NCBI GenBank assembly: GCA_049515655.1 | Contig: JBEKTW010000005.1 | Location: 22,721 to 86,720, forward strand | DNA: 64,000 nucleotides | Source: Bacteroidota bacterium | GTDB taxonomy: Bacteria > Bacteroidota > Ignavibacteria > UBA10030 > SZUA-254 | Direction of reading: 5' to 3' | Shown here: in pieces, positions 1 through 64,000 of the stretch | How the letters are laid out: the number at the start of each line of letters is the position of its first letter | How positions within the stretch are numbered: position 1 is the first letter of the stretch | The notes under the pieces: generated by a model | Databases searched by the model: none | Seen by the model: the letters and a program-made list of their open reading frames with translations, nothing else | What the model was told of the DNA's origin: nothing | Translations under genes and position numbers: made by a program

Positions 1-1
1 G

Positions 2-363
2 AGCGGCGGCACTGGACCAAAAATCGACAAGAAACTTCTTACGTCGATTGTCCAAGGGAATTTCACGTTCGTCACTACAAGCACGATCCCGGCCCATGCA
101 GGCATACGGACATATTTCCTTGATACGACACTGGCATCCCCGATCATCCTTGTACCCGATTCCATAGATATTTTCCCTGGCAGCAATCTGTTTCATTACT
201 TCAAAATTACGCGCGACCAGGCTGTCAAATTCAACCAGGCAAACAAAATTGCGTTGAAGCTTCTCATGGACACGCCGATGCACCCTGCCGTTTTCGACAC
301 AACACAATACATCCGGGTGCGGTTGCTGGCCAATATCGTTTTCAACGTCGACCCAACGAAATA
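2..363 (+). CDS. 3' end of an upstream gene of unknown function (partial; N-terminus lies outside the window)
   Basis: Frame 2 is open from the window edge to TAA at 361-363. A GAGG motif then leads into the ATG at 378, which suggests translational coupling. No family was recognised. Confidence 0.35.
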
Positions 364-377
364 AGAGGACGACCACG

Positions 378-1949
378 ATGAATAGTGACACAATGAATTA
401 CCGGATTGTTCTCTTACTCTCAGCCATCATGATCCTCTTCGGATCATCATCGCTCCTCGCCGGAGATGAGCAAGCAAGCGTTGTCGGCATGAGCATGGCC
501 CGGACTTTCGTCGCCTCTTCTCGCGGCCTGGAGGCGATCGGGACGAATCCCGCGAATCTTACCCTACCGTACAAGGGAAGAATCATCGAGTACATCCACA
601 GGACGGTGATGCACGATTCGGTCATCGTGACGAAGGATTCATCGGGAATCGAATCGGAGCAGACGATTTCCGTCACCCATGACACACTGATTGCCCAGCG
701 GAAAACTCCGCCCGCAGTGACGTTCCAGCTTCTCCCCTCTTTTGGACTCAACCTGCGGACGGACTTCGTCAATTACGACATCTACAACAACTACTTTACC
801 GGGGTTGACACCGGCGGGCCGAACAAAGTGTCAAGGCACTTGAGCGACGACGACAAGAACAGCGTCCTCGGCCTCTTTCCTTCCGGGATCGCCGAGACGC
901 ACGCTGACATTGACATACGTCTCTTCGGGCTCACAATTCACAACGATTTCCTCGGCGACATCGGTTTCACCGTGACCGACCGGGCGGCAATGAATTTTGA
1001 CCTGCCCCAGGATTACGTGCGGTTCTTCTTCTTCGGGCTGGATTCGGCTGGTTCAACGTATAACCTGAGCGGCACAAACGTCCGCGCATGGTACCTGCGC
1101 GAGTACGCCTTCAGCTACGCCCGCAGACTTGCGTTCGTTCCGATCAAGGATTTTTCCTTCGGATTCAGTGTTAAGGAGATTCAGGGATACGCGGTGGTCA
1201 CGACCGAGAAATACAACGCGACGTTTGGAAATCAGGTCGTCCGTGATGATTCCGGGAGGATCAGCAACTATATCCTGAACGGGAATTTTGATTTCAGAGT
1301 TTTGAGGGCACAGAGCGATAATTTCAACGAAAAGACGTCTTTCACCCCGTTCCCCACTCCTGCGGGGACCGGGATCGGCATTGACCTGGGCGTCAACGGC
1401 GAGGTAATGCGCGGGGTCAGGGCGGGCCTGAGCGTCATCGATATCGGTTCCATCAACTGGACGGCAAACACGAAACAGCTCATCGCAACCACTGCCATTC
1501 ACATGACAAACCCGACATCGAGCGATCAAACCGACAGCTTGAAGACGGCCTTCAAAGGCAAGGATACACTGGCCGACGCTTTTTCGACACCTTTGCCCAC
1601 CTGTCTCCGGCTCGGCGCGGCGATCCAGGTGGACAATCTTCCGTTCATTTCGTGGTTTCCCGGTCAATGGCTGATAGCATGCGAGTATCTGCAAGGATTC
1701 AATGATTCACCGGGCAATTCAAAGCGGGCTCGATTTTCGTTCGGGACGGAGTACCGCCCTGTTTCGTTCCTGCCACTACGAACGGGCGTCTCTTTTGGCG
1801 GTATCGATCGGTTCAACTGGGCGGGAGGATTCGGGTTGGATTTCGGAGTGCTCAACTGGAACTTCGGAACGGAAAATATCGGTTTGATTCTCACGCCGCA
1901 CAGCTACCAGCAAGCCTCCTTCGGCATGAGCATGGTGTGGACAATCTAA
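378..1949 (+). CDS. hypothetical secreted or outer-membrane protein with an N-terminal signal peptide
   Basis: 523 aa ORF. The N-terminus MNYRIVLLLSAIMILFGSSSLLAG looks like a signal peptide. The protein is rich in Gly, Asn, Phe and Tyr in a beta-strand-like pattern. No specific family was recognised. Confidence 0.55.
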   Translation: MNSDTMNYRIVLLLSAIMILFGSSSLLAGDEQASVVGMSMARTFVASSRGLEAIGTNPANLTLPYKGRIIEYIHRTVMHDSVIVTKDSSGIESEQTISVTHDTLIAQRKTPPAVTFQLLPSFGLNLRTDFVNYDIYNNYFTGVDTGGPNKVSRHLSDDDKNSVLGLFPSGIAETHADIDIRLFGLTIHNDFLGDIGFTVTDRAAMNFDLPQDYVRFFFFGLDSAGSTYNLSGTNVRAWYLREYAFSYARRLAFVPIKDFSFGFSVKEIQGYAVVTTEKYNATFGNQVVRDDSGRISNYILNGNFDFRVLRAQSDNFNEKTSFTPFPTPAGTGIGIDLGVNGEVMRGVRAGLSVIDIGSINWTANTKQLIATTAIHMTNPTSSDQTDSLKTAFKGKDTLADAFSTPLPTCLRLGAAIQVDNLPFISWFPGQWLIACEYLQGFNDSPGNSKRARFSFGTEYRPVSFLPLRTGVSFGGIDRFNWAGGFGLDFGVLNWNFGTENIGLILTPHSYQQASFGMSMVWTI

Positions 1950-1994
1950 CACGGGTAGCGCGGCCCACGTCTGACGCGGGCCGCGCTCATCCGC

Positions 1995-3386
1995 TCACAG
2001 AATATATTTGCTCAAATCCCTGTCCTTCACTATCCCGCTGAGCTTTTCCTCAACCATTTCTTTCGTCACCGATATCGATTTCCCCGCGTACTTGTCCGGT
2101 GAGTTAAAAAGGACTTCTTCCAGCACGGTCGTCAATATGGTATGGAGGCGGCGCGCACCGATATTCTCAACCTGCTCGTTGACCTGAGTCGCGATCCGGG
2201 CGACTTCACGAATTCCTTCCGGCGTGAACTCGAGATTCACACCTTCCGTTTCCAACAATGCAACATACTGTTTGATGAGCGCGGCTTGGGGCAGGGTGAG
2301 GATTTTCACAAAATCATCCTCCGACAGGCTGTTGAGCTCGACACGAATCGGGAACCGTCCCTGGAGCTCGGGAATCAGGTCGGACGGCTTCGTATTATGG
2401 AACGCCCCGGAGGCGATGAACAGAATGTGGTCCGTTTTCACCATGCCGTATTTCGTCAGGACGTTTGAACCTTCGACGATCGGCAGAAGGTCGCGCTGAA
2501 CCCCTTCACGGGAGACATCGGGCCCGGCGGATTGGCCCGTGGAACTGGCAATCTTGTCGATCTCGTCGATGAACACGATTCCTGCGTTCTCAACGCGATT
2601 GAGCGCGTCCTTGACCACCGCGTCCATATCGATAAGTTTGTCGGCTTCTTCCTGCGCCAGGACGACGCGCGCTTCGGCAACGCTCATCTTTCGCTTCTTG
2701 GTCCGCTTCGGCAGCATGTTGCCGAAAATCTCCTGGATGTTAATGCCCATCTCCTCAACGCTCAACGGCCCGAGAACCTGCATCGTGGGCATCTGGCTCG
2801 CCGCGATGTCGACCTCAATCGTCCGTTCCTCAAGTTCTCCCGCGCGCAGTTTTTCCCTGAATTTCTCACGCGTCGCATTTGCTTCGTCCGTCTCATTCAC
2901 AATTTCTGCAGTTCCTTCAACGCCCGCGTTCTGACGGCGCCTCAGCGGCGGTATGAGAATATCCAGGATCCGGTCCTCCGCCAACCGCGCGGCTTTGTCC
3001 CGGATCTCCGTGGCTTGCTCGGCCTTCACCATGTTAACCGCAAACTCGGTCAAATCTCTGATCATCGATTCGACGTCTCTTCCGACGTAGCCGACTTCGG
3101 TGAATTTCGAGGCCTCGACTTTGATAAACGGCGCATCGACGAGTCTCGCGAGGCGGCGCGCTATTTCCGTTTTCCCGACGCCCGTCGGACCAATCAGGAT
3201 AATGTTGTTTGGCATGATCTCTTCCCGGAGATTCTCGGACGTCTGCAATCGGCGCCAGCGATTTCGGATCGCGATAGCAACCGATTTCTTGGCGGCTTGC
3301 TGACCGATGATATAGCGGTCAAGCTCCCGCACGATCTCCCGGGGCGTCAATTCGTGCTTAGGTTCTTTTTTTGTCTTTTTGTTCAT
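1995..3386 (-). CDS. hslU: ATP-dependent protease ATPase subunit HslU
   Basis: 463 aa with a Walker A motif [15 protein letters not shown] and an AAA+ ClpX-like layout throughout. It lies downstream of hslV. Confidence 0.95.
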
Positions 3387-3404
3387 TCTAGCAATTTCAA
3401 AGCA

Positions 3405-3723
3405 AGAGCATGGTACTTGGTTCTTGGTTCTTAGTTATTAGTTCTTGGTTATTTGTTATTTGTCATTAGTCACTGGTCATTTGTCATTGGTCATTGGTTC
3501 TTGCTTCTGGCTTCTAGCTTTTAGCTGTTGGCTTTTGGTTCTTAGTTGTCAGTTCGTTGTCATTGTTCATTAATCATTGGTCATTATTCACTACTACATA
3601 GCTACATAACTACTCAACTACCTAACTACTCCATCTCACCGCTTCACCCCATCTCCCCTTCATCATCTTAACTACTTAACTATTCAACCACCTAACCACT
3701 CAACTACCGAACTACCTAACTAC
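3405..3723 (-). repeat. copy 1 of a purine-rich, stop-codon-dense intergenic repeat family that fills the hslV-hslU gap in sense orientation
   Basis: The reverse complement of 3405-3723 aligns with 18293-18633 and partly with 48090-48346. Shared blocks are gtagttaggtagttgagtagttatgtagctatgtagtagtgaataatgaccaatgattaatgaacaa..., ctaagaaccaaaagccaacagctaaa and ggggtgaagcggtgag. The sense strand almost lacks C in one section and T in another. Confidence 0.8.
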
Positions 3724-4272
3724 TCAACTACTTATTTCCAAATCCTCCACCACAATATTCTTGTTCGTATAAATGCAAATCTCGCTCGCTGCCGCCAGTG
3801 ACTCCGCCACAATCTCCTTTGCCGAGAGGTCGGTATGCTTCACCAGCATCCGGGCGGCGGCCAGGGCATAACTGCCTCCCGAACCTATTGCGACAATACC
3901 GTCATCGGGCTCGATGACTTCACCGGTACCGGAGATGATGAGTGCTTGTTCTTTGTTGACGACCGCAAGGAGGGCTTCGAGATGCCGGAGGTATTTATCC
4001 GTGCGCCATGCCTTTGCCAGCTCGACCGCCGCGCGCAGCAGGTTACCGTGGTACTGCTGGAGGCGGTCTTCGAACCGCTCGAACAGCGTAAACGCGTCCG
4101 CAGCGGCGCCGGCAAATCCCGCGAGCACCGAATCGTTGTAGATCTTTCTGATTTTTCTGGCATGCTGCTTCATAATCGTCGTACCGACGGTGACCTGGCC
4201 GTCGCCGCCGATGACGGCATGCCCCTTGTGCCTCAACCCGAGAACGGTCGTTGAACGTATGATATTTGGCAT
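3724..4272 (-). CDS. hslV: ATP-dependent protease subunit HslV
   Basis: 182 aa. The N-terminal [23 protein letters not shown] matches the HslV Ntn-hydrolase signature. Confidence 0.95.
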
Positions 4273-4290
4273 GGATGTGTAAAGTTGTGG

Positions 4291-5745
4291 TTAGAGTTTC
4301 CGCCTGAGTCTGGCGATGGGGATATTCATCGACTCACGGTACTTTGCGACTGTGCGACGGGCGATGTTCAGTCCCTCCTGTCGAAGCCTTTCCGCAATGC
4401 GGTCGTCATTCAACGGATGATTCGGCTCTTCCGTTTCAATGATTCCCCGGATTTTTTTCTTGACTTCTTTGTTCGAAATTTCCTCGCCGCTTGTCGTGCG
4501 AATCGAATCGCTGAAGAAGTGCCGCAGCTCGAAGACACCGTATTCGGTTTGAACATACTTCCCGTTGACGACCCTGCTGATGGTGGAAATATCCATACCG
4601 ATCGTTTCCGCGATATCCTTGTAGATCATCGGTTTCAGATTCTCCCCCGTCTCGAAGAAGTCCCTCTGCCGCTCGACGATCGACCGCATGACCTTCATCA
4701 TCGTTTCGCGCCGCTGGTAGATCGACGCAACAAACCATTTCGCGCGCTCGAATTGCTTGCGGATAAAATCCTTCGTTTCGGCCGACGCGCCGTTGTTCCT
4801 TCGCTTCGACATCATTTCCTTGTACGTCCGGTTAATCCGGAGCGGCGGTACATTCTTGTCGTTCAGCATGATAATGAAATCGGCGCGATCCCTCTCCACG
4901 ATAAAATCCGGTGTGACGTAGTTCTGCTGCGTGATGAATTCCCCTTCCCCCGGTTTGGGATTCAGCTTTTGAATCAGTTCAATCACGATCCTCAGATGGT
5001 CGAGGTCGATGTGCATGATGTTCGCGAGTTCCTGGTAGTGCTTCATCGAGAATTCATTCCAGTACTCACGAATGATCCTGAGAGCAAGGTCTTTGAGGCG
5101 GGGTTCAAACTCACCCACATCAAGCTGCGCGGTGAGACACTCCTGGAGGTTGCGTGCGCCGATTCCGGGCGGATCGAGATGCTGAATCTGCAGGAGGATC
5201 TCCTCGGCTCGCTGCGGATTCACCGAGAGGCCGCTCGACAAACTGAGGTCCTGTACGATCAGCGAAAGGTCCCGCCGGAGATAACCGTCCTCATCGATAT
5301 TGCCGATGACTTCTTCACCCAGGAGCTCCTCGTCGGGACTGAGATTGAGAAGGCGGAGCTGGTCGATGATGCGCTGCGAGAGGGGAATATCGGCGGGCAG
5401 CGGCATGTCGTCCCGGTCTTCATCGACGCGATTCATGTAACCCGTCTTGTATCCCGAGAGGTCATCGTTCATGTAGTCTTCGAACGTATAACCATCGCCA
5501 TCCTTCGTCGCATTCGGGTCATCGGCCACGGCAGACGCGTCCGACGCAACGGCAGCAACCTCCTCCTTCTCGCGCTCCTGCTGGGGCTCCATCTCTTCTT
5601 CTTCTTCCAGCAAGGGGTTCACCTCGAGTTCCTCCTTGATCCGCTGCTCGAGAGCAAGCACCGGCAACTGCAGCAGCTTGAGGTACTGGACCTGCTGCGG
5701 CGTCAGTTTCTGAAGAAGTTGTTGATGTTGAGATAACGTCTGCAT
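4291..5745 (-). CDS. rpoN: RNA polymerase sigma-54 factor RpoN
   Basis: 484 aa. The C-terminus carries the RpoN box ARRTVAKYRE and a helix-turn-helix, and a Gln/Leu-rich N-terminal region is present. Confidence 0.95.
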   Translation of the reverse strand: MQTLSQHQQLLQKLTPQQVQYLKLLQLPVLALEQRIKEELEVNPLLEEEEEMEPQQEREKEEVAAVASDASAVADDPNATKDGDGYTFEDYMNDDLSGYKTGYMNRVDEDRDDMPLPADIPLSQRIIDQLRLLNLSPDEELLGEEVIGNIDEDGYLRRDLSLIVQDLSLSSGLSVNPQRAEEILLQIQHLDPPGIGARNLQECLTAQLDVGEFEPRLKDLALRIIREYWNEFSMKHYQELANIMHIDLDHLRIVIELIQKLNPKPGEGEFITQQNYVTPDFIVERDRADFIIMLNDKNVPPLRINRTYKEMMSKRRNNGASAETKDFIRKQFERAKWFVASIYQRRETMMKVMRSIVERQRDFFETGENLKPMIYKDIAETIGMDISTISRVVNGKYVQTEYGVFELRHFFSDSIRTTSGEEISNKEVKKKIRGIIETEEPNHPLNDDRIAERLRQEGLNIARRTVAKYRESMNIPIARLRRKL

Positions 5746-5758
5746 GAATACCGGGAAC

Positions 5759-6361
5759 CTACTTCAAAAAATTCATGAGAGAAAACTTTTTGTGACTTTG
5801 CCCGTCGTGAAGACGGCATTCCTTCCGAAATTCTTCATACCACGTTTCACCGTACTTGCGAATGAGTGCATTTTTCAGAAAATCATACATCAAAATTCCC
5901 TCGTCCCGGCCGTGTTCGACCGCCGGGGCGCATTGCGCGATTTTTTCATACCGGAGAGTCTTCACGGAACCGCAGGAGATCCTTATCGGGAACAAATGGC
6001 ACGAAATCGGTTTGCGCCACGCGATCACTCCGTCGATATGACCTTTCTCGAGTGAACAACGCGCGATACCGTCTTCGTAGTACACAAAAACACACGCTTT
6101 GTCGTCAACGCAGGTCGTGGTGAAGTTGCCGGGGGTTCCCTCGTACAATCCATGCTGAGCGATGGTTTGAAGATGGTACTCCGAAAGGTGGTTCTTGACA
6201 ACGGGGAATGCCCGTTCAAGTTCTATCAGCTCATCGTCGTCGAGGGGTGCCCCTCGACCGCCCGAAAGCGTACAACAGGCACCTCTGCACTTCACCACAT
6301 CACATGCGAAGCGTTCATGCGCAATTTGTTCGTCTATAAGAGCTTCGCCGATTACAAACAT
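5759..6361 (-). CDS. Cys-rich conserved hypothetical protein (DUF3109-like)
   Basis: 200 aa with conserved cysteines (CRGACC and other Cys/His residues). Size and pattern fit the DUF3109 family as I remember it. It ends 13 nt upstream of the rpoN start on the same strand. Confidence 0.55.
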   Translation of the reverse strand: MFVIGEALIDEQIAHERFACDVVKCRGACCTLSGGRGAPLDDDELIELERAFPVVKNHLSEYHLQTIAQHGLYEGTPGNFTTTCVDDKACVFVYYEDGIARCSLEKGHIDGVIAWRKPISCHLFPIRISCGSVKTLRYEKIAQCAPAVEHGRDEGILMYDFLKNALIRKYGETWYEEFRKECRLHDGQSHKKFSLMNFLK

Positions 6362-6459
6362 AACGCTCTCTTAACATACGAAACATATCTCAAAAACAAA
6401 AATCGTGCCTCAGGTTACTCTCTCGATTTCCTTCATTATCCGGCAGGATTACATTGTTT

Positions 6460-7623
6460 TCATGATCTGACAAACATCTTTCCCGGCATCTGCTGCACAA
6501 GGCCCTTGAACTCCAGATTTAGAAGATGAACGAGTGCATCCGACGTTGAAAGTTTCGCGGACTCGGCGATGCTGTCGATGTGGCGGGGCTCGTCGGAAAG
6601 CACGTCCCATATGGCTTTTTCGAAGAGTGTCAGATCCGGCGATGGCGCGCTTTCCTGCCTGACGGAATCCTTCACGAGCGGTCTCAATTTGGATGCCAGC
6701 TCCGCGAGTATATCATCGAAGCATTCGACGAGCTTGGCGCGGCCACTCTTGACCAGCGCATGGCACCCCCGGCTCTGTTTCACGCCCACATTGCCCGGAA
6801 CCGCAAACACTTCCCTGTTCTGATCGAGCGCGGTGTTCGCGGTGATCATCGCCCCGCCGTTAACGTCGGTCTCGATGACGAGCGTCCCCAGCGACAGTCC
6901 GCTTATGATGCGATTGCGGCGTGGAAAGTTTCCGGCATCGGGCTTCGTCCCCATTTCATACTCTGAGATCACCGCACCGTGTGCGGCGATCCTCTCGAAG
7001 AGATTCCTGTTTTCCGGCGGATAGGGAACATCCAGTCCGGAACCGATGACAGCGATCGTTCGTCCGCCTGCCTTGAGAGTCGAAGCGTGAACAATGGTGT
7101 CGACGCCTCTCGCGAGTCCGCTCACAACGGGGATGCCGATTTTGCAGAATTCCTGCACGAACTTCCCCGCGATCGTTGTGCCGTAGGGCGTCGGCGAGCG
7201 TGTGCCGACGATCGCGATTGCGAACCGGTCTTGCTCCGCAAAATCTCCCCGCACGAAGAGAAAAGGCGGCGGGTCATAGATCTTTTTCAACAAGTCCGGA
7301 TACTCCTTGTCCCAGAACGTGACAATCCTCCCCCCGGCTTTATTCAGCCGGGAAAGCTGCAGCTCGGCGTAGTTCTTTGCATCCTTATATCCCGAACTTC
7401 CGATGAAATGAACTATCTCCGAGGCCAGTTTCTTGCTGAAACCCTCCACTGCCGCAATCTCCCTCGGGGAAGACTCGACAACGACCGACGGGTCTCCGAA
7501 ATGGGATATGAGCACCCTTAACCGGTTCGGACCGATGTTGGGGATCTGCGATAGAACCAATAGATCAAAAACCGGAAACATGCCTCTCCTCCTCTGCCTC
7601 TCCCGGAGTCTATGCGCCGACAA
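6460..7623 (-). CDS. dprA: DNA processing protein DprA (Smf)
   Basis: 387 aa. It contains the DprA Rossmann-like core FAIAIVGTRSPTPYG...GLARGVDTIVH...GSGLDVPYPPENRNLF. Confidence 0.9.
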   Translation of the reverse strand: MSAHRLRERQRRRGMFPVFDLLVLSQIPNIGPNRLRVLISHFGDPSVVVESSPREIAAVEGFSKKLASEIVHFIGSSGYKDAKNYAELQLSRLNKAGGRIVTFWDKEYPDLLKKIYDPPPFLFVRGDFAEQDRFAIAIVGTRSPTPYGTTIAGKFVQEFCKIGIPVVSGLARGVDTIVHASTLKAGGRTIAVIGSGLDVPYPPENRNLFERIAAHGAVISEYEMGTKPDAGNFPRRNRIISGLSLGTLVIETDVNGGAMITANTALDQNREVFAVPGNVGVKQSRGCHALVKSGRAKLVECFDDILAELASKLRPLVKDSVRQESAPSPDLTLFEKAIWDVLSDEPRHIDSIAESAKLSTSDALVHLLNLEFKGLVQQMPGKMFVRS

Positions 7624-7649
7624 TCGTCATGCGAAACTCCGGTTGTGTG

Positions 7650-7922
7650 TTATCCTTTGACCTCCAATCCGTCCACGACTGCGACAATAACCGTGTGGAC
7701 GGGTATTTTCTTATTCCCCAAAACCTGGACGGCTCCCTGGCCTTCCTGGATCGTGAGCACCGTATCACCGACGCCGGCGTCCACCGAATCGATGGCGAGA
7801 ACATCGCGACCGATGAACTTTCCATCAAGGTCAATCGGTTGAACGATGAGGATCTTCTTGCCTTTCAGATGTTCGTTCTTTTGTGTGGCAACGATCGTAC
7901 CGATGACTTTTCCGAGAGTCAT
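7650..7922 (-). CDS. EutN/CcmL-family (BMC-P) microcompartment vertex protein; an orphan copy
   Basis: 90 aa. The sequence MTLGKVIGTIVATQKNEHLKGKKILIVQ...DSVDAGVGDTVL...VHTVIVAVVDGLEV follows the EutN/CcmL pattern G.VIGTVV.T.K...L.G.KLL.V...D..GAG.G..VL...PVDAVVVG.VD. Confidence 0.6.
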   Translation of the reverse strand: MTLGKVIGTIVATQKNEHLKGKKILIVQPIDLDGKFIGRDVLAIDSVDAGVGDTVLTIQEGQGAVQVLGNKKIPVHTVIVAVVDGLEVKG

Positions 7923-7929
7923 ACTTACT

Positions 7930-9327
7930 TTAGGATGTTTTTATTAGTCTCGTGAATTGTGCTACCAGTTGCCGGGACCGCCGTTTCGACGGCGCCTCGG
8001 CAATAATACGGATGATCGGTTCGGTATTAGATTTGCGCAGGTGAACCCATGAATCGGCAAAGTCGATCTTCAGTCCGTCCCGGACGTTTACCGTTCCCTT
8101 CTTCTCATTCCTGTGCCGGATCCTGTCAAGGAGCCGGTCGACATTCTTTTTGGCGACCATTACCTTCGATTTCGTGATTACATACCGGGGCAAGGTGGCC
8201 TTCAGCTCGGACAGCGTCCCGCCAAATTCACAAAGGTGTTGCAGGATAAGTGCGATGCCGACAATCGCATCTCTCCCGTAGTGCACTGCCGGCAGGATCA
8301 CGCCTCCGCTTCCCTCGCCGCCGACAACCGCACCGACTTCCTTCATTTTCCGGGCAACATTGATCTCACCGACCGGTGTCCGGATCACCCTGGCACCGAA
8401 TTTTCCGGCAACGTCATCAACCGCGCGGGTCGTCGAGAGGTTGACGACGACGGACAGTGAACGCTTCCGGCCATTCCCGGGAAGGCGGATGGATCCTTTG
8501 TGCGCTCGAATGCGCGGGAGGATGAAATCCACGACAGAAGTGACGGTATATTCTTCACCGAATGGTTCTCCCCGTTCCGTTATCAGTACAAGCCGGTCGA
8601 CGTCGGGGTCAACGGCAATGCCGAGGTCGGCGCCCTCCGCCCGGACACGCCGGCAGAGTGCTTTGAGGTTCTCCGGAATCGGTTCGGGAGTGTGGGCGAA
8701 CACACCGCTCACGTCGCAATTCATTTCAATGACGGTGCAGCCAAGCTTCCGCAGCAGTCGGGGAACAATCATCCCGCCCGCTGCATTGACGCAATCGACG
8801 ACAACTTTGAATCCCCGTTCCCGAATTTCGCCCGCGTGCACATACGGCAGTCGTGTAACCATATCGATGTGCCTCCAGATGAAAGTATCATCCGGGGTAT
8901 GCTTTCCCATCTTATTCCACGGGCTGTAGGAGAAATTGCCGCGGTCGGCGATGGCCATGAGCCGTTTGTTCTCTGCGGCGTTGAGGAACATACCGGTTTT
9001 ACCGAGGAACTTCAGCCCGTTCCATTGCACGGGATTGTGACTGGCAGTGATGGAGATTCCCCCGTCGGCATGAAGTTGTTCGACGGCAATCTGGATAGTC
9101 GGGGTCGGCACAACGCCAAGCGCCACCACATCGCATCCCATCGAAAGGAGTGTCGAGGAAACCAGATTTCCAATGACCTTTCCTGAAATTCTCCCATCCC
9201 TTCCGATGACCACGGTCCCCCGATTGCAGTATTGCGCGAAGGCACCGGAATACTTCAGGATGACGTCGGGGGTAAGGCCGTCACCGATGACACCGCGAAC
9301 GCCCGAAATGCTGACCATCAACGACAT
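7930..9327 (-). CDS. glmM: phosphoglucosamine mutase (Bacteroidetes-type GlmM; phosphohexomutase family)
   Basis: 465 aa. N-terminus SISGVRGVIGDGLTPDVILKYSGAFAQY, active-site region TASHNP and the metal loop GIAVDPDVDR are all present. Confidence 0.85.
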   Translation of the reverse strand: MSLMVSISGVRGVIGDGLTPDVILKYSGAFAQYCNRGTVVIGRDGRISGKVIGNLVSSTLLSMGCDVVALGVVPTPTIQIAVEQLHADGGISITASHNPVQWNGLKFLGKTGMFLNAAENKRLMAIADRGNFSYSPWNKMGKHTPDDTFIWRHIDMVTRLPYVHAGEIRERGFKVVVDCVNAAGGMIVPRLLRKLGCTVIEMNCDVSGVFAHTPEPIPENLKALCRRVRAEGADLGIAVDPDVDRLVLITERGEPFGEEYTVTSVVDFILPRIRAHKGSIRLPGNGRKRSLSVVVNLSTTRAVDDVAGKFGARVIRTPVGEINVARKMKEVGAVVGGEGSGGVILPAVHYGRDAIVGIALILQHLCEFGGTLSELKATLPRYVITKSKVMVAKKNVDRLLDRIRHRNEKKGTVNVRDGLKIDFADSWVHLRKSNTEPIIRIIAEAPSKRRSRQLVAQFTRLIKTS

Positions 9328-9702
9328 GACGACGACTTTCGGGAGTAGTGGAGTATTGGATTATTGGAGTGTTGCATATTCTGCCGATAAATGTAGCAAA
9401 GATGGGCATGAGAAGCAAGAAAAGAAGGTAATTTCAGGTAGTGGATCAATTTGGTCTGCCGTTATATCTCAGACCGACATGGCAGGGGAACGACGACATT
9501 ACGTCCCCTCTTGCCGAAGGCATCTCTCGGGACGAGAGGGGACTATAGGGGTGTGTTGATGACCGATCGCATTCTGTGTATGTAAGTGAGAGTGATGTGT
9601 CATCCCCAGTTACCCACCCCGTCGACTTCGTCGACACCCCTCCAAGGAGGGGACTTCCCTTTCCCCGCAGTTCAAAGTGAGTCAGTACCGATTCTTTGGA
9701 TT

Positions 9703-9728
9703 GTTTGAAAATGAATCGGAATTTCCGT
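9703..9728 (+). repeat. left 26-bp direct repeat (att-like) bounding the 9.7-14.9 kb island
   Basis: gtttgaaaatgaatcggaatttccgt occurs exactly here and again at 14836-14861. An exact 26-mer shared by chance in 64 kb is extremely unlikely. Confidence 0.85.
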
Positions 9729-9734
9729 TTGTAG

Positions 9735-9836
9735 TTTTGCCAGAACAAGATAAAAGAATTTATTACGAAGCTGCATATACCGGGAAGTGATCCACGAATC
9801 AAGGAGTTGGAGAAAAAGCTGGGTATCAGTGATTGA
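9735..9836 (+). pseudogene. C-terminal gene remnant (...IKELEKKLGISD*) directly after the left direct repeat
   Basis: A 33-codon open frame with no start codon ends at TGA 9834-9836. Homologous remnants (...FIKELDLEEKDLLKKLGQ*) recur at about 11095-11152 and, truncated, at about 10425-10452. Confidence 0.4.
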
Positions 9837-9863
9837 ATCTGCCGAGATCGTTTCGGTTTTCAC

Positions 9864-9900
9864 AAAGCCGGGCGTTTACAGAGCACCCGGCTTTTTTATT
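9864..9900 (+). terminator. rho-independent terminator-like hairpin with a T-tract; this is cassette repeat a
   Basis: aaagccgggcgtttacagagcacccggcttttttatt has an 8-bp GC stem followed by T6. Related hairpins lie at 10456-10521 and 11181-11210. Confidence 0.6.
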
Positions 9901-9924
9901 GCACATAATTCGTCTGAGACGCCG

Positions 9925-10350
9925 TCAGGTATGAGGAAGATATTTCTTGAGTTCCGCATAGAGTTGTTTTTCGGCTGGCAGGAGGGTCACGTGCGTACTG
10001 CGAGCTATTGCTATGCTTCGGTTCGCTCCAGTTTCCCTCATGTTAACGACACGTATGTAAGACAGAGGCTGCAGAACAGTCTCTAAATCCTCAGTTTTCC
10101 AATGCAGTGCGTCGCATAGTTTTTTCTGTTGTGCTTGCTTGTTTTTGGTAATTTCAAGAGCGTCCATAATACCTGCCTCAAGACATCCTTTGGACGCGGC
10201 GTACTCCAAGAAATCTCGCTCCCGCAAAACCGATGGCTTCCCTTTTTCTACAACTGTAAACGTTGGCGGCTTATCAGATAGTACGGGTTCTGACCGACCG
10301 ACTTCAATTCCCTTCCTCTGCAGACAAATCATGATTTCGCTGAAATTCAT
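9925..10350 (-). CDS. hypothetical protein (island cassette 1)
   Basis: 141 aa ORF in the low-GC island. No family was recognised. Confidence 0.45.
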   Translation of the reverse strand: MNFSEIMICLQRKGIEVGRSEPVLSDKPPTFTVVEKGKPSVLRERDFLEYAASKGCLEAGIMDALEITKNKQAQQKKLCDALHWKTEDLETVLQPLSYIRVVNMRETGANRSIAIARSTHVTLLPAEKQLYAELKKYLPHT

Positions 10351-10424
10351 TTGCGTTCTCCTTTGTCGTTACGAGGTCTTTTCTGATTCGCTCACTATAT
10401 ATTGTGAACTGAATAAACTTACTC

Positions 10425-10530
10425 AAACAAACGGTGAAATTCAAATTCATTAAAAGGCCGGGCCAGTGATTGAATCAAACGAGGGCATTACAGTTAAAAG
10501 CCAGACGTTTTCGGCCCGGCCTTTCATTGC
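10425..10530 (+). repeat. cassette repeat b, a degenerate copy of the gene-remnant plus hairpin unit
   Basis: It carries attcaaattcattaa and cagtgattgaatc, embedded in the ggccgggcc...ggcccggcc hairpin. Confidence 0.6.
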
Positions 10531-10594
10531 GATGTTTCCTGTACTAGGATGGCTTCAACTGAGGGTCATGGTTGATTCTTCCTTAACTGTTTTC

Positions 10595-10837
10595 CTAGGT
10601 GGGGTGCAAGCACGACTGAATCAGATGAGCAAAATCATTACCGCAAGTATGCGCAACTTGCGACTTGAAATGTTTTCCGTCATCATTGAGAGTAATGGTA
10701 GCACAGATATTATCCTTACCATGTCTTTTACAAACAAGCGACGAGATTGCATCATACATCCTCTTGAGCATTGACCCCGGGGGCAATTTGTCCGCGTCAA
10801 CGACTTTGTCACAGTATGTGAGAATAAATTTAATCAT
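10595..10837 (-). CDS. small hypothetical protein (island cassette 2)
   Basis: 80 aa. Its start overlaps the stop of the upstream small membrane ORF by 4 nt (ATGA). Confidence 0.3.
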   Translation of the reverse strand: MIKFILTYCDKVVDADKLPPGSMLKRMYDAISSLVCKRHGKDNICATITLNDDGKHFKSQVAHTCGNDFAHLIQSCLHPT

Positions 10838-11067
10838 AGTGTTCCGCTTTTCTTAGAGAGATATTGTACTACCGAAGTGTATCCGGCACAACACATGAGC
10901 AATGGAAGAAATCCATCGCTAAAAGTTGTAAAGAACCAAGTTGCGATCGGATTAGCTGATACCTTATACACGACTCCCCAAAACCACATCGTGAGAACAT
11001 AAAATATCAAAAAATTTACTGCTTGTGTCGGCTTAGCAGGTGCCCATTTAGTTGGTTCTGCTTGCAC
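10834..11067 (-). CDS. small predicted membrane protein with two hydrophobic helices (island cassette 2)
   Basis: 77 aa with two hydrophobic segments (FLIFYVLTMWFWGVVY and GFLPLLMCCAGY). It is translationally coupled to the 80-aa ORF. Confidence 0.35.
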   Translation of the reverse strand: MQAEPTKWAPAKPTQAVNFLIFYVLTMWFWGVVYKVSANPIATWFFTTFSDGFLPLLMCCAGYTSVVQYLSKKSGTL

Positions 11068-11087
11068 AATATAGCGACAAGGGGTGG

Positions 11088-11213
11088 ATATTCAAATTCA
11101 TCAAGGAGTTGGACTTGGAGGAAAAGGACTTACTTAAGAAGCTGGGGCAGTGATTGAATCAATACGAGGTGGTTTCACGAAGCCGGGGGATTACAGAATG
11201 CTCGGTTTTTTAT
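11088..11213 (+). repeat. cassette repeat c (gene remnant plus hairpin)
   Basis: attcaaattcatcaaggagttgga...aagctggggcagtgattgaatc...gaagccggg...ttacag...ctcggttttttattgc is homologous to unit a at 9790-9900. Confidence 0.65.
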
Positions 11214-11244
11214 TGCGATTATTCTGACTTAGCTAAGGCCAAAA

Positions 11245-11826
11245 TCAAATACGTATCCCTTTTGATTGCACTGCCCCAATGATTGCTTTGATGTCTTCCG
11301 CGCCATAAATCGACGCATCAATTTCACGATTGAATTCTGAAACGAACATGGAGTGCAACACTTTCTCCAGTGTTTCTGTTACGTGATTGAAAAAATCAAC
11401 CTCTATATCTGCATCATACCACACTTCACTGGGATTGAATACGGCTTTCTTATCTATGTGAAAATGAGCCTTGTCTCGCACTCCCTTCAGCTTGTCTGCA
11501 AGAATGTTGATGTCCGCCAGACTCAAACCGTTCTTGACCAGTTCGTCTTCTATGCCTTTCGTGTTGCATTTGTGCAAGTAGAAGAAGGAAGCTACACGTG
11601 TGTGTAAATCCAAAACATTCATTACATGTAAGAACATCGCGTCGTGCAATGCGAAGAATGAGTACGTGAAAATAGACGCGCCCGGTTCGGGAAAGGCCGA
11701 AACATTGGGTGCTATAGTCAGTAACTCAGTAAATGCATTCCTGTAAGAAAGAGCACGACGAAGCTCATAAAGGTTACGAATGAGTGCGCGACTATATGTG
11801 CTAAGTGGCCGGTGTTGGGAAGTCAT
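11245..11826 (-). CDS. hypothetical protein with a HEPN-like R-x4-6-H motif (possible RNase toxin)
   Basis: 193 aa. RDKAHFH lies at about aa 117-123, and the protein is predicted to be helical. No confident family could be assigned. Confidence 0.45.
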   Translation of the reverse strand: MTSQHRPLSTYSRALIRNLYELRRALSYRNAFTELLTIAPNVSAFPEPGASIFTYSFFALHDAMFLHVMNVLDLHTRVASFFYLHKCNTKGIEDELVKNGLSLADINILADKLKGVRDKAHFHIDKKAVFNPSEVWYDADIEVDFFNHVTETLEKVLHSMFVSEFNREIDASIYGAEDIKAIIGAVQSKGIRI

Positions 11827-11894
11827 CTACCTCTCTTGCGAACAAAACAGTTCTTGATTCTATTTCTAATCATTCATTGTCGCCTACCTTCCGT

Positions 11895-12668
11895 TCAAAA
11901 ATCTTCCGCTATGACATCCGCGGTAATGATGCAAGTTTTCAAGATTTCTACGCTTTCATGCCTAGAATCTCTAAAGGTTCTGTCAATAAAATCAATCATT
12001 TCAGGCACTTCGGAATCATCTTTCAGAATGATGTATTTGACATCGTCGGGCGTAAAGCTTAACCTGGATTTGAGAGCTAATTGTTCTTCTGCTGTTTCCC
12101 GCTTGGCCTTGTTTAGAAAGTCCGGCTTGATGAGAAGTCTAAGTTCAGAAGGGATATCATTCGGCACCAGCCTCCACTCCCTTTCGTTGTAGAATCTAAT
12201 GTCTTCTCTGTATGCGTTTTCCCTCCACAATTTCCCCTCATAAGGTTTGACATGACTGACAAATGTGAGTACAGCATCCACTAGTTTGTCTTTCAGCTCC
12301 CTCCTGACTTCCTCCTCTTGCGGATTCGTAGCGTTCAAGTTTTCAAACAAATATTGCAGTTTGGTTTTCTTGTGGACATAGAGAACTGGTGTAACTGAAT
12401 GGTCCATTCCCCACTGTTTGGATAGACCTAATCCGTAGCTCCTATCTCCGTAAAAGTCCAGATGGCTTCTTATTAGGAACAGAGGCAAATCGCAGAAGGA
12501 AATCATAGGAATCGCAAACTCTATCGTTCCATCTTGCCAATTCTCCAAGCAGTAATGTGGTATGAAGCCCTTCGCGAGGATGCCTTTCACCTTGTCAATG
12601 GACGGTGTGAAATGGAAGAGTGTGTTGGAACTTATGTTGACGGACGTCGTTCGGTTGTAGTCTGGCAT
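11895..12668 (-). CDS. AbiGi-like abortive-infection family protein (tentative)
   Basis: 257 aa. N-terminal SNTLFHFTPSIDKVKGILAKGFIPHYCLE. The AbiGi assignment rests only on my memory of that family's N-terminal motif and on the similar size. It is not a checked alignment or database hit and could be wrong. Confidence 0.45.
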   Translation of the reverse strand: MPDYNRTTSVNISSNTLFHFTPSIDKVKGILAKGFIPHYCLENWQDGTIEFAIPMISFCDLPLFLIRSHLDFYGDRSYGLGLSKQWGMDHSVTPVLYVHKKTKLQYLFENLNATNPQEEEVRRELKDKLVDAVLTFVSHVKPYEGKLWRENAYREDIRFYNEREWRLVPNDIPSELRLLIKPDFLNKAKRETAEEQLALKSRLSFTPDDVKYIILKDDSEVPEMIDFIDRTFRDSRHESVEILKTCIITADVIAEDF

Positions 12669-12766
12669 GAAGCACTCACTTCCTCAGTCATTCTTGAATC
12701 GTCACGGCCAGCGAATTTTGTGTGTGCTGGTCGCCCTAAAGTCTGGCCAAAGTCGTCGCTACGTCG

Positions 12767-13690
12767 TTACTTAGTCTCGGTTGCACGATAAGTCTCAATT
12801 AAGAATCGCATAAGTGTGGTTGTCAAGTATATCATGTACTCCAGTTCGGAATCCGAATAGACTCGCTCATCGGCAGGCTCAAAATCGCTGTCGTGCTTAA
12901 CGGCCGTGCTCTGGTACAACGAGAACTGTGTTAGCATAGTAAAATAGTTTTGACGAATCTGAGAGTGAACTCCTTTCTCTTTCATCCATTTGAGCAGCGG
13001 CTCTTTTTGCTTCTCAATCGGAGAATTGTTTCCTAAAACAACCTTCAGAAGGTTCTCAAGTGCAAATCGTAATGAATCTAGGGCTTGGCGGTACATAGAA
13101 GCGTCTTTGGAAACCGCTATGGAGAGTGCTTTGTTATATTCTTTGACGACGTCAGGATATTTTCTGAGCCAAATAGCGTTCTCGTCCACAGCTTCATCAA
13201 GCAGTTTGATACCATCAGGATAGAGCTCCATCTTGCCATCTATGTTCTCAATGCGTCTTATATTTATTCCCGACGAACTTTCGATTGCCGTGTTCAAATT
13301 TGCTATAAGAGATTGAACGGCTGTCTTGAACTCGTCAAGTGTCTCGTAAGAGGCAGATAATTGTTCAAGTGACCAGAAAAGACGCTGCAAGACAAGAATC
13401 AGCTCACTTAGCCCTTGCGCATTTGTAAGATGTTTGATAATACCTTGTCCGATTGCAAGGTATGCTGGGTCCACGTACTCTGAGCCGTTGATTACTGCAA
13501 ACTTTCCCTCAACTGCCGCCACCAGTGACGTAGCTTCAATATCGTATATCATCTCATCAAGGTATTTCAAATCGCTCAGAAAACTACCGACGGCCGTTGA
13601 CACTCTATTACGAAATTCTGAAAATAGCTTCTCTTTTGGGATGACTATTCCCCATCTTTGCATGAAATCATTGGTTGGTGTCTTGCTCAT
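12767..13690 (-). CDS. hypothetical protein, predicted helical, upstream partner of the AbiGi-like gene
   Basis: 307 aa ORF that reads convincingly as coding within the AT-richer island. No family was recognised. Confidence 0.55.
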   Translation of the reverse strand: MSKTPTNDFMQRWGIVIPKEKLFSEFRNRVSTAVGSFLSDLKYLDEMIYDIEATSLVAAVEGKFAVINGSEYVDPAYLAIGQGIIKHLTNAQGLSELILVLQRLFWSLEQLSASYETLDEFKTAVQSLIANLNTAIESSSGINIRRIENIDGKMELYPDGIKLLDEAVDENAIWLRKYPDVVKEYNKALSIAVSKDASMYRQALDSLRFALENLLKVVLGNNSPIEKQKEPLLKWMKEKGVHSQIRQNYFTMLTQFSLYQSTAVKHDSDFEPADERVYSDSELEYMIYLTTTLMRFLIETYRATETK

Positions 13691-13869
13691 GATAAGTCTG
13701 CCGATTCCCGTGCCTTTAATTGTACTTGGCGAATATACAAAAGATTTTGTCCCGTGTCAACAAAGTCTAAATCTATTTTTCTGGCTCGCTCATTGTTTTT
13801 CTTCAATATGAATGAGTAAACTTACCGAAAAAGACAAACATCGTAGCTTTTCGGTGTTATGTGCCGCGA

Positions 13870-14562
13870 TTATTTCTTGTTCAAACCTGTTTGCTGTTTA
13901 ACCGCTGGCGTGTCCGCTTTTATTCTTTCTGGATTTAGCACAAGCACTCTTGTTGTGTCACGAAAAGCGTTCATATTCGTAATGAGCACATCTCTCTGAG
14001 TTTTGTAGGTGACAAATTGGAAAAAACCCATCAAGAGACTTACAACAATTGATACAACAGCAATCCGAAATGTCAATTGTTGGGCTTGTTTTCTATCGGC
14101 CGCCTCTTGTTTTCTGTCCGCGGCGTCTTGAGCAAAGCGCTGTTCATCTAAGGTTAAGAAGCCACGGTCAACAAAATCAGATAACTCTGGTAGAGGGGCG
14201 ACATAAAATCCATCGTAAGACCGGATTATCCCCATGATTTCATGTTCCGCGTCGTTCTGACTAGCAAATATAGGTAAGAGGCGCACGCCCTTACTTGCCC
14301 TGCGTAACCTTGTTACAAGCCCTTCTCGTTCTAATCGTGACCAAAGTGATATGAATTCAGTAAGCTCTGAAATAGTTTTGTCACGATTCTTAGGAATATA
14401 ACCGGTTGTCTTAGGGTCACAAACCAAATCCCATCCAGGATAAGATTGCTGGAGGATGAAACGTTCAAAGTCACCGAACTGCAAGAGAAATTTTTCAGTG
14501 TCAGTTGCTTTGTTTTGCAGCCAGGCTCGTACAATCTCTTGTTGAATACTACTCAGTTTCAT
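13870..14562 (-). CDS. hypothetical protein with a single C-terminal transmembrane helix
   Basis: 230 aa. The C-terminal IAVVSIVVSLLMGFFQFV is hydrophobic and is preceded by a charged Lys/Gln-rich linker (DRKQEAADRKQ). Confidence 0.5.
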   Translation of the reverse strand: MKLSSIQQEIVRAWLQNKATDTEKFLLQFGDFERFILQQSYPGWDLVCDPKTTGYIPKNRDKTISELTEFISLWSRLEREGLVTRLRRASKGVRLLPIFASQNDAEHEIMGIIRSYDGFYVAPLPELSDFVDRGFLTLDEQRFAQDAADRKQEAADRKQAQQLTFRIAVVSIVVSLLMGFFQFVTYKTQRDVLITNMNAFRDTTRVLVLNPERIKADTPAVKQQTGLNKK

Positions 14563-14835
14563 ATCGCTTTACTCCATGTTGTGCTGAGCAAACTTACCCA
14601 AACACGCTGTAAATATCAAGTCCACTTGTAATTCTGACCAATCGCGTTCTGAGCTTAGACCGAGGAATGCGTTTCGTGTTTGGGCAGGCAGAAAACAATA
14701 AACCCGTTCAGAGACCTCCTTCCTGTTCCCAAACAGGCCTTATTGCTCAAAACACTGTAGGACAAAATGTAGGATGATTCGCACAAATCCTGCAATTTCC
14801 CGCATTGCAGTCGTTCAAGAGTGCTTTCCCATACC

Positions 14836-14861
14836 GTTTGAAAATGAATCGGAATTTCCGT
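14836..14861 (+). repeat. right 26-bp direct repeat (att-like) bounding the island
   Basis: Exact copy of 9703-9728. Confidence 0.85.
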
Positions 14862-14885
14862 AAGTTTCTGTCGAGCATATCAATA

Positions 14886-15464
14886 ATGGATACTGATTCC
14901 ATGCTATCCAAATCTGAAAAGCAGTTCTTACTCGAGATTGCCCGGGCGTCCGTGGGCGCTGCAGTGAGACTCGAGACCGCGCCAAAGCGCGGCGATTGCC
15001 CTCCGGTGATTCTACGGCCGAGCGGCGCGTTCGTCACGCTGCACGAAAAAGGTGAATTGCGTGGATGCATCGGGTATATCGAAGCCATCAAGCCGATGAT
15101 CGATACCGTGCGCGAGGTTGCGGCCAAGGCGGCAACATCAGACCCCCGCTTCGCTCCCGTCACCCCCGAGGAACTGCCGATTCTCGAGATCGAGATTTCC
15201 GTAATCTCTCCAATGAAACGAATCCAGAACATCGACGAGATTGAGGTCGGCAAGCACGGATTGCTCCTCGAGCGAGGGATGTACCGCGGCCTCCTGCTGC
15301 CGCAGGTGGCGACAGAATACGGTTGGGACAGGGAAACCTTTCTCAATCAGACGGCGAGGAAGGCCGGCCTGGAGCCGACGGCATGGAAGAAACCCGGAAC
15401 GACGATATACACCTTTACCGCTGAAATTTTTGGTGAGCGCTCTATGGACTCACAACATTCATAA
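14886..15464 (+). CDS. AMMECR1 domain protein (AmmeMemoRadiSam system protein A-like)
   Basis: The AMMECR1 core VTLHEKGELRGCIGYIEA is present. The true start is taken as the ATG at 14886 because the longer ORF-track start would run through the direct repeat. Confidence 0.8.
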   Translation: MDTDSMLSKSEKQFLLEIARASVGAAVRLETAPKRGDCPPVILRPSGAFVTLHEKGELRGCIGYIEAIKPMIDTVREVAAKAATSDPRFAPVTPEELPILEIEISVISPMKRIQNIDEIEVGKHGLLLERGMYRGLLLPQVATEYGWDRETFLNQTARKAGLEPTAWKKPGTTIYTFTAEIFGERSMDSQHS

Positions 15465-15465
15465 G

Positions 15466-16299
15466 ATGGAAAAGAAGACCATACGCCCGCCGGCCGTCGC
15501 AGGAATGTTCTATCCGGGCCGTCCGGATGTTCTTGAGCGCGAAGTGAATCATCTCCTCGCATCGGCACCAAAGGAGCGAATGAGCGGAACGATCGTTGCA
15601 TTGATTTCACCGCACGCAGGCTACCAGTACTCCGGCTTGACTGCCGCGCACGGTTATGCTCTCCTGAAAGGACTATCGTTCGATACCGTGGTCATCGTCT
15701 CCCCGAGTCATCGCGAATACTTCGACGGAGCTTCGGTCTACGACGGGGACGGATTTCAGACACCGCTGGGCTTCCTTGCCGTTGATGCAAAACTGAGAGA
15801 CGAGCTGGTCCGCGGAGATCCCGTCGTACGGGCATCGGCGAACGGCCACGGGCAGGAACATGCGATTGAGGTACAATTACCTTTTCTCCAGCAAGTATTG
15901 GGGAAGGTTAAGATACTTCCGGTCGTCATGGGCGACCAGCGCCGGAAGTATTGCATTCATCTTGGAAAGAGAATTGCCGAGGTGTTGAAGAACAAGAATG
16001 CCCTGCTCGTCGCCAGCACTGATCTGTCGCACTTTCATCCCTACGATGCCGCGAACGCTCTCGACAGAATCGTTATTGACGATGTAGCGGCGCTTGACTA
16101 TGGAAAACTCATGGACGACCTGGAAAGCGAGCGCGCGGAAGCGTGCGGCGGCGGGCCCACGGTCGCCGTCCTCTCGGCCGCACATCATCTTGGCGCAAAC
16201 AGCGCGAAAATCTTGCACCACTGCAACTCCGGCGACGTTACCGGCGACCGCAGCGGAGTCGTCGGTTATCTTTCTGCGGCTGCCTTTCGAGTGAACTAG
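15466..16299 (+). CDS. MEMO1-family protein (AmmeMemoRadiSam system protein B-like)
   Basis: The N-terminus IRPPAVAGMFYPG and the His-rich metal site ISPHAGYQYSG identify the family. The start was set to the ATG at 15466, one nt after the AMMECR1 stop. Confidence 0.85.
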   Translation: MEKKTIRPPAVAGMFYPGRPDVLEREVNHLLASAPKERMSGTIVALISPHAGYQYSGLTAAHGYALLKGLSFDTVVIVSPSHREYFDGASVYDGDGFQTPLGFLAVDAKLRDELVRGDPVVRASANGHGQEHAIEVQLPFLQQVLGKVKILPVVMGDQRRKYCIHLGKRIAEVLKNKNALLVASTDLSHFHPYDAANALDRIVIDDVAALDYGKLMDDLESERAEACGGGPTVAVLSAAHHLGANSAKILHHCNSGDVTGDRSGVVGYLSAAAFRVN

Positions 16300-16304
16300 T
16301 TCAG

Positions 16305-17228
16305 ATGCCATCTTCAAAGTATCCCAGGGTGTCTATTATCGGGGCGGGCAGTGTCGGCTCTTCACTCGCCCGTGTGTTGCATGAAACCGGCTACACGATT
16401 GTCTCGGTCATCAGCAGGTCGGGGCGCCCGGCCCTGGCGCTGGCAAGAGCCGTCAAATGCAAGAAAGCCGGCACCGTCGTCGAGGATATTTCGCCGCTCA
16501 CCGAACTTATCATCATCGCCACTCCCGATGGTTCTGTCGCCGAAGTCGCGAAAGGACTCTCACGGTTGAAGAAATTGAAGGTCAAGAAGTTGTTCGTGGC
16601 GCACACGTCCGGCGTCCTCTCCGCCGACGTGCTGGAACCTCTCAAACGTAAAGGCGCAATCGTCTCGTCGATACATCCGATACAATCCTTCACTTCGGCC
16701 GGGCGGACAAAGCTCAAAGGAATTTATTTCGGCCTCGAAGGCGATCCAAAAGCTGTCGCCAGAGCCGAACAACTCGTGAACTCTATCGGCGGGAAGTCAA
16801 TTACCGTTCCGCGCGACCTCAAACCGCTCTACCATGTCGCGTGCGTTTTTGCTTCCGGGTACATGGTGGTTTTCCTGAACGCCATCAGCGAGCTTGCGAA
16901 ATGCCTGGATCTGAAGGCGTCATGGACGGAAGTCTTCGGCCCGCTGATGACGACGGCAATGGAAAACTCCGTGAAACATACCACGGCGAGTGCCCTCACC
17001 GGTCCGATCCTCAGGGGAGATCTGGCAACCGTCGATTGCCACCTCCTTGCATTGTCGAAACACGCGCCGGAGTTCCTGCCGCTCTATACTATCGGCGGCA
17101 TTGAAGTAGCACGAATAGCAAAAGACCACGGTAGAATCGGCCGGCAGGAGTATGAAGGCATCATTTCTCGATTCAGAAAATTCATTCAGACCTCACCGAT
17201 CAAGCACAATTCAAGGGGAAAACATTGA
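16305..17228 (+). CDS. Rossmann-fold NAD(P)-binding protein with a DUF2520-like C-terminal domain (ProC/ketopantoate-reductase-like)
   Basis: The N-terminal VSIIGAGSVGSSLA is a GxGxxG dinucleotide-binding motif. Confidence 0.65.
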   Translation: MPSSKYPRVSIIGAGSVGSSLARVLHETGYTIVSVISRSGRPALALARAVKCKKAGTVVEDISPLTELIIIATPDGSVAEVAKGLSRLKKLKVKKLFVAHTSGVLSADVLEPLKRKGAIVSSIHPIQSFTSAGRTKLKGIYFGLEGDPKAVARAEQLVNSIGGKSITVPRDLKPLYHVACVFASGYMVVFLNAISELAKCLDLKASWTEVFGPLMTTAMENSVKHTTASALTGPILRGDLATVDCHLLALSKHAPEFLPLYTIGGIEVARIAKDHGRIGRQEYEGIISRFRKFIQTSPIKHNSRGKH

Positions 17229-18292
17229 AGGCTCTTATTGCCAGCGGCGGTCGCGGCACACGGCTGCGGCCCCTGACGCACACACAAAACAAACATCTCA
17301 TCCCGATCGCAAATAAACCGATTCTCCATTACGCCATCGAGGCAGCGGTCGAGGCGGGCATTCGACAAATCGGCATCATCCACAATGCCGACAGCGACGA
17401 AGTCCCCAAGGCCATCGGGAACGGCAAGAAGTGGGGAGCAAAGATAACCTACATCCCCCAGACGGCCCCGCTCGGCCTGGCGCATGTCGTTAAAATCTCG
17501 AAGAAGTTCATCGGCAAAGAAAATTTCATCTTCTATCTTGGCGACAACATGGTGGTCGGTGGAATAAAACGATTCATCGACGACTTCGAGAAAAGCGGCT
17601 GCAATTGTTTCCTTACGCTGGCCAAAGTGAAAGACCCGGAACGGTTTGGCGTCCCGGAGATCAGGAACGGCAAGATCGTGCGTGTCGAAGAAAAACCGAA
17701 AAAGCCAAAGAGTCAATTCGCCGTGGCGGGAATCTACATTTACGATAAGAATATTTTTGAAGCCGTGAGTAGGATCAAACCGAGCAAACGCGGCGAGCTT
17801 GAAATTTCCGATGCGCACCAATACCTCATCGACAAGGGGCTGAAGGTCGGTTACAGCGAAATCACCGGGTGGTGGAAAGATACGGGCAAACCGACCGACT
17901 TGCTGGAAGCGAATCGCCTGGTGCTCGACAATATCGAGCCGCGCATCGAAGGCGAAGTGGACCCCTCTTCGACCGTCGCCGGCAAGGTCGTTCTCGAGCC
18001 CGGCTCGAGGATCCTGAGCAGCGTCGTCCGGGGTCCCGCCATTATCGGAAAGAACTGTGCGATCGAGAACAGCTACATTGGACCCTTCACGTCCATCGGG
18101 GACAACACGATCATCAGAAACTCGGAAGTGGAATACAGCATTTTGCTGCGCGATTGCAGGATCCTCGACGTGAAGATCAGGATCGAAGGCAGCCTGTTGG
18201 GAAACGAAGTTGAAATCGTTGAAGCGACCGGTAAGCCGCACGTCCATCGCTTTATGATAGGTGACCAGAGCCGGGTGGAAGTGGCGTGGTAA
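17225..18292 (+). CDS. sugar-phosphate nucleotidyltransferase (long-form glucose-1-phosphate thymidylyltransferase-like, with a C-terminal left-handed beta-helix)
   Basis: GGRGTRLRPLT matches the nucleotidyltransferase signature GGxGTRLxPLT. The C-terminus has hexapeptide repeats. 355 aa. Confidence 0.8.
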   Translation: MKALIASGGRGTRLRPLTHTQNKHLIPIANKPILHYAIEAAVEAGIRQIGIIHNADSDEVPKAIGNGKKWGAKITYIPQTAPLGLAHVVKISKKFIGKENFIFYLGDNMVVGGIKRFIDDFEKSGCNCFLTLAKVKDPERFGVPEIRNGKIVRVEEKPKKPKSQFAVAGIYIYDKNIFEAVSRIKPSKRGELEISDAHQYLIDKGLKVGYSEITGWWKDTGKPTDLLEANRLVLDNIEPRIEGEVDPSSTVAGKVVLEPGSRILSSVVRGPAIIGKNCAIENSYIGPFTSIGDNTIIRNSEVEYSILLRDCRILDVKIRIEGSLLGNEVEIVEATGKPHVHRFMIGDQSRVEVAW

Positions 18293-18635
18293 GTACGTTG
18301 GTAGTTAGATAGTTGAATAGTTATGTAGCTATGTAGTAGTGAATAATGACCAATGATTAATGAACAATTACAACGAACTGACAACTAAGAACCAAAAGCC
18401 AACAGCTAAAGGCTAGAAGCCAGAAGTCAGAATCCAGAAGCAAGAAGCCAAGAGCTAATGGCCAACAGCTAAAAGCTAATAGCTCAAGGCCATAACCAGG
18501 AACAAATGACAAAGAACCAATAACTAATAAGCTAAAAGCTAAAGGCCAACAGCTAATGGCTAAAGGCTCGATGCCAGAACCAACGACGAATGACCAATGA
18601 CAAATGACTAATGACCAACAACCAACAATCAGGCA
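18293..18635 (+). repeat. copy 2 of the purine-rich intergenic repeat family, running from the stop codon to the start codon
   Basis: See copy 1. It ends ...caaccaacaatcaggcaATGacc, where the ATG is the start codon of the next gene at 18636. Confidence 0.8.
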
Positions 18636-19418
18636 ATGACCTATTCGACCTTACTCGTGAAAGTCACCGACCGTATCGCAGTTGTGACTGTCAACCGTCC
18701 CGACAAGCTGAACGCCCTGAACGCCCAGTGCAAGAACGAGCTCAGGGACCTCTTCATGTCGCTCAAGACCAATCACGACGTTGATGCGGTCATCCTGACA
18801 GGCGCCGGCGAGAAGTCGTTTGTCGCGGGAACCGACATCAGCGAATTGGCAACTCTCAATGCCGAAACCGGGAAAGAGTTTGCCAGCGGAGGGCAATCCC
18901 TCTTCGACCTCATCCAGCATCTTGGAAAACCGGTCATCGCCGCCGTGAACGGCTACGCCCTGGGCGGCGGCTGCGAGCTCGCGCTGGCTTGTCATATGAG
19001 AATCGCATCGGAGAACGCGAAGTTCGGCCAGCCGGAGGTGAGTCTTGGGATCATCCCGGGCTACGGGGGAACGCAGCGGCTTTCGCGGCTTGTCGGTTCC
19101 GGCAAGGCGGCGGAGTTGATTCTCACAGGAAACCAAATCGATGCTCAGGAAGCCCTGCGCATCGGACTAGTCAACAGAGTTGTTCCGCAAAAAGAATTGC
19201 TCGCGGCGGCCGAAGCCATCGCACGGACAATCACGAGCAAAGGTCAGATCGCAATTCGTATCGCGCTGAAAGCCATCAACGCGAGCATGGAAATGCCGCT
19301 CAGCGAGGGCCTGAAGGTCGAAGCTTCACTTTTCGGCGACTGCTGCAGCACGCAAGACGCCAAAGAGGGTGTGAAAGCCTTCCTTGAAAAACGAAAGCCG
19401 GAGTTTAAAGGGAAATGA
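18636..19418 (+). CDS. enoyl-CoA hydratase/isomerase (crotonase family)
   Basis: AAVNGYALGGGCELALACHMRIAS is the crotonase oxyanion-hole motif. 260 aa. Confidence 0.85.
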   Translation: MTYSTLLVKVTDRIAVVTVNRPDKLNALNAQCKNELRDLFMSLKTNHDVDAVILTGAGEKSFVAGTDISELATLNAETGKEFASGGQSLFDLIQHLGKPVIAAVNGYALGGGCELALACHMRIASENAKFGQPEVSLGIIPGYGGTQRLSRLVGSGKAAELILTGNQIDAQEALRIGLVNRVVPQKELLAAAEAIARTITSKGQIAIRIALKAINASMEMPLSEGLKVEASLFGDCCSTQDAKEGVKAFLEKRKPEFKGK

Positions 19419-19455
19419 GTCCCCCCTTCCCTGATTCTCCTTTCGAGAGGTTTCG

Positions 19456-20046
19456 TTGTCAATTGGACGGCGGCACATCCCGTATCCCCGGAGGATGCCA
19501 GATCGTACAGATTTCCCGATGACGATGACTCGGGGAAGCCCCGGGACGATGGGAGACACGATAATGCCGAGAAACTTTGAAAAAGCCATAATTTTCCGTT
19601 TATTGCTTGCGGCGGCGCTCGGGTGCGCGGCGCTGGTTTTGTATCTCCTGAGCATGCCGAATCCCGAGCGCACACCCGAACAACTGCGGCAAGAATTTTT
19701 CACATCCCTGCAGGCGATTGACCATGACGTCGATTCGGTGCTTTCCCGGTTCGGCATTGAACAGGCATGGGTGCGCAAACGACAGATCGCTGTCCGGGGA
19801 CAGGACTTCGTTCGCACGGAGCGACGCGTCGCGATCCCGCCGGCTGTTGTCCCCGCGATCATGAATGTCGCGTTCAACTCGATGGCGCATCGATTCGGCG
19901 GGCGGGCCGTGGCAACGGAAAACATTAAGGAGAACTTCGTTACCATTCACATTGAACTGCAGAAGGTAATCGTCCAGACGATCATTCTGAAAACAAGTCT
20001 GAACTTGAAAAAAATCGATCAAAAAAATACACACGTGAATTTGTAG
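19456..20046 (+). CDS. hypothetical membrane-anchored protein (real start possibly at 19564)
   Basis: A hydrophobic segment LLLAAALGCAALVLYLL follows an internal Met. No family was recognised. Confidence 0.35.
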   Translation: MSIGRRHIPYPRRMPDRTDFPMTMTRGSPGTMGDTIMPRNFEKAIIFRLLLAAALGCAALVLYLLSMPNPERTPEQLRQEFFTSLQAIDHDVDSVLSRFGIEQAWVRKRQIAVRGQDFVRTERRVAIPPAVVPAIMNVAFNSMAHRFGGRAVATENIKENFVTIHIELQKVIVQTIILKTSLNLKKIDQKNTHVNL

Positions 20047-20048
20047 AC

Positions 20049-21530
20049 ATGGCAAAAACCAGCAATACGACGCCGGTATCACAGCTCATGGAGAAGCTCG
20101 TCTCCCTCGCGAAGCGGAGGGGATTCGTTTACCAATCCAGCGAAATCTACGGCGGACTCAACGGCGCGTGGGATTACGGTCCACTCGGCGTCGAGCTTCT
20201 GCGCAACATCAAGGATGCCTGGTGGAAAGCGATGACGTACCGGGAAGACATCGAGGGCATCGATGCCGCGATCCTCATGCATCCGCGTGTATGGGAAGCT
20301 TCGGGACACGTCGAAAATTTCACCGACCCGATGGTGGACTGCAAACAATGCAAAGCGAGATACCGGCTGGACATTCTCTTTGAAGAGCTGTCGATCAAGA
20401 AGCAAAAGGACGTCCTCCGGGAGCTCGAGCCGGCGAAATTTCAGGGTCAACTGCAGGATGAATTCGTTGTCACAGAATTCCAGAAGATCGCGGAGGCATC
20501 TCAAGGCTCTGTCCTCAAGGCTCTCAGTTGTCCCACCTGCGGCAACAAGGGCACATTCACGGAAGCACGTAAATTCAACCTCATGTTTAAAACCTTCATC
20601 GGTCCTGTAGAAGACACGAGCGCAGCAGTTTACCTGCGACCTGAAACTGCTCAAGGAATTTACGTAAACTTTCTGAACGTGCAGGCCGCGTCACGGCAGA
20701 AGCTGCCCTTTGGCATAGCCCAGATCGGGAAGGCATTCCGGAACGAAATCAACACAAAGAATTTTCTCTTCCGCACGCGCGAGTTCGAGCAGATGGAGAT
20801 GCAGTTTTTCGTTAAGCCAGGAACGGACGTCACCTGGTTCGAATACTGGCGCGAACAGCGCTGGAAATGGTTCGTGTCGATCGGTATGCGGGAGGCGAAA
20901 CTCCGCTGGCACCGGCACGAGCCGGGGAAGCTCGCTCACTACGCGAAGGACGCGTACGACATCGAATACGAATTCCCCTTCGGCTGGGGCGAAATCGAGG
21001 GAGTCCACAACCGCACCGACTACGACCTCTCGCGTCACGAGCAATTCTCCGGAAAAAGTCTCAAGTACTTCGACGAGGAGACGAAAGAGAAGTACACACC
21101 TTTCATCATCGAAACCTCCGCCGGAGCGAGCCGATCCTTCATGGCGGTTCTGGTCGACGCATACAACGAGGAAGAAGCTCCCACTGCCGACGGCAAAATG
21201 GAAGCACGAACCGTGCTGAAATTTCAACCGCAGCTCGCACCCATCAAGGCAGCCATTTTCCCGCTGGTCAATCGCGACGGCATGCCGGAGATTGCCAGGA
21301 ACATCGAACGGGACCTGCGTCCCCATCTCCATGTCTTCTACGACGACAGCGGGGCGGTCGGGCGCCGTTACCGCAGACAGGATGAAATCGGAACACCTTT
21401 TTGCGTGACGGTCGACTCACAAACATTGCAGGATCAAAGCGTGACCGTTCGCGAGCGAGACACCATGGTTCAGGAGCGGGTGAACTCAACCCAACTGCTG
21501 GGGCTTCTAACCAAGAAGCTTCAGTCCTAG
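20049..21530 (+). CDS. glyQS: glycine--tRNA ligase (dimeric alpha2 type)
   Basis: 493 aa with YGGLNGAWDYGPLGVELLRNIKDAWW and class II aaRS motifs. Confidence 0.9.
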   Translation: MAKTSNTTPVSQLMEKLVSLAKRRGFVYQSSEIYGGLNGAWDYGPLGVELLRNIKDAWWKAMTYREDIEGIDAAILMHPRVWEASGHVENFTDPMVDCKQCKARYRLDILFEELSIKKQKDVLRELEPAKFQGQLQDEFVVTEFQKIAEASQGSVLKALSCPTCGNKGTFTEARKFNLMFKTFIGPVEDTSAAVYLRPETAQGIYVNFLNVQAASRQKLPFGIAQIGKAFRNEINTKNFLFRTREFEQMEMQFFVKPGTDVTWFEYWREQRWKWFVSIGMREAKLRWHRHEPGKLAHYAKDAYDIEYEFPFGWGEIEGVHNRTDYDLSRHEQFSGKSLKYFDEETKEKYTPFIIETSAGASRSFMAVLVDAYNEEEAPTADGKMEARTVLKFQPQLAPIKAAIFPLVNRDGMPEIARNIERDLRPHLHVFYDDSGAVGRRYRRQDEIGTPFCVTVDSQTLQDQSVTVRERDTMVQERVNSTQLLGLLTKKLQS

Positions 21531-21605
21531 CTCCTCTATCAGTTGTTGAAGAATAGACCTTTCGTGAAACGATCCGGAAATTGACCATAACGAAGGCGTG
21601 CACCC

Positions 21606-22772
21606 GTGAACATGGATTGGCGTAGAGCTACACTTCTTCTCTTCCTTCTTTTGGTTTTGAGGTCACTGGCTGGCGGGCAGTTGATTTCCGACCCGAAGCT
21701 CGACATCCACATCCAGAAGGGCATCGAGTACGTCTACAACCTCTCCTTCGACAGCGCGCAGGCGGAGTTCCAGACGGTTGTCGAGCTGAACCCCGACCAC
21801 CCCGCTGGCCATTTCTTCCTTGCGATGGTCGAATGGTGGAAGATTATGATGGACATAGAGAACGAATCGCGTGATGAAAAATTCTACTCCATGCTGGGGA
21901 AGGTCATTGACATCTGCGACAAACGACTCGACAAGGATGAGAATGATGTTGCGGCTCTGTTTTTCAAAGGGGGCGCCGCAGGATATCGTGGAAGGTTGCA
22001 CGCGAACCGCGACGAGTGGTTAAAGGCGGCGAACGACGGCCGGATCGCCCTCCCGATCGTCCAGAGAGCGTACCAGCTTGCTCCCGACAGTTACGACATT
22101 CTCCTCGGCATCGGCATTTATAATTATTACGCCGCCGTGATTCCCGAACAGTACCCCGTCGTCAAACCGCTCATGGTCTTCTTCCCGGGGGGCGACAAAC
22201 TCAAAGGCATCCATCAATTGCAGAAGGCATCGGAGAAAGCCACGTACGCAAACGTCGAAGCATCCTACTTTCTGCTCCAGCTTCTCTTCAACTACGAGAA
22301 AGACTATTTCCAGTCGCTGCCGATCGCAGAGCGACTCTACCGGCGATTTCCGAACAACGTTGTGTTTCACAGGTATCTCGGCCGCTGCCAGGCAGCGATC
22401 GGCCGGTGGGAGGAGATGCATCAAACGTTCTTCGATATTCTTGTGCGCGTCGGCCAAAAGAAACCCGGATACAACAGCGGTGTGGAGCGCGAGGCACATT
22501 ACTACCTTGGCATGTTTGAAATGACCTTTCACGATAATGACGCTGCCCTTCAGCACTTTTATCGCTGTGATGAGCTTTCGCGCACCCTCGACAAAACCGG
22601 ACCGTCCGGTTTCATGGTGATGGCAAATCTGAAAATCGGAATGATCTGCGACCTCCAGTCCAAACGGGACCTCGCTGTCGATCAATACAACAAGGTGCTG
22701 AAGATGACGGACTACCAGGATGCGCACAGCCAGGCGGAAAAGTATTTGAAAACTCCCTTCGGTAAGTTTTAG
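21606..22772 (+). CDS. hypothetical secreted helical-repeat (TPR-like) protein
   Basis: Signal peptide LLLFLLLVLRSLAG, followed by helical-repeat composition. Confidence 0.55.
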   Translation: MNMDWRRATLLLFLLLVLRSLAGGQLISDPKLDIHIQKGIEYVYNLSFDSAQAEFQTVVELNPDHPAGHFFLAMVEWWKIMMDIENESRDEKFYSMLGKVIDICDKRLDKDENDVAALFFKGGAAGYRGRLHANRDEWLKAANDGRIALPIVQRAYQLAPDSYDILLGIGIYNYYAAVIPEQYPVVKPLMVFFPGGDKLKGIHQLQKASEKATYANVEASYFLLQLLFNYEKDYFQSLPIAERLYRRFPNNVVFHRYLGRCQAAIGRWEEMHQTFFDILVRVGQKKPGYNSGVEREAHYYLGMFEMTFHDNDAALQHFYRCDELSRTLDKTGPSGFMVMANLKIGMICDLQSKRDLAVDQYNKVLKMTDYQDAHSQAEKYLKTPFGKF

Positions 22773-22783
22773 GCGCTCACGGC

Positions 22784-23533
22784 ATGTTTCGAATTATCAT
22801 TTTCGGATCGATCGCCGCGGGAGCGGAAATTCTTGGCGGAGCGCTTATCGCCTTCCGGAAAGAATGGCCCAAGAAAATCCAGGAATACCTTCTTGCCCTG
22901 AGCGCAGGGTTCATCCTCGCATTGGTCTTTCTCGAGCTCATTCCGGAAAGCCTGCGCTTTCTTGGAGGCGTCGCTTCCCTCTACATCATCATCGGCTTCG
23001 GCGTCCTGCATTTCTTCGAGCATACGATTGTCGGGCATCTCCACTTCGGCGAGGAAACCCACACGGACGTCATGCTCTCCCCGTTCGCAGGTCTCTCCGC
23101 CGTATCGGGTTTGGTTATTCATGCCTTCTTCGACGGATTTTCGATTTCCGCGGGCATGCAATTCAATTACCTTATCGGATTGTTGATATTCATCGCCATA
23201 ACGCTGCACAAGCTGCCGGAGGGCCTGACGATCGCATCCATCACGCTCGCCGCGAACCAGCCCCGGAAGAGAGCGTTCATTGCATCTCTCGTGACCGGCG
23301 CAGCGACCATGGCCGGAATCCTGGTGGTGTTCCTGATGTCGAGCATCGGCAAAGATGTTCTCGGAATTGCCTTCGCAATTTCGGCAGGGGCGGCAACCTA
23401 TGTCGGAGCAAGCGACCTCGTCCCGGAAATCAATCGATCGAAAAATCGCGTGGCGCCATTGGTTGTTTTCGGGGGAATGTTGTTGTTCTACATTAGCCAG
23501 CGTCTCCTCGCATCGATCCTCGGCGCGGCCTAG
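22784..23533 (+). CDS. zupT: ZIP-family metal transporter (ZupT-like)
   Basis: The ZIP signature HKLPEGLTIASITLA and several TM segments are present. Confidence 0.8.
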   Translation: MFRIIIFGSIAAGAEILGGALIAFRKEWPKKIQEYLLALSAGFILALVFLELIPESLRFLGGVASLYIIIGFGVLHFFEHTIVGHLHFGEETHTDVMLSPFAGLSAVSGLVIHAFFDGFSISAGMQFNYLIGLLIFIAITLHKLPEGLTIASITLAANQPRKRAFIASLVTGAATMAGILVVFLMSSIGKDVLGIAFAISAGAATYVGASDLVPEINRSKNRVAPLVVFGGMLLFYISQRLLASILGAA

Positions 23534-23764
23534 AGACAAGTCTTCGTCTATGTCCCGCGAGCTTCAGCTCGCCCAAAAGCCTGCACACCAGAATCCTCGG
23601 ACAACACCCGCGATGTTTCAGTGCATCCTGATTCGACTTTGAAAAAGGTTGGTTACATTTGAGGTTTCGTTCCCATGTGGAACCCCTCTGTAGGAGGCTG
23701 TCCCGAAAGTCCCAGCGTCTTGCTGACATTCTTCTGGTCAGCATCTAAACGCCGGCAGCGGAAT

Positions 23765-23835
23765 GCTCGGTTCAGATCCTGACCAAAAGCATCCTTCGAC
23801 TTCGCTCAGGACAGGTGTCAGGATGACGGCTTGGA
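23765..23835 (-). repeat. short palindromic intergenic repeat of the 'cctgagcgaagtcgaagga / gtcatcctgac' family
   Basis: ccttcgacttcgctcaggacaggtgtcaggatgac is the reverse complement of the core seen at 28510-28545. Confidence 0.6.
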
Positions 23836-23905
23836 TTACTTTCTGGGCAGCCTCGATGCTGGCAATGGAGAGGAAACGGTGTGCCCGTTCGGGAAGGAGT
23901 GAGTC

Positions 23906-24865
23906 CTAAAGTGACAGTGCGATGCTCACACGGTGCAGGTCGCCGATTTTCCCGTACGAGGTGTAGCCGTAATCGATGGTGTAGGTGTTGTTTGTGAATC
24001 CTATGCCGAGTGACAGGCCGGCAAAACCCGCACTCTGTCCGATCGTCAAATCCTGTCTGTTCTCGTTGTTGTAACCAAACCGAAGCTGCACATTCGGACT
24101 CGCCGTAAACTCCACGCCGACCGCAAATGCTTTGAGGCGGTTGCCAAAATTGTTCTGTTGTTCATTGAGTCCGTCAAAACTCACGAGAATCACCGCAGGC
24201 AGATGCTCGGGATAGATTGACGCGCCGATCTTGAGGTCGAGCGGGAGGTCTTCCCTGGTATTAATGTACGGGTTGAATTGCGTGCCGAGGTTGAGCAGGC
24301 TGGCACCGAGAATCAATCGTTGAGGAACCGCGCTGTACAGGAGACCAAAGTCGACAGCGGCACCGCTCGAGTTATAGTTGGCAATCGATGAATAAATGAA
24401 TTTTGCGTTCACACCGTAGTTGAATCCGGACTCTAGCTCGCCGGCGTAGCCCGCACTGAGGGCGAATTCGCCCGCCCCGAATGTTCCCAGGTTTTGTCCC
24501 TCCTCCCCCGTCTGTTGAAATTGTCCGTAGTTAATATACACAGCGCCGAACCCCACAAAACCCAGCTTGGGAATCTCCGTTCCGTAGCTCGCGTAGCCCG
24601 AGTTGATATCCATCAGATGTTTGAAGAATCCAAAGGATACGCGGTTCCCGGTGAGCGACGCCAGACCGGCTGGGTTGTAGAAAATCGAGTTCGGGTCGTC
24701 GATCATTGTTACAAAACTCCCCCCCAGGGCTGCCGCCCTCGCGCTAACATCGCTGCGAAGGAAATCATACGTGGTGGTGCCCCCGGCCCGGAGCACAACC
24801 GGGCACGTGCAAAGGGTCACGCCAATCACGGCAAGAGATAGGAGAATTCGCTTACGGTCAATCAT
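23906..24865 (-). CDS. outer-membrane beta-barrel-like protein (possibly associated with T9SS or OM transport)
   Basis: Signal peptide, FYNPAGLA motif, a beta-strand-rich Gly/Tyr/Asn composition and a C-terminal aromatic residue. The specific family is uncertain. Confidence 0.5.
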   Translation of the reverse strand: MIDRKRILLSLAVIGVTLCTCPVVLRAGGTTTYDFLRSDVSARAAALGGSFVTMIDDPNSIFYNPAGLASLTGNRVSFGFFKHLMDINSGYASYGTEIPKLGFVGFGAVYINYGQFQQTGEEGQNLGTFGAGEFALSAGYAGELESGFNYGVNAKFIYSSIANYNSSGAAVDFGLLYSAVPQRLILGASLLNLGTQFNPYINTREDLPLDLKIGASIYPEHLPAVILVSFDGLNEQQNNFGNRLKAFAVGVEFTASPNVQLRFGYNNENRQDLTIGQSAGFAGLSLGIGFTNNTYTIDYGYTSYGKIGDLHRVSIALSL

Positions 24866-24961
24866 TTTCGATGATGGTTAATCCAAGGCAATCTATGAAA
24901 ATATTCGCTGAGATTCAAGCAGCGGGTTCTTATAATCTCCATCTGGACGATATGAATTCGA

Positions 24962-25140
24962 AATCGAGACATCTGAAAAATCAAAGAGGCTTGTCATTCT
25001 GAGGATCCGCCTTTGGCGGAGACGAAGAATCTCGTTTTTTGCCTCATATTGAATAGTCAGATTCTTCGCGGAGTTTATCCTGAGCGCCAGCGAAGGACTC
25101 AGAATGACACTCTGAGTCATATTTTTCAGATGTTTCAAAT
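24962..25140 (+). mobile_element. MITE-like element with terminal inverted repeats gagacatctgaaaaa / tttttcagatgt(t)tc and inner 'gtcattctgag...ctcagaatgac' palindromes
   Basis: Terminal and nested inverted repeats are present. A related copy lies at about 50088-50290. Confidence 0.65.
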
Positions 25141-25213
25141 CAGGGATTGCCGGCTAGCCATTTGACTTTAGGAAGGAAAAGTCTTAGTATTATATGAGCT
25201 ACGAAACTTACTC

Positions 25214-28200
25214 ATGGAGGAAACGATGAGAAGAATTTTGTTGGTAGTCTTGACGGCAGCAACACTTGCCAGCGCTCAACAGCGCGTGCTTGTATCCTCG
25301 AACAACGAAGTCGTTCCCTTGAAGAACGGTGAAGGTGCACTCGAAGCCGTAAAACGATATACCCAACACAAGAAGTTATTTCACACCTCTCAGACCGGAT
25401 GCAGTGATACATCGTCATACGGCTTCTCTCCCAATAATTATCCGCCGATGGATTTATTATATGCCTATCACAAAGACATGTTGGCGGAATGGCTGATTGC
25501 CCCGGCGGACGGCATTATCGATTCAGTATATCTTCTCACGGGTTCTCCAGTTCCCCACGATTCCACATTGTACTTGCGAATAATGGAGTCTCGCATCTAT
25601 CCTGGAAGCGGACCGGGCTACGGCGAGTTCGCGCCAAATTTGCCCGGGGCGTGCAATGATTCAGTCGGACCTTGGGGATGCGACTTTTGCCCCCTCCCCT
25701 GGGGATACTTCACGAACACCAATGACCTGGATGGTCAGGAGAACAACCCACCAACGTGGGGTATCGGTGGAGTAGCTGCGTTCGTGGAGGATGCAACCCC
25801 TCCAGATTCAACGGCGTGGGTCTCAACCTTGCAAAGATCCTATCCGCATGCGCCGGTAACGTTTCCTCCAACGGTTGATGAAATCTGGGGAATTGGAGGA
25901 CATTCCGTCCGTATCAGGCCAAATAGCGTGAACGTCTTTAACTTGCATTCCCTTGGCGCACCCTCGCTGCACACAGGCCAGCCACTCATGATTGTACTTG
26001 AGATAAGGGGCTATTGCAATGAATGGTTGGATGATTGTGAGAATGATCCATATCGAACAGGTGTTGCAGCTAATGCTGCCTCTTTCGATTCGCACGTACA
26101 CTACCATACGCACTTTTGGAAGTTCTATGAGCACGGTCTCGCCTGTGGATTTCCGGGCTGGACGGACCGCGGGAGTTATGAACTTCTTCTTTGGTATTCG
26201 ATGACATTGACAGGCAATGTACCTCCACGAATTGTCGACATGACCACATTGCCAGCGACTCTGGGAGCGAAGGCACAGACGTTCGCCGCTGATATCGAAG
26301 ACTGCAATATTGCAGATCCTGCCAGTGCCGGTGTTGTGTCGGCAAGCCTTAGCTACTCTGTCGATAACGGACCTTACACAACCGTCCCTATGACTAATCA
26401 GGGCGGAATAACATGGCAAGCAACGATCCCACCGGTTCCTCCGACTAATGGTCGCCCTTATTCCCGGACAGTGAACTATTTCATCTCGGCAGCAGATTCT
26501 CAAGGGCTAACGATGGATACCATTTATCATAATTACAAAGTCCTGTCGTTCGGCGATGAATGGTATTATCCCGACACCACGATTGCATACAATCCGGTTG
26601 TCGTCAAAGGTAACGGCGGCATTGAAATAGATCCTTCGATCTTCTTCGAGCCGCCGTATCCTGGCGCCGGGACACATCCCAAAGACGACGGCACCGCGGG
26701 TCCGTTTGACCTCGGCGGACAGTTCATCTACTTCGGCGACACAGTGCGATACGCCTGGGTCGGCGTGAACGGCGGCATCGCACTTTCACGTTCACCAACA
26801 GACACGATCGACGTCAATGCAAATGGATCGTTCTCCAGTGGAATTCCATGGAATATCCCTTCTCCACAGCATAAAGGCCGCGCAGATATTGCCGGCGCAA
26901 CGAATAGTCCAAGAAATTTCATCGCACCGGACTGGCAGGACTTCATCCTGGCAGATTCAGCGCGACAGTACGGTCATATCTTATATCGGACAGATAGCTG
27001 CCGGTTCATTGTCGAATATGACTCGATAGGAATCGGGGGAATTACGCCCGCGGCGAGCAACACTACGTTCCGGGTGATTCTCAACCGATGCGACGGAACG
27101 ATCGAATTCCAGTACGACAGTGTCGGAGCATTCAATGCAAATTCCATGTGTGTGGTTGGACTCCAAGGCGATTCCCTCCTGGGACATAATCCCGGTTATC
27201 TACTGCTTTCCCGTTGGGCGTTTGCCGATTTCGGTCCAGTTGAATGGACTCCACGCAACAATCGCTCAGTGCGTTTGTATCCCACAGTTGGCGCGGCGGT
27301 AGCAGGCGGATGGAATTTGGTGTCCGTGCCGGTGATTCCCCCCGGAAATGACTACGACGTATCCTTTCTCTTCCCGGGAGCGATCTTATATCCATTCAGG
27401 TACTATGGCGGATACAAACGAGACAGCATACTTTCAAACGGCGTAGGATATTGGATGAAGTTCAGCAGAGGCAACGTCCTTGCAATGCCCGGACGCCTGC
27501 TGTACGCATTCGATGATAGTGTGAAGGTGGACTGGAACATGATCGGAGCGATCGGGAAATCTGTTGCGACGGGCGCTGTGGTTCAGGATCCGGCGAACCT
27601 TGTATCGTCTAATTACTTCGGTTACAACCACGGGTACTTTATCGCGACATCAATCGACCCGGGCAAGGGATATTGGGTGAAATCACGGGGGACGGGTGTG
27701 CTGCACCTGACAGCCAGCTCGATACCGAAGTCGTCTTCGGCACTTGCAGATCTGACGGTGCTCAACAGGATCACGGTGACCGACGCGGAAAAGAACCAGC
27801 AGCCGTTGTACGTTGGCAGTGAGAGCGACCTGAAGGTGCCGGCAAGCATGTATGAGATGCCTCCGGTAGCGCCGGGAGGGATATTCGATGTACGGTTCGC
27901 GTCGCAGCGGATGGTAGAGACGTATCCGGACAAGCTACAAGGCGGGAAAGTTTATGAGTTCCCGATCAGTATTCAGACGAATGCGTATCCTGTGACGGTT
28001 CAGTGGCAGATACAGAACACGAACGGTCGGACGCTGACGTTGACGGACGGGCTCAGCGGACGGATTGTGAACAACGCGGCGTTGACGAACAGCGGATCGA
28101 TCAAGATAATGAACCCGAGCGTGAAGTCGTTGGTGCTGAAGCTGGTGGAAGGCCGAACGGTGCCGAAAGAGTTCGCATTGAGTCAGAACTATCCTAATCC

Positions 28201-28453
28201 ATTCAATCCGACAACCAATTTCGAATTTCGGATTGCCAATTTCGGATTTGTTTCGCTCAAGGTGTATGACGTGCTGGGCAGAGAGGTATGCACGCTGGTG
28301 AATGAGGCCAAGCAGCCGGGCGAGTATACCGTGGAGTGGAATGCGGAAGGCATAGCGAGCGGCGTATATTTCTACCGTCTCACTGCTGGCAATCCTTCGG
28401 CAAGCTCAGGACGCGGATTCACAGACGTCAAGAAGATATTGCTCTTGAAGTGA
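25214..28453 (+). CDS. large secreted protein with a T9SS C-terminal sorting domain (paralog A)
   Basis: The C-terminus LSQNYPNPFNPTT...KVYDVLGREV...GVYFYRL is a Por_Secre_tail-type CTD, and there is an N-terminal signal peptide. The start may be the second ATG (MRRILL), which is preceded by GGAGGA. Confidence 0.85.
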   Translation: MEETMRRILLVVLTAATLASAQQRVLVSSNNEVVPLKNGEGALEAVKRYTQHKKLFHTSQTGCSDTSSYGFSPNNYPPMDLLYAYHKDMLAEWLIAPADGIIDSVYLLTGSPVPHDSTLYLRIMESRIYPGSGPGYGEFAPNLPGACNDSVGPWGCDFCPLPWGYFTNTNDLDGQENNPPTWGIGGVAAFVEDATPPDSTAWVSTLQRSYPHAPVTFPPTVDEIWGIGGHSVRIRPNSVNVFNLHSLGAPSLHTGQPLMIVLEIRGYCNEWLDDCENDPYRTGVAANAASFDSHVHYHTHFWKFYEHGLACGFPGWTDRGSYELLLWYSMTLTGNVPPRIVDMTTLPATLGAKAQTFAADIEDCNIADPASAGVVSASLSYSVDNGPYTTVPMTNQGGITWQATIPPVPPTNGRPYSRTVNYFISAADSQGLTMDTIYHNYKVLSFGDEWYYPDTTIAYNPVVVKGNGGIEIDPSIFFEPPYPGAGTHPKDDGTAGPFDLGGQFIYFGDTVRYAWVGVNGGIALSRSPTDTIDVNANGSFSSGIPWNIPSPQHKGRADIAGATNSPRNFIAPDWQDFILADSARQYGHILYRTDSCRFIVEYDSIGIGGITPAASNTTFRVILNRCDGTIEFQYDSVGAFNANSMCVVGLQGDSLLGHNPGYLLLSRWAFADFGPVEWTPRNNRSVRLYPTVGAAVAGGWNLVSVPVIPPGNDYDVSFLFPGAILYPFRYYGGYKRDSILSNGVGYWMKFSRGNVLAMPGRLLYAFDDSVKVDWNMIGAIGKSVATGAVVQDPANLVSSNYFGYNHGYFIATSIDPGKGYWVKSRGTGVLHLTASSIPKSSSALADLTVLNRITVTDAEKNQQPLYVGSESDLKVPASMYEMPPVAPGGIFDVRFASQRMVETYPDKLQGGKVYEFPISIQTNAYPVTVQWQIQNTNGRTLTLTDGLSGRIVNNAALTNSGSIKIMNPSVKSLVLKLVEGRTVPKEFALSQNYPNPFNPTTNFEFRIANFGFVSLKVYDVLGREVCTLVNEAKQPGEYTVEWNAEGIASGVYFYRLTAGNPSASSGRGFTDVKKILLLK

Positions 28454-28494
28454 GTCGCGGACCTCATGCAGTTCGTGGAATTGAATCTTTCGGC

Positions 28495-28590
28495 TGTTTA
28501 CCCTGACCCCTTTCCCCTCTCCCGAACCTGTCCTGAGCGAAGTCGAAGGAGCGGGAGAGGGGAATCGAAGGGGTGAGGGTTGTGATTGTG
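28495..28590 (+). repeat. palindromic intergenic repeat (cccctttcccctctcccg ... tgtcctgagcgaagtcgaagga ... cgggagaggggaa)
   Basis: The inverted arms flank the same core found at 23775-23800. Confidence 0.6.
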
Positions 28591-28609
28591 ATCAACTGGT
28601 AACTACCTG

Positions 28610-31600
28610 ATGGAGGAAACGATGAGAAGAATTTTGTTAGTAGTCTTGACGGCAGTAACACTTGCCAGCGCCCAGAAGCGGGTGCTTATATCCTCGAACA
28701 ATGACGTCGTTCCCTTAAAACCTGGGGAGAACGCAGTGCAGGCCTTGCAAAATCTCGCGAAGGAACGAGGGCTGATGAAAATCTCCGAGACCTCGTGTGC
28801 GAACCCGATCGGTTTTGGCTACAGCGTAGATCCTCCGCCACCAACTGGCGCGTGGACATCTTTGCACAAGGATATATTTGGAATATGGTTCCAGGCACCT
28901 TGCGATGGAGTGATAGATACGCTCTATACATGGAACGACGGATGGATGAACTCTGACTCGGCCCTCATCCTTCGGTTAATGGAATCCCGCATTTACAATG
29001 GCAGCGGACCGGGCTATGGGAAATTTGCAGCTTATCTGCCTGGGTATAATTTTGTCGGGGATCCTCCCATGTATATAAACACTCCGCTGTGCTGGGGATA
29101 CTTCACGGATACAAACGACCTGGATGGTCAGGGGTACAACCCGGGTATCGGCGGAGTGACTGCGTTCGCCGATGATGCTACACCGCCTGACTCAACGGCC
29201 TGGGTCTCGACACTGCAAAGACAGTTTCCGGGAGCGCCGACCACATTCTCAGCGATGGGAGATGAAATCTGGGGACTCGGCGGCTACCCGTTCAGACACC
29301 TTAAGGCTGGTGCAATTAACAAATTCAATCTACATCTCATAGGTGCACCCAGCGTTCACGCGGGTCAACCGATTTATATTGCGTTTATTGTCCCCGGCAT
29401 ACATCCCGTTATTGAGGAGGAGGTTCCGACAAGTATTTTCAGGAACGACGTTCCTCCCGACCCTAATGGTTTCTACCATACTCATACATGGAAATTCTAT
29501 GAGCACAATGGCACCTGCGGCATTCCAGGATGGACCGACCGCGGCAGTTTCGAAACATACATTTGGTACTCGATGACGGTAACTGGCGACGTCCCTCCGC
29601 GCCTAATGTACATGACCAACCTTGGAGCCACATTGGGCGGATCACCGCGCGACATCACGGTCAATCTGGAGGACTGCAACTTCGACAATCCTGCCAGCGC
29701 GGGAGTTGCGTGGGCACATCTGGGATATTCCGTCGACGGTGGGCCGTTCGCGATAGTCCCTTTGAACTATGCCGGCGGGACAACATGGAACCGTCAGATC
29801 CCGGCTGTCGCACCGACGACCGGCCGACCGTATTCACGCACCGTCCAGTATTATGTTGCGGCAGCCGATTCCCAGGGATTAGCTATGGATAGCGGCGCTG
29901 TGCATTCGTACAAAGTCGTTTCGTTCGGTAATGAGTTTTATTATCCTGATACGTCGGTCGCCTGCATTCCTCAGATCATCAAGGACACACCGGGCAGTCA
30001 TTATCTCGACACAACGAGCACGCTGGGCAGCAGCCCGCACCCCACCTGGTTCTCGCCTCCGTACCGGGATGCAGCGAAAGCTCCCGGGAACGACGGGACC
30101 GCAGGACCGATCTCGCTCGGCGGACCGTTCATCTACTTTGGAGATACGGTAAATTACGCGTGGATCGGAGTGAACGGCGCGATGGCACTTTCGAAAACTG
30201 CAACGGACACGATCGATGTGAACTCAAACGGATCGTATGCCGACTATGACTTCCCGGATGCAGAGCATCTCGGTCGCGGAGATACGGCGGGCAGAAGCAA
30301 CATACCGAGGAACTTCATAGGGACGTTGTGGTATGACCTCGTCTATGTCGATGACGCTAATGTGCAGTATGGACGCATTTTCACTAAGAGCGACAGCTGC
30401 CGGTTCATCGCAGAATATGATTCCATCGGAGAACTGTATGAACCATGGGCGGCATTCATCCCGAGCAACACGACGTTCCGTACGGTTTTGAATAAATGCG
30501 ATGGGACGATCGAGATGCAGTGGGATAATGTCCAGGAAGCAATCGCACTGGATACTGTTTCGACCGTTGCTTTCGTGGGTGATTCGGGAAGGATCATCCG
30601 TCCCGATTCCTTGCGAACTCAGGTGGGACATAACCCGGGATGGCTGAAGTTCTATCGTGGTTCGAATTACGGTCCGATAAATCTCCGCCCCCGGGACGGT
30701 CGGTGTGTCCGGTTCCGTCCGACCGCGGGTACGGTGGTGGCGGCCGGCTGGAATATGGTGTCGGTGCCAACCCACCCGCCGGGCGACAATTATGGGCGGA
30801 CCTATCTGTACCCGAATGCGACCTCCCCAGCGTTCAGTCATCACGGTTATTATCGTCAAGACACAACGCTGGCACCGGGCGTTGGATACTGGCTGAAGTT
30901 CCCTGCGGCGAATGGGTATGCGACACCAGGCCCGCCTGTGTTCAGCGGAGTCGACAGCGTAAAGATGGATTGGAACATGGTGGGAGCGATCGGGAAACCG
31001 GTTGCGACGGGCGCTGTGGTTCAGGATCCGGCGAACCTTGTATCGTCTAATTACTTCGGTTACAACCACGGGTACTTTATCGCGACATCGCTCGACCCGG
31101 GCAAGGGCTACTGGGTGAAGTCGAGGGGGACGGGTGTGCTGCACCTGGCGGCCAGCTCGATACCGAAGTCGTCTTCGGCACCTGCGGATCTGACGGTGCT
31201 CAACAGGATCACGGTGACCGACGCGGAAAAGAACCAGCAGTCGTTGTACATCGGCAGTGAGAGCGACCTGAAGGCACCCGCGAGCATGTATGAGATGCCT
31301 CCGGTAGCACCGGCAGGGATATTCGATGTGCGATTCTCGTCGCAGCGGATGGTAGAGACGTATCCGGACAAGCTAGAAGGCGGGAAGGTTTACGAGTTCC
31401 CGATGAGTATTCAGACGAATGCGTACCCTGTGACGGTTCAGTGGGATGTAAAGAACACGAACGGTCGGACGCTGACGTTGACGGACGGGCTCGGCGGACG
31501 AATAGTAAACAATGCGGTGTTGACGAGCAGCGGATCGATCCGTATAACGAACGCGAGTGTGAAGTCGTTGGTGCTGAAGCTGGTCGAAGGGCGACCGGTG

Positions 31601-31882
31601 CCCAAGGAATATGCGTTGAGCCAGAACTATCCGAACCCATTCAATCCTACTACGGTTATCCGCTATCAGTTACCGGTAAATAGTGTTGTGACTCTGAAGG
31701 TGTACAATATTCTCGGACAAGAGGTAGCGGGGCTTGTGAATGGAATGGAAGATGCGGGGTTCAAGTCAGTGGAGTTTGACGGGAGGAGTGAAAACGGGAG
31801 CATGCTACCAAGCGGTGTCTATTTTTACAGGATTCAAGCTGCCGGGTTCATTGCCGTCAGGAAGATGCTCCTGCTCCGGTAG
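28610..31882 (+). CDS. large secreted protein with a T9SS C-terminal sorting domain (paralog B)
   Basis: Its N-terminus matches paralog A. About 680 bp (30981-31655) is roughly 93% identical to 27541-28215. Its own CTD is divergent (NPFNPTTVIRYQL...GVYFYRIQAAG). Confidence 0.85.
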   Translation: MEETMRRILLVVLTAVTLASAQKRVLISSNNDVVPLKPGENAVQALQNLAKERGLMKISETSCANPIGFGYSVDPPPPTGAWTSLHKDIFGIWFQAPCDGVIDTLYTWNDGWMNSDSALILRLMESRIYNGSGPGYGKFAAYLPGYNFVGDPPMYINTPLCWGYFTDTNDLDGQGYNPGIGGVTAFADDATPPDSTAWVSTLQRQFPGAPTTFSAMGDEIWGLGGYPFRHLKAGAINKFNLHLIGAPSVHAGQPIYIAFIVPGIHPVIEEEVPTSIFRNDVPPDPNGFYHTHTWKFYEHNGTCGIPGWTDRGSFETYIWYSMTVTGDVPPRLMYMTNLGATLGGSPRDITVNLEDCNFDNPASAGVAWAHLGYSVDGGPFAIVPLNYAGGTTWNRQIPAVAPTTGRPYSRTVQYYVAAADSQGLAMDSGAVHSYKVVSFGNEFYYPDTSVACIPQIIKDTPGSHYLDTTSTLGSSPHPTWFSPPYRDAAKAPGNDGTAGPISLGGPFIYFGDTVNYAWIGVNGAMALSKTATDTIDVNSNGSYADYDFPDAEHLGRGDTAGRSNIPRNFIGTLWYDLVYVDDANVQYGRIFTKSDSCRFIAEYDSIGELYEPWAAFIPSNTTFRTVLNKCDGTIEMQWDNVQEAIALDTVSTVAFVGDSGRIIRPDSLRTQVGHNPGWLKFYRGSNYGPINLRPRDGRCVRFRPTAGTVVAAGWNMVSVPTHPPGDNYGRTYLYPNATSPAFSHHGYYRQDTTLAPGVGYWLKFPAANGYATPGPPVFSGVDSVKMDWNMVGAIGKPVATGAVVQDPANLVSSNYFGYNHGYFIATSLDPGKGYWVKSRGTGVLHLAASSIPKSSSAPADLTVLNRITVTDAEKNQQSLYIGSESDLKAPASMYEMPPVAPAGIFDVRFSSQRMVETYPDKLEGGKVYEFPMSIQTNAYPVTVQWDVKNTNGRTLTLTDGLGGRIVNNAVLTSSGSIRITNASVKSLVLKLVEGRPVPKEYALSQNYPNPFNPTTVIRYQLPVNSVVTLKVYNILGQEVAGLVNGMEDAGFKSVEFDGRSENGSMLPSGVYFYRIQAAGFIAVRKMLLLR

Positions 31883-32022
31883 CCCCGAAAAAGCCCTGGT
31901 AAGCCACATCCCTGCGGTTCGCGGGGCAGAATGTCGGAATTCTGCTCCGGAACCTGCCATTTGCATATTCCCAACAAAATCGTATATTTAGTAAAGTATT
32001 GATTTCAGGGTCAAAACAACCT

Positions 32023-32913
32023 ATGCAGCCAGAAGAAGTCGAAAAACTCGTCCAATCGATCCTCCATGAACAAGGGGCCGGACACTCATGCTGCGCCGAT
32101 GGGAAATGCACCGATGGGCTATGCGTCATCCACAACAAGGAAGGCGTCAAGAACATCGTCCATAACGGAGCATCGCGAGTCTCGGCGGGCATTGGAATTG
32201 AGGCGGCGGGCGGAGTCGAGACGGATCTTGCCCGGATGATCGACCATACCTTGCTGAAACCTGAAGGCACAAAGGACCAAATCATCCAGCTTTGCAACGA
32301 AGCGAAGAAATACAATTTTGCGAGTGTCTGCATCAACCCGTGTTATGTCTCGCTGTGCGCAAAACTTCTCCGGGACACCTCCGTAAAAGTGTGTACGGTC
32401 ATTGGCTTCCCGCTCGGCGCGACCTCGACCGCAACGAAGGCATTTGAAGCGGAACAAGCCCTTCGCGACGGCGCGAAGGAGATTGATATGGTCATCAACA
32501 TCGGCATGCTCAAGTCGCGCGAATACGAATATGTTGAGAACGATATTTTTGCAGTCGTGACGACAGGGCGCCGCTACGGGGCGTTATCCAAGGTCATTCT
32601 CGAAACGGCACTTCTGACCGACGAAGAAAAGGTTAAAGGCTGCATCCTGGCAAAGCGTGCAGGCGCGGATTTTGTCAAGACGTCTACGGGATTTTCCAAG
32701 GGCGGGGCGACGGTGGGCGACATCGCTCTCATGCGGAGGGTTGTCGGAACTTCGATGGGCGTGAAAGCGTCCGGCGGCGTCCGCACGCGTGAGGATGCCC
32801 TCGCGATGGTTGCGAGCGGTGCCGACCGCATCGGCGCAAGCGCCAGCGTCAAGATCGTTGTCGGGAACGGGGACGAGAAAAAGCAGGAACATTCCGCGAC
32901 TCGCGCAAACTAA
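32023..32913 (+). CDS. deoC: deoxyribose-phosphate aldolase (DeoC) with an N-terminal extension
   Basis: The DeoC core MIDHTLLKP...VCINPCYV...GFPLGA...K...VKASGGVR is present. The start is taken as the ATG at 32023 because the ORF-track start at 31999 is a TTG. The first roughly 40 aa, [34 protein letters not shown], are additional. Confidence 0.85.
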
Positions 32914-32938
32914 AATCTGATAAGGAGCAAAGGAACCT

Positions 32939-33481
32939 ATGAATTACAGGAATAGTATTGCAATCAGCTTTCTGTTGATTATGACCGTGCTCTTCTTCGG
33001 GTGTTCAACGACAGAGGAGACGGCGGAAAAACCCAATCAGGAAACCCCGCCCCCTGTGGCGCAGCAACAGCCCGTCCAGCCGCCTCCGTCAAGACAAATC
33101 CAGCCCACGAGAACCGATACGGTGAGTATCACGACACAAGTCACGGGTAAGGACACTCTGCAGCAAACGGCGCCGCCAGAGTCCGTTGCCGCAAAGTCGA
33201 CCTCTTTGCAGTCCCCCTCTCCCGCCCCAACAGGGAACTTTGCCGTTCAAATCGGGGCCTTCTCGGTGGCCGACAAAGCCGGCATCATCGCGTCGCTCGC
33301 GAAGGGGAGATTCCAAAAGAACGTTTACACGCTGCAGGCAAAAGACACCGGATTGTACAAAGTCATGGTCGGAGATTTCATGACGAAAGATGAGGCACGG
33401 AAATTCCGCGATCAGATGGCGCAGCAATTCCCGGATGATTACAAGGATGCCTGGGTTGCACCGATCCCCACCGAAAAATAG
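32939..33481 (+). CDS. SPOR-domain lipoprotein
   Basis: Lipobox LFFGCS, a Pro/Gln-rich linker and a C-terminal SPOR domain (FAVQIGAFS...YKVMVGDF). Confidence 0.8.
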   Translation: MNYRNSIAISFLLIMTVLFFGCSTTEETAEKPNQETPPPVAQQQPVQPPPSRQIQPTRTDTVSITTQVTGKDTLQQTAPPESVAAKSTSLQSPSPAPTGNFAVQIGAFSVADKAGIIASLAKGRFQKNVYTLQAKDTGLYKVMVGDFMTKDEARKFRDQMAQQFPDDYKDAWVAPIPTEK

Positions 33482-34034
33482 ACCCGCGTTCTTTTTCGCC
33501 CTTCCGGTGCTGGCAGGATGTCTCTTGCTTGGTTGCAAGGCACCGGAGGAAACCGGACGGCAGGAGCTTCCCCGGGAAACGCTGAAGGATTTCCTCACCC
33601 GGTACGAGAAAACATTCGACCCCACCCAATACGATGTTCAAATTGCCCGCACCGCATCTCTGGCATTTGACGATTCCCTGGGAAAATCGGCAACACTCAC
33701 TGCTTCCAGCGCTCCCCCGGAAACGACGGCGGGATTCCGGGTTCAGGTCCTCACGACGCAGGATATCGACCAGGCGGTGCAGTTGAGGGATACTCTTTCG
33801 GCGGCACTGCAGGATGACTGGGTCTATATTGTTCACGATGCGCCATACTACAAAGTCCGCGTCGGAAACTACACCGACCGCCCTTCAGCGAACAAGACGG
33901 TGAAGACGTTAATCGAAGAAGGATACTCTACGGCGTGGGTGGTCCCGGACCAGGTGCTCAAGAATCCTCCACCCAAACCCCTCGCTCCTCCCGCAAATCA
34001 ACCCGAACATCCGGAACAGCCCCAGCAACGCTGA
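33447..34034 (+). CDS. SPOR-domain lipoprotein (second, tandem)
   Basis: Lipobox LLLGCK and a SPOR domain (FRVQVLTTQD...YYKVRVGNY). The start overlaps the previous gene by 35 nt in a different frame. Confidence 0.65.
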   Translation: MPGLHRSPPKNRPAFFFALPVLAGCLLLGCKAPEETGRQELPRETLKDFLTRYEKTFDPTQYDVQIARTASLAFDDSLGKSATLTASSAPPETTAGFRVQVLTTQDIDQAVQLRDTLSAALQDDWVYIVHDAPYYKVRVGNYTDRPSANKTVKTLIEEGYSTAWVVPDQVLKNPPPKPLAPPANQPEHPEQPQQR

Positions 34035-34040
34035 GCGCCC

Positions 34041-35777
34041 CTACTTGAAGCGGATCGCTATCCCTTCCAGGGGCCATCGGGCACGTACCTTCAGTGTGTC
34101 GTTGTATTGCATGAATCGTTCCGCCGGCTGAAACGGGAACGGTTTCCCGTAGCTATAAACGCCGTTGCTATCGACATCGATGATCGCCGAAAGCACGAAT
34201 TGGCCTTCCGGAAGTTCCTCAAAGGCAAACGGACCGGGTTTTTCCAACGTTCGATACTGCGGCCGGATGTCCCTTGACGAAATTGCCGTCGCCGTCACGA
34301 TGATTCTTCCCTTCGTGATGGTTGAATCGTCGGCGACAGCTCCTTTCATGCTCCCCAATTGACTTTCGTCAATTACTTGAAACTTCATCACCCTCGTGCT
34401 GTCTTTGTACCGGTTCCCGACGAAATCGACGAGAGAATCCAGGACAACTTTTACCGTATACGGCATGCCGAAGGCAAGGCCCGGCAATGGAGCGAATGTG
34501 ACCGCAGTGGAATTTCCCCAGAGAAATTCTCCCGGAACCCGCTTACCGCTCGAATCATAGAGTGCAAATCCGCCTTCAAACGCCCGCCTCTGCACTGCTT
34601 CGTTGAAGTTCATCCGGATTGAATCGTCCCGCTGGATGGCCTTGCTCCCTTCAGAGATGTTCACGAAGGTGAGGATTGGTTTGACAGTATCCGGGGCCGA
34701 TGATCCTGCGAAAACGCCGCTCGCGAGACGCATCGGCATCGCATTCCCGCTGCTATCCCTGAAATTCCGGAGAGTGACGCGATACGCCTTGGTACTCTCC
34801 TGGTCAGCAGTGACAAGTTGCGCGTCGCTCCCCTGGCGCTTTTCTCCAGCCCCGATACCGGCCCGGGCGACAAATGAAAAGTCCATCACACTCAGACCAT
34901 CACCTTTTGCCGTATCGACGATCGAAATATTGTGAAGGTCGATCCCCGAACTGCCCATGGATTTGCTGAAGCGAAGGAGAACATGATTCCGGTCAAGCGG
35001 GCGGGCGCTGGAGAGAAATGGAGGGGTCGTGTCAACGCTCGTCATCCTAAACTGCAGTCCCGAAACGAACGGCCGTTCAGCATTCAGCAAGATGTCGGAG
35101 GAAGTCACGCCGTATTCGTCGGTTTGCGGATCGTACAGGAGATTCTTGTACTCATCGCGAACCGCGATCAAGCGGTACCGTCCGATCTTCAGGTATCTCA
35201 ACATGAACAATCCGTCTTTTCCGGTTTGCGTCAGATAATCGGGCAGTGAGCGCGACGGGCTGAGAGTGTCCTGTGCACGGCCGTCAAGCTGGTAAGCGAA
35301 GATCATGATGCCCTCCGGACTCTGGCTGTAGACTTGTCCGGCCACCGCCCCGGAGTCGATATGATCGCCAGTGGAAAAAGCAAGTGAAAACGCGTCAGCC
35401 ATCCTGTTGTGATTCCGTATATCGACGACGTCCGTTCCGAGGGTGATAATATACGTCGTACTTTCTCTCAACGCACCTGCAAATTGGACCTCGACATCCT
35501 TACCCCCCCAATCGAACGTCAACTCACCCAGGTTTGGGGAACAAAAGATTGCCTCTTCGACCGAACGACGGTCGACGTACTTGCTGAATTCGAACGCAAA
35601 TTTGTGGTCGCGGTACTGCAAGGTCTGATTTACCGGATAGGTGTGAACGACTTGCGGCGGAATCTTGTCGACCGGTCCTCCGGCCGGCGCACCCTGGTGA
35701 GCGCAAAAAAGCCCAACGATAGACAGCAAGAGGGCCGAGGATACCAGAAGAAGAGGACGAATTTTCTTGATGGACAA
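34041..35777 (-). CDS. secreted protein with bacterial Ig-like (SbsA/Big-type) domains
   Basis: 578 aa with a signal peptide, followed by repeated Ig-like domain signatures (VDTTPPFLSSARPLDRNHVLLRFS). Confidence 0.65.
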   Translation of the reverse strand: MSIKKIRPLLLVSSALLLSIVGLFCAHQGAPAGGPVDKIPPQVVHTYPVNQTLQYRDHKFAFEFSKYVDRRSVEEAIFCSPNLGELTFDWGGKDVEVQFAGALRESTTYIITLGTDVVDIRNHNRMADAFSLAFSTGDHIDSGAVAGQVYSQSPEGIMIFAYQLDGRAQDTLSPSRSLPDYLTQTGKDGLFMLRYLKIGRYRLIAVRDEYKNLLYDPQTDEYGVTSSDILLNAERPFVSGLQFRMTSVDTTPPFLSSARPLDRNHVLLRFSKSMGSSGIDLHNISIVDTAKGDGLSVMDFSFVARAGIGAGEKRQGSDAQLVTADQESTKAYRVTLRNFRDSSGNAMPMRLASGVFAGSSAPDTVKPILTFVNISEGSKAIQRDDSIRMNFNEAVQRRAFEGGFALYDSSGKRVPGEFLWGNSTAVTFAPLPGLAFGMPYTVKVVLDSLVDFVGNRYKDSTRVMKFQVIDESQLGSMKGAVADDSTITKGRIIVTATAISSRDIRPQYRTLEKPGPFAFEELPEGQFVLSAIIDVDSNGVYSYGKPFPFQPAERFMQYNDTLKVRARWPLEGIAIRFK

Positions 35778-36042
35778 GGGAACTCTTTTGATGGAAATTT
35801 GTTGTTACGTCTAACACCGCCAATATAGGCAATTCTCTAATAAGAGAAAAGCGGTGTTTCATAGCACCTCCTGGCAATCGCAAGAACGGGCGGATTCAAG
35901 GTTATTGGTGGATACGGATTCTGACCTTGATGATGATACTGTGACCTGATACGTAAGATTCCGCTCAGTCTCTTGCGATTGCCTATTTATCCTCCGAGCG
36001 AACCTCATCTCAGCCGGCGGCGAACACGTCGGGCCTTCGGGA

Positions 36043-37068
36043 TCACATAACCTGCTTTTCCTTTTTCATCGCATCCTGTTCCTCCCTCCATTTTCTGAAT
36101 TGCCGAACCGCGTGCTCATGCTCTGCGTATGTCTTCGAAAACTTATGCCCTCCCTGTCCATTCGCCACAAAGTACAGATATTTATGTCTTTTCGGATACA
36201 AGGCCGCGAGAATCGCAGACTTACCGGGATTGTTAACCGGCCCCGGAGGCAGTCCAACATGACGGTACGTATTATATGCCGACTCGATCTGAAGGTCGCT
36301 TCTCACGAGCCGACGCGGCCCATTCCCGATGATGTACTGAATCGTCGGATCGGCCTGAAGGCGCATCCCTCTCTTGAGTCTATTGTGGTAGACGCCGGAG
36401 ATAAGAACGCGTTCGGAGTCGATGGATGTTTCCCCTTCGATAATCGACGCAAGCGCAAGAACCTGGCTGACCGCCATCCCCAGCGACCTGGCTCTTGCCT
36501 TGAGACTATCGTTAAACGTTTTATGAAACTGGTTCACCATTTCCCGGATGATGCGGTCCTCCTCCGTCTGCCAATCGAATGTGTACGTATTCGGCAAAAG
36601 GTAACCCTCAAGCGAACCGGACCCCTCGCCAAGAGTTCTGATGAACGCCGAATCGCCAACGAGCTTCATGAACAGGCTGGAATCGATACCGAAATCTTTG
36701 GCGAGCAATTTTGCAAGACGGGTTGTTCGCATCCCTTCGGGAATCGTTACCGTGATCATTTCAACCGTCGCCCCGTAGCGGAGGTCGAGCAGGACCTCGT
36801 TATTCGACATTCCACTCCTGAACCTGTATTTGCCGATCTGAATCCTCGTCGTGTATCCACGCAGCCGTCCGGCAAGGCTGAGGAAGAATCGACTTTGAAT
36901 CACACCAGCTTTCTGAAGCGAGTCGATGACTTGAGAAAACGTTTCTCCTTTTGAGACAATCACGAACCGGTCTCCCGGAAAGGAATGGGGAGCCCAGAAC
37001 GTCTCATACAGAAGGCAGCCGACCACGAGCAACAGGATGTCGGCAATTATGAGGAGTCTTCGTTTCAC
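36043..37068 (-). CDS. mltG: endolytic murein transglycosylase MltG (YceG family)
   Basis: 341 aa with an N-terminal TM segment and a YceG-like core (ITVTIPEGMRTTRLAKLLAKDFGI). Confidence 0.85.
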   Translation of the reverse strand: MKRRLLIIADILLLVVGCLLYETFWAPHSFPGDRFVIVSKGETFSQVIDSLQKAGVIQSRFFLSLAGRLRGYTTRIQIGKYRFRSGMSNNEVLLDLRYGATVEMITVTIPEGMRTTRLAKLLAKDFGIDSSLFMKLVGDSAFIRTLGEGSGSLEGYLLPNTYTFDWQTEEDRIIREMVNQFHKTFNDSLKARARSLGMAVSQVLALASIIEGETSIDSERVLISGVYHNRLKRGMRLQADPTIQYIIGNGPRRLVRSDLQIESAYNTYRHVGLPPGPVNNPGKSAILAALYPKRHKYLYFVANGQGGHKFSKTYAEHEHAVRQFRKWREEQDAMKKEKQVM

Positions 37069-37077
37069 AGTTGCCCC

Positions 37078-38097
37078 TTATAAGGAAAGGTTTGCCGCGG
37101 CATTCAAATCGAAACCGGATGTTGTTCCGCTTTCAAGTTTCATCGACCCGACGAGGGCAACCATTGCCCCGTTGTCGGTACAATACTCAGGCCGCGGGAT
37201 ATACAATCGGAAGTTCCTTTCGGCGGCGTGCAGCTCCATCGTCCGGCGGAGGGCCGAGTTCGCCGAAACTCCTCCCGCGACGGCGACATCGTCCACGCAA
37301 AATTTCTCCACCGCTCTCATCGTTTTGCCCGCCAACACGTCGACCATGGATGCCTGAAAACTGGCACAGAGGTCGGCTCGCAGCTGATGGTCGATCGCGA
37401 GCGGGTCGCCGCCGTTCAGCAAGTGTCCATGGTCCCGAAGCCAGTAGAGCACGGATGTCTTGATGCCGCTAAAGCTAAAATCAAAATTGTCTTCATGAAG
37501 AAAGGAGCGCGGGAATTTCACAAATCGGGGGTTTCCCTCTTGTGCAAACTTGTCGACCATGGGCCCCCCGGGGAACCCAAGTCCAAGCATCTTGGCAACC
37601 TTATCGTACGCCTCCCCCGCCGCGTCATCAAGCGTCTCACCGAGAACCTCGTATCGGAAGGGCTTGTAGACGAGGACCAGCAGCGTATGCCCCCCGGAAA
37701 CGATAAGACAGAGGAAAGGAAACCTCGGCTTCGGTTCTTCAAGGAGGTTTGAATACAAATGTCCCTCCAGGTGATTGACACCGATGAAGGGGATTCCCAG
37801 ACCGTAGGCGAGCGCTTTGCCAAAATTGAGTCCGACCAGGAGCGCCCCGACCAACCCTGGACCGTACGTCACGGCGACACCGTCGAGCCGCTCCCTGCCG
37901 ATTCCGGCAGTCCGCAGGGCTTCGTCGACGATCGATACCACAAACCTCTGATGTGCGCGAGACGCGAGTTCGGGGACGACGCCACCGTATTCTCTATGAA
38001 CGAGCTGAGACGAGATAATATTTGAACGGACAACCCCATCGGCAAGTACAGACGCCGACGTCTCATCGCAGGATGTTTCAATACCAAGGATAGTCAT
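37078..38097 (-). CDS. tsaD: tRNA N6-adenosine threonylcarbamoyltransferase TsaD
   Basis: MTILGIETSCDETSASV... matches the Kae1/TsaD N-terminus. 339 aa. Confidence 0.9.
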   Translation of the reverse strand: MTILGIETSCDETSASVLADGVVRSNIISSQLVHREYGGVVPELASRAHQRFVVSIVDEALRTAGIGRERLDGVAVTYGPGLVGALLVGLNFGKALAYGLGIPFIGVNHLEGHLYSNLLEEPKPRFPFLCLIVSGGHTLLVLVYKPFRYEVLGETLDDAAGEAYDKVAKMLGLGFPGGPMVDKFAQEGNPRFVKFPRSFLHEDNFDFSFSGIKTSVLYWLRDHGHLLNGGDPLAIDHQLRADLCASFQASMVDVLAGKTMRAVEKFCVDDVAVAGGVSANSALRRTMELHAAERNFRLYIPRPEYCTDNGAMVALVGSMKLESGTTSGFDLNAAANLSL

Positions 38098-38117
38098 TGT
38101 CTTGTAATTTAACGAAA

Positions 38118-38165
38118 AACCCGTTTGATTTGCAAACCTTGCGAATTTTTTCTATTTTTGTAGTT
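38118..38165 (+). promoter_or_regulatory. candidate Bacteroidetes-type promoter (-33 TTTG / -7 TAnnTTTG-like) upstream of the efflux operon
   Basis: In ...gatTTTGcaaaccttgcgaatttttcTAttTTTGtag... the spacing from TTTG to the TA is about 19 nt. Seen by eye only. Confidence 0.25.
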
Positions 38166-38192
38166 CATAGTTGCCTCATTTTGAAATAATTC

Positions 38193-39386
38193 ATGACTGA
38201 AACTGAGAAAATCGACCTTTCGAAACTGAAAATCAATCGTGAAGAGGGTCGGGCGAGCGTAACATTGACGCGAAAGCGTGGAACATTCGGATTGTACGCC
38301 GCGGGCGTCGTAATTGCTTCCCTGGCGGTTTTCTTTTTGTTCAGGAACAGCTTTGGGCGGGAGGAGGTTGTTGAACTCACTTCCGCCGCTATGATTTCTC
38401 CTGCGCAGGCAAACGCACTCCTCACCGCGAGCGGCTATGTCGTCGCTCAGCGAAAAGCTGCCATCGCTTCGAAAGCGACCGGCAGGCTCGTTTCCCTTGA
38501 TTTTGTGGAGGGAGATCGAGTCAAGAAGGGCCAGATCATAGCACGCATCGAAAGCGCCGACGTCGAGGCAGCCTTGACACAGGCACGTGCGAACCTCGAG
38601 GCGGTGAAAGCCGAACGCAACGACGCCCAGAGTTCACTGGAGCGCGCAAAAAGTCTGATGGCTCAAAAACTCATCTCACAGGCCGATCTTGACGCCGCCC
38701 AGTGGCGATACGACCGCGTGGTCGCCTCGATCGATGCTGCAGAAGCGGGAATGAAAGCCGCTGAGGTGCAGGTCGAGAATACACTTATCCGGGCCCCGTT
38801 CGACGGGACCATCCTGACGAAGAACGCGGACGTCGGTGAGGTTGTTGCGCCGTTTGGTGCGGGAGCGAGCTCCAAAGTCGCCGTTGTCACTATCGCGGAC
38901 ATGTCGTCGCTCGAAGTGGAAGCCGATGTGTCAGAATCGAACATCGAGAAAATCACGACCAACCAGCCATGCGAAATTGTCCTCGATGCATATCCTGACC
39001 GGCAATACGGAGGGAACGTCGACAAGATCGTGCCGACGGCAGACCGCGCAAAGGCGACAGTGTTGGTAAAAATAAAATTTGCTGGCCGTGATGCGCGGGT
39101 ACTGCCGGAAATGAGCGCGAAGGTTCACTTCCTTTCGAAAGATTCAAAGGAACAGGTACAAACGAAAGCCAAACTGATCGTCGAGAATGCCGCCATCGGT
39201 GCACGGGACGGGAAAAAGGTCGTTTTTGTATTCAGGGATTATACCGTGTCAGAAGTACCCGTCCAGACAGGAGAAACATTCGGGAGCATGGTCGAAATTC
39301 TCAGCGGTATCTCCGCCGGCGACAAAGTAGTATTGAAGCCGTCTGAAAACCTCCATTCGGGCTCAAGAGTAAAACTCAAAGAGTAA
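38193..39386 (+). CDS. efflux transporter periplasmic adaptor (HlyD/MacA-like membrane fusion protein)
   Basis: N-terminal TM segment, then a coiled-coil and a beta-barrel. The lipoyl-like motif IIARIESADVEAAL is present. Confidence 0.85.
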   Translation: MTETEKIDLSKLKINREEGRASVTLTRKRGTFGLYAAGVVIASLAVFFLFRNSFGREEVVELTSAAMISPAQANALLTASGYVVAQRKAAIASKATGRLVSLDFVEGDRVKKGQIIARIESADVEAALTQARANLEAVKAERNDAQSSLERAKSLMAQKLISQADLDAAQWRYDRVVASIDAAEAGMKAAEVQVENTLIRAPFDGTILTKNADVGEVVAPFGAGASSKVAVVTIADMSSLEVEADVSESNIEKITTNQPCEIVLDAYPDRQYGGNVDKIVPTADRAKATVLVKIKFAGRDARVLPEMSAKVHFLSKDSKEQVQTKAKLIVENAAIGARDGKKVVFVFRDYTVSEVPVQTGETFGSMVEILSGISAGDKVVLKPSENLHSGSRVKLKE

Positions 39387-39454
39387 GCGGAAACAGGCGA
39401 TGGGTCCTCATCGCCCCCGCACCGTCACTATCAACCTATGAAAGTCCGTTCAAC

Positions 39455-40123
39455 ATGTCCTTAATCTCCATTCAAACTCTTTCGAAATCCTACTGGAGGG
39501 ATTCCCTGGAAATCCCGGTCTTGAACAATATCTCGTTTGAGATACCCGAAGGTGAATTTCTGGGACTCATGGGTCCCTCGGGCTCGGGCAAGACCACACT
39601 CTTGAATCTCATCGCGGGAATCGACAGGCCGACGAAGGGGGCGATCAAAGTTTCCGATACCGATATCACGACTCTGAACGAATCAGACCTCGCGAAATGG
39701 CGCGCGCGTCACGTAGGATTCATCTTCCAGTTCTATAATCTCCTTCCTGTGTTGACGGCATTTGAGAATGTGGAATTGCCGCTGTTGCTCTCCAAGCTTT
39801 CGAAGAAGGAGCGTAAGGAACACGTGGAGTTCGTGCTCAAGGTCGTGGGCCTGGAGGATCGCATTCATCACTATCCGAGGCAACTCTCAGGGGGACAGGA
39901 GCAACGCGTGGCGATAGCCCGCGCCATCGTCACCGACCCGATTTTCCTTGTCGCTGACGAGCCGACGGGCGATCTGGATCGTGTGTCGGCAGAGGAGATT
40001 CTCAAATTGCTCGAGCGGCTTAATTCCGAATTCAAAAAAACGATTGTCATGGTCACGCACGACCCGCGCGCCGCAGAAAAAGCACACAAGTTGAGACATC
40101 TTGACAAGGGCGAATTGTTCTAA
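39455..40123 (+). CDS. ABC transporter ATP-binding protein (MacB/LolD-like)
   Basis: Walker [10 protein letters not shown], the signature LSGGQEQR and Walker [11 protein letters not shown] are all present. Confidence 0.9.
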
Positions 40124-40132
40124 GAGTTACGC

Positions 40133-41299
40133 ATGCACGTCTTCAAACTCATCCTGAAAAACACGCTTCGCCACAAGCTGCGATCCTTCCTCACCATCGT
40201 CGGCATCAGCATTGCCGTCATGGCGTTTGGATTTATGCGGACCGTCATTACCGCGTGGTATGCCGGAGTTGAAGCCTCCTCAGTGAACAGAATGATCACC
40301 CGCCATTCCGTTTCGTTCATTTTCCCTCTGCCTCTCTCCTATCGCGACCAGATAGCCAGAGTCCCCGGAGTCACACAGGTGTCCTACGCCAACTGGTTCG
40401 GCGGCGTCTACAAAGATGCTTCCGACTGGAAGAACTTCTTTCCACGAATCGGGATCGACCCGGAGACCTACATTGACATGTATCCGGAGTTCCTGGTGAC
40501 GGGCGACGAGCTCGCGGCATTTCAAAAAGACCGAAACACCTGCCTTATCGGCGCAAAGCTGGCACAGCAACTGGACTTCAAGATCGGCGACATCATCCCG
40601 ATCGACGGCGATATTTATCCCGGAAAATGGGAATTCGTCGTCCGCGGCATCTACCACGGCAAGGACAAATCCACCGATGAGACACAGATGTTGTTCCAGT
40701 GGAAATACCTCGACGAGCAGGTCAAACAACGCCAGCCGGGGAGAGAAGGCCAGGTCGGCTGGTACATCCTGAAGGTGCAGAATCCAAGTGACATGTCAAT
40801 TGTGGCGAAGGCAGTCGACGATATGTTCAAGAACTCACCTGCGGCGACCAAGACGGAAACGGAAAAGGAGTTTCAACAGAGCTTTGTCTCCATGTCGAGC
40901 GCCATTATTACCTCGATGAAAGTGATTTCGTTTGTCATCATCGGCATCATTCTTCTTGTGCTCGCGAACACGATCGTGATGTCGGCGCGTGAGCGAACGC
41001 GGGAGTACGCGGTTTTGAAATCGCTCGGTTTCTCTGCGTTTCACATCGTCGGATTGATCGGGGGAGAGTCGATGCTGCTGGCATGCTCGGGCGGCGCACT
41101 GGGATTGGCGCTGCTCTTTCCGGTTACCCGCGGGTTTGCAAATGTGTTTCCGGCCTTCTTCCCGATATTCAACGTCGAGATCATCACCATCGTACTGTCG
41201 GTGGCCACTGCAGTTGTGTCCGGCATTATCGCCGCAGTCTTTCCGACAATCAATACCCTCCGGACGAAAACTGTCGACGGCCTGCGGGCAATAGGATGA
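40133..41299 (+). CDS. ABC transporter permease (FtsX/MacB-like, first of two)
   Basis: 388 aa with an N-terminal TM segment, a large periplasmic domain and a C-terminal FtsX-like 3-TM bundle. Confidence 0.8.
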   Translation: MHVFKLILKNTLRHKLRSFLTIVGISIAVMAFGFMRTVITAWYAGVEASSVNRMITRHSVSFIFPLPLSYRDQIARVPGVTQVSYANWFGGVYKDASDWKNFFPRIGIDPETYIDMYPEFLVTGDELAAFQKDRNTCLIGAKLAQQLDFKIGDIIPIDGDIYPGKWEFVVRGIYHGKDKSTDETQMLFQWKYLDEQVKQRQPGREGQVGWYILKVQNPSDMSIVAKAVDDMFKNSPAATKTETEKEFQQSFVSMSSAIITSMKVISFVIIGIILLVLANTIVMSARERTREYAVLKSLGFSAFHIVGLIGGESMLLACSGGALGLALLFPVTRGFANVFPAFFPIFNVEIITIVLSVATAVVSGIIAAVFPTINTLRTKTVDGLRAIG

Positions 41300-41308
41300 G
41301 ATGACCGA

Positions 41309-42478
41309 ATGAAAATTCCAATCTCCTATATCTGGCGAAGCGTTTGGGTTCGGCGGCTCACGACGGTACTCACCCTGGGCGGTATCGCGCTGGTGGTATT
41401 CGTCTTTGCGGCCGTCCTCATGCTTGCCCACGGTCTCGAAAAAACGCTGGTCGACACAGGCAGCGACGACAACGTGATCGTTCTGCGCCGCTCCGCATCC
41501 ACCGAGGTCGTCAGCCAGATCGGCCGTGACGCTGCAAATATCATAAAGGTACAGCCCGAAGTCGCACTCCTCCCCGACGGAAAGCCGGTTGCCTCTACCG
41601 AGGTGTACGTCATCATCAATTTGCTGAAAAAAGAGAGCAATGACATGGGCAACATTTCCGTCCGCGGCATATCACCTGCGGCGATGCAGTTGCGGCAGCA
41701 GGTAAAACTCATCTCCGGCAAAATGTTTCAACCGGGCACGCATGAGATCATCGTCGGGAGCAGCATCGCGAAACGATTCCAGGATTGCGAGGTCGGCAAG
41801 CAGTTGAGATTCGGGGGCGACGTCTGGACGATCGTGGGTATCTTCACCGGAGAAGGAAGTTCGTTCGACTCGGAAATATGGGGCGATGTCGAGCAATTCA
41901 TGCCGGCATTCGGCAGACCGGTCTTCTCATCCATGACGGTACGCCTCAGAAGCGCGAATGACTTCCAGAGCTTGAAAGACCGAGTGGCGGGGGATCCGCG
42001 GACCCAATATGTCGAGCTCAAACATGAGAAGAAGTATTATCAGGAGCAATCGCAGTTGATGTCCGATTTCATCAAGGGTCTCGGACTCATCGTGACGATC
42101 ATTTTCAGCGTCGGAGCAATCATCGGAGCAATGATCACTATGTATGCGGCAGTGGCGAACCGAACTGTCGAAATCGGCACTCTCCGGGCGCTCGGATTCC
42201 GGCGAAGGAACGTGCTCGGAGCATTTCTCATAGAGTCCATTCTGGTTTCAGTCTTTGGAGGATGCGCCGGCATAGCATTGGCCTCACTCATGTCGTTCGT
42301 CAATATCTCGACCATAAATTGGGGAACATTCTCGGAATTGGCATTCGGATTTGCGCTCTCTCCGGGGATCATATTGAGGTCGTTGATCTTTTCGATTATC
42401 ATGGGAGTTGTCGGCGGATTTCTGCCGGCAGTGCGCGCCTCCCGGTTGAACATCGTAAATGCCCTCCGGGCTTCGTGA
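41309..42478 (+). CDS. ABC transporter permease (FtsX/MacB-like, second of two)
   Basis: 389 aa. It is a paralog of the previous permease with the same topology. Confidence 0.8.
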   Translation: MKIPISYIWRSVWVRRLTTVLTLGGIALVVFVFAAVLMLAHGLEKTLVDTGSDDNVIVLRRSASTEVVSQIGRDAANIIKVQPEVALLPDGKPVASTEVYVIINLLKKESNDMGNISVRGISPAAMQLRQQVKLISGKMFQPGTHEIIVGSSIAKRFQDCEVGKQLRFGGDVWTIVGIFTGEGSSFDSEIWGDVEQFMPAFGRPVFSSMTVRLRSANDFQSLKDRVAGDPRTQYVELKHEKKYYQEQSQLMSDFIKGLGLIVTIIFSVGAIIGAMITMYAAVANRTVEIGTLRALGFRRRNVLGAFLIESILVSVFGGCAGIALASLMSFVNISTINWGTFSELAFGFALSPGIILRSLIFSIIMGVVGGFLPAVRASRLNIVNALRAS

Positions 42479-42558
42479 AACCGTTTTTGCGGGAGACCAA
42501 TCTTTTTCGTATATTTTGACTCAGCGAATTCAGGATTTTAACAGGAATTGGGGTAGCA

Positions 42559-42750
42559 ATGGCAAAAATTTGTGAAATCTGTGGGAAAAGACCCGTTAGC
42601 GGAAACAACATCAGCCACGCGCACAACAGAACGCGGAGGCGGTGGCTTCCAAACCTGCAGAGCGTCCGTGCCGAGGTGAACGGACGTACGCAGCGCATGC
42701 GGGTTTGCACTACCTGCATCAAGCAAGGTAAGGTTATAAAGGCAGTTTAA
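42559..42750 (+). CDS. rpmB: 50S ribosomal protein L28
   Basis: 63 aa. [29 protein letters not shown] matches the bL28 pattern. Confidence 0.85.
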
Positions 42751-42940
42751 TCATAGCGCTGAAGGACCTCATGTCCCTGCCTCTTTCCGCCTCCGGTGGG
42801 TGACAGTCACGGTCCTTCATGAAGGTGAGCGTCTCATGCCCAACTCTGCATTCGGGGTTGGGCGTTGTCGTTTCTGGCCGAGACGATTATTTGGCAAATC
42901 ACTCCAAAAAATCGTAAATTGAGGAAACTGTCGTCACTCT

Positions 42941-43552
42941 ATGTCAATCCCAAACTCGCTCACAGTAATCCGCATCGTTCTCACACCGGTGTTCCTCCTC
43001 CTTCTCTTTTCAGAATCGTCACTCTGGAAACAGATCTCACTGGTTGTGTACGTCTTTGCCGCGTTGACCGACTGGTACGATGGATGGGTTGCCCGGAAAT
43101 ACGGCTACGTTTCACGGTGGGGAAGGTTTCTTGATCCTTTGGCCGACAAGATTCTCGCCGCAGCGGCTCTCTTCTCATTTGCATATTTGAACCTCGTGGC
43201 CGTATGGATGGTGTGGATCATCGTCGCGCGAGATTTCCTGATCACAGGCCTGAGAAGCTTCGCCGAGTGGAAAGACCAGCCCATCGTAACCTCCAAGACG
43301 GCACAGGCGAAAACGTTCGGTGAATTCATCGTCATCTACTACATCCTCATTCTCTATGTCGCTCAAAACGTACCCGTCGTTTATAACGATTTCAAGTCCT
43401 GGATCGATTCATTGATGCATCCCCAGGTTCTCTTTGGCATGATGCTTCTTGTGACCATATCGACCATCGGAACGGGTATTCTGTACCTGTTCGACAACAG
43501 GAAATTTCTTCGCGAAATCTATGTCCGAACTGCAGGAACAGCGAAGCAATAA
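42941..43552 (+). CDS. pgsA: CDP-diacylglycerol--glycerol-3-phosphate 3-phosphatidyltransferase
   Basis: The CDP-alcohol phosphatidyltransferase motif DGWVAR...G...LDPLADK is present. The protein is predicted to be multi-TM. Confidence 0.85.
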   Translation: MSIPNSLTVIRIVLTPVFLLLLFSESSLWKQISLVVYVFAALTDWYDGWVARKYGYVSRWGRFLDPLADKILAAAALFSFAYLNLVAVWMVWIIVARDFLITGLRSFAEWKDQPIVTSKTAQAKTFGEFIVIYYILILYVAQNVPVVYNDFKSWIDSLMHPQVLFGMMLLVTISTIGTGILYLFDNRKFLREIYVRTAGTAKQ

Positions 43553-44015
43553 CCCGCCGGTATCGTTCCCGACGCGTTTTCTCGCGACCGGTTTCTTTGC
43601 GGGCTACTCGCCTGTGATTCCCGGAACCGCCGGGAGCCTCGTCGGCCTTCTCCTCTATGCCCTTCCAGGCATGGAAAACACGCTCACCCTCGGCGCCGCC
43701 TCCCTGGTCATGCTCCTCGTCGGCACGTTCGTTTCGGCGAAAATGGAGAAACGTTACGGTGAAGATCCGTCCATCGTCGTGATCGACGAAGTTGTGGGAA
43801 TGTGGATTTCGCTTCTGACCCTCCCCAAGAATCTCGTCGTCGCCCTGATGGCATTTGTCTGGTTCCGCGTGTACGATACGATCAAACCCTCACCAGCCCG
43901 GCAACTCGAACGATTGCAGCACGGATGGGGAATCATGCTTGATGACGTCGCGGCAGGGATCTACGCAAATGTCACCGTGAGAATCATCCTCCTCCTGTTC
44001 CCGAGAATCATTTGA
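43521..44015 (+). CDS. pgpA: phosphatidylglycerophosphatase A
   Basis: PgpA-like, with GTAGS...YDTIKP. It overlaps the end of pgsA. Confidence 0.75.
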   Translation: MSELQEQRSNNPPVSFPTRFLATGFFAGYSPVIPGTAGSLVGLLLYALPGMENTLTLGAASLVMLLVGTFVSAKMEKRYGEDPSIVVIDEVVGMWISLLTLPKNLVVALMAFVWFRVYDTIKPSPARQLERLQHGWGIMLDDVAAGIYANVTVRIILLLFPRII

Positions 44016-44055
44016 TGCCATTCAGATGAGTATCCAAGCGGGGAACTGATCGTCC

Positions 44056-45297
44056 ATGCGAGCTGAGATCATTGCAATTGGCGACGAGCTGCTCATCGGG
44101 CAGGTCGTCAACACCAACGCTGCGTTCATAGCACAACAACTGAATGCTGTGGGGATAGCCATCCTCCGGACGACTACGGTCGGCGACGATGAAGACGAAA
44201 TCCTGAAAGCGTTTCAAGGGAGCATCGAAAATGCCGACATCACAATCGTCACCGGCGGACTAGGCCCCACCCACGACGACATCACCAAGAAAACCATCTG
44301 CGGATTCTTCGAAACCGACCTGACAATGAATCAGGAAGTACTTCTCAATATCAGGGAACTGCTGCAACGCCGCAACGTCCTTCCGACGAAAATGGTGGAA
44401 GAGCAGGCTCTCGTTCCCCGCATTGCTTCCGTCATTCGTAACGAACTCGGGACGGCACCCGGGCTGTTCATCGAGCAGAATCACAGGTATTTTTTTGCCC
44501 TCCCCGGCGTCCCTCACGAAATGGAGCGCATGGTCGACAATTTCATTGTTCCATTGCTCCGGTCGAAGCGAAGCGGCCTGGCAATTCTCCACCGCACTCT
44601 CAGCACGACAGGCATTCCCGAATCGGCCCTGGCGGAGAAGTTGGGAGATCTTGCGGCGCTTCTCGGCAACGCAAAGCTCGCATTTCTTCCATCCACCTCC
44701 GGGGTGCGTCTGCGCATCACCGTTGTGGACAAGCACGAACGCGCTGCCGCGGAACTGATCGATGAGGTAGAATCGCGCATCCGGACAAAGGTTGGGAAGT
44801 ACATCTATGGCGTTGACGATGAAACGCTCGAACAATGCATCGGCGCCATCCTCGTCGCACGTCATCTTCGACTGGCGGTCGCCGAGTCATGTACAGGAGG
44901 ACTTATTGCTCACCGGTTGACGAACGTTTCCGGAAGTTCACGATATTTCGACCGTGCTGTTATTGCGTACAGCAATCAAGCGAAGGTCGACAATTTGAAT
45001 GTTCCCCCGGAATCCATCGAAGCCCATGGGGCCGTCAGCAAGGAGGTAGCCGAGGCAATGGCTTCTGGAATCCGGCAGGTTGCCCGCACCGACATTGGCA
45101 TATCCACCACCGGGATCGCCGGGCCCACCGGAGGGACACCGGAGAAACCGGTCGGGCTTGCCTGGATCGGTTATTCCGACCGGCAGGAGACGATGGCCAT
45201 AAAATGTCAGTTTGGTTATGGCCGCCTTCAAATTAAAGAACGAACGGCCCAAGCCGCCCTGGATCTCATCAGGAGAAAACTCCTTCAACTGGTTTAG
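44056..45297 (+). CDS. cinA: competence/damage-inducible protein CinA (MoCF-binding domain plus nicotinamide-nucleotide amidohydrolase domain)
   Basis: MRAEIIAIGDELLIGQVVNTNAAFI, and the C-terminal CinA domain AESCTGGL. Confidence 0.9.
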   Translation: MRAEIIAIGDELLIGQVVNTNAAFIAQQLNAVGIAILRTTTVGDDEDEILKAFQGSIENADITIVTGGLGPTHDDITKKTICGFFETDLTMNQEVLLNIRELLQRRNVLPTKMVEEQALVPRIASVIRNELGTAPGLFIEQNHRYFFALPGVPHEMERMVDNFIVPLLRSKRSGLAILHRTLSTTGIPESALAEKLGDLAALLGNAKLAFLPSTSGVRLRITVVDKHERAAAELIDEVESRIRTKVGKYIYGVDDETLEQCIGAILVARHLRLAVAESCTGGLIAHRLTNVSGSSRYFDRAVIAYSNQAKVDNLNVPPESIEAHGAVSKEVAEAMASGIRQVARTDIGISTTGIAGPTGGTPEKPVGLAWIGYSDRQETMAIKCQFGYGRLQIKERTAQAALDLIRRKLLQLV

Positions 45298-45305
45298 AAC
45301 CTCCT

Positions 45306-45872
45306 ATGCCTTCGATTCGCACATTTATCGCCATTGAAACACCCGGACCGATTCGGAAGGACATCCTCAGTCTCCAGGATCGGCTTAAGCGGTCGGGCGC
45401 GGATGTCCGCTGGGAACCTGAAGACAAATTCCACGCGACGGTAAAATTCTTGGGGGATGTCGATGAAACCGCTTTGCCAGGCATTCTCACGAAAATCGAG
45501 ACAGTTGTCGTCCAGCATCGCGCGTGTGAAGTTATTTTTGAGAAGCTGGGATGCTTTCCAGACAATAAGCGCCCGCGCGTGGTGTGGGTCGGATGCTCGA
45601 ATCCCGACGGCAAACTCGAAGCACTCAAGTCAATGCTGGACAACGAGTTGCGAGTATTCGGCTTTGAGATCGAGTCACGTCCATTCCGGCCGCATATCAC
45701 TCTGGGTCGCATCAAGAGCCAAAATGGAATTGAACACTTGATTTCAATACTAGAAAACCTTACCTTTGAACCGCACGCCTCGGTCGTGAACAAGATTTTC
45801 GTCATGAAGAGCATGCTGAAACCCAAAGGGTCGGAGTACTCCGTCCTGCAAACAATTCAATTAAACCGTTAG
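45306..45872 (+). CDS. thpR: RNA 2',3'-cyclic phosphodiesterase (2H phosphoesterase family, LigT/ThpR)
   Basis: Two H-x-T/S-x motifs are present (HATVKFLG and HITLGRI). Confidence 0.8.
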   Translation: MPSIRTFIAIETPGPIRKDILSLQDRLKRSGADVRWEPEDKFHATVKFLGDVDETALPGILTKIETVVVQHRACEVIFEKLGCFPDNKRPRVVWVGCSNPDGKLEALKSMLDNELRVFGFEIESRPFRPHITLGRIKSQNGIEHLISILENLTFEPHASVVNKIFVMKSMLKPKGSEYSVLQTIQLNR

Positions 45873-45885
45873 TTAGGATATTTCC

Positions 45886-46290
45886 TTGAAATCCCCGAAG
45901 AAAACAAAATCGGAGAGCAAAACAGTTTTGTTGATCGACGACGAGCGCGATTGGTTGTCCTCGATGTCGGAGGCGCTCCGGAAAGAGCCGTACAGATTGG
46001 TGATTGCGGACAGCGGTGAATCAGCGCTGAAGAAGCTGAAGGAGATCAAACCGGATTTGATCCTGAGTGATGTCCGGATGCCTGTTATGAACGGTTTCGA
46101 CCTCTACGAACGGGTGCGGCGAGACCCGAAGTTAAAGCTCATTCCATATGTGTTCATGTCATCGATTGACGATTATGACGCCATCCATGTCGCCAAGGAA
46201 CTCGGCGCGGACGACTATGTCACGAAACCGTTTGACGATGAAGACGCTAAGAATATCGTTTCAAACCTGTTAACTCGTTTTAGTAAATAA
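45886..46290 (+). CDS. stand-alone response-regulator receiver domain protein (CheY-like)
   Basis: LLIDDE...[17 protein letters not shown]...K carries the conserved receiver-domain Asp and Lys. 134 aa. Confidence 0.8.
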
Positions 46291-46306
46291 TAAGGGAGGT
46301 AACGTT

Positions 46307-47392
46307 ATGCCAGTAGAATCGAACAAAGAATCGCGTTTGCAGGCACTGCGCATTGCAGTGGAGCAAATCGAAAAGCAGCACGGTAAAGGAGCCATCATGC
46401 GATTGAGCGAGGGTCCGATCGCAAAAATCGACTTCATTTCAACCGGCGCAATTTCACTTGACGCCGCGGTCGGCATTGGCGGCATTCCGCGCGGACGTGT
46501 CACGGAGATTTTCGGGCCGGAATCGTCCGGCAAGACAACCATCTGTCTGCACGTCATCGCCGAAGCGCAGAAAAAGGACGGCATCGCCGCATTCATCGAC
46601 ACCGAACATGCACTCGACATTGCCTATGCAAAGAGATTGGGGGTCGATGTCAACAACTTGCTTCTCTCCCAGCCGGAATTCGGCGAACAGGCGCTCGAGA
46701 TCGTGGAAACGCTCGTTCGCAGCGGGGCGCTGGATGTCATCGTCATCGATTCGGTTGCCGCGTTGACACCGCGCGCCGAAATCGAAGGCGAAATGGGCGA
46801 CCCGTCGATGGGCGTCCAGGCACGATTGATGTCCCAGGCACTCCGGAAACTGACCGCCGCGATCAGCAAGTCGAAAACGAGCGTCATGTTCACGAACCAA
46901 TTGCGGCAAAAAATCGGCGTCATGTTTGGAAATCCCGAGACGACAACCGGCGGCAACGCATTGAAGTTCTATGCTTCCGTCCGCCTCGACGTCCGGCGTA
47001 TCGAAGCGCTGAAAGACGGGCAGAGCGTTGTTGGAAATCGCGTCAGGGTGAAGGTGGTCAAGAATAAGGTGGCCCCACCCTTCAAAGAGGCGCAATTCGA
47101 CGTGCTGTATAATGAAGGCATCTCAAAAATTGGAGACCTCATCGACGTCGCCGTCGAACAAAACGTCATCACAAAGAGCGGCTCGTGGTTCGCCTACAAA
47201 GACGAGCGCATCGGCCAGGGACGTGATGCGGTAAAGAAATATCTGCAGGAGAACGCCAAGCTTGCCAGTGAAATCGACGTGATTATCCGGAAAAAACTTG
47301 GACTCATCGAAGATGCCGTCCAGGAAAAAGAAGGAAAGGCAGCCCCGCCGAAACCGGAGGTACAAGCCGTAAAGAAACCGGTCAAGGCGTAG
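46307..47392 (+). CDS. recA: recombinase RecA
   Basis: Canonical RecA over its full length ([16 protein letters not shown]). Confidence 0.97.
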
Positions 47393-47411
47393 CCGCCACC
47401 GTGCCGCTCTC

Positions 47412-48089
47412 ATGGTCGTTACGAACATCGAACGCCAGAAGCGCCGTCCAAAGAGAGTGAATGTTTACATCGACGGCGAATTTGCCGTCGGACTGCACGA
47501 AGATGTACTCTTTAAGTTCGGTTTACGCAAGGGAGACAACGTCGACCGCGAAACCCTGGTCAGCATCGAATCAGCGGAGGAATCCCATTTTGCAAAAGAA
47601 AAAGCTCTGAGGTTCATCGGGTATCGCTCCCGCAGCGAGAAAGAGCTGCGCTCGAAGCTTCGTGAAAAGCAATTTCACCCGCAGGTAATCGAAGATACCG
47701 TCCGTTATCTCAGGGAAAATCGTTTTCTCGACGATGAGGCATTCGCCCGTTCGTTCGTGAAGGACGCACTCCTGCGAAAACCCACGGGACGGCTTCTCCT
47801 GCGACGGCAGCTTCGTCTAAAAGGCATTGACACCGGGATAATCGAGGAGGTACTCGACGAGCTTGTTCCACAGCACGATGAAGACACGCTTGCGATCGAG
47901 GCGGCATCGACTCTTCTGAAGCGGTTCCGGGCGTCACGAAAGAAAATTGACCGGGAGAAACAACGCGCGCGCCTTGCGAGTTTGCTTGCGCGAAGAGGAT
48001 TCGGATGGCCAACCATCCATGCCGTCCTGAGAAGAGTTCTTAAACCCGGTGCCCAGACCTCCGACGAGGATGAAGGGGTGAATCGGTGA
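47412..48089 (+). CDS. recX: regulatory protein RecX
   Basis: A helical-repeat protein lying immediately downstream of recA. 225 aa. Confidence 0.8.
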   Translation: MVVTNIERQKRRPKRVNVYIDGEFAVGLHEDVLFKFGLRKGDNVDRETLVSIESAEESHFAKEKALRFIGYRSRSEKELRSKLREKQFHPQVIEDTVRYLRENRFLDDEAFARSFVKDALLRKPTGRLLLRRQLRLKGIDTGIIEEVLDELVPQHDEDTLAIEAASTLLKRFRASRKKIDREKQRARLASLLARRGFGWPTIHAVLRRVLKPGAQTSDEDEGVNR

Positions 48090-48346
48090 GTGAGGGAAAC
48101 GGGGAATGGAGTAATGGATGGATGGAGTGATGGAGGATTGAGGTGATAGAGTAGTTGGGATGATGAATGGGAGAAGGGGTGAAGCGGTGAGTGGGAGAAG
48201 CCAACGGCCAAGAGCCAAGAGCTAAAGGCTAAAGGCCAATGGCTAGGAGCACGAAGCAGGATGCAAGAACCAGTGACTAATGAGCAATGACCAATGACAA
48301 AGAACTAGCAACAAAGAACCAATAACCAAGAACCAGCAACCAGGTA
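48090..48346 (+). repeat. copy 3 of the purine-rich intergenic repeat family, running from the stop codon to the start codon
   Basis: It shares ggggtgaagcggtgag, aatgaccaatgacaaaga and aaccaagaacca with copies 1 and 2. It ends 2 nt before the ATG at 48347. Confidence 0.75.
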
Positions 48347-49027
48347 TTGACGATGTCACATGTCGTTTTCGATATCGAAACCCTCGGCTTTCCCATCGAA
48401 TCGTTCGATGAGGTCCAACAGGAGTACTTGCTAAAATTCGCGGATTCGGACGAGAAGCGGGAAACGGAGATTCAGAAACTCAATTTGTATCCCCTGACCG
48501 CGCAGATCATCGCAATCGGGATGCTGAATCCCGAAACCAACGCCGGCAAAGTCTTCTACCAGGCAGATGTCTCCGAACAGTTCTCCTCCGACGACGGCAA
48601 GGTCGAATTCGTCTCGGGCGATGAACAGCAAGTCCTGAAGCTCTTCTGGGAAAGTGTCCAGCGCTACGACCAGTTTATCACGTTCAACGGCCGGTCTTTC
48701 GACTGTCCGTTTCTCATGCTGCGCTCTGCCATCGCAGGGATCAAACCGACACGCAACCTCCTTCCCTACCGGTACGACGCGGCCATCCACTGCGACCTCC
48801 TGGAACAGCTTACGTTTTACGGGGCGTTCAGGAAATTCAATCTGGACTTCTATTGCAAGGCCTTCGGGATCAAAAGTCCAAAGAGCGAGGGGATCACCGG
48901 ACTCGGCCTCGGACCACTCTTTCGCGAAGGCAAGTTCAGGGAAATTGCAAAGTACTGCCTTGGAGATATCCAGGCGACTGCTGAGTTGTTCCGGCGGTGG
49001 GAGAAGTTCCTTAATGTTAAGAATTGA
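48347..49027 (+). CDS. predicted RNase H-like 3'-5' exonuclease (related to the PolB exonuclease domain, COG3298-like)
   Basis: VVFDIETLG at the N-terminus, with further acidic motifs downstream. 226 aa. Confidence 0.65.
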   Translation: MTMSHVVFDIETLGFPIESFDEVQQEYLLKFADSDEKRETEIQKLNLYPLTAQIIAIGMLNPETNAGKVFYQADVSEQFSSDDGKVEFVSGDEQQVLKLFWESVQRYDQFITFNGRSFDCPFLMLRSAIAGIKPTRNLLPYRYDAAIHCDLLEQLTFYGAFRKFNLDFYCKAFGIKSPKSEGITGLGLGPLFREGKFREIAKYCLGDIQATAELFRRWEKFLNVKN

Positions 49028-49039
49028 ATAGCCCATCGT

Positions 49040-49140
49040 AGATCTGGGAGGTTTCAGGTTCGAGGTTTCAGGTTGCAGGTTACAGGATATAGGTGTCAGG
49101 TTGCATTGTCAGCAAAAATTTTTGCTTTTTAATTTTTAAT
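49040..49140 (+). repeat. tandem hexamer (caggtt) tract, followed by an AT-rich palindrome agcaaaaatttttgct and three copies of ttttaatt
   Basis: gtttcaggttcgaggtttcaggttgcaggttacagg...gtcaggttgc. The reverse complement resembles the aacc(a/t)g motifs of the purine-rich repeat family. Confidence 0.6.
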
Positions 49141-49172
49141 TTTTAATTATCGCATGCCATTACCGGATTGTT

Positions 49173-50000
49173 ATGGCTGATTGGCAGAGTCGACACATCG
49201 ATGAGACGGATTTCCTGGTTGTCGATGTTGAGACGACAGGGCTCTCCCCCGATACGGGCGACCGGGTGTGTGAGATTGGAGCGATCAAAATCCGCGGCGG
49301 GGCGGTGGTCGACACGCTCAGCAGTCTGGTTAATCCCTGCCGGCCCATCTCGGCAGGAGCGTACGCGGTCAACAGGATTTCTCCGGCAATGGTCGCCGAC
49401 GCCCCGGAGTTCCATCAGCTCGCAGAACGCCTGCTTCAGATGATGGACGACTCGGTACTCGTTGCGTATAATGCCCCTTTCGACGTCTCGTTTCTCGACA
49501 GTGAACTCCGCCTCGCGGGCCATCCGCGCATTCGCGCGAAGGTCGTCGACGCGCTGGCGATCGCGCGTCAGCTTCTTCCGGGAATTGGCAGATACCCTCA
49601 GGAGAACGTCGCCCAATTCCTGGGGATCCCGTTTCCCGTGAAGCACCGTGCCCTCGACGACGTGATGGTGACATCCAGAATCTTCATCTTCTTTGTCTCT
49701 ATGATGAAAGCATACGACCTTACCTCCGTCGCCGACCTCGGGCGCAGGGATCTTTCAAGCGTCATGCAGACGAAGCGTATCAGCATCGTCCAGGAGGCGA
49801 TGATCAAAGGTTCACATCTCTGGATAAAGTACCTCTCTCCTACAAACGCAGAAATTACCGACCGCATCGTTACTCCCAAAGACCTCGTCACCGAACAAAC
49901 ACCCTACCTGTTTGCATATTGTCATTCGGCAAAGGCTGAGAGAAATTTTCGGATCGATAGAATCCTGGACTTAAGGTTGGTACAAAAAGTGTCTGCCTGA
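49173..50000 (+). CDS. DnaQ-like DEDDh 3'-5' exonuclease fused to a C-terminal WYL-like domain
   Basis: Exo I FLVVDVETTGL, Exo III HRALDDV. The C-terminus WIKYLSPTNAEITDRIVTPKDLV...YLFAYCHSAKAERNFRIDRI matches the WYL-domain consensus, with the I.Y...R.V.P...YL.A.C...R.FRIDRI pattern recovered. Confidence 0.7.
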   Translation: MADWQSRHIDETDFLVVDVETTGLSPDTGDRVCEIGAIKIRGGAVVDTLSSLVNPCRPISAGAYAVNRISPAMVADAPEFHQLAERLLQMMDDSVLVAYNAPFDVSFLDSELRLAGHPRIRAKVVDALAIARQLLPGIGRYPQENVAQFLGIPFPVKHRALDDVMVTSRIFIFFVSMMKAYDLTSVADLGRRDLSSVMQTKRISIVQEAMIKGSHLWIKYLSPTNAEITDRIVTPKDLVTEQTPYLFAYCHSAKAERNFRIDRILDLRLVQKVSA

Positions 50001-50004
50001 TGGA

Positions 50005-50095
50005 ATCACCAAAACTGTCTGAACCTGGATTTTGGGGACTAAAGGATGATCACGATTTCTTGATCGCGGTAATCTCATATTCTGCAACTCGAGAC
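50005..50095 (+). repeat. partial unit of the ~107-bp tandem repeat
   Basis: ...caccaaaactgtctgaacctggattttggggactaaaggat...gcggtaatctcat corresponds to the second half of the unit. Confidence 0.6.
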
Positions 50096-50290
50096 ATCTG
50101 AATTATCGACGGATGTTGCTCATGAGAACAAGACCACACCTGTCATTCCCGCACGTTTTAAGCGGGAATCTATTTAAGATGCGCGATTCAAGTCCCGCCT
50201 TTTGGATTCCGCTTACGTAGGCGGGATTCTGAAAAGCGGAACATTCGGGCATGACAGGCTTTTTGATTTTTCAGATGTCTCAAATCATGG
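50088..50290 (-). mobile_element. MITE-like element related to 24962-25140, inserted into the tandem array
   Basis: Ends gagacatctgaa... and ...tttttcagatgtctc. Inner palindromes: gtcattcccgcacgttttaagcgggaatc and ggcatgacagg. Confidence 0.6.
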
Positions 50291-50385
50291 TTCAGACAAC
50301 GGTGGCATCATCAAAACTGTCTGAACCTTGATTTTGGGGATTATAGGATTTCCTTGATAGTTTAATAAGAGCAATCTCATAAGCT
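50281..50385 (+). repeat. full unit of the ~107-bp tandem repeat
   Basis: Contains the 10-bp hairpin ggttcagaca-N20-tgtctgaacc. Confidence 0.7.
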
Positions 50386-50514
50386 TCCTTCGGGTCCCGC
50401 AGAGCCAAGTGAAACGGAAAAATTGATAGAACATCAGAATATTATGAAATGACAAAGCCCGATTCTCTTGTTCCAAATTAGCGAATTGAACGATCCATTC
50501 TTCTCATCAGAGGA

Positions 50515-51030
50515 TTGAAAATCATGCTTGATAGAGACCTCGCCGAACTCTACGGAGTTCAAACGCGAGATCTTAATAAGGCAGTACGACGAAATAGCGA
50601 TCGTTTTCCATCTGATTTTATGTTCCAGCTCACTCCCGAGGAATATAAAAACTTGATGTTCCAATTTGGAACATCAAGATGGGGCGGCACAAGGAAGCTT
50701 CCCTACGCTTTTACAGAGTTAGGCGTAGCGATGCTCTCCAGTGTATTGAACAGCGAGCGAGCCGTCCGCGTAAACATACAGATTATGCGTGCATTTGTGG
50801 CACTTCGGGAGATCCTTGCTACCCACAAAGACCTTGCCCGAAAATTAGAAGAAATGGAAAAGAAATACGATCAGCAGTTCAAAGTGGTGTTCGAGGCAAT
50901 GCGGCGACTAATAATTGCTTCTGGCAGTGCGCAAGACAAGCCAAAACGCGAAATTGGATTTAAAGTTGGAGAACCAAATGTTCTCTATACACCTCGAAAA
51001 AAAGACAAAGTGATGAGAAGGAAATATTAA
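50515..51030 (+). CDS. ORF6N-domain (KilA-N-like) DNA-binding protein of the kind common on mobile elements
   Basis: The N-terminal [39 protein letters not shown] matches the ORF6N consensus. 171 aa. Confidence 0.75.
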
Positions 51031-51064
51031 TGACCGAAGAATTTAAACAAATGGTAATCTTATA

Positions 51065-51440
51065 ATCATGCGAATCATGGTTCGAACAACGGCGGCATCA
51101 CCGAAACCGTCTGAACCTTGATTTTGGGGATTATAGGATTTCCATGATTGTTTAATCGCGGTAGTCTCACGATCATGCGAATCATGGTTCAGACAACGAC
51201 GGTATCACTGAAACTGTCTGAACCTTGATTTTGAGGATTATAGGATTTCCATGATTGTTTAATCACGGTAATTTCATAATTATGTGAATCACGGTGCAGA
51301 CAACGACAGTATAACCGAGACTGTCTGAACCTTGATTTTGGGGATTAAAGGATGACCATGATTTTGTAATCAAGGTAATCTTATAATCATGCGAATCACG
51401 GTTCAGACAATGGATCCCGCTTGCTTCCCTCCTCACAACT
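51065..51440 (+). repeat. three and a half tandem copies of the ~107-bp hairpin repeat, immediately upstream of (and overlapping) the 5' end of the next gene
   Basis: Unit starts fall at about 51065, 51172, 51280 and 51386, a period of 106-108 bp. Each unit contains ggttcagaca...tgtctgaacc, gattttggggattataggatttccatgattgtttaatc and cggtaatct. Confidence 0.85.
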
Positions 51441-51484
51441 CAGTATCTTGTTGCCTGTTCTACCACACTTACAAAGGAACTGCC

Positions 51485-54400
51485 ATGAACCGTAACCGCT
51501 ATTTCGCTTTGCTTCTGAGTATTCTGTTTTCTGTCGGAATGCTCCTCGCCCAACCCACGAAGTCGGATTCCCCGGCTCCCAAAGATACGGCCAAAAAATC
51601 GGACACCAAATGGGACGTTTCTGCCAAGCATGGTCCTTCTCAGGACATTGAGTTCGAAACGGACGAGGGGACGTGGATCTCAGTCGATGTCAGCCCTGAC
51701 GGCAAACACATAGTCTTCGACCTCCTCGGCGATATCTATATCATGCCCATCAGCGGCGGCGACGCGAAGCTGCTCTGCGGAGGACCGGCGTACGAAGTGG
51801 AGCCAAGGTTTAGCCCGGACGGGAAGAAAATTTCATTCACCAGCGACCGCGATGGCTGCAATAACATCTGGATGATGGATGCCGACGGAAAGAATCCAAA
51901 GCAGCTCACTCATGAAAAAGAGCGCCAGACAAACAACGCGGTCTGGTCGCCGGATGGTCAGTTCATCGTCGCGCGGAAGCACTACCGCAACGAACGCTCG
52001 CTCGGCGCGGGCGAAATGTGGATGTATCACATCGGCGGCGGCGACGGCCTGCAGCTCACGAAACGCCGCAACTGGGAACAGGATGCTGGCGAACCATGCC
52101 TCTCGCCCGACGGCCGTTACCTCTATTACAGCGAAGATGTGAGTCCCGGCGGCGGTTTTCAGTACAACAAGGATCCGAACGGAACAATTTACGTCATACA
52201 GCGACTCGACATCCAGACCGGAAAAACGGAACAGTTCATTCACACTGAGGGCGGCGCCGTGCGCCCCCAGGTTTCACCCGACGGAAAAACGATCGCTTTC
52301 GTCAAACGCGTCCGTCTTAAGACAGTCCTTTACACGTTTGATGTCGAGAGCGGCAAAGAGACGCCGGTCTACGACAATCTCAGCCGTGACGCCCAGGAAA
52401 CCTGGGCGATGTTCGGCGTCCATCCGGGCTTTTCCTGGATGCCGGACGGGAAGCGCATCGTCATCTCAGCCAAAGGTCACATCTGGATAATCGATGTGCG
52501 CACGAAGGAAGCGACGCAAATTTCTTTCAAAGTGCACGTCAGGCAGACGATCACCAACGCAGTCCGTTTTCCCCAGGAAGTTGCGCCGGAAAAATTCGAC
52601 GTCAAAATGCTTCGCTGGGTGACCGTTTCCCCCGACCAGAAATCCGTCATCTATAATGCTCTCGGCAAATTATGGATACGATCCCTCCCGCAGGGAACTC
52701 CGAAGCGCCTCACCAACGATGAAAAACGATTTGAACTATTTCCTGCGTTCTCGGCTGACGGGAAATGGATTGTGTACGCGACGTGGAACGACGACGAGCA
52801 GGGTTCTCTCTGGAAGGTCAGAGCTGACGGGTCATCCCAAACGAAACTGACTGTCCGCAAAGGACATTACGTCGAACCGGCATTCTCACGCGACGGATCA
52901 AGAATCGTTTTCAAGAGGATAGGCGGAGATAATCTCCGCGGCGACGAATACACGCACGAGCAAGGCATTTATTGCATGCCGGCATCGGGCGGCAAAGCAA
53001 CTCTCATTACGGAAGAAGGCTCGCGGCCTATGTTCAACAAAAACGGGGACAGGATTTTTCTCCTTTCCGGTGAGGGCGATAAGACCGCTTTTGTCAGTGT
53101 CGGGCTCAGCGGCGAGCAACGGCGTGTTCACCTTCTCTCCGACAACGCCGAAGAAATCGTCCCGTCGCCCGATGAGCAATGGGTCGCATTCGTTGAGCGA
53201 TTCAACGCCTACATCGCAGTCTTTCCCAAAACCGGACAGGCGGTCATGATCGGTCCGGGCACGTCGGATTACCCGGTCAAACGGGTGACCCGGGACGCCG
53301 GAACGTACCTCCACTGGTCGCCCGACAGTAAGGCGCTTCACTGGTCGCTCGGACCGGAACTGTATTCCCGCGACCTGACGAACACGTTCAAATTCGTCGA
53401 TGGAGCTCCCGATAGCGTTCAGGAAAAACCGGATACAACAGGACTCAACATCAGTTTTTCGGCATTGACCGACAACCCCACCGGACCCGTCGCCCTCGTC
53501 GGAGCCACCCTGATTACGATGAAAGGCGATGAGGTCATTCCGGATGCGACGATTCTCATTGAGCGAAACCGCATCAAAGCCGTCGGACCGTCTGCGAGCG
53601 TACAGGTTCCCGCGAACGCCTACAAACTCGACGTAAGAGGGAAGTACATCATGCCGGGGATCATCGACGTCCACGCGCACATTCCCACCGGAAGCAGCAA
53701 CATCGTTCCCCAGACCCATTGGCCGTATTACGTCAACCTCGCGTTTGGCGTTACGACAGCGCACGACCCTTCGTCTGGCACCGAAATGGTCTTTTCAAAC
53801 TCCGAGCTGCTGAAAGCCGGAATCCTCGTGGGACCGCGACTCTATTCAACCGGCACGATTCTGTACGGCGCCGAAGCGCCGTTCAAGGCGATCATCAACA
53901 ACTTCGACGATGCGATGTCTCACCTGCGACGCATGAAGGCGGTCGGAGCGTTCTCCGTAAAAAGCTATAACCAGCCGCGGCGCGATGAACGCCAGCAAAT
54001 CATTGAAGCGGCCCGTGACCTCAAAATGATGGTCGTGCCCGAAGGCGGCTCGACATTCTTCTGGAACGTCTCGATGATTCTGGACGGCCATACGGGGATC
54101 GAGCATTCACTTCCGGTCTCTCCTCTTTACAAGGACGTGCTCACGCTCTTCGGCAAGAGCCAGACCGGTTACACTCCGACTTTGATCGTAAGCTATGGCG
54201 GATTGTGGGGAGAGAACTACTGGTTCATGAAGACGAAAGTCTGGGAAAACGAACGTTTACTCAAATTTACTCCGCGGGAAATAATCGATGCGCGATCCCG
54301 CCGCCGGTTGATGGCAGAGGAAGACGACTTCAACTACATCGACAACGCGCGCGCCGTAAAAGCGGCCCTGGACGCCGGCACGAAGGTTCAGCTCGGCGCA

Positions 54401-54715
54401 CACGGGCAGCTTCAGGGACTCGGGGCGCATTGGGAACTATGGATGCTTGCGCAGGGCGGCATGACTCCGCTCGAAGCCATCAGATGCGCCACGCTCTACG
54501 GGGCCCAATATATAGGCCTCGACAACGACCTGGGTTCGCTTGAGGCCGGAAAACTGGCAGACCTCATCGTCATGGACAAGAATCCACTCGAAAATATCCG
54601 TAACAGCGAATCAATCCATTACGTCATGAAGAACGGAAGGTTGTATGACGGCGCGACGATGAACGAAATCGGCAATCACCCACGGGAACGGGCTCCGTTT
54701 TACTGGGAGGAATGA
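51485..54715 (+). CDS. secreted fusion protein: TolB-like beta-propeller plus metal-dependent amidohydrolase
   Basis: Signal peptide MNRNRYFALLLSILFSVGMLLA, WD40/TolB-like repeats (SPDGK...) and a C-terminal amidohydrolase domain (PGIIDVHAHIP). The start was set at 51485. Confidence 0.8.
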   Translation: MNRNRYFALLLSILFSVGMLLAQPTKSDSPAPKDTAKKSDTKWDVSAKHGPSQDIEFETDEGTWISVDVSPDGKHIVFDLLGDIYIMPISGGDAKLLCGGPAYEVEPRFSPDGKKISFTSDRDGCNNIWMMDADGKNPKQLTHEKERQTNNAVWSPDGQFIVARKHYRNERSLGAGEMWMYHIGGGDGLQLTKRRNWEQDAGEPCLSPDGRYLYYSEDVSPGGGFQYNKDPNGTIYVIQRLDIQTGKTEQFIHTEGGAVRPQVSPDGKTIAFVKRVRLKTVLYTFDVESGKETPVYDNLSRDAQETWAMFGVHPGFSWMPDGKRIVISAKGHIWIIDVRTKEATQISFKVHVRQTITNAVRFPQEVAPEKFDVKMLRWVTVSPDQKSVIYNALGKLWIRSLPQGTPKRLTNDEKRFELFPAFSADGKWIVYATWNDDEQGSLWKVRADGSSQTKLTVRKGHYVEPAFSRDGSRIVFKRIGGDNLRGDEYTHEQGIYCMPASGGKATLITEEGSRPMFNKNGDRIFLLSGEGDKTAFVSVGLSGEQRRVHLLSDNAEEIVPSPDEQWVAFVERFNAYIAVFPKTGQAVMIGPGTSDYPVKRVTRDAGTYLHWSPDSKALHWSLGPELYSRDLTNTFKFVDGAPDSVQEKPDTTGLNISFSALTDNPTGPVALVGATLITMKGDEVIPDATILIERNRIKAVGPSASVQVPANAYKLDVRGKYIMPGIIDVHAHIPTGSSNIVPQTHWPYYVNLAFGVTTAHDPSSGTEMVFSNSELLKAGILVGPRLYSTGTILYGAEAPFKAIINNFDDAMSHLRRMKAVGAFSVKSYNQPRRDERQQIIEAARDLKMMVVPEGGSTFFWNVSMILDGHTGIEHSLPVSPLYKDVLTLFGKSQTGYTPTLIVSYGGLWGENYWFMKTKVWENERLLKFTPREIIDARSRRRLMAEEDDFNYIDNARAVKAALDAGTKVQLGAHGQLQGLGAHWELWMLAQGGMTPLEAIRCATLYGAQYIGLDNDLGSLEAGKLADLIVMDKNPLENIRNSESIHYVMKNGRLYDGATMNEIGNHPRERAPFYWEE

Positions 54716-54929
54716 GTCGACCTCATCCCGTCTGATCCCTTTCACTATTTGCAGAGAAGCGGATGCACTTCCGCGAGGATCGAGAGGAGGCCATTTCCTT
54801 CAAAGAGATGCCGGGGAGATTCACAACATGAATTAGTGACGTGCGACCCCGAACCTCCCTTTTATCCCTTCCTTACTAAGGAGGGGACATAGGGGTGTAA
54901 GAAAGAATCTTTCGAAAGCAGAAGCTGTA

Positions 54930-55217
54930 ATGTGGAAGCATCTCTCCAACAAACAAATGTGTGGTTACAAGTTTCGTCGTCAGCACGGCTTTGATCAGTA
55001 TGTTGTTGATTTCTACTGTCCGGAACCGAAGCTCGCTATCGAGATTGACGGCGAAAGTCATTTTCAACCGGGTGCCAAAGAGTATGACCATGAACGGGAA
55101 GAGTACATCAAAGCTTTTGGAGTGAAATTGCTTCGGTTTCAGAATACGGATGTTTATCAAAATCTCAGAGGTGTACTGGGGGAAATATACAAAGAGGTTT
55201 CCGCCATTGGCGGTTAG
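54930..55217 (+). pseudogene. DUF559 endonuclease-domain protein, probably N-terminally truncated
   Basis: GYKFRRQHGFDQYVVDFYCPEPKLAIEIDG is DUF559-like. The reading frame is open upstream to 54840 without any start codon and codes ...RKNLSKAEAVMW, which matches the usual N-terminus of such proteins. Confidence 0.6.
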
Positions 55218-55426
55218 GACGAATCCGAATATGCGCTCCCGACCCTGCCAGACCTAGCGCCTCGTGGCGAAGGTCGGGGGTAGAACTCCCTCCCAGAAAA
55301 TCAGCAAAAGGTAACCTTCTGCCCGGCAAATTCAGGGTTGAAGGTCACCTTCTCTCCTTAGCAAACCTTGCGAAGGTTCTATTGCCTCAGCCAAATTCCC
55401 CTCCTGACGTTTTTCCCTGATTTGCT

Positions 55427-58400
55427 TTGGTTTCATTTCTTGCGTACTTTCTTTCTGGTATGCATTACATTTCTCGCGGAATAGCCCGAAACTGCAAACA
55501 CGACAGCACACAGCGACTCGAGTTTCATATCTCCCGCCGTGCGCGTGATGAATTCCTGTTTGAAGACACCTTCTTTTCAATCCAGGGGGATCTGGTCCTT
55601 TCCAACTTACGGGCAGCGCAGATGTTCGCCGAACGTATCAATCAACAGCGTCGAACGAAGGGCGCCGGAACGGTCGAGCAGGTGTTGCCGTCTGAAATCT
55701 ATGCGATGGGACTGTTGCACGAAATCCTCCACTTCGTTATTGACCGCTACAGACAGGAACGCAATCCGGATTTCCTGCCAAAATGTGATCACGACCTCAA
55801 GACGGGGTTGGGTGCTCACGCATTCGATGATCTCTTAAAGACATTCACGGCGGAATTTCCACCTCTTCCAGTCTACAAAAAGGATGAATCCCCTGCCGAG
55901 TATCTCCGGGGCACGAGTGGTACCGTTACTAACCGCCAGATCGCTCTCGAGGAGTTACTCCTCGTATGGCTGCAGAATCGAAACCCCGCATTTCAGTCCA
56001 TCATCGAGCTTGTCGACGACAGTGAACTTGCTGAAAGAACTGCCTATGACGATGCAATCCACAAAACGAAAACTTTCTTCGGGACACAACCCGGTTACGG
56101 ACCAGCGAATCAACCTCTGATCGACATGCTCCTTGCGCCGGCAGCAGCGTCGCCCGATTCGATCATGGGACAACTGGAATTCATAAGGACGCATTGGGTT
56201 TCGATACTTTCCGGCTCTCAACTGATGATGAAGCTCCTGGGAGCGATGGATTTCATACGGGAGGAAGGGAAATACCTGTTGATGCGCGCTCAGGCCGAAG
56301 CCGACCGCGCGAAGAAACCCACACTCGGTCAACTTAATAAATTCGGTATCGGGGACAAAGAATCCGCCATCGTGCCCTCGTTCACGGGCCCGCTCTACGA
56401 GTTTGAACCGGAAAGATTCAGCACCGACCTTGAGTGGATGCCCCGGCTCGTGTTGATCGCAAAGAACATTTTTGTCTGGCTCGATCAACTGAGCAAACGC
56501 TACCAGCGTCACATTTCCCGCCTTGATGAAATTCCGGATGGGGAACTTGACATCCTGGCCCAGCGCGGCATCACGGGGCTCTGGCTCATCGGCATCTGGC
56601 AGCGGAGCCGCGCTTCGGAACGCGTCAAAAAGTTTTCCGGGAATCCGGAAGCTCTCGCTTCGGCGTATTCTCTTCTGGATTACGATATCGCCCCGGAACT
56701 CGGCGGCGAAGAAGCATTTTATCGATTGCGCGATCAGGCTTTTCGACGGGGCATACGCCTCGCGAGCGACATGGTTCCGAACCATATGGGAATCGATTCG
56801 TCGTGGGTTATCAACCATCCTGATTGGTTCGTCCAAAGCGACTATCCTCCTTTTCCAAACTACACATTTACCGGGCCGGACCTCAGCGACAACGACCGCG
56901 TCGGGATCTTCATCGAAGACGGTTATTGGCGGAAAACGGATGCCGCGGTGGTTTTCAAGCGCCTCGACCGCTGGACCGGGGATGTTAAATACGTGTACCA
57001 CGGCAACGACGGCACACATATGCCGTGGAATGACACGGCACAGTTGAATTTCCTCAGGTCCGATGTCCGTGAAGCCGTTATTCAAACGATCCTCCATGTC
57101 GCCAGGTTGTTTCCGGTGATTCGCTTTGATGCCGCGATGACCCTTGCAAAGAAACACTTTCAGCGACTCTGGTTTCCCGAACCCGGTACCGGAGGGGCAA
57201 TCCCGTCCCGCGCGTCCTTCTCGATGACGAGGGCACAACTCGACGCGTTGATGCCACAGGAATTCTGGAGGGAAGTCGTGGACCGCGTGCAGCAGGAAAC
57301 ACCGAACACACTTCTCCTTGCGGAAGCATTCTGGCTCATGGAGGGGTATTTCGTGAGGACGCTCGGCATGCACCGGGTGTATAACAGCGCGTTCATGAAC
57401 ATGTTGAAAAAGGAAGAAAACGCGAACTACCGCTCTGTGATGAAGAATGTCCTTGAATTCAATCCACAAATTCTCAGGCGGTTCGTTAACTTCATGAACA
57501 ATCCCGACGAAGAAACCGCGGTCGCACAGTTCGGGAAAGACGACAAGTACTTCGGCGTATGCATCCTCATGGTAACTCTTCCCGGGCTTCCCATGTTCGG
57601 TCACGGACAGGTCGAGGGCTACGGCGAAAAATACGGAATGGAATACCGTCGCGCCTACTACGATGAACAGCCGGACCGGCACCTTGTCGCCCGCCACGAG
57701 AGAGAAATATTCCCCCTGGTCAAGAAACGGTATCTCTTTGCCGATGTCGATAGCTTCCTACTCTACGATTTCTTCACGAAGGAAGGAATCGTCAACGAAG
57801 ACGTCTTCGCCTACAGCAATCGAACTAATGACGAGCGTTCCCTGGTCGTGTACAACAACAGGTTCACCCATACTGCCGGATGGATCATGACTTCGGTCGG
57901 ATTCGCAGGCCCAGGCGGGAAGCTCGTTCAACGACAACTCTCCGATGGACTCGCTCTCAACAACAAACGCGGGATGTACTCCATTTTTCGCGATGCAATC
58001 TCCGGACTCGAGTACATCCGTTCCGTCAACGAATTGCGGCATCAGGGATTGTACATCGAATTAGGCGCTTTTAAGTATCATGTATTCCTCGATTTCCGGG
58101 AAGTCGAATCCACAAAAGATGCGCCGTACGACCTGCTCGCGTCGTCTCTCAACGGTCAGGGCGTGCCATCGGTCGGAGAAGCTCTCCTTGACATGCGGTT
58201 GAATCCAATCCACACGGCCATTCGAGAAGCACTTTCGCCCGAACGATTGCGTTTTCTGAAGGCAGGATGGAAAGACGGACGCGTTACCTCCGAAGCGATT
58301 ACCTCATTCGACGAATCGATCCGGTCAATCGCGCACTCCGCTGCCGAAGTTGAGCACGTACCGCTGATATCTGATGATGTAACCCAGAAAGCTCGAAAAG

Positions 58401-59050
58401 AATTCACTGCGTTTCAGAAAATGGTGCATTGCGCGGAACAGGACCCGAAGAAGGAGAGCTGGCAGGAATTCATTCTGCAACGTTTCCCCGAGCAAGACGC
58501 GCAAGACCTGGACGGCTGGCGAACGATTCTCTCCTGGATAGTCTTGAGTCATGTGAGAGAATCGATCTTTAGAAAGAACGACCGGCAGGAGAGCCTCCTC
58601 GACCTCTGGAGGCTCGCTAAGCCGCTTGTCTATTCATTCGTCCGAAGCGGAATCGACGAAGACCAGGCCGATCGAGAACTCTACCTTCTGACGGCCCTGG
58701 AGAGACTTCCGGCGCTCCAGGACGCAGCCCTGATTCCGACAGTGGAGTTCTCCCTGGTTGACCCGTACGTCAAGGAATTCCTGCGGGTAAACCGGTGGGA
58801 TAATGTACTCTGGTTCAACAAAGAACGATTCGAGGAGCTTCTTGGCTGGATTTTCATCCTGTCCGCCGTACAGACTTTCACATCCAACGATCAATCAATA
58901 ATAGATGCAAAGAAAAAAGCCGGAGTTCAATTCAGTTCCTACAACTCAATGCTTAGAAACGCGGAACAAAGTAAGTACCAGGTCGAAGGATTCCTCGGAA
59001 TGTGTTCTGCGATAAACCCGGGCGATCCCGTCGGCGGTCCGGGAGCATAG
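55427..59050 (+). CDS. large multidomain alpha-amylase-family (GH13) protein
   Basis: GH13 conserved regions are present: DMVPNHMG, IRFDAAMT and LLAEAFW. There are long N- and C-terminal extensions. 1207 aa. The start could instead be the ATG at 55460. Confidence 0.75.
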   Translation: MVSFLAYFLSGMHYISRGIARNCKHDSTQRLEFHISRRARDEFLFEDTFFSIQGDLVLSNLRAAQMFAERINQQRRTKGAGTVEQVLPSEIYAMGLLHEILHFVIDRYRQERNPDFLPKCDHDLKTGLGAHAFDDLLKTFTAEFPPLPVYKKDESPAEYLRGTSGTVTNRQIALEELLLVWLQNRNPAFQSIIELVDDSELAERTAYDDAIHKTKTFFGTQPGYGPANQPLIDMLLAPAAASPDSIMGQLEFIRTHWVSILSGSQLMMKLLGAMDFIREEGKYLLMRAQAEADRAKKPTLGQLNKFGIGDKESAIVPSFTGPLYEFEPERFSTDLEWMPRLVLIAKNIFVWLDQLSKRYQRHISRLDEIPDGELDILAQRGITGLWLIGIWQRSRASERVKKFSGNPEALASAYSLLDYDIAPELGGEEAFYRLRDQAFRRGIRLASDMVPNHMGIDSSWVINHPDWFVQSDYPPFPNYTFTGPDLSDNDRVGIFIEDGYWRKTDAAVVFKRLDRWTGDVKYVYHGNDGTHMPWNDTAQLNFLRSDVREAVIQTILHVARLFPVIRFDAAMTLAKKHFQRLWFPEPGTGGAIPSRASFSMTRAQLDALMPQEFWREVVDRVQQETPNTLLLAEAFWLMEGYFVRTLGMHRVYNSAFMNMLKKEENANYRSVMKNVLEFNPQILRRFVNFMNNPDEETAVAQFGKDDKYFGVCILMVTLPGLPMFGHGQVEGYGEKYGMEYRRAYYDEQPDRHLVARHEREIFPLVKKRYLFADVDSFLLYDFFTKEGIVNEDVFAYSNRTNDERSLVVYNNRFTHTAGWIMTSVGFAGPGGKLVQRQLSDGLALNNKRGMYSIFRDAISGLEYIRSVNELRHQGLYIELGAFKYHVFLDFREVESTKDAPYDLLASSLNGQGVPSVGEALLDMRLNPIHTAIREALSPERLRFLKAGWKDGRVTSEAITSFDESIRSIAHSAAEVEHVPLISDDVTQKARKEFTAFQKMVHCAEQDPKKESWQEFILQRFPEQDAQDLDGWRTILSWIVLSHVRESIFRKNDRQESLLDLWRLAKPLVYSFVRSGIDEDQADRELYLLTALERLPALQDAALIPTVEFSLVDPYVKEFLRVNRWDNVLWFNKERFEELLGWIFILSAVQTFTSNDQSIIDAKKKAGVQFSSYNSMLRNAEQSKYQVEGFLGMCSAINPGDPVGGPGA

Positions 59051-59107
59051 ATCCGGTTCCGGTCTTTTCTTGTTCAACTCCACACAATTCCCTATATTCA
59101 GTCTGCC

Positions 59108-60637
59108 ATGAAATTCGAACGCTCAGCAGGAATCCTCCTCCACCCCACGTCGCTTCCCGGAAAGTTTGGAATTGGTGACATGGGAGCCGAGGCATTCAGG
59201 TTTGTTGACTTCCTGGAAGCGGCGGGACAGAAACTGTGGCAGGTTCTTCCTCTCGGTCCCACAGGTTATGGCGATTCACCCTATCAGACATTCTCCGCGT
59301 TTGCCGGAAATCCGCTCCTCGTGAGCCCTGAAAAGCTGACAGAGGATGGCCTTCTCGATCGCGAGGACTGCGACAGCGTACCGGATTCTGACCCGAAATG
59401 CGTCGACTTCGGGAGAGTTATCGGATACAAGATGGAACTGCTGAAAAGGGCATTTCAGAACTTCAAAACAAGAGCCGTTCACGACCGATCAGTAGCTTTC
59501 AAGAACTTCTGCACGGTCAACAAAAACTGGCTTGAGGATTATTCCACGTTCATGGCCCTCAAAGACCAGCATGGCGGAAAACACTGGGCACAGTGGGAAC
59601 CGGCGCTCGTTGCGCGGAAACAATCAGCCATTCACGACGCCGTACGGAAACACTCAGACGACATCATGTTTTACAAATTTGTCCAGTTCATCTTTTTCAA
59701 GCAATGGAATGAACTGAAGTCGTACGCGAACGGCAAGGGCATGAAGGTAGTCGGCGATTTGTCGATCTTCGTCGCCTATGACAGCGCCGACGTCTGGGCG
59801 AACAAGGACCTTTTCGACATCGACAAGGACGGGATTCTCCTGACGAAGGCAGGCGTGCCGCCGGATTACTTCAGTCCGACGGGACAACTATGGGGCAATC
59901 CGCTCTATCGGTGGGACGCGATGTCAAATGGGGATTTCCTGTGGTGGCGAAGCAGAATCTCGAAACTCCTGGAGCTCGTGGATATTATTCGCATCGACCA
60001 TTTCCGGGGATTCGACGCCTACTGGGAAATTCCCGGCGATGCCCCGACGGCTGAGAAAGGCCGCTGGGTCAAGAGTCCCGGCAAGAAGTTTTTTTCGACG
60101 GTCAAGAAACACCTGGGGGAATTGCCGATCATTGCGGAAGATTTAGGACTCATTACTAAATCTGTCAGGGCGTTGAGAGATGAATTTGATTTCCCCGGGA
60201 TGAAGATTCTCCAGTTCGCTTTCGGGACAGGCATGGAACGAAGATTTCTGCCGCATAATCTTGAGGCAAACTGCGTTGTGTATACCGGTTCACACGACAA
60301 CGATACCACACGGGGGTATTTTGAGAAAGCAAAACGCGACCACAACGATGTTTTTGCATCAGCCCAACGATATTTGAATTACCTCGGGAACGACATGCGC
60401 ATGGAGCTTATCCGCGCAGCTTACGCTACGGTCGCAAACACCGTTATTATTCCGATGCAGGACGTTTTGAATCTTGGTACGGAGGCACGGATGAATTTCC
60501 CCGGAAAGCTCGGCGGCAATTGGACATGGCGATTCACGTGGGATCAAATCTCCCCTTCGCTTGCAGGTGAGTTGAGGAGTCTGGCCGAGCTGTATGACCG
60601 GCCCCCGAAGCCCCAGCCCCCGGAAATCTCAATTTGA
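59108..60637 (+). CDS. malQ: 4-alpha-glucanotransferase (amylomaltase, GH77)
   Basis: The N-terminus SAGILLHPTSLPGKFGIGDMG is typical of MalQ. 509 aa. Confidence 0.9.
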   Translation: MKFERSAGILLHPTSLPGKFGIGDMGAEAFRFVDFLEAAGQKLWQVLPLGPTGYGDSPYQTFSAFAGNPLLVSPEKLTEDGLLDREDCDSVPDSDPKCVDFGRVIGYKMELLKRAFQNFKTRAVHDRSVAFKNFCTVNKNWLEDYSTFMALKDQHGGKHWAQWEPALVARKQSAIHDAVRKHSDDIMFYKFVQFIFFKQWNELKSYANGKGMKVVGDLSIFVAYDSADVWANKDLFDIDKDGILLTKAGVPPDYFSPTGQLWGNPLYRWDAMSNGDFLWWRSRISKLLELVDIIRIDHFRGFDAYWEIPGDAPTAEKGRWVKSPGKKFFSTVKKHLGELPIIAEDLGLITKSVRALRDEFDFPGMKILQFAFGTGMERRFLPHNLEANCVVYTGSHDNDTTRGYFEKAKRDHNDVFASAQRYLNYLGNDMRMELIRAAYATVANTVIIPMQDVLNLGTEARMNFPGKLGGNWTWRFTWDQISPSLAGELRSLAELYDRPPKPQPPEISI

Positions 60638-60677
60638 ATCGAAGCCCGGCCCTTTCATCATCACGACCACTCCGGAA

Positions 60678-62744
60678 ATGAGTACGATCGTCACCGATTC
60701 CGCATCTTCCCGGCCGTCTTCCTACGAGAGTTCCCACTCCAAACTTTTTGATTCCCTCTCTTCGAGCAAGGAGCTTGGCTGCACCGTCGAAAAGAAACGA
60801 ACGACGTTTCGCGTCTTTGCTCCCAGGGCTACGGGGGTTCAACTGGTTCTATTTGAGAAATACGATGACGAGAATGGTGAAGAGTTCGCCATGAAGCGAG
60901 ACCGCGACGGCGTTTGGAGCCATGTTATTCCAAAGAACCTCACGGGAACATTGTACGGCTACCGCGTCAGCGGCCCTGCGGGCAAAGGAGAAATGTTCGA
61001 CGACCGCGTTATCATCGGCGACCCGTACGCGAGAGCAGTCGTCACCAGGAACAATTATCACCACCCGGCGAAAACTCTCATCCTTGACACTTCGTACGAC
61101 TGGGAAGGCGATACCTTCGTGATTCCCCCGGACCATAACCGGCTCATCATTTACGAAGCCCACGTTCGCGACCTTACTGCCCACCCCTCGTCGGGAATCT
61201 CCGCACGGGGAACGTATCTCGGGCTGACGAAACAGGGCCAAACCGGCGGCATGTCGTATCTGAAGGATCTTGGAATCAATGCGATCGAGCTCATGCCTGT
61301 GCAGAAATTCGGCAACATAGAAATTCCTTTCCGCGATAAGACCGTTATCAACGAAGAGGGAGAATACAATACGTGGAATCCGTACTCGCGGAATCATTGG
61401 GGATATATGACGAGTTACTATTTCACTCCGGAGACCTACTACGCGACAGATGGGACAATGGAGCCGGCCAGGTATAACGGAATCGACGGGCGGGCCGTCG
61501 GAGAATTCAAGGATATGGTGAAGGCATTTCACCGTGAAGGCATCTCGGTGATACTGGATGTGGTGTTCAATCATACCTCCCAATACGATTACAATCCGTT
61601 CAAGTACATCGACAAATTCTACTATTACCACATTGATTCATCGGGCAGGTTCATGAAGAACTCCGGGTGTGGAAATGATTTCCGCACCGACCGGCCGATG
61701 TCACGACGGATGATCGTCGATTGCATCAAGTACTGGATGGCGGAATATCACATTGATGGATTCAGGTTCGATATTGCGACGATGATCGACCGTGAAACGT
61801 GCAAGGAGATTGCGGCCGAGGCGAAAATAATCAATCCCTCTGTTGCGCTCATTGCCGAGCCGTGGGGAGGCGGAAAATGGGACCCACCGGGATTCAGCGA
61901 CATTGGTTGGGCGGCATGGAACGACTGGTTCCGCAACAGCGTGAAAGGGCAAAACCCCGCGACGAACTTAGGCTTTATTTTTGGAAAACTTCAGGGAAGG
62001 AACACAACAAAATCTTTCATGAGCGCTTTGACCGGCACCCTGCGGGAAGACGGCGGCTTGTTCCTGAAAAAAGAGCATTCCATCAATTACCTTGAGTCGC
62101 ACGACAACTACACGTTGGGCGATTTTGTCCGCCTGGGTCTGGGCGACGCACAGGTGAACCAGGTCATTACCGATGTCGAATCCTTCGTTCGCCTCACGCC
62201 GCAGCAACTCGCGCTCCATAAACTCGCTGCGCTTTTTCTTTTGACTTCCCAGGGACCCGTCATGATACACGAGGGACAGGAATTCGCCCGCAGCAAAGTT
62301 ATTTCCCCTACCCCCGCTCCGGATCCGAAGGTCGGGATGTTGGATCACAATAGTTACGAAAAGGACAACGCGACAAATTACTTGAACTACACGCATCGGG
62401 AAATCAATCGCGAGTTGTATGACTACTACAAAGGATTAATTGAGCTGCGGCGACACCATTCGATTTTCGGGAGCGCGCCAAAGCGGGCACTGAAGTTCCT
62501 GGAAACGAAAGACGAATTTCTCATCGCCTTCAAATTGGGCCCGGAAAAATCTTTGAAGGAAGACAAAAGTTTTGTTGTGCTTCTCAACGGCAATCCGAAA
62601 CAATCCTTTGAGTTCGCTCCCCCCGATGGACGATGGACGATTGTTGCGAACGCGAATGGCGTCGCCTTGGACGGCAGGCTGGGAACCGCCTCCGGAAAAA
62701 TTGTCATCCCCGCGACGTCGGGTGTGATTCTGATGGAGGAGTAA
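60678..62744 (+). CDS. pullulanase-type alpha-1,6-glucosidase (GH13; glycogen debranching)
   Basis: HIDGFRFDIATMI, EPWGGG and YLESHDN are GH13 regions II to IV. The start was set at 60678 to avoid overlapping malQ. Confidence 0.8.
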   Translation: MSTIVTDSASSRPSSYESSHSKLFDSLSSSKELGCTVEKKRTTFRVFAPRATGVQLVLFEKYDDENGEEFAMKRDRDGVWSHVIPKNLTGTLYGYRVSGPAGKGEMFDDRVIIGDPYARAVVTRNNYHHPAKTLILDTSYDWEGDTFVIPPDHNRLIIYEAHVRDLTAHPSSGISARGTYLGLTKQGQTGGMSYLKDLGINAIELMPVQKFGNIEIPFRDKTVINEEGEYNTWNPYSRNHWGYMTSYYFTPETYYATDGTMEPARYNGIDGRAVGEFKDMVKAFHREGISVILDVVFNHTSQYDYNPFKYIDKFYYYHIDSSGRFMKNSGCGNDFRTDRPMSRRMIVDCIKYWMAEYHIDGFRFDIATMIDRETCKEIAAEAKIINPSVALIAEPWGGGKWDPPGFSDIGWAAWNDWFRNSVKGQNPATNLGFIFGKLQGRNTTKSFMSALTGTLREDGGLFLKKEHSINYLESHDNYTLGDFVRLGLGDAQVNQVITDVESFVRLTPQQLALHKLAALFLLTSQGPVMIHEGQEFARSKVISPTPAPDPKVGMLDHNSYEKDNATNYLNYTHREINRELYDYYKGLIELRRHHSIFGSAPKRALKFLETKDEFLIAFKLGPEKSLKEDKSFVVLLNGNPKQSFEFAPPDGRWTIVANANGVALDGRLGTASGKIVIPATSGVILMEE

Positions 62745-62749
62745 GGGCT

Positions 62750-64000
62750 TCAGCAGTACATCAAACCCACATACTTTTTGGCGCTTGCCTTCCACGTAAA
62801 CCGCGCTCGCGCGGCTTCCTCCTGGAAGCTCTTCCATAATTGCGGGTCCCCGACGCATATCTTGACCGCGCGCTCGACCGTCTGGACGAAGTTTTCCGCC
62901 TTCTCCTTGACGCTTCTTCCCGAAAAGCTGAAACCGTTCATGTTGTCGATGACGGTATCGCGCAAACCTCCGACTCGGTGGACTACGCAGGGCTGTCCCT
63001 CACGCATCGCCAGCATCTGACTGATTCCACAGGGTTCAAAGATGCTTGGCATGAGGAAGAGCGTTCCGTTCGCATACAGTGCCTCCGCGACCGAGCTGGA
63101 ATAGCCGTTGATGAAAATGAATCGCTCATGGCGTTTGAATACCTCGGAGAGCTTGTGTCCAAACTCCGGAGTTCCGGTTCCCAGAACGATGTAGAGTCCG
63201 CCGTATTCCTCAAGTTTGTCGAGAATTTTGTCCAACGCAGTCCCGGCCCTTCCGGTCTTCGCCAACATCAGCCGCACTTTTTGTTCCACAATTCTCGTAA
63301 CACTCGTGAGGACAACCTTCGGCACATCGGCCTTGAACCGGTCGATCCGGCGCAGCACTTCGGCCAACATTGGAATTTGCTCTTTGTCGTTCTGCCTTGT
63401 GAATTCACGCTTGATGAGATCACACAATTCACCGAATGATTTCTTCGGCGGATCGGAATTCCCATAGTCGCATCCGTTCAGGATCCCGAACAAGCGCTGC
63501 CGGTCCTTGACACCCTGAAGCAGATCTTCAAGACCGTCACCTCCGTGAAAACCGACGGCGGGATCGCCTGGCTTCAGTATTTCTTCCGCGTAATTCGGCG
63601 AGACCGTATTGATCGCGTCGGAACAGCGAATGCCGACGGCCATCGGCGTGTAGCACGGCACCTCGTACCGATGGTCCTTCCAACTTGCCACCCAGGATTG
63701 ATTCCTGAACAATTCGGGGAACCAGCTCTCCATGGACGACTCATCGCCCTGCATGGGCCTGGTTCCCTGAATTGCAAGATTATGAATCGTGAAGATGGTC
63801 TTCACACCCCTCATGTGATAGAAATCTTCATGGAGTTCTCTGAGCAACAGAAGTGTCGCGGCATGCCAATCGTGGAGATGAAGAATATAGGGAGTTTTGA
63901 TCGTTTTCAGGAAAACACCGACTGCGGAACAGAAGAGAGCGTACTTCGTCGCGTCGCGCCGGAAGGGCGTCTCAGGAGGGTCGTTCACATAGATGGGTTC
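62750..64000 (-). CDS. glgA: glycogen synthase (GlgA), partial; the N-terminus lies beyond the window end
   Basis: C-terminal GT-B motifs are present (HRVGGLRDTVID, FINGYSSSVAEALYANG). The usual KTGGL N-terminus is missing. Confidence 0.85.
   Translation of the reverse strand, partial: EPIYVNDPPETPFRRDATKYALFCSAVGVFLKTIKTPYILHLHDWHAATLLLLRELHEDFYHMRGVKTIFTIHNLAIQGTRPMQGDESSMESWFPELFRNQSWVASWKDHRYEVPCYTPMAVGIRCSDAINTVSPNYAEEILKPGDPAVGFHGGDGLEDLLQGVKDRQRLFGILNGCDYGNSDPPKKSFGELCDLIKREFTRQNDKEQIPMLAEVLRRIDRFKADVPKVVLTSVTRIVEQKVRLMLAKTGRAGTALDKILDKLEEYGGLYIVLGTGTPEFGHKLSEVFKRHERFIFINGYSSSVAEALYANGTLFLMPSIFEPCGISQMLAMREGQPCVVHRVGGLRDTVIDNMNGFSFSGRSVKEKAENFVQTVERAVKICVGDPQLWKSFQEEAARARFTWKASAKKYVGLMYC

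Follow-up and report, generated by a model that had tools for sequence, protein, structure and literature searches.

What separates hslV from hslU in this genome, and does the insert serve the operon in which it lies? In the window (the whole 64,000-nt stretch of DNA that was analysed), the gene for the peptidase subunit (hslV, 182 aa; 3724-4272, minus strand; NCBIfam NF003964, 280 bits) and that for the ATPase subunit (hslU, 463 aa; 1995-3386, minus strand; NCBIfam TIGR00390, 646 bits) are parted by a 337-bp spacer (3387-3723, minus strand), the whole of which is a compound tandem-repeat element, designated E1. A sequence-only reading of the locus had described a repeat that splits the two genes, and in this it was right: Tandem Repeats Finder (TRF) tiles 3411-3734 with arrays of period 7, 8, 14, 21 and 24. 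Within the heptanucleotide class of simple sequence repeats (STRR, long simple sequence repeats), E1 represents an Ignavibacteria lineage.

Anatomy of the hslV-hslU spacer and its homologous copies

Read on the operon strand, E1 opens with about seven C-free octamers of the type GTAGTTNR (3670-3723; seen in the sequence and as TRF periods 8 and 24 at 3667-3734), followed by module B (AAGATGATGAAGGGGAGATGGGGTGAAGCGGTGAGATGGAG, 3629-3669), a second run of GTAGTTNR octamers (3607-3628) and module C (TGTAGCTATGTAGTAGTGAATAATGACCAATGATTAATGAACAATGACAACGAACTGACAACTAAGAACC, 3537-3606), the last recognized by alignment, BLAST and longest common substrings. The remainder consists of heptamers. Those of the GCY class (AAAAGCC, AACAGCT, AAAAGCT and AGAAGCC; 3503-3536) give way to the TGAC class (AATGACC, AATGACA) and then to the AAC class (AATAACC, AAGAACC), these two classes occupying 3412-3502. 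Positions 3387-3411 form a nonrepetitive tail 5' of the hslU ATG, which is kept in all array-bearing relatives and is likely the translation-initiation region of hslU. At the opposite end the hslV TAA abuts the first repeat unit, and the C-terminus of HslV (EDLEI*) is two residues longer than the EEL* of array-free relatives. The stop-to-start extent claimed earlier was borne out, since the array opens at the base after the hslV TAA and stops short of the hslU ATG by about 25 nt.

The composition of E1 was described less accurately. The 5' block (3595-3723) is indeed almost free of C on the sense (minus) strand, at 2.3%, but the 3' block (3405-3594), said to be almost free of T, contains 14.7% T on that strand, which is low and not near zero. 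The sense strand does lean towards A and G as stated, but at 64% purine only moderately. Stop codons are dense in the three sense frames, as had been noted (12, 17 and 18, versus 6, 3 and 6 in the antisense frames). At a lag of 7 nt, E1 shows an identity of 0.54, whereas spacers of the window that lack an array give 0.20-0.32.

Two further copies, reported at 18293 and 48090, proved to be homologous to E1 by alignment and BLAST, and both extend in sense from a stop codon to a start codon. E2 (18293-18635, plus strand) lies between a long-form rmlA (17225-18292) and the enoyl-CoA hydratase gene ech (18636-19418), and carries an internal duplication of 84 nt. E3 (48090-48352, plus strand) lies between recX (47412-48089) and a gene for a 224-aa exonuclease-like protein, whose ATG at 48353 is kept in relatives; judging from the sequence, the last five to six codons of recX may be array-derived. 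Period-7 and period-8 arrays were also found by TRF across 18318-18628 and 48105-48340, and the 7-nt lag identity of the array spacers is 0.54-0.61, versus about 0.25 in other spacers. Module B recurs in E3 and in the rmlA-ech copy of relative L129, and near-identical versions of module C occur in E2 and in relatives L001 and L123.

The copies share one plan. Each begins directly at the stop codon (TAA or TGA, then GT), and on the operon strand each proceeds from C-free GTAGTTNR-type octamers through G-rich non-tandem modules to heptamers. The consensus of the 218 heptamers parsed is A-R-N-R-R-C-H, exact AATGACC accounting for 15 of them. Runs of three or more G are mostly absent from the units, except in module B and E3. 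The order of the heptamer classes (GCY, TGAC, AAC) is fixed in every copy, and those of the AAC class always adjoin the start codon, the last heptamers ending 25 nt from the ATG in E1, 5 nt in E2 and about 10 nt in E3. All copies are noncoding, from the stop codon of one gene to the start codon of the next. All nine composite copies (three sites in each of three lineages) lie in sense, stop to start, although support for an orientation preference is thin, because they go back to three ancestral insertions and because the same lineage has short simple arrays that run the other way. The description of a discrete repeat family of fixed polarity that fills operon-type spacers is otherwise upheld.

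Several kinds of signal were sought in the arrays. The whole window gave no Rfam match at the gathering score and 3300-3800 gave none at E<=1, by which a structured RNA or riboswitch was set aside. Nor did the arrays contain a sigma-70 promoter, a sense-strand intrinsic terminator or the Bacteroidetes-type TAnnTTTG motif, so that an internal promoter or terminator was discarded; E2 has one weak antisense terminator-like site. With neither promoter nor sense terminator in the arrays, co-transcription with the flanking genes is plausible. Fold z-scores for E1, E2 and E3 were +2.26, -2.87 and +0.16, so the lack of RNA structure proposed earlier is no property of the family. Pairing of the 5' G/T-rich block with the 3' A/C-rich block was also rejected: in all eight arrays tested, the gain on cofolding was no greater than that of within-block shuffles.

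Gain and turnover among relatives, and sequence shared between copies

The closest homologues of HslV, Ech and RecX carry the labels Ignavibacteriae, Ignavibacteriales or Bacteroidota. Arrays occupy all three spacers in the window and in two related lineages of about 90% DNA identity. Where an array separates hslV from hslU, the spacer lengths are 256 bp (L123), 276 bp (L001), 337 bp (the window) and 490 bp (L124). Relatives with the same gene order and no array have a spacer of 37 bp (L125, HslV 88% identical) or 5 bp (L126 and L127, HslV 82% identical). At the rmlA-ech site, arrays were found in L128 and L129, and the spacer upstream of ech is just 35 bp in L130. Presence in three lineages of about 90% identity, together with absence from the hslV-hslU or ech-upstream spacers of distant relatives, points to a recent, lineage-restricted gain. 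About 150 kb of lineage sequence contained no lineage-specific new array site, and L132, found via the window ORF at 60594-62744, has no composite array; the window ORF at 62750-63988 has no match on record. A metagenome search with module C matched one locus, and BLAST against plasmids and phages returned nothing beyond partial heptamer-array matches.

Length and sequence vary at a given site. For example, L001 and the window have identical HslV proteins despite spacers of different length: L001 carries two additional units (14 nt), and a block deletion of 86 nt also sets the two sequences apart. Sequence is also held in common between sites. Module C is shared by E1 and E2 of the window; in the genome of ERZ25039480 contig_68336, a T-rich module is common to its own hslVU and rmlA-ech copies, and a 'GACGGGTGGTGGCAG...GAGATTATGAGATGCGCC' module to its own hslVU and recX copies. 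Across genomes, E2 and the L123 hslVU array share 98.6% identity over 215 nt, versus 89-92% for the flanking genes, and the borders of this segment fall within repeat units.

Known repeat systems and arrays in other phyla

BOX, REP/BIME and ERIC elements are dispersed, noncoding and modular, occur in operons where they are co-transcribed, and vary in module number. Their cores are inverted repeats or stem-loops and their subunits measure 35-150 nt, whereas E1-E3 have no such core and subunits of 7-8 nt. The cyanobacterial STRRs are closer. Their units, attributed to Mazel et al. in 1990, are reportedly CCCCAGT (STRR1), TTGGTCA (STRR2) and CAACAGT (STRR3), and tandem AATGACC contains TGACCAA, the reverse complement of the STRR2 unit. 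Among the matches listed, a 20-mer from the array occurs at scores of Nostocales loci. The present host, however, is Ignavibacteria-like and not a heterocystous cyanobacterium, and most units of E1-E3 are other variants.

Long simple sequence repeats have units of 5-11 nt, chiefly heptanucleotides, and polymerase slippage is their proposed source (Mrazek et al. 2007, as related in PMC4679880 and PMC4692102). Intergenic DNA is enriched in heptamer arrays, which differ in length among close relatives, take a 'forward' orientation upstream of start codons in Bacteroidetes, and stand at sites where close relatives have short, repeat-free spacers (PMC4679880, PMC4692102). E1-E3 resemble long simple sequence repeats, as related there, in being tandem with a 7-nt period, strongly intergenic, taxonomically patchy and variable in length; their units are arranged head to tail, their sites are noncoding and relatives differ by whole units. 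They depart from that account in their highly degenerate units, in the fixed order of octamer blocks, heptamer blocks and non-tandem modules, and in the dispersal of the whole composite as homologous copies. With such a class already known (STRR, TAACTGA repeats; PMC4679880, PMC4692102), the element is not of a new kind; the dedicated function suggested earlier is unsupported.

The TAACTGA repeats of Beggiatoaceae, Cyanobacteria and Bacteroidetes (MacGregor 2015, PMC4679880) are likewise 'forward' and directly before start codons, hold stops in all forward frames, differ between strains by 7-nt steps, share the long spacers of Bacteroidetes with other heptamers, and face short, repeat-free orthologous spacers in close relatives; in Elizabethkingia, near-identical composite spacers occur at two loci (PMC4679880). 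E1 has no tandem TAACTGA and contains just kindred units, for instance GAACTGA and the one-mismatch form TAACTAA, and E1-E3 differ in filling the whole stop-to-start spacer and in carrying a 5' octamer block. The GGGAATC and GGGGAYT heptamers of Xanthomonas and Nostoc are intergenic, with the G-rich strand coding just after ORFs and noncoding just before them, the same G-rich then C-rich polarity as in E1-E3; related species have the same flanking genes, with extensive variation in length and sequence (PMC4692102). Those units are G-quadruplex candidates (PMC4692102), whereas the units of E1-E3 mostly lack runs of three or more G.

Among the matches listed from the genome collection, mostly cyanobacterial, the units AATGACC, AATGACA, AAGAACC and GAGTAGTT recur across many phyla; long pure (AAGAACC)n arrays occur on a Caballeronia replicon. 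The orientation of cyanobacterial STRR loci to genes is close to random, AATGACC-type arrays being 31 sense versus 29 antisense among the matches listed, by which a general sense-orientation rule for these arrays was dismissed. In non-cyanobacterial phyla the matches listed gave 11 sense versus 3 antisense, with many inverted pairs. Polarity was examined with the arrays masked and ORFs taken from stop to stop, which guards against bias from the calling of ORF starts; in this masked test the uniform cyanobacterial arrays were 19 sense versus 16 antisense.

A separate observation concerns two-part arrays in other phyla: 27 run from G/T-rich to A/C-rich and none in the reverse order, a polarity that is strict and strand-symmetric.

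Origin and possible roles of the arrays

With moderate confidence, E1 is taken to belong to a small family of compound short-tandem-repeat arrays with degenerate units, which is tolerated and has no dedicated function. Units and modules would be gained and lost by replication slippage or unequal recombination, and dispersed copies would exchange sequence by ectopic gene conversion, as the pattern of differences suggests. The array would be passively transcribed within the operon mRNA; with stop codons in all frames it is not translatable. Its A-rich, G- and U-poor last units would leave the start region weakly structured in two of the three copies, and a passively transcribed, untranslatable array with such a start would uncouple translation of hslV and hslU without abolishing it. 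Selection would merely filter the positions and orientations that are tolerated. Neutrality does not obviously predict that every composite copy lies in sense from stop to start, nor the conserved module order. The near-identity of E2 and the L123 array beside genes of about 90% identity fits recent transfer or constraint better than drift, and the sharing of units by many phyla may point to a sequence-specific process or to a binding partner.

A rather doubtful alternative is a functional intercistronic leader, a polar RNA whose A/C-rich, G-poor 3' part would be an unstructured standby or loading site for Shine-Dalgarno-independent initiation at the next gene and whose C-free, G-rich 5' part would follow the stop codon, with loading that might be mediated by ribosomal protein S1 or cold-shock-domain proteins. 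The OB folds of these proteins contact roughly 6-7 nt. The sense, stop-to-start placement of composite copies and the constant position of AAC-class heptamers beside the start codon favour it, and Shine-Dalgarno-like 4-mers precede just 28% of window genes versus a 16.5% background. From -40 to +23, the predicted structure (MFE) is weaker at hslU than at 94%, and at ech than at 98%, of 50 window genes, which agrees with what a leader model would predict; the start region after E3, however, is ordinary (62nd percentile among window genes). Proposals of such a role exist for the TAACTGA repeats (PMC4679880) and the heptamers of Nostoc (bioRxiv 10.1101/2022.06.06.494920). Against it, the whole-element fold z-scores disagree, a rapidly changing array of 256-490 bp is far more than a standby site would need, and uniform cyanobacterial arrays are about equally sense and antisense (31:29 among the matches listed, and 19:16). 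Relatives with the same gene order express hslU from spacers of 5-37 bp, so the array is dispensable. For E1 itself, a role as a leader or in protein binding is conceivable but has no support. Spread as a non-autonomous mobile element is unlikely; a trans-acting enzyme or recombination would copy such a sequence into intergenic sites directly behind stop codons, perhaps also from one co-occurring genome to another. Homologous copies are dispersed at unrelated loci, each begins at TAA or TGA and then GT, and an rmlA-ech copy matches the hslVU copy of another genome far better than the genes do. The known IS or MITE that the earlier reading had allowed for did not emerge, and MITE identity was rejected, since E1 and E3 have no terminal inverted repeats and E2 has one internal 15-nt pair only, of 80% complementarity. 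By eye, the junctions of E1-E3 show no flanking direct repeat or target-site duplication, and the gene tables of the loci place no transposase or integrase gene beside any copy. The three lineages have their arrays at the same three orthologous sites, which argues for three old insertions and not ongoing transposition; the 150 kb of lineage sequence show no lineage-specific new site; the unit-internal borders of the 98.6% segment are those of gene conversion, unlike a defined element end.

Very improbable is a role at the DNA level, whether as a platform for nucleoid-associated or single-strand-binding proteins or as a recombination or contingency locus that tunes expression by its length. Array length does differ between strains with identical HslV, the strand-symmetric polarity of two-part arrays could reflect a property of DNA, and the same units occur across phyla. 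However, hslVU, rmlA and recX, which flank the arrays, are housekeeping genes unconnected with phase-variable functions, unit number cannot tune promoter spacing since the array is overlapped by no promoter, and no candidate binding protein was identified. An assembly artefact is scarcely credible. The hslVU array is reproduced in the independent assemblies L002 and L131, short-read contigs that both break inside it, and repeats shared by loci could be mis-threaded; the same array, however, with correct flanks on both sides, is present in JGI, ENA/NCBI and Logan assemblies of different samples.

Tolerated repeat DNA is the preferred reading for E1; a broader proposition, itself improbable, is a widespread polar two-part 'intercistronic spacer' module, G/T-rich after the stop and A/C-rich before the start, with shared units (AATGACM, AAGAACC, GAGTAGTT), a conserved factor of about 7-nt footprint and movement between loci and genomes. 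The factor that reads or generates the arrays might be the replicative polymerase, or the OB folds of S1 or of cold-shock proteins. In favour of the proposition are the 27-to-0 polarity, the cross-phylum units and the 98.6% identity across genomes and loci. If these side observations (G/T-then-A/C polarity, units shared across phyla, copies more alike than the surrounding genes) hold, they would provide a testable way into the long-standing problem of the purpose of heptamer repeats in bacteria.

For annotation, a stop-dense, compositionally skewed spacer of 250-500 bp in a conserved operon of Ignavibacteria-like genomes is to be read as a compound heptamer/octamer array and not as a missing gene, regulatory RNA or mobile element. 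Such arrays are break points of short-read assemblies. Between its two cistrons, this hslVU operon tolerates an insert that is large and changes fast.

The window also holds short simple arrays. At 49048-49148 (plus strand), G/T-rich heptamers (AGGTTTC) are followed by a hairpin with a T-run and then by TTTTTAA heptamers; this array is kept in L133 and L134, and its units are opposite to the A/C-rich heptamers of E1-E3. A mini-array of four GGAGTATT octamers at 9342-9374 (plus strand) lies beside the start of the phosphoglucomutase gene, antisense to it, and is kept in L124, L128 and L129.

The hslV-hslU spacer and its sister copies

The separation of hslV from hslU by a repeat spacer, first noticed in the sequence-only reading, is real. 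HslV (3724-4272, - strand; NF003964, 280 bits) and HslU (1995-3386, - strand; TIGR00390, 646 bits) are encoded on either side of a 337-bp gap, E1 (3387-3723), whose first base, read on the operon strand, directly follows the hslV TAA. GTAGTTNR octamers come first, followed by a G-rich, non-tandem module B, further octamers, module C (70 nt of imperfect units) and about 18 heptamers, the last of which ends about 25 nt 5' of the hslU ATG. Arrays of period 7, 8, 14, 21 and 24 tile 3411-3734 (Tandem Repeats Finder). At a lag of 7 nt, E1 has an identity of 0.54 and two sister copies have 0.61 and 0.56; the window's non-array spacers that are 90 bp or longer have 0.20-0.32. The compositional skew described earlier is borne out, if less marked on two points. 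On the sense strand C is indeed nearly absent from the 5' block (2.3%), but the 3' block is only poor in T (14.7%), and the purine excess, though present, is moderate (64%). Stop codons are dense in every sense frame (12, 17 and 18, versus 6, 3 and 6 antisense), as had been claimed. Independent assemblies L002 and L131 contain the hslVU array as well, and both contigs terminate within it.

The two further copies reported at 18293 and 48090 are also borne out, both in the sense orientation and both spanning from stop codon to start codon. E2 (18293-18635, +) lies between a long-form rmlA and ech, an enoyl-CoA hydratase gene, and E3 (48090-48352, +) between recX and an exonuclease-like gene. E1, E2 and E3 can be aligned with one another, and a single sense-strand module order is common to them and to the corresponding arrays of related genomes. 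It opens with C-free octamers (GTAGTTNR, replaced in E3 by GGAGTRRT-like units); then come module B (GATGATGAAGGGGAGATGGGGTGAAGCGGTGAG) or the related module D (GAGATAATGAGAAAGACGGGTAATGGCG); optional extra pieces; GCY-class heptamers (AAAAGCC, AACAGCT, AGAAGCC); TGAC-class heptamers (AATGACC, AATGACA); and AAC-class heptamers (AAGAACC, AATAACC, AACAACY), which adjoin the start codon. Parsing of 218 units gave the heptamer consensus A-R-N-R-R-C-H, with positions 1, 5 and 6 fixed by the parsing rule. The copies have thus diverged from a single composite element and did not arise as three separate local expansions.

The 3' end of recX (48066-48089), GAT GAA GGG GTG AAT CGG TGA, resembles the array units GATGAAGG GGTGAATC GGTGAGTG, and the recX of a relative (L134) has another C-terminus (…SADE*). 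The array may have been the source of the recX C-terminal residues and stop codon. HslV is likewise 1-2 residues longer in array-bearing genomes.

Gain and turnover of the arrays

The parent of the window is a 215.8-kb MAG contig, and the closest homologues of its HslV, Ech and RecX carry the names Ignavibacteriae, Ignavibacteriales or Bacteroidota. Two related lineages, with genes about 89-92% identical to the window at the DNA level, were compared: a 570-kb contig (ERZ25039480 contig_68336; loci L124, L128, L133) and the population of sample 3300027896 plus an ENA contig (L123, L129, L134). With the window included, each of the three lineages has an array in each of the three spacers, without exception in sense and stop-to-start. 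At both sites that were compared, more distant relatives with the same gene order lack an array. The hslV-hslU spacer is 37 bp in L125 (HslV 88% identical) and 5 bp in L126 and L127 (82%), and the spacer upstream of ech is 35 bp in L130 (Ech 80% identical). The element was therefore acquired by the common ancestor of a small clade, and hslVU can do without it.

Spacer length at the hslV-hslU locus varies by genome (256, 276, 337 or 490 bp). For example, the 276-bp version occurs in L001, where the HslV protein is identical to that of the window, and differs from E1 by a 14-nt (two-unit) insertion and an 86-nt block deletion. Genome-specific modules are common to paralogous copies inside one genome. 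Module C is present in both E1 and E2; in the 570-kb genome a T-rich piece, CATTTTTTAATTTTTCATTTTTAATTTTGAATT, is found in the hslVU and rmlA-ech copies, and 'GACGGGTGGTGGCAG...GAGATTATGAGATGCGCC' in the hslVU and recX copies. Such module-sharing paralogous pairs are often more alike than orthologous copies. The pattern reads as the signature of unit slippage combined with ectopic exchange between copies (concerted evolution).

The most extreme case crosses genomes. Over 215 nt, E2 (18310-18524) matches the hslVU array of L123 (about 10350-10565) at 98.6% identity; their longest common substring is 151 nt, and the borders of the common segment fall within repeat units. The genes flanking the L123 array are only 89-92% identical to the window, below the array value. 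Recent transfer, gene conversion, sequence constraint or assembly mis-threading may account for this identity; the last is improbable, given that L129, the rmlA-ech array of the same population, is not E2-like.

Known heptamer repeats, orientation and polarity

Heptanucleotide units predominate among bacterial long simple sequence repeats, with polymerase slippage the proposed cause, according to the summary of Mrazek 2007 in PMC4679880. In Xanthomonas and Nostoc, intergenic DNA is enriched in heptamer repeats, which occur between the same gene pairs in related species, with variable length and sequence (PMC4692102). TAACTGA repeats, known from Beggiatoaceae, cyanobacteria and Bacteroidetes, are placed 'forward' immediately 5' of start codons, put stops in all forward frames and vary from strain to strain by 7-nt increments; the long composite spacers that house them in Gramella and Aequorivita are absent from close relatives, and in Elizabethkingia two loci have near-identical composite spacers (PMC4679880). 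The present element belongs to this already described class; what marks it out is that octamers are combined with heptamers and that the order of modules is conserved. Its earlier description as 'dedicated' or novel is not supported.

The units AATGACC, AATGACA and AAGAACC turn up between genes in at least 10 phyla, in many cases spanning exactly stop to start (loci L004, L007, L012, L022, L025, L027, L029, L037, L045, L066, L071, L085, L096, L116 and others, and L135). AATGACC is the cyanobacterial STRR2 unit on the opposite strand. GAGTAGTT octamers are also found in a Desulfobacterales MAG (L071), and over 35 pure AAGAACC units are present on a Caballeronia replicon (L135, 1500-1735).

At its three ancestral sites the composite family has the sense orientation (chance probability 0.125). 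Several smaller arrays of this lineage do not conform: G/T-rich heptamers at 49048-49102, 5' of a hairpin with a T-run; an antisense GCY-class run in L132 (17692-17730); and GGAGTATT octamers at 9342-9374, antisense to a phosphoglucomutase gene. The hairpin, GCAAAAATTTTTGC, and its T-run (49106-49148) are intrinsic-terminator-like and lie between the G/T-rich and TTTTTAA heptamers, an arrangement kept in L133 and L134.

Genome collections scanned with a 20-mer from the array gave at least 120 loci (L003-L122). The matches listed are mostly from Nostocales, with Pirellulales, Acidobacteriota, Chloroflexota, Desulfobacterales, Methylomirabilota, Bacteroidota and further groups. Among them, sense and antisense placement relative to co-directional genes stands at 31 to 29 in cyanobacteria and at 11 to 3 elsewhere, a figure that includes many inverted pairs. 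No general sense rule holds. For polarity, arrays were masked in the scan loci and oriented by stop-to-stop ORFs. Among the matches listed, two-part 7-8-nt arrays in co-directional spacers run from G/T-rich 5' to A/C-rich 3' in 27 cases and the reverse in 0; uniform arrays are A/C-rich in 19 and G/T-rich in 16. E1-E3 have the same polarity, as does an unrelated array in L130 (588-720, -), and it agrees with how G-rich heptamers are reported to be distributed by distance and strand (PMC4692102). Since the arrangement is strand-symmetric, polarity alone is no proof of a link to transcription.

Candidate roles and neighbouring repeats

Heptamer-repeat classes (LSSR, Xanthomonas/Nostoc, TAACTGA, STRR2) have no established function, and translational roles via S1, Csp or CsrA are proposed only (PMC4679880; bioRxiv 10.1101/2022.06.06.494920). 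The spacers are probably, if by a modest measure of confidence, tolerated, recombining simple-sequence DNA carried within operon transcripts. A functional leader or OB-fold-binding role is unlikely. Leader-like behaviour is confined to the final stretch before the start codon: the minimum free energy of -40 to +23 is weaker than in 94% (hslU) and 98% (ech) of 50 window genes, but for the gene after E3 it lies at the 62nd percentile. The proposed lack of RNA structure did not hold across copies: fold z-scores against dinucleotide shuffles are inconsistent (+2.26 for E1, which is less structured than 99 of 100 shuffles, -2.87 for E2 and +0.16 for E3), and the two blocks pair no better than shuffled ones. 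Shine-Dalgarno-like motif use is low (28% vs 16.5% background). The element has no Rfam match, no copy has a sigma-70-type promoter or a sense-strand intrinsic terminator, and no Bacteroidetes-type TAnnTTTG motif was found. A mobile element is quite improbable; no terminal inverted repeats were found.

The window and related genomes hold other repeats too. A 107-bp unit, unrelated to the heptamers, occurs in 3.3 tandem copies (51053-51410; 85% matches) 5' of a 1108-aa ORF and is kept at 2.8 copies in a relative (L134, 13360-13654). The 570-kb genome carries a 63-bp unit in 4.4 tandem copies (L128, 14879-15157; 93% matches), for which TRF found no counterpart at the window's syntenic position. 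In the same contig (L133, 10001-10471; 12671-12700) recX is called at 156 aa only, with a 30-C run nearby; both may be assembly frameshift or homopolymer errors, not real biology. G+C-rich palindromic pieces, CCCCTCTCC...GGAGAGGGG, in intergenic spacers (28490-28580 and 9500-9550 of the window; L129, 10930-11020) may form a second dispersed, REP-like repeat family.

Follow-up and report, generated by a model that had tools for sequence, protein, structure and literature searches.

From its observed family, fold, selection and synteny we infer, with a probability of about 0.72, that a 90-aa ORF in the 64,000-nucleotide stretch of DNA analyzed here (the window) is a genuine and functional BMC-P gene and one piece of a dispersed microcompartment of the FRAG1 type, with the aldolase DeoC as its likely cargo. 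BMC-P is the shell component of bacterial microcompartments (BMCs) that forms pentamers. This organelle would have its genes spread over the chromosome, the 90-aa ORF among them, and the pentamers of the BMC-P would dock in a shell made of BMC-H and BMC-T proteins encoded elsewhere in the genome. The likely cargo would include DeoC, and the organelle would work like an SPU (sugar-phosphate utilisation) metabolosome. The features on which this reading builds are collected in Table 1.

Table 1. Features of the window discussed in the text, with positions counted from the first letter of the window.
Feature	Position	Strand	Evidence
BMC-P (EutN/CcmL-fold) shell protein gene	7650..7922	(-)	ATG start, 90 aa; PF03319, fold, alignment
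glmM, archaeal-type phosphoglucosamine mutase	7930..9327	(-)	TIGR03990 518.5 bits, cutoff 439; four PGM_PMM domains
dprA, DNA-processing protein A	6460..7623	(-)	PF02481, DprA_WH, HHH_5; TIGR00732 247 bits, cutoff 191
DUF3109 - rpoN - hslV - hslU block, downstream	1995..6361	(-)	Pfam
SPU-type deoxyribose-phosphate aldolase DeoC with N-terminal extension	32023..32913	(+)	PF01791 on residues 80-280 only
Encapsulation-peptide-like amphipathic helix of DeoC, residues 3-16	32029..32070	(+)	AF2, hydrophobic moment
Cys/His motif CCxDGxCxDGLCVxHN in DeoC extension	32089..32136	(+)	Alignment

The ORF encodes a BMC-P protein with the fold of a pentamer subunit

The first-pass annotation of this DNA had recognized a BMC-P sequence pattern in the 90-aa translation and proposed an HMM search with PF03319. 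The search was run in Pfam and gave an end-to-end match to EutN_CcmL (87 bits, E 1.2e-24, gathering cutoff 25), in which residues 1-84 of the protein are aligned to profile positions 1-83 of 83. All PDB sequence matches were BMC-P proteins as well. As the protein stayed under the NCBIfam equivalog cutoffs for CcmL (67 vs 125), EutN (41 vs 118) and CsoS4 (29 vs 120), we treat it as a BMC-P without a named subtype; judged by these scores it is neither a carboxysome nor a Eut vertex protein.

A prediction of the structure, also proposed earlier, agreed with the family assignment. The AF2 monomer model (pLDDT 83) had 46 Foldseek matches in the PDB at E<=1e-3, every one of them a BMC-P protein, and through these matches the OB-like beta-barrel fold of the pentamer subunit was seen in the model, with a TM of 0.8-0.88 and an rmsd of 1.3-2.0 Å to the subunits of CcmL, GrpN, EutN and the HO-shell pentamer. 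This fold is common to the 90-aa protein and the solved pentamers CcmL (4N8X, 2QW7), HO-shell BMC-P (5V74), GrpN (4I7A) and EutN (2HD3), to which it is 33-43% identical, and the protein would presumably form pentamers too. The same proteins also have in common an N-terminal (V/I)xGT(V/I)V motif and an interface loop of the form xAGxG(D/E) that ends in an acidic residue.

An alignment of 32 ortholog sequences contained 36 invariant columns. The motif at the interface between pentamer and hexamer (GAGxGE type) is DAGVGD at residues 48-53, where D48, A49, G50 and D53 are invariant, so that the loop end is acidic in all 32. The motif thus starts with D, unlike the canonical one, which starts with G. 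The motifs G-S-S/A-A-R and P-x-D, present in all 5 solved BMC-P sequences aligned, are also found in EutN, CcmL of Synechocystis 6803 and PduN. Neither canonical form occurs in the 90-aa protein, which instead has G-Q-G-A-[A/V] and P-V-H, so that the Arg of GSSAR is replaced by Ala or Val and the Asp of PVD by an invariant His (H76). These two motifs are typical of BMC-P proteins and do not formally define them. In other shells the acidic last residue of the interface motif forms a salt bridge to an Arg of BMC-H (PMC13370225).

The gene has a fixed and conserved place among housekeeping genes

The gene had been described as lying between glmM and dprA, 7 nt from the one and 26 nt from the other. 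The placement and the 7-nt gap from the end of glmM to the BMC-P start hold, and the 26-nt gap holds for the longest dprA ORF, which starts with TTG at 7623. The true dprA start is probably the ATG at 7581, which is preceded by GGAGGAG and agrees with the 373-aa gene call on a JGI contig; with this start the gap is 68 nt. No terminator-like site was seen between the genes of the BMC-P region, and a scan for sigma-70 promoters and terminators gave nothing above shuffle expectation. The Bacteroidota-type promoter TAnnTTTG was found upstream of BMC-P in 3/81 loci, and because this is about the background rate the search is uninformative. Probably, the BMC-P gene is co-transcribed with its neighbours rather than expressed from a substrate-induced BMC operon.

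An ortholog is present in 327 GTDB species genomes. In these species, and among over 1,100 homologs from databases, the ORF is uninterrupted and 88-95 aa long. Synteny was analyzed in the best 80 of the 327 loci (L003-L082), which come from Ignavibacteria, Kryptonia and allies. Among these 80, dprA is directly downstream of BMC-P in every locus; the median gap is 50 nt, and just 3 exceed 500 nt. Upstream, glmM is found in 76/80, with unrelated genes inserted between the two in 28 of the 76, and DUF3109-rpoN-hslVU follow downstream in the same order in most loci. The median ortholog identity of the BMC-P over the same 80 loci was 72.7%, compared with 75.8% for HslV, 72.2% for HslU and 59-62% for glmM, dprA and rpoN, and its divergence correlated with that of the neighbour genes (rho 0.58-0.72). 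Synonymous sites were saturated while the protein was still at least 62% identical; dN/dS was 0.047 against the closest relative (L003, whose BMC-P is 97% identical), and the median for the 163 unsaturated pairs was 0.17. The BMC-P gene is under purifying selection and is a vertically inherited member of the housekeeping block (glmM)-BMC-P-dprA-DUF3109-rpoN-hslVU. The earlier framing of the arrangement as a singular oddity was therefore too strong, since it is a conserved and already catalogued lineage trait.

This conservation bears directly on the idea that the gene is left over from a lost BMC locus, is decaying and no longer functions. Its isolation from other shell genes and the change in some canonical motifs are what a remnant might display, but the intact frame in more than 1,100 homologs and 327 species and the dN/dS of 0.05-0.17 refute it, and we consider it very improbable.

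No other shell genes are found nearby

In line with the first-pass annotation, which had reported no BMC-H or BMC-T in the 64 kb, a Pfam scan of the 45 window proteins did not find PF00936, PF00171, PF06130 or PF02502, and an HMM scan of six-frame ORFs of the window yielded a single BMC-P and neither BMC-H nor BMC-T. The BMC-H HMM was validated by a positive control, in which it detected BMC-H in 24 other loci. The Pfam result means that neither RpiB (PF02502) nor an acylating AldDh (PF00171) is encoded in the window. A tblastn search of the window with PduA, CcmK2, EutM, CsoS1A, EutN and CcmL was dropped, as it missed even the true BMC-P, which blastp finds at 46-54 bits; tblastn was judged too insensitive, and therefore six-frame ORFs and hmmsearch with positive controls were used.

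Two overlapping contigs, Ga0427939_0000572 and Ga0427939_0001750, extend about 7 kb and about 8.7 kb past the ends of the window, and BMC genes were absent from both. Similarly, no second BMC-P and no BMC-H/T were found by HMM scan within ±10 kb of the gene in 80-82 loci. The gene was thus an orphan locally, as had been proposed: a full BMC locus adjacent to it was looked for, and none was found, either here or in the ±10 kb around the orthologs of 80 related species. That the gene belongs to an ordinary BMC locus, the remainder of which lies just beyond the window, could be argued from the metagenomic assembly and from the mere 7.6 kb present on one side of the gene. The extensions and the related species effectively refute this explanation, which we regard as very improbable.

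DeoC is a candidate cargo protein

The DeoC N-terminus at 32 kb had been pointed out as the only other BMC-flavoured feature of the window, and it did turn out to carry an extension of about 70 residues with an EP-like helix. The extension is kept in more than 100 DeoC orthologs of 74-100% identity. DeoC is located 24 kb from BMC-P, each of the two among housekeeping genes, and, as judged from contigs of matching length, their orthologs occur together on at least 10 distinct contigs among the homologues listed. In the AF2 model of DeoC a helix at residues 3-15 is followed by a low-confidence linker; as the mean pLDDT was 61, and below 50 in the extension, only this helix was used. Its mean hydrophobic moment was 0.72 in 23 orthologs, and in 20 of the 23 less than 5% of the shuffles reached the observed value. 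The amphipathic pattern of the helix is conserved and its sequence varies. No other window protein had a terminal motif of this kind, apart from a weak match in RecX that lies inside a domain. Further along the extension, C23, C24, C29, C34 and H37 of the Cys/His motif are invariant in 24 DeoC orthologs. SPU-type DeoC proteins from other phyla have a similar C-x-C...C segment. Possibly, the Cys/His motif is a metal site.

The nearest DeoC relatives outside the clade (53-64% identity) have the same architecture and are found in SPU loci with a BMC-P directly downstream, AldDh and BMC-H; one of these loci (L104) has the order RpiB-DeoC-BMC-P-AldDh-BMC-H-EutJ-like-x-x-BMC-P-BMC-P. This location of the nearest outside relatives inside complete SPU loci suggests a dispersed SPU-like organelle. 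No shell genes were found near DeoC proteins at least 68% identical to that of the window in the loci examined, and DeoC was not within 10 kb of BMC-P in any of the 80 best loci. Small ORFs beside DeoC in related loci were considered as BMC parts and rejected, as they are mutually unrelated (one is antitoxin-like, another a truncated deaminase).

DeoC proteins of SPU3, SPU4 and SPU6 have been reported with N-terminal EPs. Since searches of FRAG genomes with EP HMMs found nothing and FRAG1 was termed "shell protein only" (Sutter 2021), the call made here rests on the pattern, the predicted helix and the homology to SPU DeoC rather than on a validated EP model, and we refer to the helix as EP-like. 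DeoC is a likely candidate cargo, one that may be encapsulated.

The BMC-P probably groups with an accessory triplet paralog

The protein was typed with our own type HMMs and a small NJ tree with 100 bootstraps. All 32 orthologs scored best on the HMM of the type-ii triplet member, and for the window protein the type-i scores were 3-22 bits lower; HO-5814, CcmL and EutN clearly preferred the type-i HMM. In the tree the ortholog clade was sister to type ii in 75/100 bootstraps and grouped with type i in 9/100. This suggests that the window BMC-P groups with an accessory "triplet" paralog and not with the canonical vertex clade. Its place in the shell is therefore uncertain, as the triplet member with which it groups is not a vertex protein of the GSSAR type. 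Among the accessory triplet clades (grey and orange; Sutter 2021) the likeness is to the EGxGAR-type member. Triplet members are normally together in one locus, whereas the window BMC-P stands alone next to dprA. The role of the extra triplet paralogs is an acknowledged open question (Sutter 2021).

The window protein might instead be the canonical green-clade vertex of FRAG1, equivalent to a 90-aa viridian3 entry of the catalogue and not a triplet paralog. The accessible part of the catalogue BMC-P tree does place a 90-aa FRAG1 (sat) protein from Ignavibacteria in clade viridian3, beside BMC-P of HO and SPU3, the motif VDAGVGD is common to the window BMC-P and the type-i BMC-P next to DeoC in SPU loci, and the type-i scores are only slightly lower. 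The preference of 32/32 orthologs for type ii and the bootstrap counts argue the other way. Moreover, green FRAG1 entries in the accessible part of the tree span 88-99 aa, so that a length of 90 aa is not diagnostic, and with the typing in favour of type ii the viridian3 entry was dropped as an ortholog. We consider this equivalence unlikely. A lookup of our hits by locus tag or isolate name gave no match in the accessible part of the catalogue trees, which contain representatives only, and the cluster members of 10 orthologs included few MBI/HUL accessions, none of which was linked to a catalogue entry.

The arrangement fits the FRAG1 pattern

FRAG1 is a fragmented BMC described as "most prominent in Ignavibacteria", and occurring also in Kryptonia, Bacteroidetes and Chlorobi (Sutter et al. 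2021, Nat Commun 12:3809), with Rhodothermaeota also within its taxonomic range (Sutter 2021, Supplementary Data 2). Its shell genes are found in up to six places, and FRAG1 genomes have BMC-H, BMC-T and further BMC-P, the parts including two BMC-H, two more BMC-P and PduS/T (Sutter 2021). Melioribacter roseus, for example, has 7 BMC-P, 5 BMC-H and 1 BMC-T in five loci (PMC4207490). Ignavibacterium album is listed with 2 BMC-H and 0 BMC-P (Axen 2014), and the BMC-P gene is therefore not universal in the class Ignavibacteria. By record titles, the named FRAG1 taxa are the same as those of our 80 best loci, which include MAGs labelled Bacteroidetes or Chlorobi besides Ignavibacteria and Kryptonia. 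The likeness also extends to lone shell genes far from other shell genes and BMC enzymes, with BMC-P as satellite genes, which is how the BMC-P is found in the window. Of the two alternatives left by the first-pass annotation, service to a satellite locus is thus favoured, because the gene fits the FRAG1 pattern. Going by the catalogue and the matching taxonomy, BMC-H would be encoded elsewhere in this genome, and AldDh and RpiB may be as well. The catalogue gives no gene context for FRAG1, and the fixed (glmM)-BMC-P-dprA position, the conservation at the level of HslVU and the vertical inheritance are added here. It also describes FRAG1 as shell protein only, whereas here the same contigs carry an SPU-type DeoC with an EP-like tag.

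Two other systems are comparable. In SPU metabolosomes, especially SPU6/SPU3, the signature DeoC (PF01791) carries an EP-like helix at its N-terminus, and the 90-aa last gene of the SPU BMC-P triplet is the sister of the window BMC-P. The difference is that there is no main locus here: RpiB, AldDh and BMC-H are absent from the window and DeoC is far from BMC-P. The carboxysome satellite loci ccmK3/ccmK4 are likewise shell genes obligately distal to the main locus, presumably with separate regulation. Those genes encode BMC-H and have a clear main locus elsewhere, in contrast to a BMC-P in a housekeeping operon context with no known main locus.

The other alternative left by the earlier annotation was recruitment to a non-BMC role, for instance as a free pentamer that works together with DprA to process DNA, or with GlmM to supply envelope precursors, and that would no longer cap a shell. 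In its favour, the BMC-P is in the housekeeping block in 80/80 species, tightest to dprA, and, unusually for a BMC gene, it behaves like a core gene that is inherited vertically and matches HslVU in conservation. All loci lack another shell gene within 10 kb, and the GSSAR and PVD motifs are replaced. On the other hand, the interface acid is invariant and the whole surface is strongly constrained, as for a protein with many structural partners. The EP-like-tagged SPU-type DeoC on the same contigs, that of the window among them, and the sister group of type-ii triplet members in ordinary SPU loci argue in the same direction. In addition, no PF03319 protein is known to have a non-BMC function. 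The genomes of exactly these taxa, moreover, have BMC-H, BMC-T and more BMC-P (Sutter 2021, PMC4207490). Positive support for recruitment is thus small, and we judge it quite improbable.

Implications for the Ignavibacteria microcompartment

Taken alone, the BMC-P gene is one more satellite shell gene of the known FRAG-type pattern. The pieces of FRAG1 are, however, not scattered at random: the position of this one beside dprA is fixed and vertically inherited in the best 80 loci, and together with the conservation at HslVU level this suggests a long-standing organelle that is probably expressed with housekeeping genes, unlike the typical mobile catabolic module. A bolder and doubtful reading is that the BMC of Ignavibacteria and Kryptonia is not an inducible accessory operon that moves horizontally but a vertically inherited organelle, its parts wired singly into housekeeping operons, and that FRAG1 is a dispersed deoxyribose-phosphate metabolosome of the SPU type. 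Its accessory BMC-P, co-expressed with DprA, would then link the processing of DNA taken up to the catabolism of its sugar ("DNA as food"). In a weaker version of that reading, the triplet paralog would do something other than plain vertex capping.

The EP-like-tagged DeoC would give FRAG1, which was left without an enzyme in the catalogue, a specific cargo and function that can be tested. The window BMC-P apparently belongs to one of the unexplained extra triplet clades, and the cultivable Melioribacter roseus could therefore reveal the roles of the triplet paralogs.

A conserved BMC-P gene between glmM and dprA

The gene at 7650-7922 encodes a protein that matches PF03319 from end to end (87 bits, E 1.2e-24; gathering score 25), in agreement with the sequence pattern of pentamer-forming shell proteins (BMC-P) recognized in the first-pass annotation. 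The protein scored well under the NCBIfam equivalog cutoffs for CcmL, EutN and CsoS4 and is therefore a BMC-P of no named subtype. Solved structures found by PDB sequence search were BMC-P proteins only, with Nostoc CcmL (4N8X, 57 bits) and a Haliangium shell pentamer (5V74, 53 bits) as top matches. An AlphaFold2 model made from 32 orthologs (mean pLDDT 83) gave the same result, as all 46 Foldseek PDB matches at E<=1e-3 were BMC-P subunits, the best with TM 0.8-0.88 and rmsd 1.3-2.0 Å. Many JGI records call these PF03319 proteins "microcompartment protein CcmK/EutM", the name of a BMC-H; this annotation error may distort shell-gene counts that rely on keywords.

The neighbours glmM and dprA were as first annotated, but the reported 26-nt gap to dprA applies to the longest ORF; from the probable dprA start, which is preceded by a GGAGGAG ribosome-binding site and agrees with a 373-aa call on a JGI contig, the gap is 68 nt. 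No terminator-like hairpin was found between the three genes. A 108-aa ORF antisense to BMC-P shadows the conserved minus-strand gene and is not itself a gene.

Coordinates of features in and around the BMC-P and DeoC genes
Feature	Position	Strand	Remarks
BMC-P	7650-7922	-	ATG start, 90 aa, PF03319 (EutN_CcmL)
glmM			archaeal-type; upstream, ends 7 nt before BMC-P start
dprA	ATG 7581		downstream of BMC-P; probable start
Shadow ORF	7629-7955	+	antisense to BMC-P
Variable island	9446-14562		between glmM and AMMECR1
AbiGi	11895-12668		PADLOC 156 bits
PDC-S32	12767-13690		candidate defence protein
Tandem proteins	25214-28453, 28610-31882		directly upstream of DeoC
DeoC	32023-32913	+	deoxyribose-phosphate aldolase
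DeoC Cys/His motif	32089-32136		CCxDGxCxDGLCVxHN, residues 23-38; four Cys and one His, between EP-like helix and aldolase domain
DNA-repair and competence-flavoured cluster	44056-50000		cinA, ligT-like 2'-5' RNA ligase, response regulator, recA, recX, PolB-exo-like exonuclease, RNase_T-WYL exonuclease
Glycogen/alpha-glucan cluster	54930-63988		1,207-aa alpha-amylase-family protein, GH77 amylomaltase, CBM48 pullulanase-like
DUF559 endonuclease-like ORF	54930-55217		interrupts glycogen/alpha-glucan cluster

Homologs of the BMC-P number >1,100 database proteins, and the best 120 of these are 89-95 aa long and 76-99% identical, the named ones being from Ignavibacteria, Bacteroidota or Chlorobiaceae MAGs. 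In a GTDB scan with one genome per species, 327 species had a relative, and synteny was counted in the best 80 of their loci (MAGs labelled Ignavibacteria, Kryptonia, Bacteroidota, Chlorobiaceae or Chitinophagales). In all 80, dprA is directly downstream (median gap 50 nt, only 3 gaps >500 nt); glmM was seen upstream in 76, and DUF3109-rpoN-hslV-hslU continues beyond dprA in most. The position of BMC-P beside dprA is a lineage trait and no one-off. The glmM/BMC-P junction is a hotspot for insertions, with unrelated genes (TPR lipoprotein-like, GH-like, methyltransferase or phosphoglycerate-mutase-like) in 28 of the 76 glmM-bearing loci (including L019, L024, L026, L033, L043, L053, L056, L064 and L070-L073), and the BMC-P/dprA junction stays intact, so that the tight unit is BMC-P with dprA. 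BMC-P matches HslV and HslU in conservation: median identity to the window copy was 72.7% for BMC-P, 75.8% for HslV, 72.2% for HslU and 59-62% for glmM, dprA and rpoN. BMC-P also diverges in parallel with its neighbours (Spearman rho 0.58-0.72). Compared with the closest relative, the dN/dS was 0.047; its median was 0.17 across the 163 pairs with unsaturated synonymous sites. Taken together, these data show a functional gene that is inherited vertically and strongly constrained, and the selection data exclude a decaying relic of a BMC locus.

Local isolation from other shell genes

Pfam scans of 45 window proteins showed hslUV, rpoN, DUF3109, dprA, glmM, the AbiGi island, AMMECR1, a prolyl-tRNA-synthetase-like protein, two T9SS cargo proteins, DeoC, SPOR, mltG (YceG), tsaD, an ABC exporter, pgsA/pgpA, cinA, recA, recX and others, with PF00936 (BMC-H/BMC-T), PF00171, PF06130 and PF02502 absent. 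Our first shell-gene test, tblastn at default settings, missed a 54-bit BMC-P match easily detected by blastp and HMMER. Since a true BMC-P itself was missed, the method was judged too insensitive and replaced by six-frame ORFs searched with small HMMs; for short shell proteins, tblastn negatives are not to be relied on. An HMM built solely from E. coli EutN and Synechocystis CcmL detected a single BMC-P in the window, and an HMM of PduA (checked against the PDB), CcmK2, EutM and CsoS1A found no BMC-H. The latter negative is meaningful because the same HMM detects 24 real BMC-H-bearing loci elsewhere, one Pfam-confirmed as PF00936. The absence of BMC-H and BMC-T from the 64 kb, as first claimed, was thus upheld by both scans.

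The alternative of an adjacent full BMC locus is excluded to ~10 kb in 80 species. Contigs overlapping the window ends showed no BMC genes over a further ~7 kb at one end and 8.7 kb at the other, and in none of 82 loci did the 10 kb around the gene contain BMC-H/T or another BMC-P.

Elsewhere in the window, the variable island appears to be a small anti-phage defence insertion within the housekeeping block; five further ORFs in it had no family match. The DNA-repair and competence-flavoured cluster is on the same contig as dprA, and the glycogen/alpha-glucan cluster continues past the window end (L087) with glycogen synthase and glgC.

Relation to accessory BMC-P types

In the catalogue tree of Sutter et al. 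2021 (Nat Commun 12:3809), a 90-aa Ignavibacteria satellite of FRAG1, the fragmented BMC type of Ignavibacteria (Supplementary Data 2), is placed in the green sub-clade viridian3 with HO and SPU3 BMC-P. Green FRAG1 entries there are 88-99 aa, and a shared 90-aa size therefore proves nothing on viridian3 identity. We built three type HMMs from the BMC-P triplets (three paralogs of one locus) of recovered sugar-phosphate utilisation (SPU) loci: type i (canonical GSSAR...PVD) adjoins DeoC, type ii has EGxGAR and type iii REAA. The window BMC-P and all 31 aligned orthologs scored highest with type ii (88-106 bits), followed by type i (78-90) and type iii (58-72); HO-5814, CcmL and EutN clearly preferred type i. 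The Ignavibacteria clade came out as monophyletic in a small NJ tree. Its sister was type ii in 75 of 100 bootstraps, a moderate support for this placement, and type i in 9. HMM scores and tree suggest that the window BMC-P probably falls into one of the two accessory clades of the triplet, grey or orange, the function of which is acknowledged to be open (Sutter 2021). In keeping with this identity, the G-S-S/A-A-R and P-x-D motifs of every solved BMC-P sequence aligned are replaced by G-Q-G-A-[A/V] and P-V-H, the His being invariant among orthologs. The interface loop is DAGVGD with an invariant terminal acidic residue, the equivalent of which forms a salt bridge to a BMC-H Arg in other shells (PMC13370225).

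DeoC as candidate cargo

The BMC-flavoured N-terminus first noted on DeoC proved to be a ~70-residue extension ahead of the aldolase domain, kept in >100 orthologs at 74-100% identity. It begins with an amphipathic helix (xEIERLVxSILSEQ; conserved in pattern, variable in sequence), predicted by AF2 at residues 3-15, with a mean hydrophobic moment of 0.72 that few shuffles reach. This helix resembles the encapsulation peptide (EP) of PduP, ELETLIRTILSEQL. A variable linker and an invariant CCxDGxCxDGLCVxHNKEGVxNIV segment follow. The Cys/His motif in this segment has no Pfam match and may serve a BMC cargo enzyme as a metal or redox site; SPU-type DeoC from other phyla contain a related C-x-C...C segment. 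Among window proteins, the terminal helix motif was found in DeoC only, plus a weak RecX match inside a domain. The helix is a putative EP by pattern and homology; for FRAG BMCs the catalogue identified no enzymes, and its EP-HMM searches in these genomes were negative (Sutter et al. 2021).

DeoC and a BMC-P ortholog occur on at least 10 common contigs, paired by identical size (e.g. 28,902; 133,020; 140,187; 136,642; 402,891; 614,979 bp), never within 10 kb of each other, and DeoC lies in a conserved housekeeping neighbourhood of its own, DeoC-SPOR-Big_5-mltG-tsaD. The tandem ~1,080-1,090-aa proteins upstream have a C-terminal Por_Secre_tail (T9SS sorting) signal as their only recognised domain.

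Among 1.84 billion cluster representatives, the nearest DeoC outside the clade (45-64% identity) have the same build: N-terminal "..ITREVL.." helix, linker, Cys motif and aldolase domain. Many SPU-type DeoC (430-500 aa; P0247, P0248, P0251, P0254, P0256, P0258) have a ~150-200-residue insert between helix and Cys motif, without Pfam match and different from the N-terminal RpiB fusion of P0260 alone. A metagenome scan with one outside-clade DeoC gave 80 loci, 36 with BMC-P, usually directly following DeoC, and 24 with BMC-H. One of them (L104), with the order RpiB(EP)-DeoC(EP)-BMC-P-AldDh(C-terminal EP)-BMC-H-EutJ-like-x-x-BMC-P-BMC-P, is an SPU locus that corresponds to SPU6 in the catalogue's description. 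The split was clean: loci with a DeoC 53-64% identical to the window's had shell genes nearby, whereas those with a DeoC at >=68% had none. No dprA or glmM was found near SPU loci. The catalogue has DeoC adjoining BMC-P in FRAG3, both SPU enzymes in FRAG5 and a distal EP-bearing DeoC in some HO genomes, and draws no DeoC link for FRAG1 (Sutter 2021).

A probable FRAG1 satellite

In FRAG BMCs the shell genes can occupy as many as six positions in the genome, most of them far from known enzymes (Sutter et al. 2021). In Melioribacter roseus, five loci, of which four are satellites, together encode seven BMC-P, five BMC-H and one BMC-T; Ignavibacterium album has two BMC-H and zero BMC-P (Axen et al. 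2014, PMC4207490). In the literature searched, Ignavibacteria BMCs are discussed in these two catalogues only. The taxa of the best 80 BMC-P loci are the FRAG1 taxa, and the simplest reading, via the two catalogues and matching taxonomy, is therefore that the window BMC-P is one FRAG1 satellite; on the same grounds, carrier genomes would encode BMC-H shell partners. Of the earlier proposal of an orphan, in a non-BMC role or serving a satellite locus, the satellite part is retained; its novelty is not, as the arrangement is a lineage trait and FRAG BMCs are catalogued.

As a FRAG1 satellite, the protein would most likely assemble into pentamers, and these would fit into a shell whose BMC-H/T proteins are encoded at other places in the genome. 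This shell would enclose at least the putatively EP-tagged DeoC, giving an SPU-like metabolosome that confines acetaldehyde released from deoxyribose-5-phosphate, and the BMC-P gene would be co-transcribed with its housekeeping neighbours instead of from a dedicated inducible operon. A role outside BMCs would fit the housekeeping context and the altered motifs, but we consider it unlikely, as it has little positive support and the conserved interface residue and the putatively EP-tagged DeoC speak against it.

Our results make modest, testable additions to the catalogue: the fixed place beside dprA, core-gene-like conservation, a probable accessory-triplet identity, and DeoC as candidate cargo for FRAG1.

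Follow-up and report, generated by a model that had tools for sequence, protein, structure and literature searches.

The cDHS1 and cDHS2 hotspots of Pseudomonas aeruginosa hold, between conserved core genes, a content that differs from strain to strain and is lower in GC; they have no single mobilising element or integrase, and homologous recombination within the conserved flanks has been proposed as their means of transfer (Johnson et al. 2023, PMC10250203). CIMEs of Streptococcus and other integrase-less att-bounded islands keep attL and attR by definition and lack integration genes (ICEberg 2.0, PMC6323972). In lactococcal AbiG, which comprises AbiGi and AbiGii (O'Connor 1996; review PMC13064643), the canonical AbiGii (about 400 aa, PF16873) directly adjoins AbiGi on plasmids. 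HEPN proteins with an Rx4-6H signature occur in abortive infection and toxin-antitoxin modules, and the associations named for the AbiU2 type are Sel1-repeat genes, R-M operons and Bxe_C0808 (Anantharaman et al. 2013, PMC3710099).

The locus considered here lies between glmM and AMMECR1 in a 64-kb stretch of DNA (the window) from an uncultured member of the Ignavibacteriota. It is alike to cDHS1 and cDHS2 in its conserved core flanks, strain-dependent content, lower GC and the absence of a single mobilising element or integrase (PMC10250203), and differs from them in its very small size (1-5 kb, where their median is 26 kb), in being known from one poorly sampled uncultured clade where only some occupants look defensive, and in sitting inside a promoter, marked by a duplicated promoter copy. 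With the CIMEs it shares bounding direct repeats, the lack of integration and transfer genes and a possible capacity to form tandem arrays, as in the relative L083 (PMC6323972); unlike them, it has no known cognate ICE, IME or integrase, its repeats are old and correspond to a promoter rather than a gene end, and signs of excision or accretion are missing. The segment is probably a strain-specific flexible islet in a hotspot flanked by core genes, in which an old insertion into the AMMECR1 promoter duplicated and rebuilt it and the cargo was later turned over.

Composition and extent of the island

The 26-mer GTTTGAAAATGAATCGGAATTTCCGT occurs in exactly two copies in the window, at 9703-9728 and 14836-14861, both on the plus strand; no further copy was found in the 64 kb at up to three mismatches, and 0 of 100 shuffles gave a match. 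The GC content of 500-bp windows is 0.41-0.47 within 10001-15000 as compared to 0.52-0.60 in the flanks, and the GC3 values of the island ORFs (0.35-0.51) are lower than those of the flanking genes (0.57-0.71). The low GC and GC3 suggest that the island DNA is foreign and horizontally acquired. A counterpoint to the hotspot interpretation is that genes of such foreign GC can have reached the scaffold only through a non-homologous process of some kind. Identical islands in two independent assemblies (JGI 3300038425 and Logan SRR13021855) rule out an assembly artefact. The sequence-only reading, which had described an AT-richer island between exact 26-bp repeats with seven minus-strand ORFs and non-housekeeping content, thus holds in these respects: all seven ORFs are present, of which five (o1, o4, o5, o6 and o7 with 141, 193, 257, 307 and 230 aa) also appear in the JGI and Logan gene calls, while the remaining two, of 80 and 77 aa, are of uncertain status. 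The 26-mer having no dispersed copies, its being a widespread genome repeat, an outcome which that reading had considered, did not hold.

The reported absence of an integrase was likewise borne out. None of the seven island ORFs matched an integrase or transposase, and no recombinase was present in the JGI annotation of the flanking 10 kb on either side or among an additional 20 ORFs of the window that were scanned, of which two lacked any Pfam match. The searches found no copy or second location of the island, and no attP-bearing element, attP-like junction or integrase partner. The 22-mer core of the repeat was absent from the viral contigs and other elements searched, and its sole occurrence outside the clade was a chance one within a Firmicute-like CDS. 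Low GC, direct repeats and Abi-type genes, which are often prophage-borne, along with an AbiGi match to PHROG 13416, are features expected of a decayed prophage or phage-satellite remnant that lost its integrase and structural genes and left only an att duplication; such an origin is nevertheless highly improbable, as the other six island proteins have no PHROG match, the 22-mer lies on no viral contig and none of the sister-strain versions of the island carries phage-like genes.

The cargo genes

All the cargo genes lie on the minus strand and appear to form a set of small, separately promoted units. The outermost genes, o1 (9925-10350, 141 aa), preceded by a Bacteroidota-type -7 box (TAAGTTTA) at 10410-10432, and o7 (13870-14562, 230 aa), with one hydrophobic helix near the C-terminus, have no detectable family. 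The coding status of o2 (10595-10837, 80 aa) and the hydrophobic o3 (10834-11067, 77 aa), which overlap by 4 nt and gave no match in family searches, is uncertain; the JGI and Logan calls disagree in this region, with JGI having a 102-aa plus-strand ORF instead.

At the core of the cargo is the unit o6-o5-o4, in which two HEPN-type proteins flank one of the AbiGi family. The AbiGi-like ORF of the earlier reading is o5 (11895-12668, 257 aa), and its assignment is confirmed by matches to Pfam PF10899 (E 6.6e-30), PADLOC AbiGi (E 2.5e-46, full length) and PHROG 13416 (E 1.9e-45); against the NCBIfam AbiGI equivalog it scores 51.6 bits, the cut-off being 300. As in AbiG, a second gene follows on the same strand; in place of AbiGii, however, the gene downstream of o5, after a 68-nt gap, is o4 (11245-11826, 193 aa), which is unrelated to AbiGii by profile comparison. 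AbiGii is missing from the island, which is therefore not a canonical AbiG system.

The HEPN-like motif noticed earlier is R117-x5-H123 of o4, a divergent member of the HEPN_AbiU2 family. Though o4 itself has no Pfam match, its family contains 288 cluster representatives, and 45 of the 62 aligned members match HEPN_AbiU2 (PF18734; best E 8.5e-13); in this 62-member alignment R117, H123, D125 and W136 are at least 90% conserved. The AlphaFold2 model of o4 is all-alpha and of low confidence (pLDDT 52), and o4 is predicted to be an RNase-type effector. The other HEPN-type protein, o6 (12767-13690, 307 aa), has a sigma70-like promoter (TTGACA-17-TATATT) upstream at 13760-13732; a match to the PADLOC candidate PDC-S32 covers its C-terminal half, which has a HEPN-like fold, and its model superposes on HEPN domains, although a clear Rx4-6H motif is lacking. 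The pairing of an AbiU2-type HEPN with AbiGi is not among the associations named in the HEPN survey (PMC3710099).

These genes, putatively transcribed as an operon, are predicted to form an abortive-infection or toxin-antitoxin-like module with a role in defence, in which o5 would act as a phage sensor and/or restrainer of the effector and the flanking HEPN proteins as RNase effectors. Homologues of o4 and o6 are also found without AbiGi neighbours, and the cargo of the sister strains is not recognisably defensive. The description of the locus as a defence island or integrative element is acceptable for the former in a loose sense, whereas an integrative element with att sites is unproven.

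The repeat as a core promoter and the conserved island ends

The location between the glmM promoter region and AMMECR1 stands, but the repeat is not merely near AMMECR1: the 26-mer is a core promoter of the Bacteroidota type that serves the AMMECR1-Memo operon, and it extends from the -33 box up to and including the first base of the -7 box. The right copy together with the remainder of the -7 box (TAAGTTTC; 14836-14868, plus strand) is the working promoter, with a 20-nt spacer, of AMMECR1 (AmmeMemoRadiSam system protein A; 14901-15464, plus strand), the core gene of the right flank, which most likely starts at 14901 (MLSKSEKQ...) and is followed by Memo. The left copy (9703-9728, plus strand; -33 TTTG at 9704-9707) is an orphan copy of this core promoter, in which a 24-nt spacer precedes a new -7-like box, TAGTTTTG (9732-9739). 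Its junction CCGT/TTGT is common to the left copy of L083, which has one mismatch. That the duplication stops abruptly at CCGT, within the -7 box, in both strains is the outcome expected of a site-specific recombinase with arm sites and is a counterpoint to the hotspot interpretation.

In relatives with glmM-AMMECR1 spacers of 100-380 bp, the motif cTTGAAt..N..ATTTTCCGTAAGTT lies about 30 nt before the AMMECR1 ATG; of 48 relatives, the 11 nearest have the strict form, and most of the remainder show, by visual inspection, a less strict TTGAA-N17-19-TTAC/TAAGTT arrangement. L001, L083, L097 and L098 retain the exact 26-mer despite a 10-15% difference in the flanks. Since the layout is conserved in relatives with an empty site, promoter conservation explains the perfect identity of the two copies at least as well as a recent att duplication. 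On the glmM side, a promoter-like motif (AATGTAGCAAAG...GAGAAGCAAG on the plus strand; 9386-9424, minus strand) recurs in the short spacers of empty-site relatives and is the last stretch common to all clade members; the homology with L083 on this side stops at 9423.

Adjoining the left copy is el1 (9729-9905, plus strand), a conserved left-end segment 90% identical in L083, with a strong plus-strand hairpin and T-run terminator at its 3' end (9865-9900). Transcription from the left promoter copy may yield el1 as an orphan RNA of about 150 nt; a fold z-score of only -1.9 was obtained, and no Rfam family matched. A partial copy of its 3' half (CAGTGATTGAATC...hairpin...ATTGCG) forms el2 (10436-10541, plus strand) and a third copy el3 (11087-11226, plus strand), all within the island and none elsewhere in the 64 kb. 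The three copies suggest that DNA accreted in steps at a specific sequence, a further counterpoint to the hotspot interpretation. An integron-like cassette array lacking an integrase (CALIN), with the el modules as attC-like sites and the cassettes read from a conserved cargo promoter, would account for three island-restricted copies of an 80-130-nt hairpin module, each coming after a gene unit (o1; o2-o3; o4-o7), and for genes of one orientation downstream of a single conserved promoter. It is very doubtful, as the paired R''/R' inverted core sites (RYYYAAC/GTTRRRY) are missing from the el modules by inspection, the hairpin is a simple G+C stem with its T-run on the strand opposite the genes, the units have their own promoters and there is no intI or attI. 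The el modules are also mutually far more alike than attC sites of unrelated cassettes usually are.

At the opposite end, a predicted cargo promoter (TTGATATTTACAGCGTGTTTGGGTAAGTTTG; 14585-14639, minus strand), which fits TTG-N-TAnnTTTG and is divergent from AMMECR1, is conserved in L083 and L001, there before different first genes. Between it and the right 26-mer lies U (14697-14835, plus strand), a clade-specific segment that is invariably found next to the promoter, towards the cargo. In the 1.45 Mb of loci retrieved, U is restricted to the clade of the window, with two copies in L083. Its 8-mers, two direct and one inverted (TGTAGGAC-N4-TGTAGGAT-N11-ATCCTGCA), look like a protein-binding array. 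That U, carrying the TGTAGGA repeats, invariably borders a promoter copy towards the cargo, twice in L083, would likewise be expected of a site-specific recombinase with arm sites and is another counterpoint to the hotspot interpretation.

Strain variability and probable history

Comparison of 81 loci (80 relatives and the contig of the window) revealed glmM and AMMECR1 as divergent neighbours in 50, and unrelated inserts of 0.9-8.2 kb in the spacer of 11 relatives; ten distant loci with inserts show no such promoter duplication. The close clade is thinly sampled, with six genomes or contigs: the window, L083/84, L001, L099, an ERZ1426824 contig (cargo including HipBA) and L097/98 (contigs breaking within U). 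All six are occupied, each with a different cargo. Hence the relatives do not keep the genes of the window, while the empty site with a single exact 26-mer, predicted by the sequence-only reading, was not found among the six, only distant relatives being empty.

The cargo boundaries between strains do not fall at the repeat. The breakpoints lie at 9902 and about 14590 against L083, at 9687 and about 14585/14749 against L001, which lacks the left 26-mer copy, and at 14870/14871 against L099, with 97.9% identity to the right of that point. In L083 the duplication spans 106-170 bp at 77-83% identity and ends at the CCGT junction as in the window. Identity between the window and L083 is 90.3% in el1, 90.9% on the glmM side and 89.5% on the AMMECR1 side. 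Divergence between strains is therefore about equal in the island ends and the core genes, which makes the duplication old.

These data also bear on an integrase-less integrative element of the CIME or satellite type, with the 26-mer as the att core and U with its TGTAGGA repeats as an arm-type binding region. Integration of such elements into the AMMECR1 promoter would depend on a tyrosine or serine recombinase encoded at another genomic site or by a helper, expression would be restored through the promoter copy that every element supplies, and L083 would carry two in tandem. Exact direct repeats with a sharp junction common to strains, the clade-restricted U immediately cargo-side of a promoter copy with two U-core units in L083, conserved ends (el1; cargo promoter and U) around variable cargo, a highly conserved target as is typical of integrases, and the lack of an internal recombinase, as in CIMEs, are consistent with it. 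We regard it as rather unlikely, since the checked window ORFs and flanks contain no integrase or helper, no attP-like junction or second location was found, and ends as diverged as the core genome suggest vertical inheritance. Further, the strain differences are not bounded by the repeat, L001 has no left copy, none of the sampled clade members shows an empty site with the exact 26-mer and the ten distant insert loci lack such a duplication.

Under the preferred interpretation of a flexible islet in a hotspot, foreign DNA bearing its own copy of the promoter region (U and the 26-mer) would have recombined into the AMMECR1 promoter in the clade ancestor by a Campbell-type event, homologous or site-specific. 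The outcome would have been an orphan promoter copy at the end facing glmM, with the short terminated unit el1 behind it, and a rebuilt functional promoter before AMMECR1. Afterwards, the interior cargo would have been swapped repeatedly between the conserved ends and flanking core genes, probably through homologous recombination among strains, and would therefore consist of different low-GC genes in each sampled strain. Its repeat being a duplicate of the promoter of the neighbouring gene, the islet is a rather unremarkable variable hotspot within a single uncultured Ignavibacteriota clade.

Composition of the islet and nature of the flanking repeat

The AT-richer DNA between glmM and the divergently transcribed AMMECR1 gene (9703-14861) is a small variable islet of a known kind carrying Abi/HEPN-type cargo, with the twist that the repeat flanking it is a promoter. 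Exactly two copies of the 26-mer GTTTGAAAATGAATCGGAATTTCCGT exist in the window, on the plus strand at 9703-9728 and at 14836-14861, with no further copy in the 64 kb at up to three mismatches and no match in shuffled sequences. GC content is 0.41-0.47 across 10001-15000 against 0.52-0.60 in the flanks, and GC3 is 0.35-0.51 in the island ORFs against 0.57-0.71 in glmM, dprA, AMMECR1, Memo (the gene following AMMECR1) and their neighbours. The island, from an uncultured Ignavibacteriota/Bacteroidota MAG, reads base for base the same in two independent assemblies, as part of a 70-kb contig of JGI 3300038425 and in Logan SRR13021855, and is thus not an assembly artefact. In metagenome contigs the 22-mer core of the repeat was found only in the sister strain, apart from a chance match in an unrelated Firmicute-like CDS. 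The observations of the sequence-only reading are therefore sound: exact direct repeats bound AT-richer DNA, the expected shift appears in both GC and GC3, the 26-mer is not a widespread genome repeat, and seven ORFs (o1-o7) lie on the minus strand, including one of the AbiGi family (o5) and one with a HEPN-like motif (o4). Direct repeats around DNA of foreign composition are a feature of integrative elements.

The identity of the repeat emerges from the relatives with a glmM-AMMECR1 spacer of 100-380 bp, in which two blocks are conserved, namely a glmM-side motif (window 9386-9424, AATGTAGCAAAG..GAGAAGCAAG) and an AMMECR1-side block about 30 nt upstream of the AMMECR1 ATG (cTTGAAtaTCAnnnnnATTTTCCGTAAGTTt), the latter with the layout of a Bacteroidota-type promoter. 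Such promoters combine a TTG at -33 with a TAnnTTTG-like box at -7. Among 48 relatives the 11 nearest have this layout in its strict form, and a looser TTGAA-N17-19-TTAC/TAAGTT form was recognised by visual inspection in most of the remainder. In the window the orthologous AMMECR1 promoter comprises the right 26-mer copy and the seven bases after it (TTTGAAAATGAATCGGAATTTCCG-TAAGTTTC), so that the 26-mer extends from the -33 box just into the -7 box, of which it includes only the first T. The exact 26-mer is retained in the clade loci L001, L083 (right copy), L097 and L098 despite 10-15% difference in the surrounding DNA. The most likely start codon of AMMECR1 is at 14901 (MLSKSEKQ), in agreement with the relatives. 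A start at the ATG inside the repeat (14844), by which the repeat would be a duplicated 5' end of the coding sequence, was rejected, since relatives conserve the -33/-7 layout and begin the protein with MLS. After the left copy, TTGTAGTTTTG re-creates a TAnnTTTG box with a spacer of 24 nt instead of 20 nt, and the left promoter copy may therefore be weak. In L083 an ATG within the left promoter copy (reverse complement of 8778-8903, window 9711-9834) opens a 41-codon frame (MNRNFRLSFCQNKIKELISKLDIPGRDPRIKELEKKLAITD); in the window codon 8 of this frame is a TAG, its changes look mostly non-synonymous by eye, and the frame is probably non-coding.

Age of the duplication and the scaffold shared by strains

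The left 26-mer copy of L083 carries a single mismatch (25/26), and the L083 repeat reaches 106-170 bp further upstream at 77-83% identity, both repeats sharing an identical end junction directly after CCGT. The window sequence left of the left copy is common to L001 and shows no significant similarity to the AMMECR1 upstream region (local alignment of 9600-9702); a decayed copy of U, the segment at 14697-14835, was rejected for 9600-9702, as the local alignment score equalled the shuffle mean. The hairpin module el1 (9729-9902) follows the left copy on the right and closes with a strong plus-strand terminator. Identity between the window and L083 is 90.3% in el1, 90.9% on the glmM side and 89.5% on the AMMECR1 side, and since the island ends are as diverged as the core genome, the comparison argues that the duplication took place before these strains separated. 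If the approximately 83% identity of the L083 repeat reflects neutral divergence, then by a rough estimate the preservation of 26/26 positions in the window and 25/26 in L083 would be unlikely unless selection or gene conversion were at work.

The strains do not break at the repeat. Against L083 the breakpoints are 9902 on the left and ~14590 on the right; against L001, 9687 and ~14585/14749; and against L099, a locus from a sister sample, the right breakpoint is at 14870/14871, which is 9 nt beyond the repeat, the left one lying past the contig end. The variable unit is thus not delimited by the 26-mer, and the proposal that the element ends at the repeats is contradicted by breakpoints at 9687/9902 and ~14590/14870. 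Alignment of L099 1225-1470 with window 14640-14905 displays a sharp recombination breakpoint, with ~55-60% identity across U and the promoter and 97.9% from 14871 rightwards. The o7-o6 intergenic stretch 13690-13787 is 75% identical to part of a 108-aa ORF of L099 (1016-1112) and looks like a gene remnant, suggestive of a mosaic history.

The scaffold common to the strains consists of el1, a minus-strand cargo promoter, U and the AMMECR1 promoter. The cargo promoter (14589-14619), the only strict TTG-N-TAnnTTTG match on the minus strand, is conserved with a different first gene behind it in each strain. U is clade-specific and holds TGTAGGAC-N4-TGTAGGAT-N11-ATCCTGCA, a motif confined to the window clade in 1.45 Mb of fetched loci, which in every case directly adjoins a promoter copy on its cargo side and is present twice in L083. 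Modules of the el type occur three times on the plus strand (9795-9905, 10436-10541 and 11087-11226) and nowhere else in the 64 kb; each comprises CAGTGATTGAATC, a G+C hairpin and TTTTTTATTGC within 80-130 nt and lies directly 3' of a minus-strand gene unit. The triplicated terminator module may be a record of stepwise cargo accretion; duplication of a terminator/promoter module is the alternative origin. An integron-like or CALIN array, in which such modules would be recombination sites, finds little support, as by inspection the el modules are devoid of paired RYYYAAC/GTTRRRY (R''/R') cores and no integrase was found among the island ORFs or 20 further window ORFs.

Promoter-like boxes were observed upstream of o1, o3, o6 and o7, with no terminator-like site between o6, o5 and o4, for which reason these three may constitute one operon. 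Searches for structured RNA gave no Rfam match at the gathering threshold or at E<=1 and no tRNAs, and the RNA folds of el1 and U are unremarkable. The region 9441-9629 upstream of glmM is rich in hairpins (for example CCCCTCC-AA-GGAGGGG at 9637-9652), without an Rfam match; its part 9510-9629 does not align to L001, the closest relative.

Cargo of the window and occupancy of the locus in relatives

The 257-aa product of o5 (11895-12668, minus strand) is clearly an AbiGi-family protein by sequence, matching Pfam PF10899 (E 6.6e-30; 104.9 bits, cut-off 22.4), PADLOC AbiGi over residues 5-257 (E 2.5e-46) and a PHROG family (1.9e-45). The NCBIfam equivalog scores 51.6 bits, below its cut-off of 300, and o5 is therefore a member of the family and not an orthologue of lactococcal AbiGI. 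In the canonical AbiG system of plasmids, AbiGi is followed directly, at 2-3 nt, by AbiGii (~400 aa, PF16873), whereas o5 is without an AbiGii partner: neither o4 nor any other island ORF matched AbiGii (Pfam PF16873/PADLOC) at E<=1, and the hhalign probability between the o4-family and AbiGii profiles was 0.1%. The possibility of o4 being a short AbiGii was rejected, as neither pairwise BLAST nor hhalign showed similarity. On plasmids L104 (E. coli NZ_CP083507.1) and L100 (Shewanella pS18501), an AbiGi-family gene stands alone beside Avs4 or is followed by hypotheticals of 65 and 162 aa, again with no AbiGii. Since AbiGi-family genes occur without AbiGii, their partners seem to vary across the family. 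[quoted passage not shown]

The product of o4 (11245-11826, minus strand, 193 aa) is a divergent HEPN_AbiU2 member by way of its own family. Although o4 itself has no Pfam match at E<=1, its profile retrieves 288 cluster representatives, and 45 of the 62 aligned family members match HEPN_AbiU2 (PF18734; best E 8.5e-13), AbiU2 being one of the Abi HEPN families (PMC3710099). The motif R117-x5-H123 (Rx5H, of the Rx4-6H class) is at least 90% conserved in the family alignment; the AlphaFold2 model is all-alpha at low confidence (mean pLDDT 52). The 307-aa product of o6 (12767-13690, minus strand) is a candidate PDC-S32-like protein with a possible HEPN-like fold. Its match to PDC-S32, a PADLOC candidate for which nothing was found in the literature, has an E of 1.7e-28 but is limited to residues 165-301 of 307, aligned to positions 107-233 of the 237 in the profile, leaving the N-terminal half unmatched, and a Foldseek search of its model against the PDB returned only spurious helical-bundle (GPCR) matches. 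The remaining minus-strand ORFs o1, o2, o3 and o7 (141, 80, 77 and 230 aa) have no detectable family in Pfam, PADLOC, NCBIfam or PHROG.

Homologues of o6 adjoin DUF4238 genes, or PUA-like and HsdM genes, and none lies beside homologues of AbiGi, o4 or o7; homologues of o4 are also present without AbiGi, and none was matched among plasmids. As the homologues sit in unrelated contexts, a functional link between o6, o5 and o4 is inferred only from their adjacency. The association of AbiGi with HEPN-type neighbours instead of AbiGii is a modest lead towards a possible effector for AbiGi-type modules.

Comparison of 81 loci fetched with GlmM (80 relatives and the window's own contig) places AMMECR1 as the divergent neighbour of glmM in 50, with a spacer of 101-376 bp in 37 of these. 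Inserts of 0.9-8.2 kb occupy the spacer in 11 relatives. Those of the distant relatives are unrelated to one another and to the window and include T9SS-type secreted proteins, a TonB-dependent receptor, a RelE-like pair (locus L007), an IS element and a sigma54 regulator; the duplicated AMMECR1 upstream region is absent from the ten distant insert-bearing loci. The notion of the spacer as a family-wide defence hotspot was rejected in view of these contents, which include one RelE-like pair. Within the window's clade the cargo differs in each of the six members sampled. L001 (GlmM 89% identical) has a BNR/Sortilin-repeat lipoprotein and a membrane protein with one 26-mer; L083/L084 (~90% nucleotide identity) has two cargo blocks and two promoter copies; L099, 97.9% identical right of 14871, has the 108-aa ORF and a BNR lipoprotein behind an upstream region that, promoter included, is a diverged allele (~55-60% identical, alignment inspected); and an ENA contig (ERZ1426824; AMMECR1 74% identical) carries HTH_3 and HipA, a HipBA-type toxin-antitoxin pair, between glmM and AMMECR1. 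The contigs of L097/L098 break within the upstream region (U) and have a single 26-mer, yet are occupied. Nothing recognisably defensive was found in the sister-strain cargo, and the sampled occupants other than Abi/HEPN, HipBA and RelE-like genes are BNR lipoproteins, T9SS proteins, a TonB receptor and proteins without assignment. The core flanks thus remain constant across the lineage with content that differs between strains, as in a variable hotspot. The empty site with a single 26-mer that had been predicted among close relatives was encountered in none of the six clade members, all of which are occupied; empty sites are seen only in distant relatives.

Origin and significance of the islet

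The best-supported explanation is an old promoter insertion followed by cargo turnover in a hotspot flanked by core genes. DNA with its own copy of the promoter region would have inserted into the AMMECR1 promoter long ago, leaving an orphan promoter copy and el1 on the glmM side and rebuilding the promoter in front of AMMECR1, and the cargo would thereafter have been replaced repeatedly. The islet resembles in this respect the core defence hotspots of Pseudomonas (PMC10250203).

The main rival is a CIME-like element (as defined in PMC6323972), devoid of an integrase and mobilised in trans. The sharp junction common to strains, the repeat array in U and the tandem arrangement in L083 are in its favour, but the island ends have diverged as if vertically inherited, the breakpoints lie away from the repeat, no empty or circular form was detected, and no recombinase was found in the window ORFs checked or the fetched flanks. 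The original remark that the island has no integrase indeed holds among its seven ORFs, in the JGI annotation for 10 kb on either side and in a subset of 20 further window ORFs, two of them without a Pfam match. A more elaborate version, which we consider improbable, envisages a family of integrase-less islets in Ignavibacteriota that would target the -7 box of the highly conserved housekeeping promoter of AMMECR1 and keep the host operon expressed through their own promoter copy. A trans-acting recombinase recognising the TGTAGGA repeat array of U would mobilise these islets, which would add up in tandem (as in L083) and carry defence genes between hosts, for example a non-canonical AbiGi and HEPN module. 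The 22-mer core is absent from viral contigs, and an origin as a prophage remnant finds little support. The earlier interpretation as a defence island or integrative element thus survives in part: foreign DNA and Abi/HEPN-type cargo are present, and the repeats are copies of a promoter and probably not att sites.

Two other features of the window were observed. The intergenic region 18293-18635 consists of A/C-rich simple sequence repeated with periods of 7, 14 and 84 nt (CCAAAAG, AGCTAAT, ACCAATG); 215 bp of it match L083 10351-10565, which lies at a different locus, with 98.6% identity, against ~90% for the two genomes overall. The only other low-GC patch (50001-52000, 0.44-0.48) contains an ORF for a 171-aa ORF6N-domain protein (50515-51030; Pfam 1.4e-30, GC3 0.43). 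This ORF lies a short way downstream of an RNase_T exonuclease-WYL fusion (49173-50000) and may be another small acquired gene.

The promoter identity of the 26-mer serves as a caution that an exact direct repeat around an island can be a conserved promoter instead of an att site. If promoter insertion with subsequent cargo turnover is the true history, the locus would be another small core-flanked variable hotspot with defence-type genes, in a phylum hardly described for such loci, and the glmM-AMMECR1 spacer may be a landmark for the discovery of accessory and defence genes in Ignavibacteriota metagenomes.
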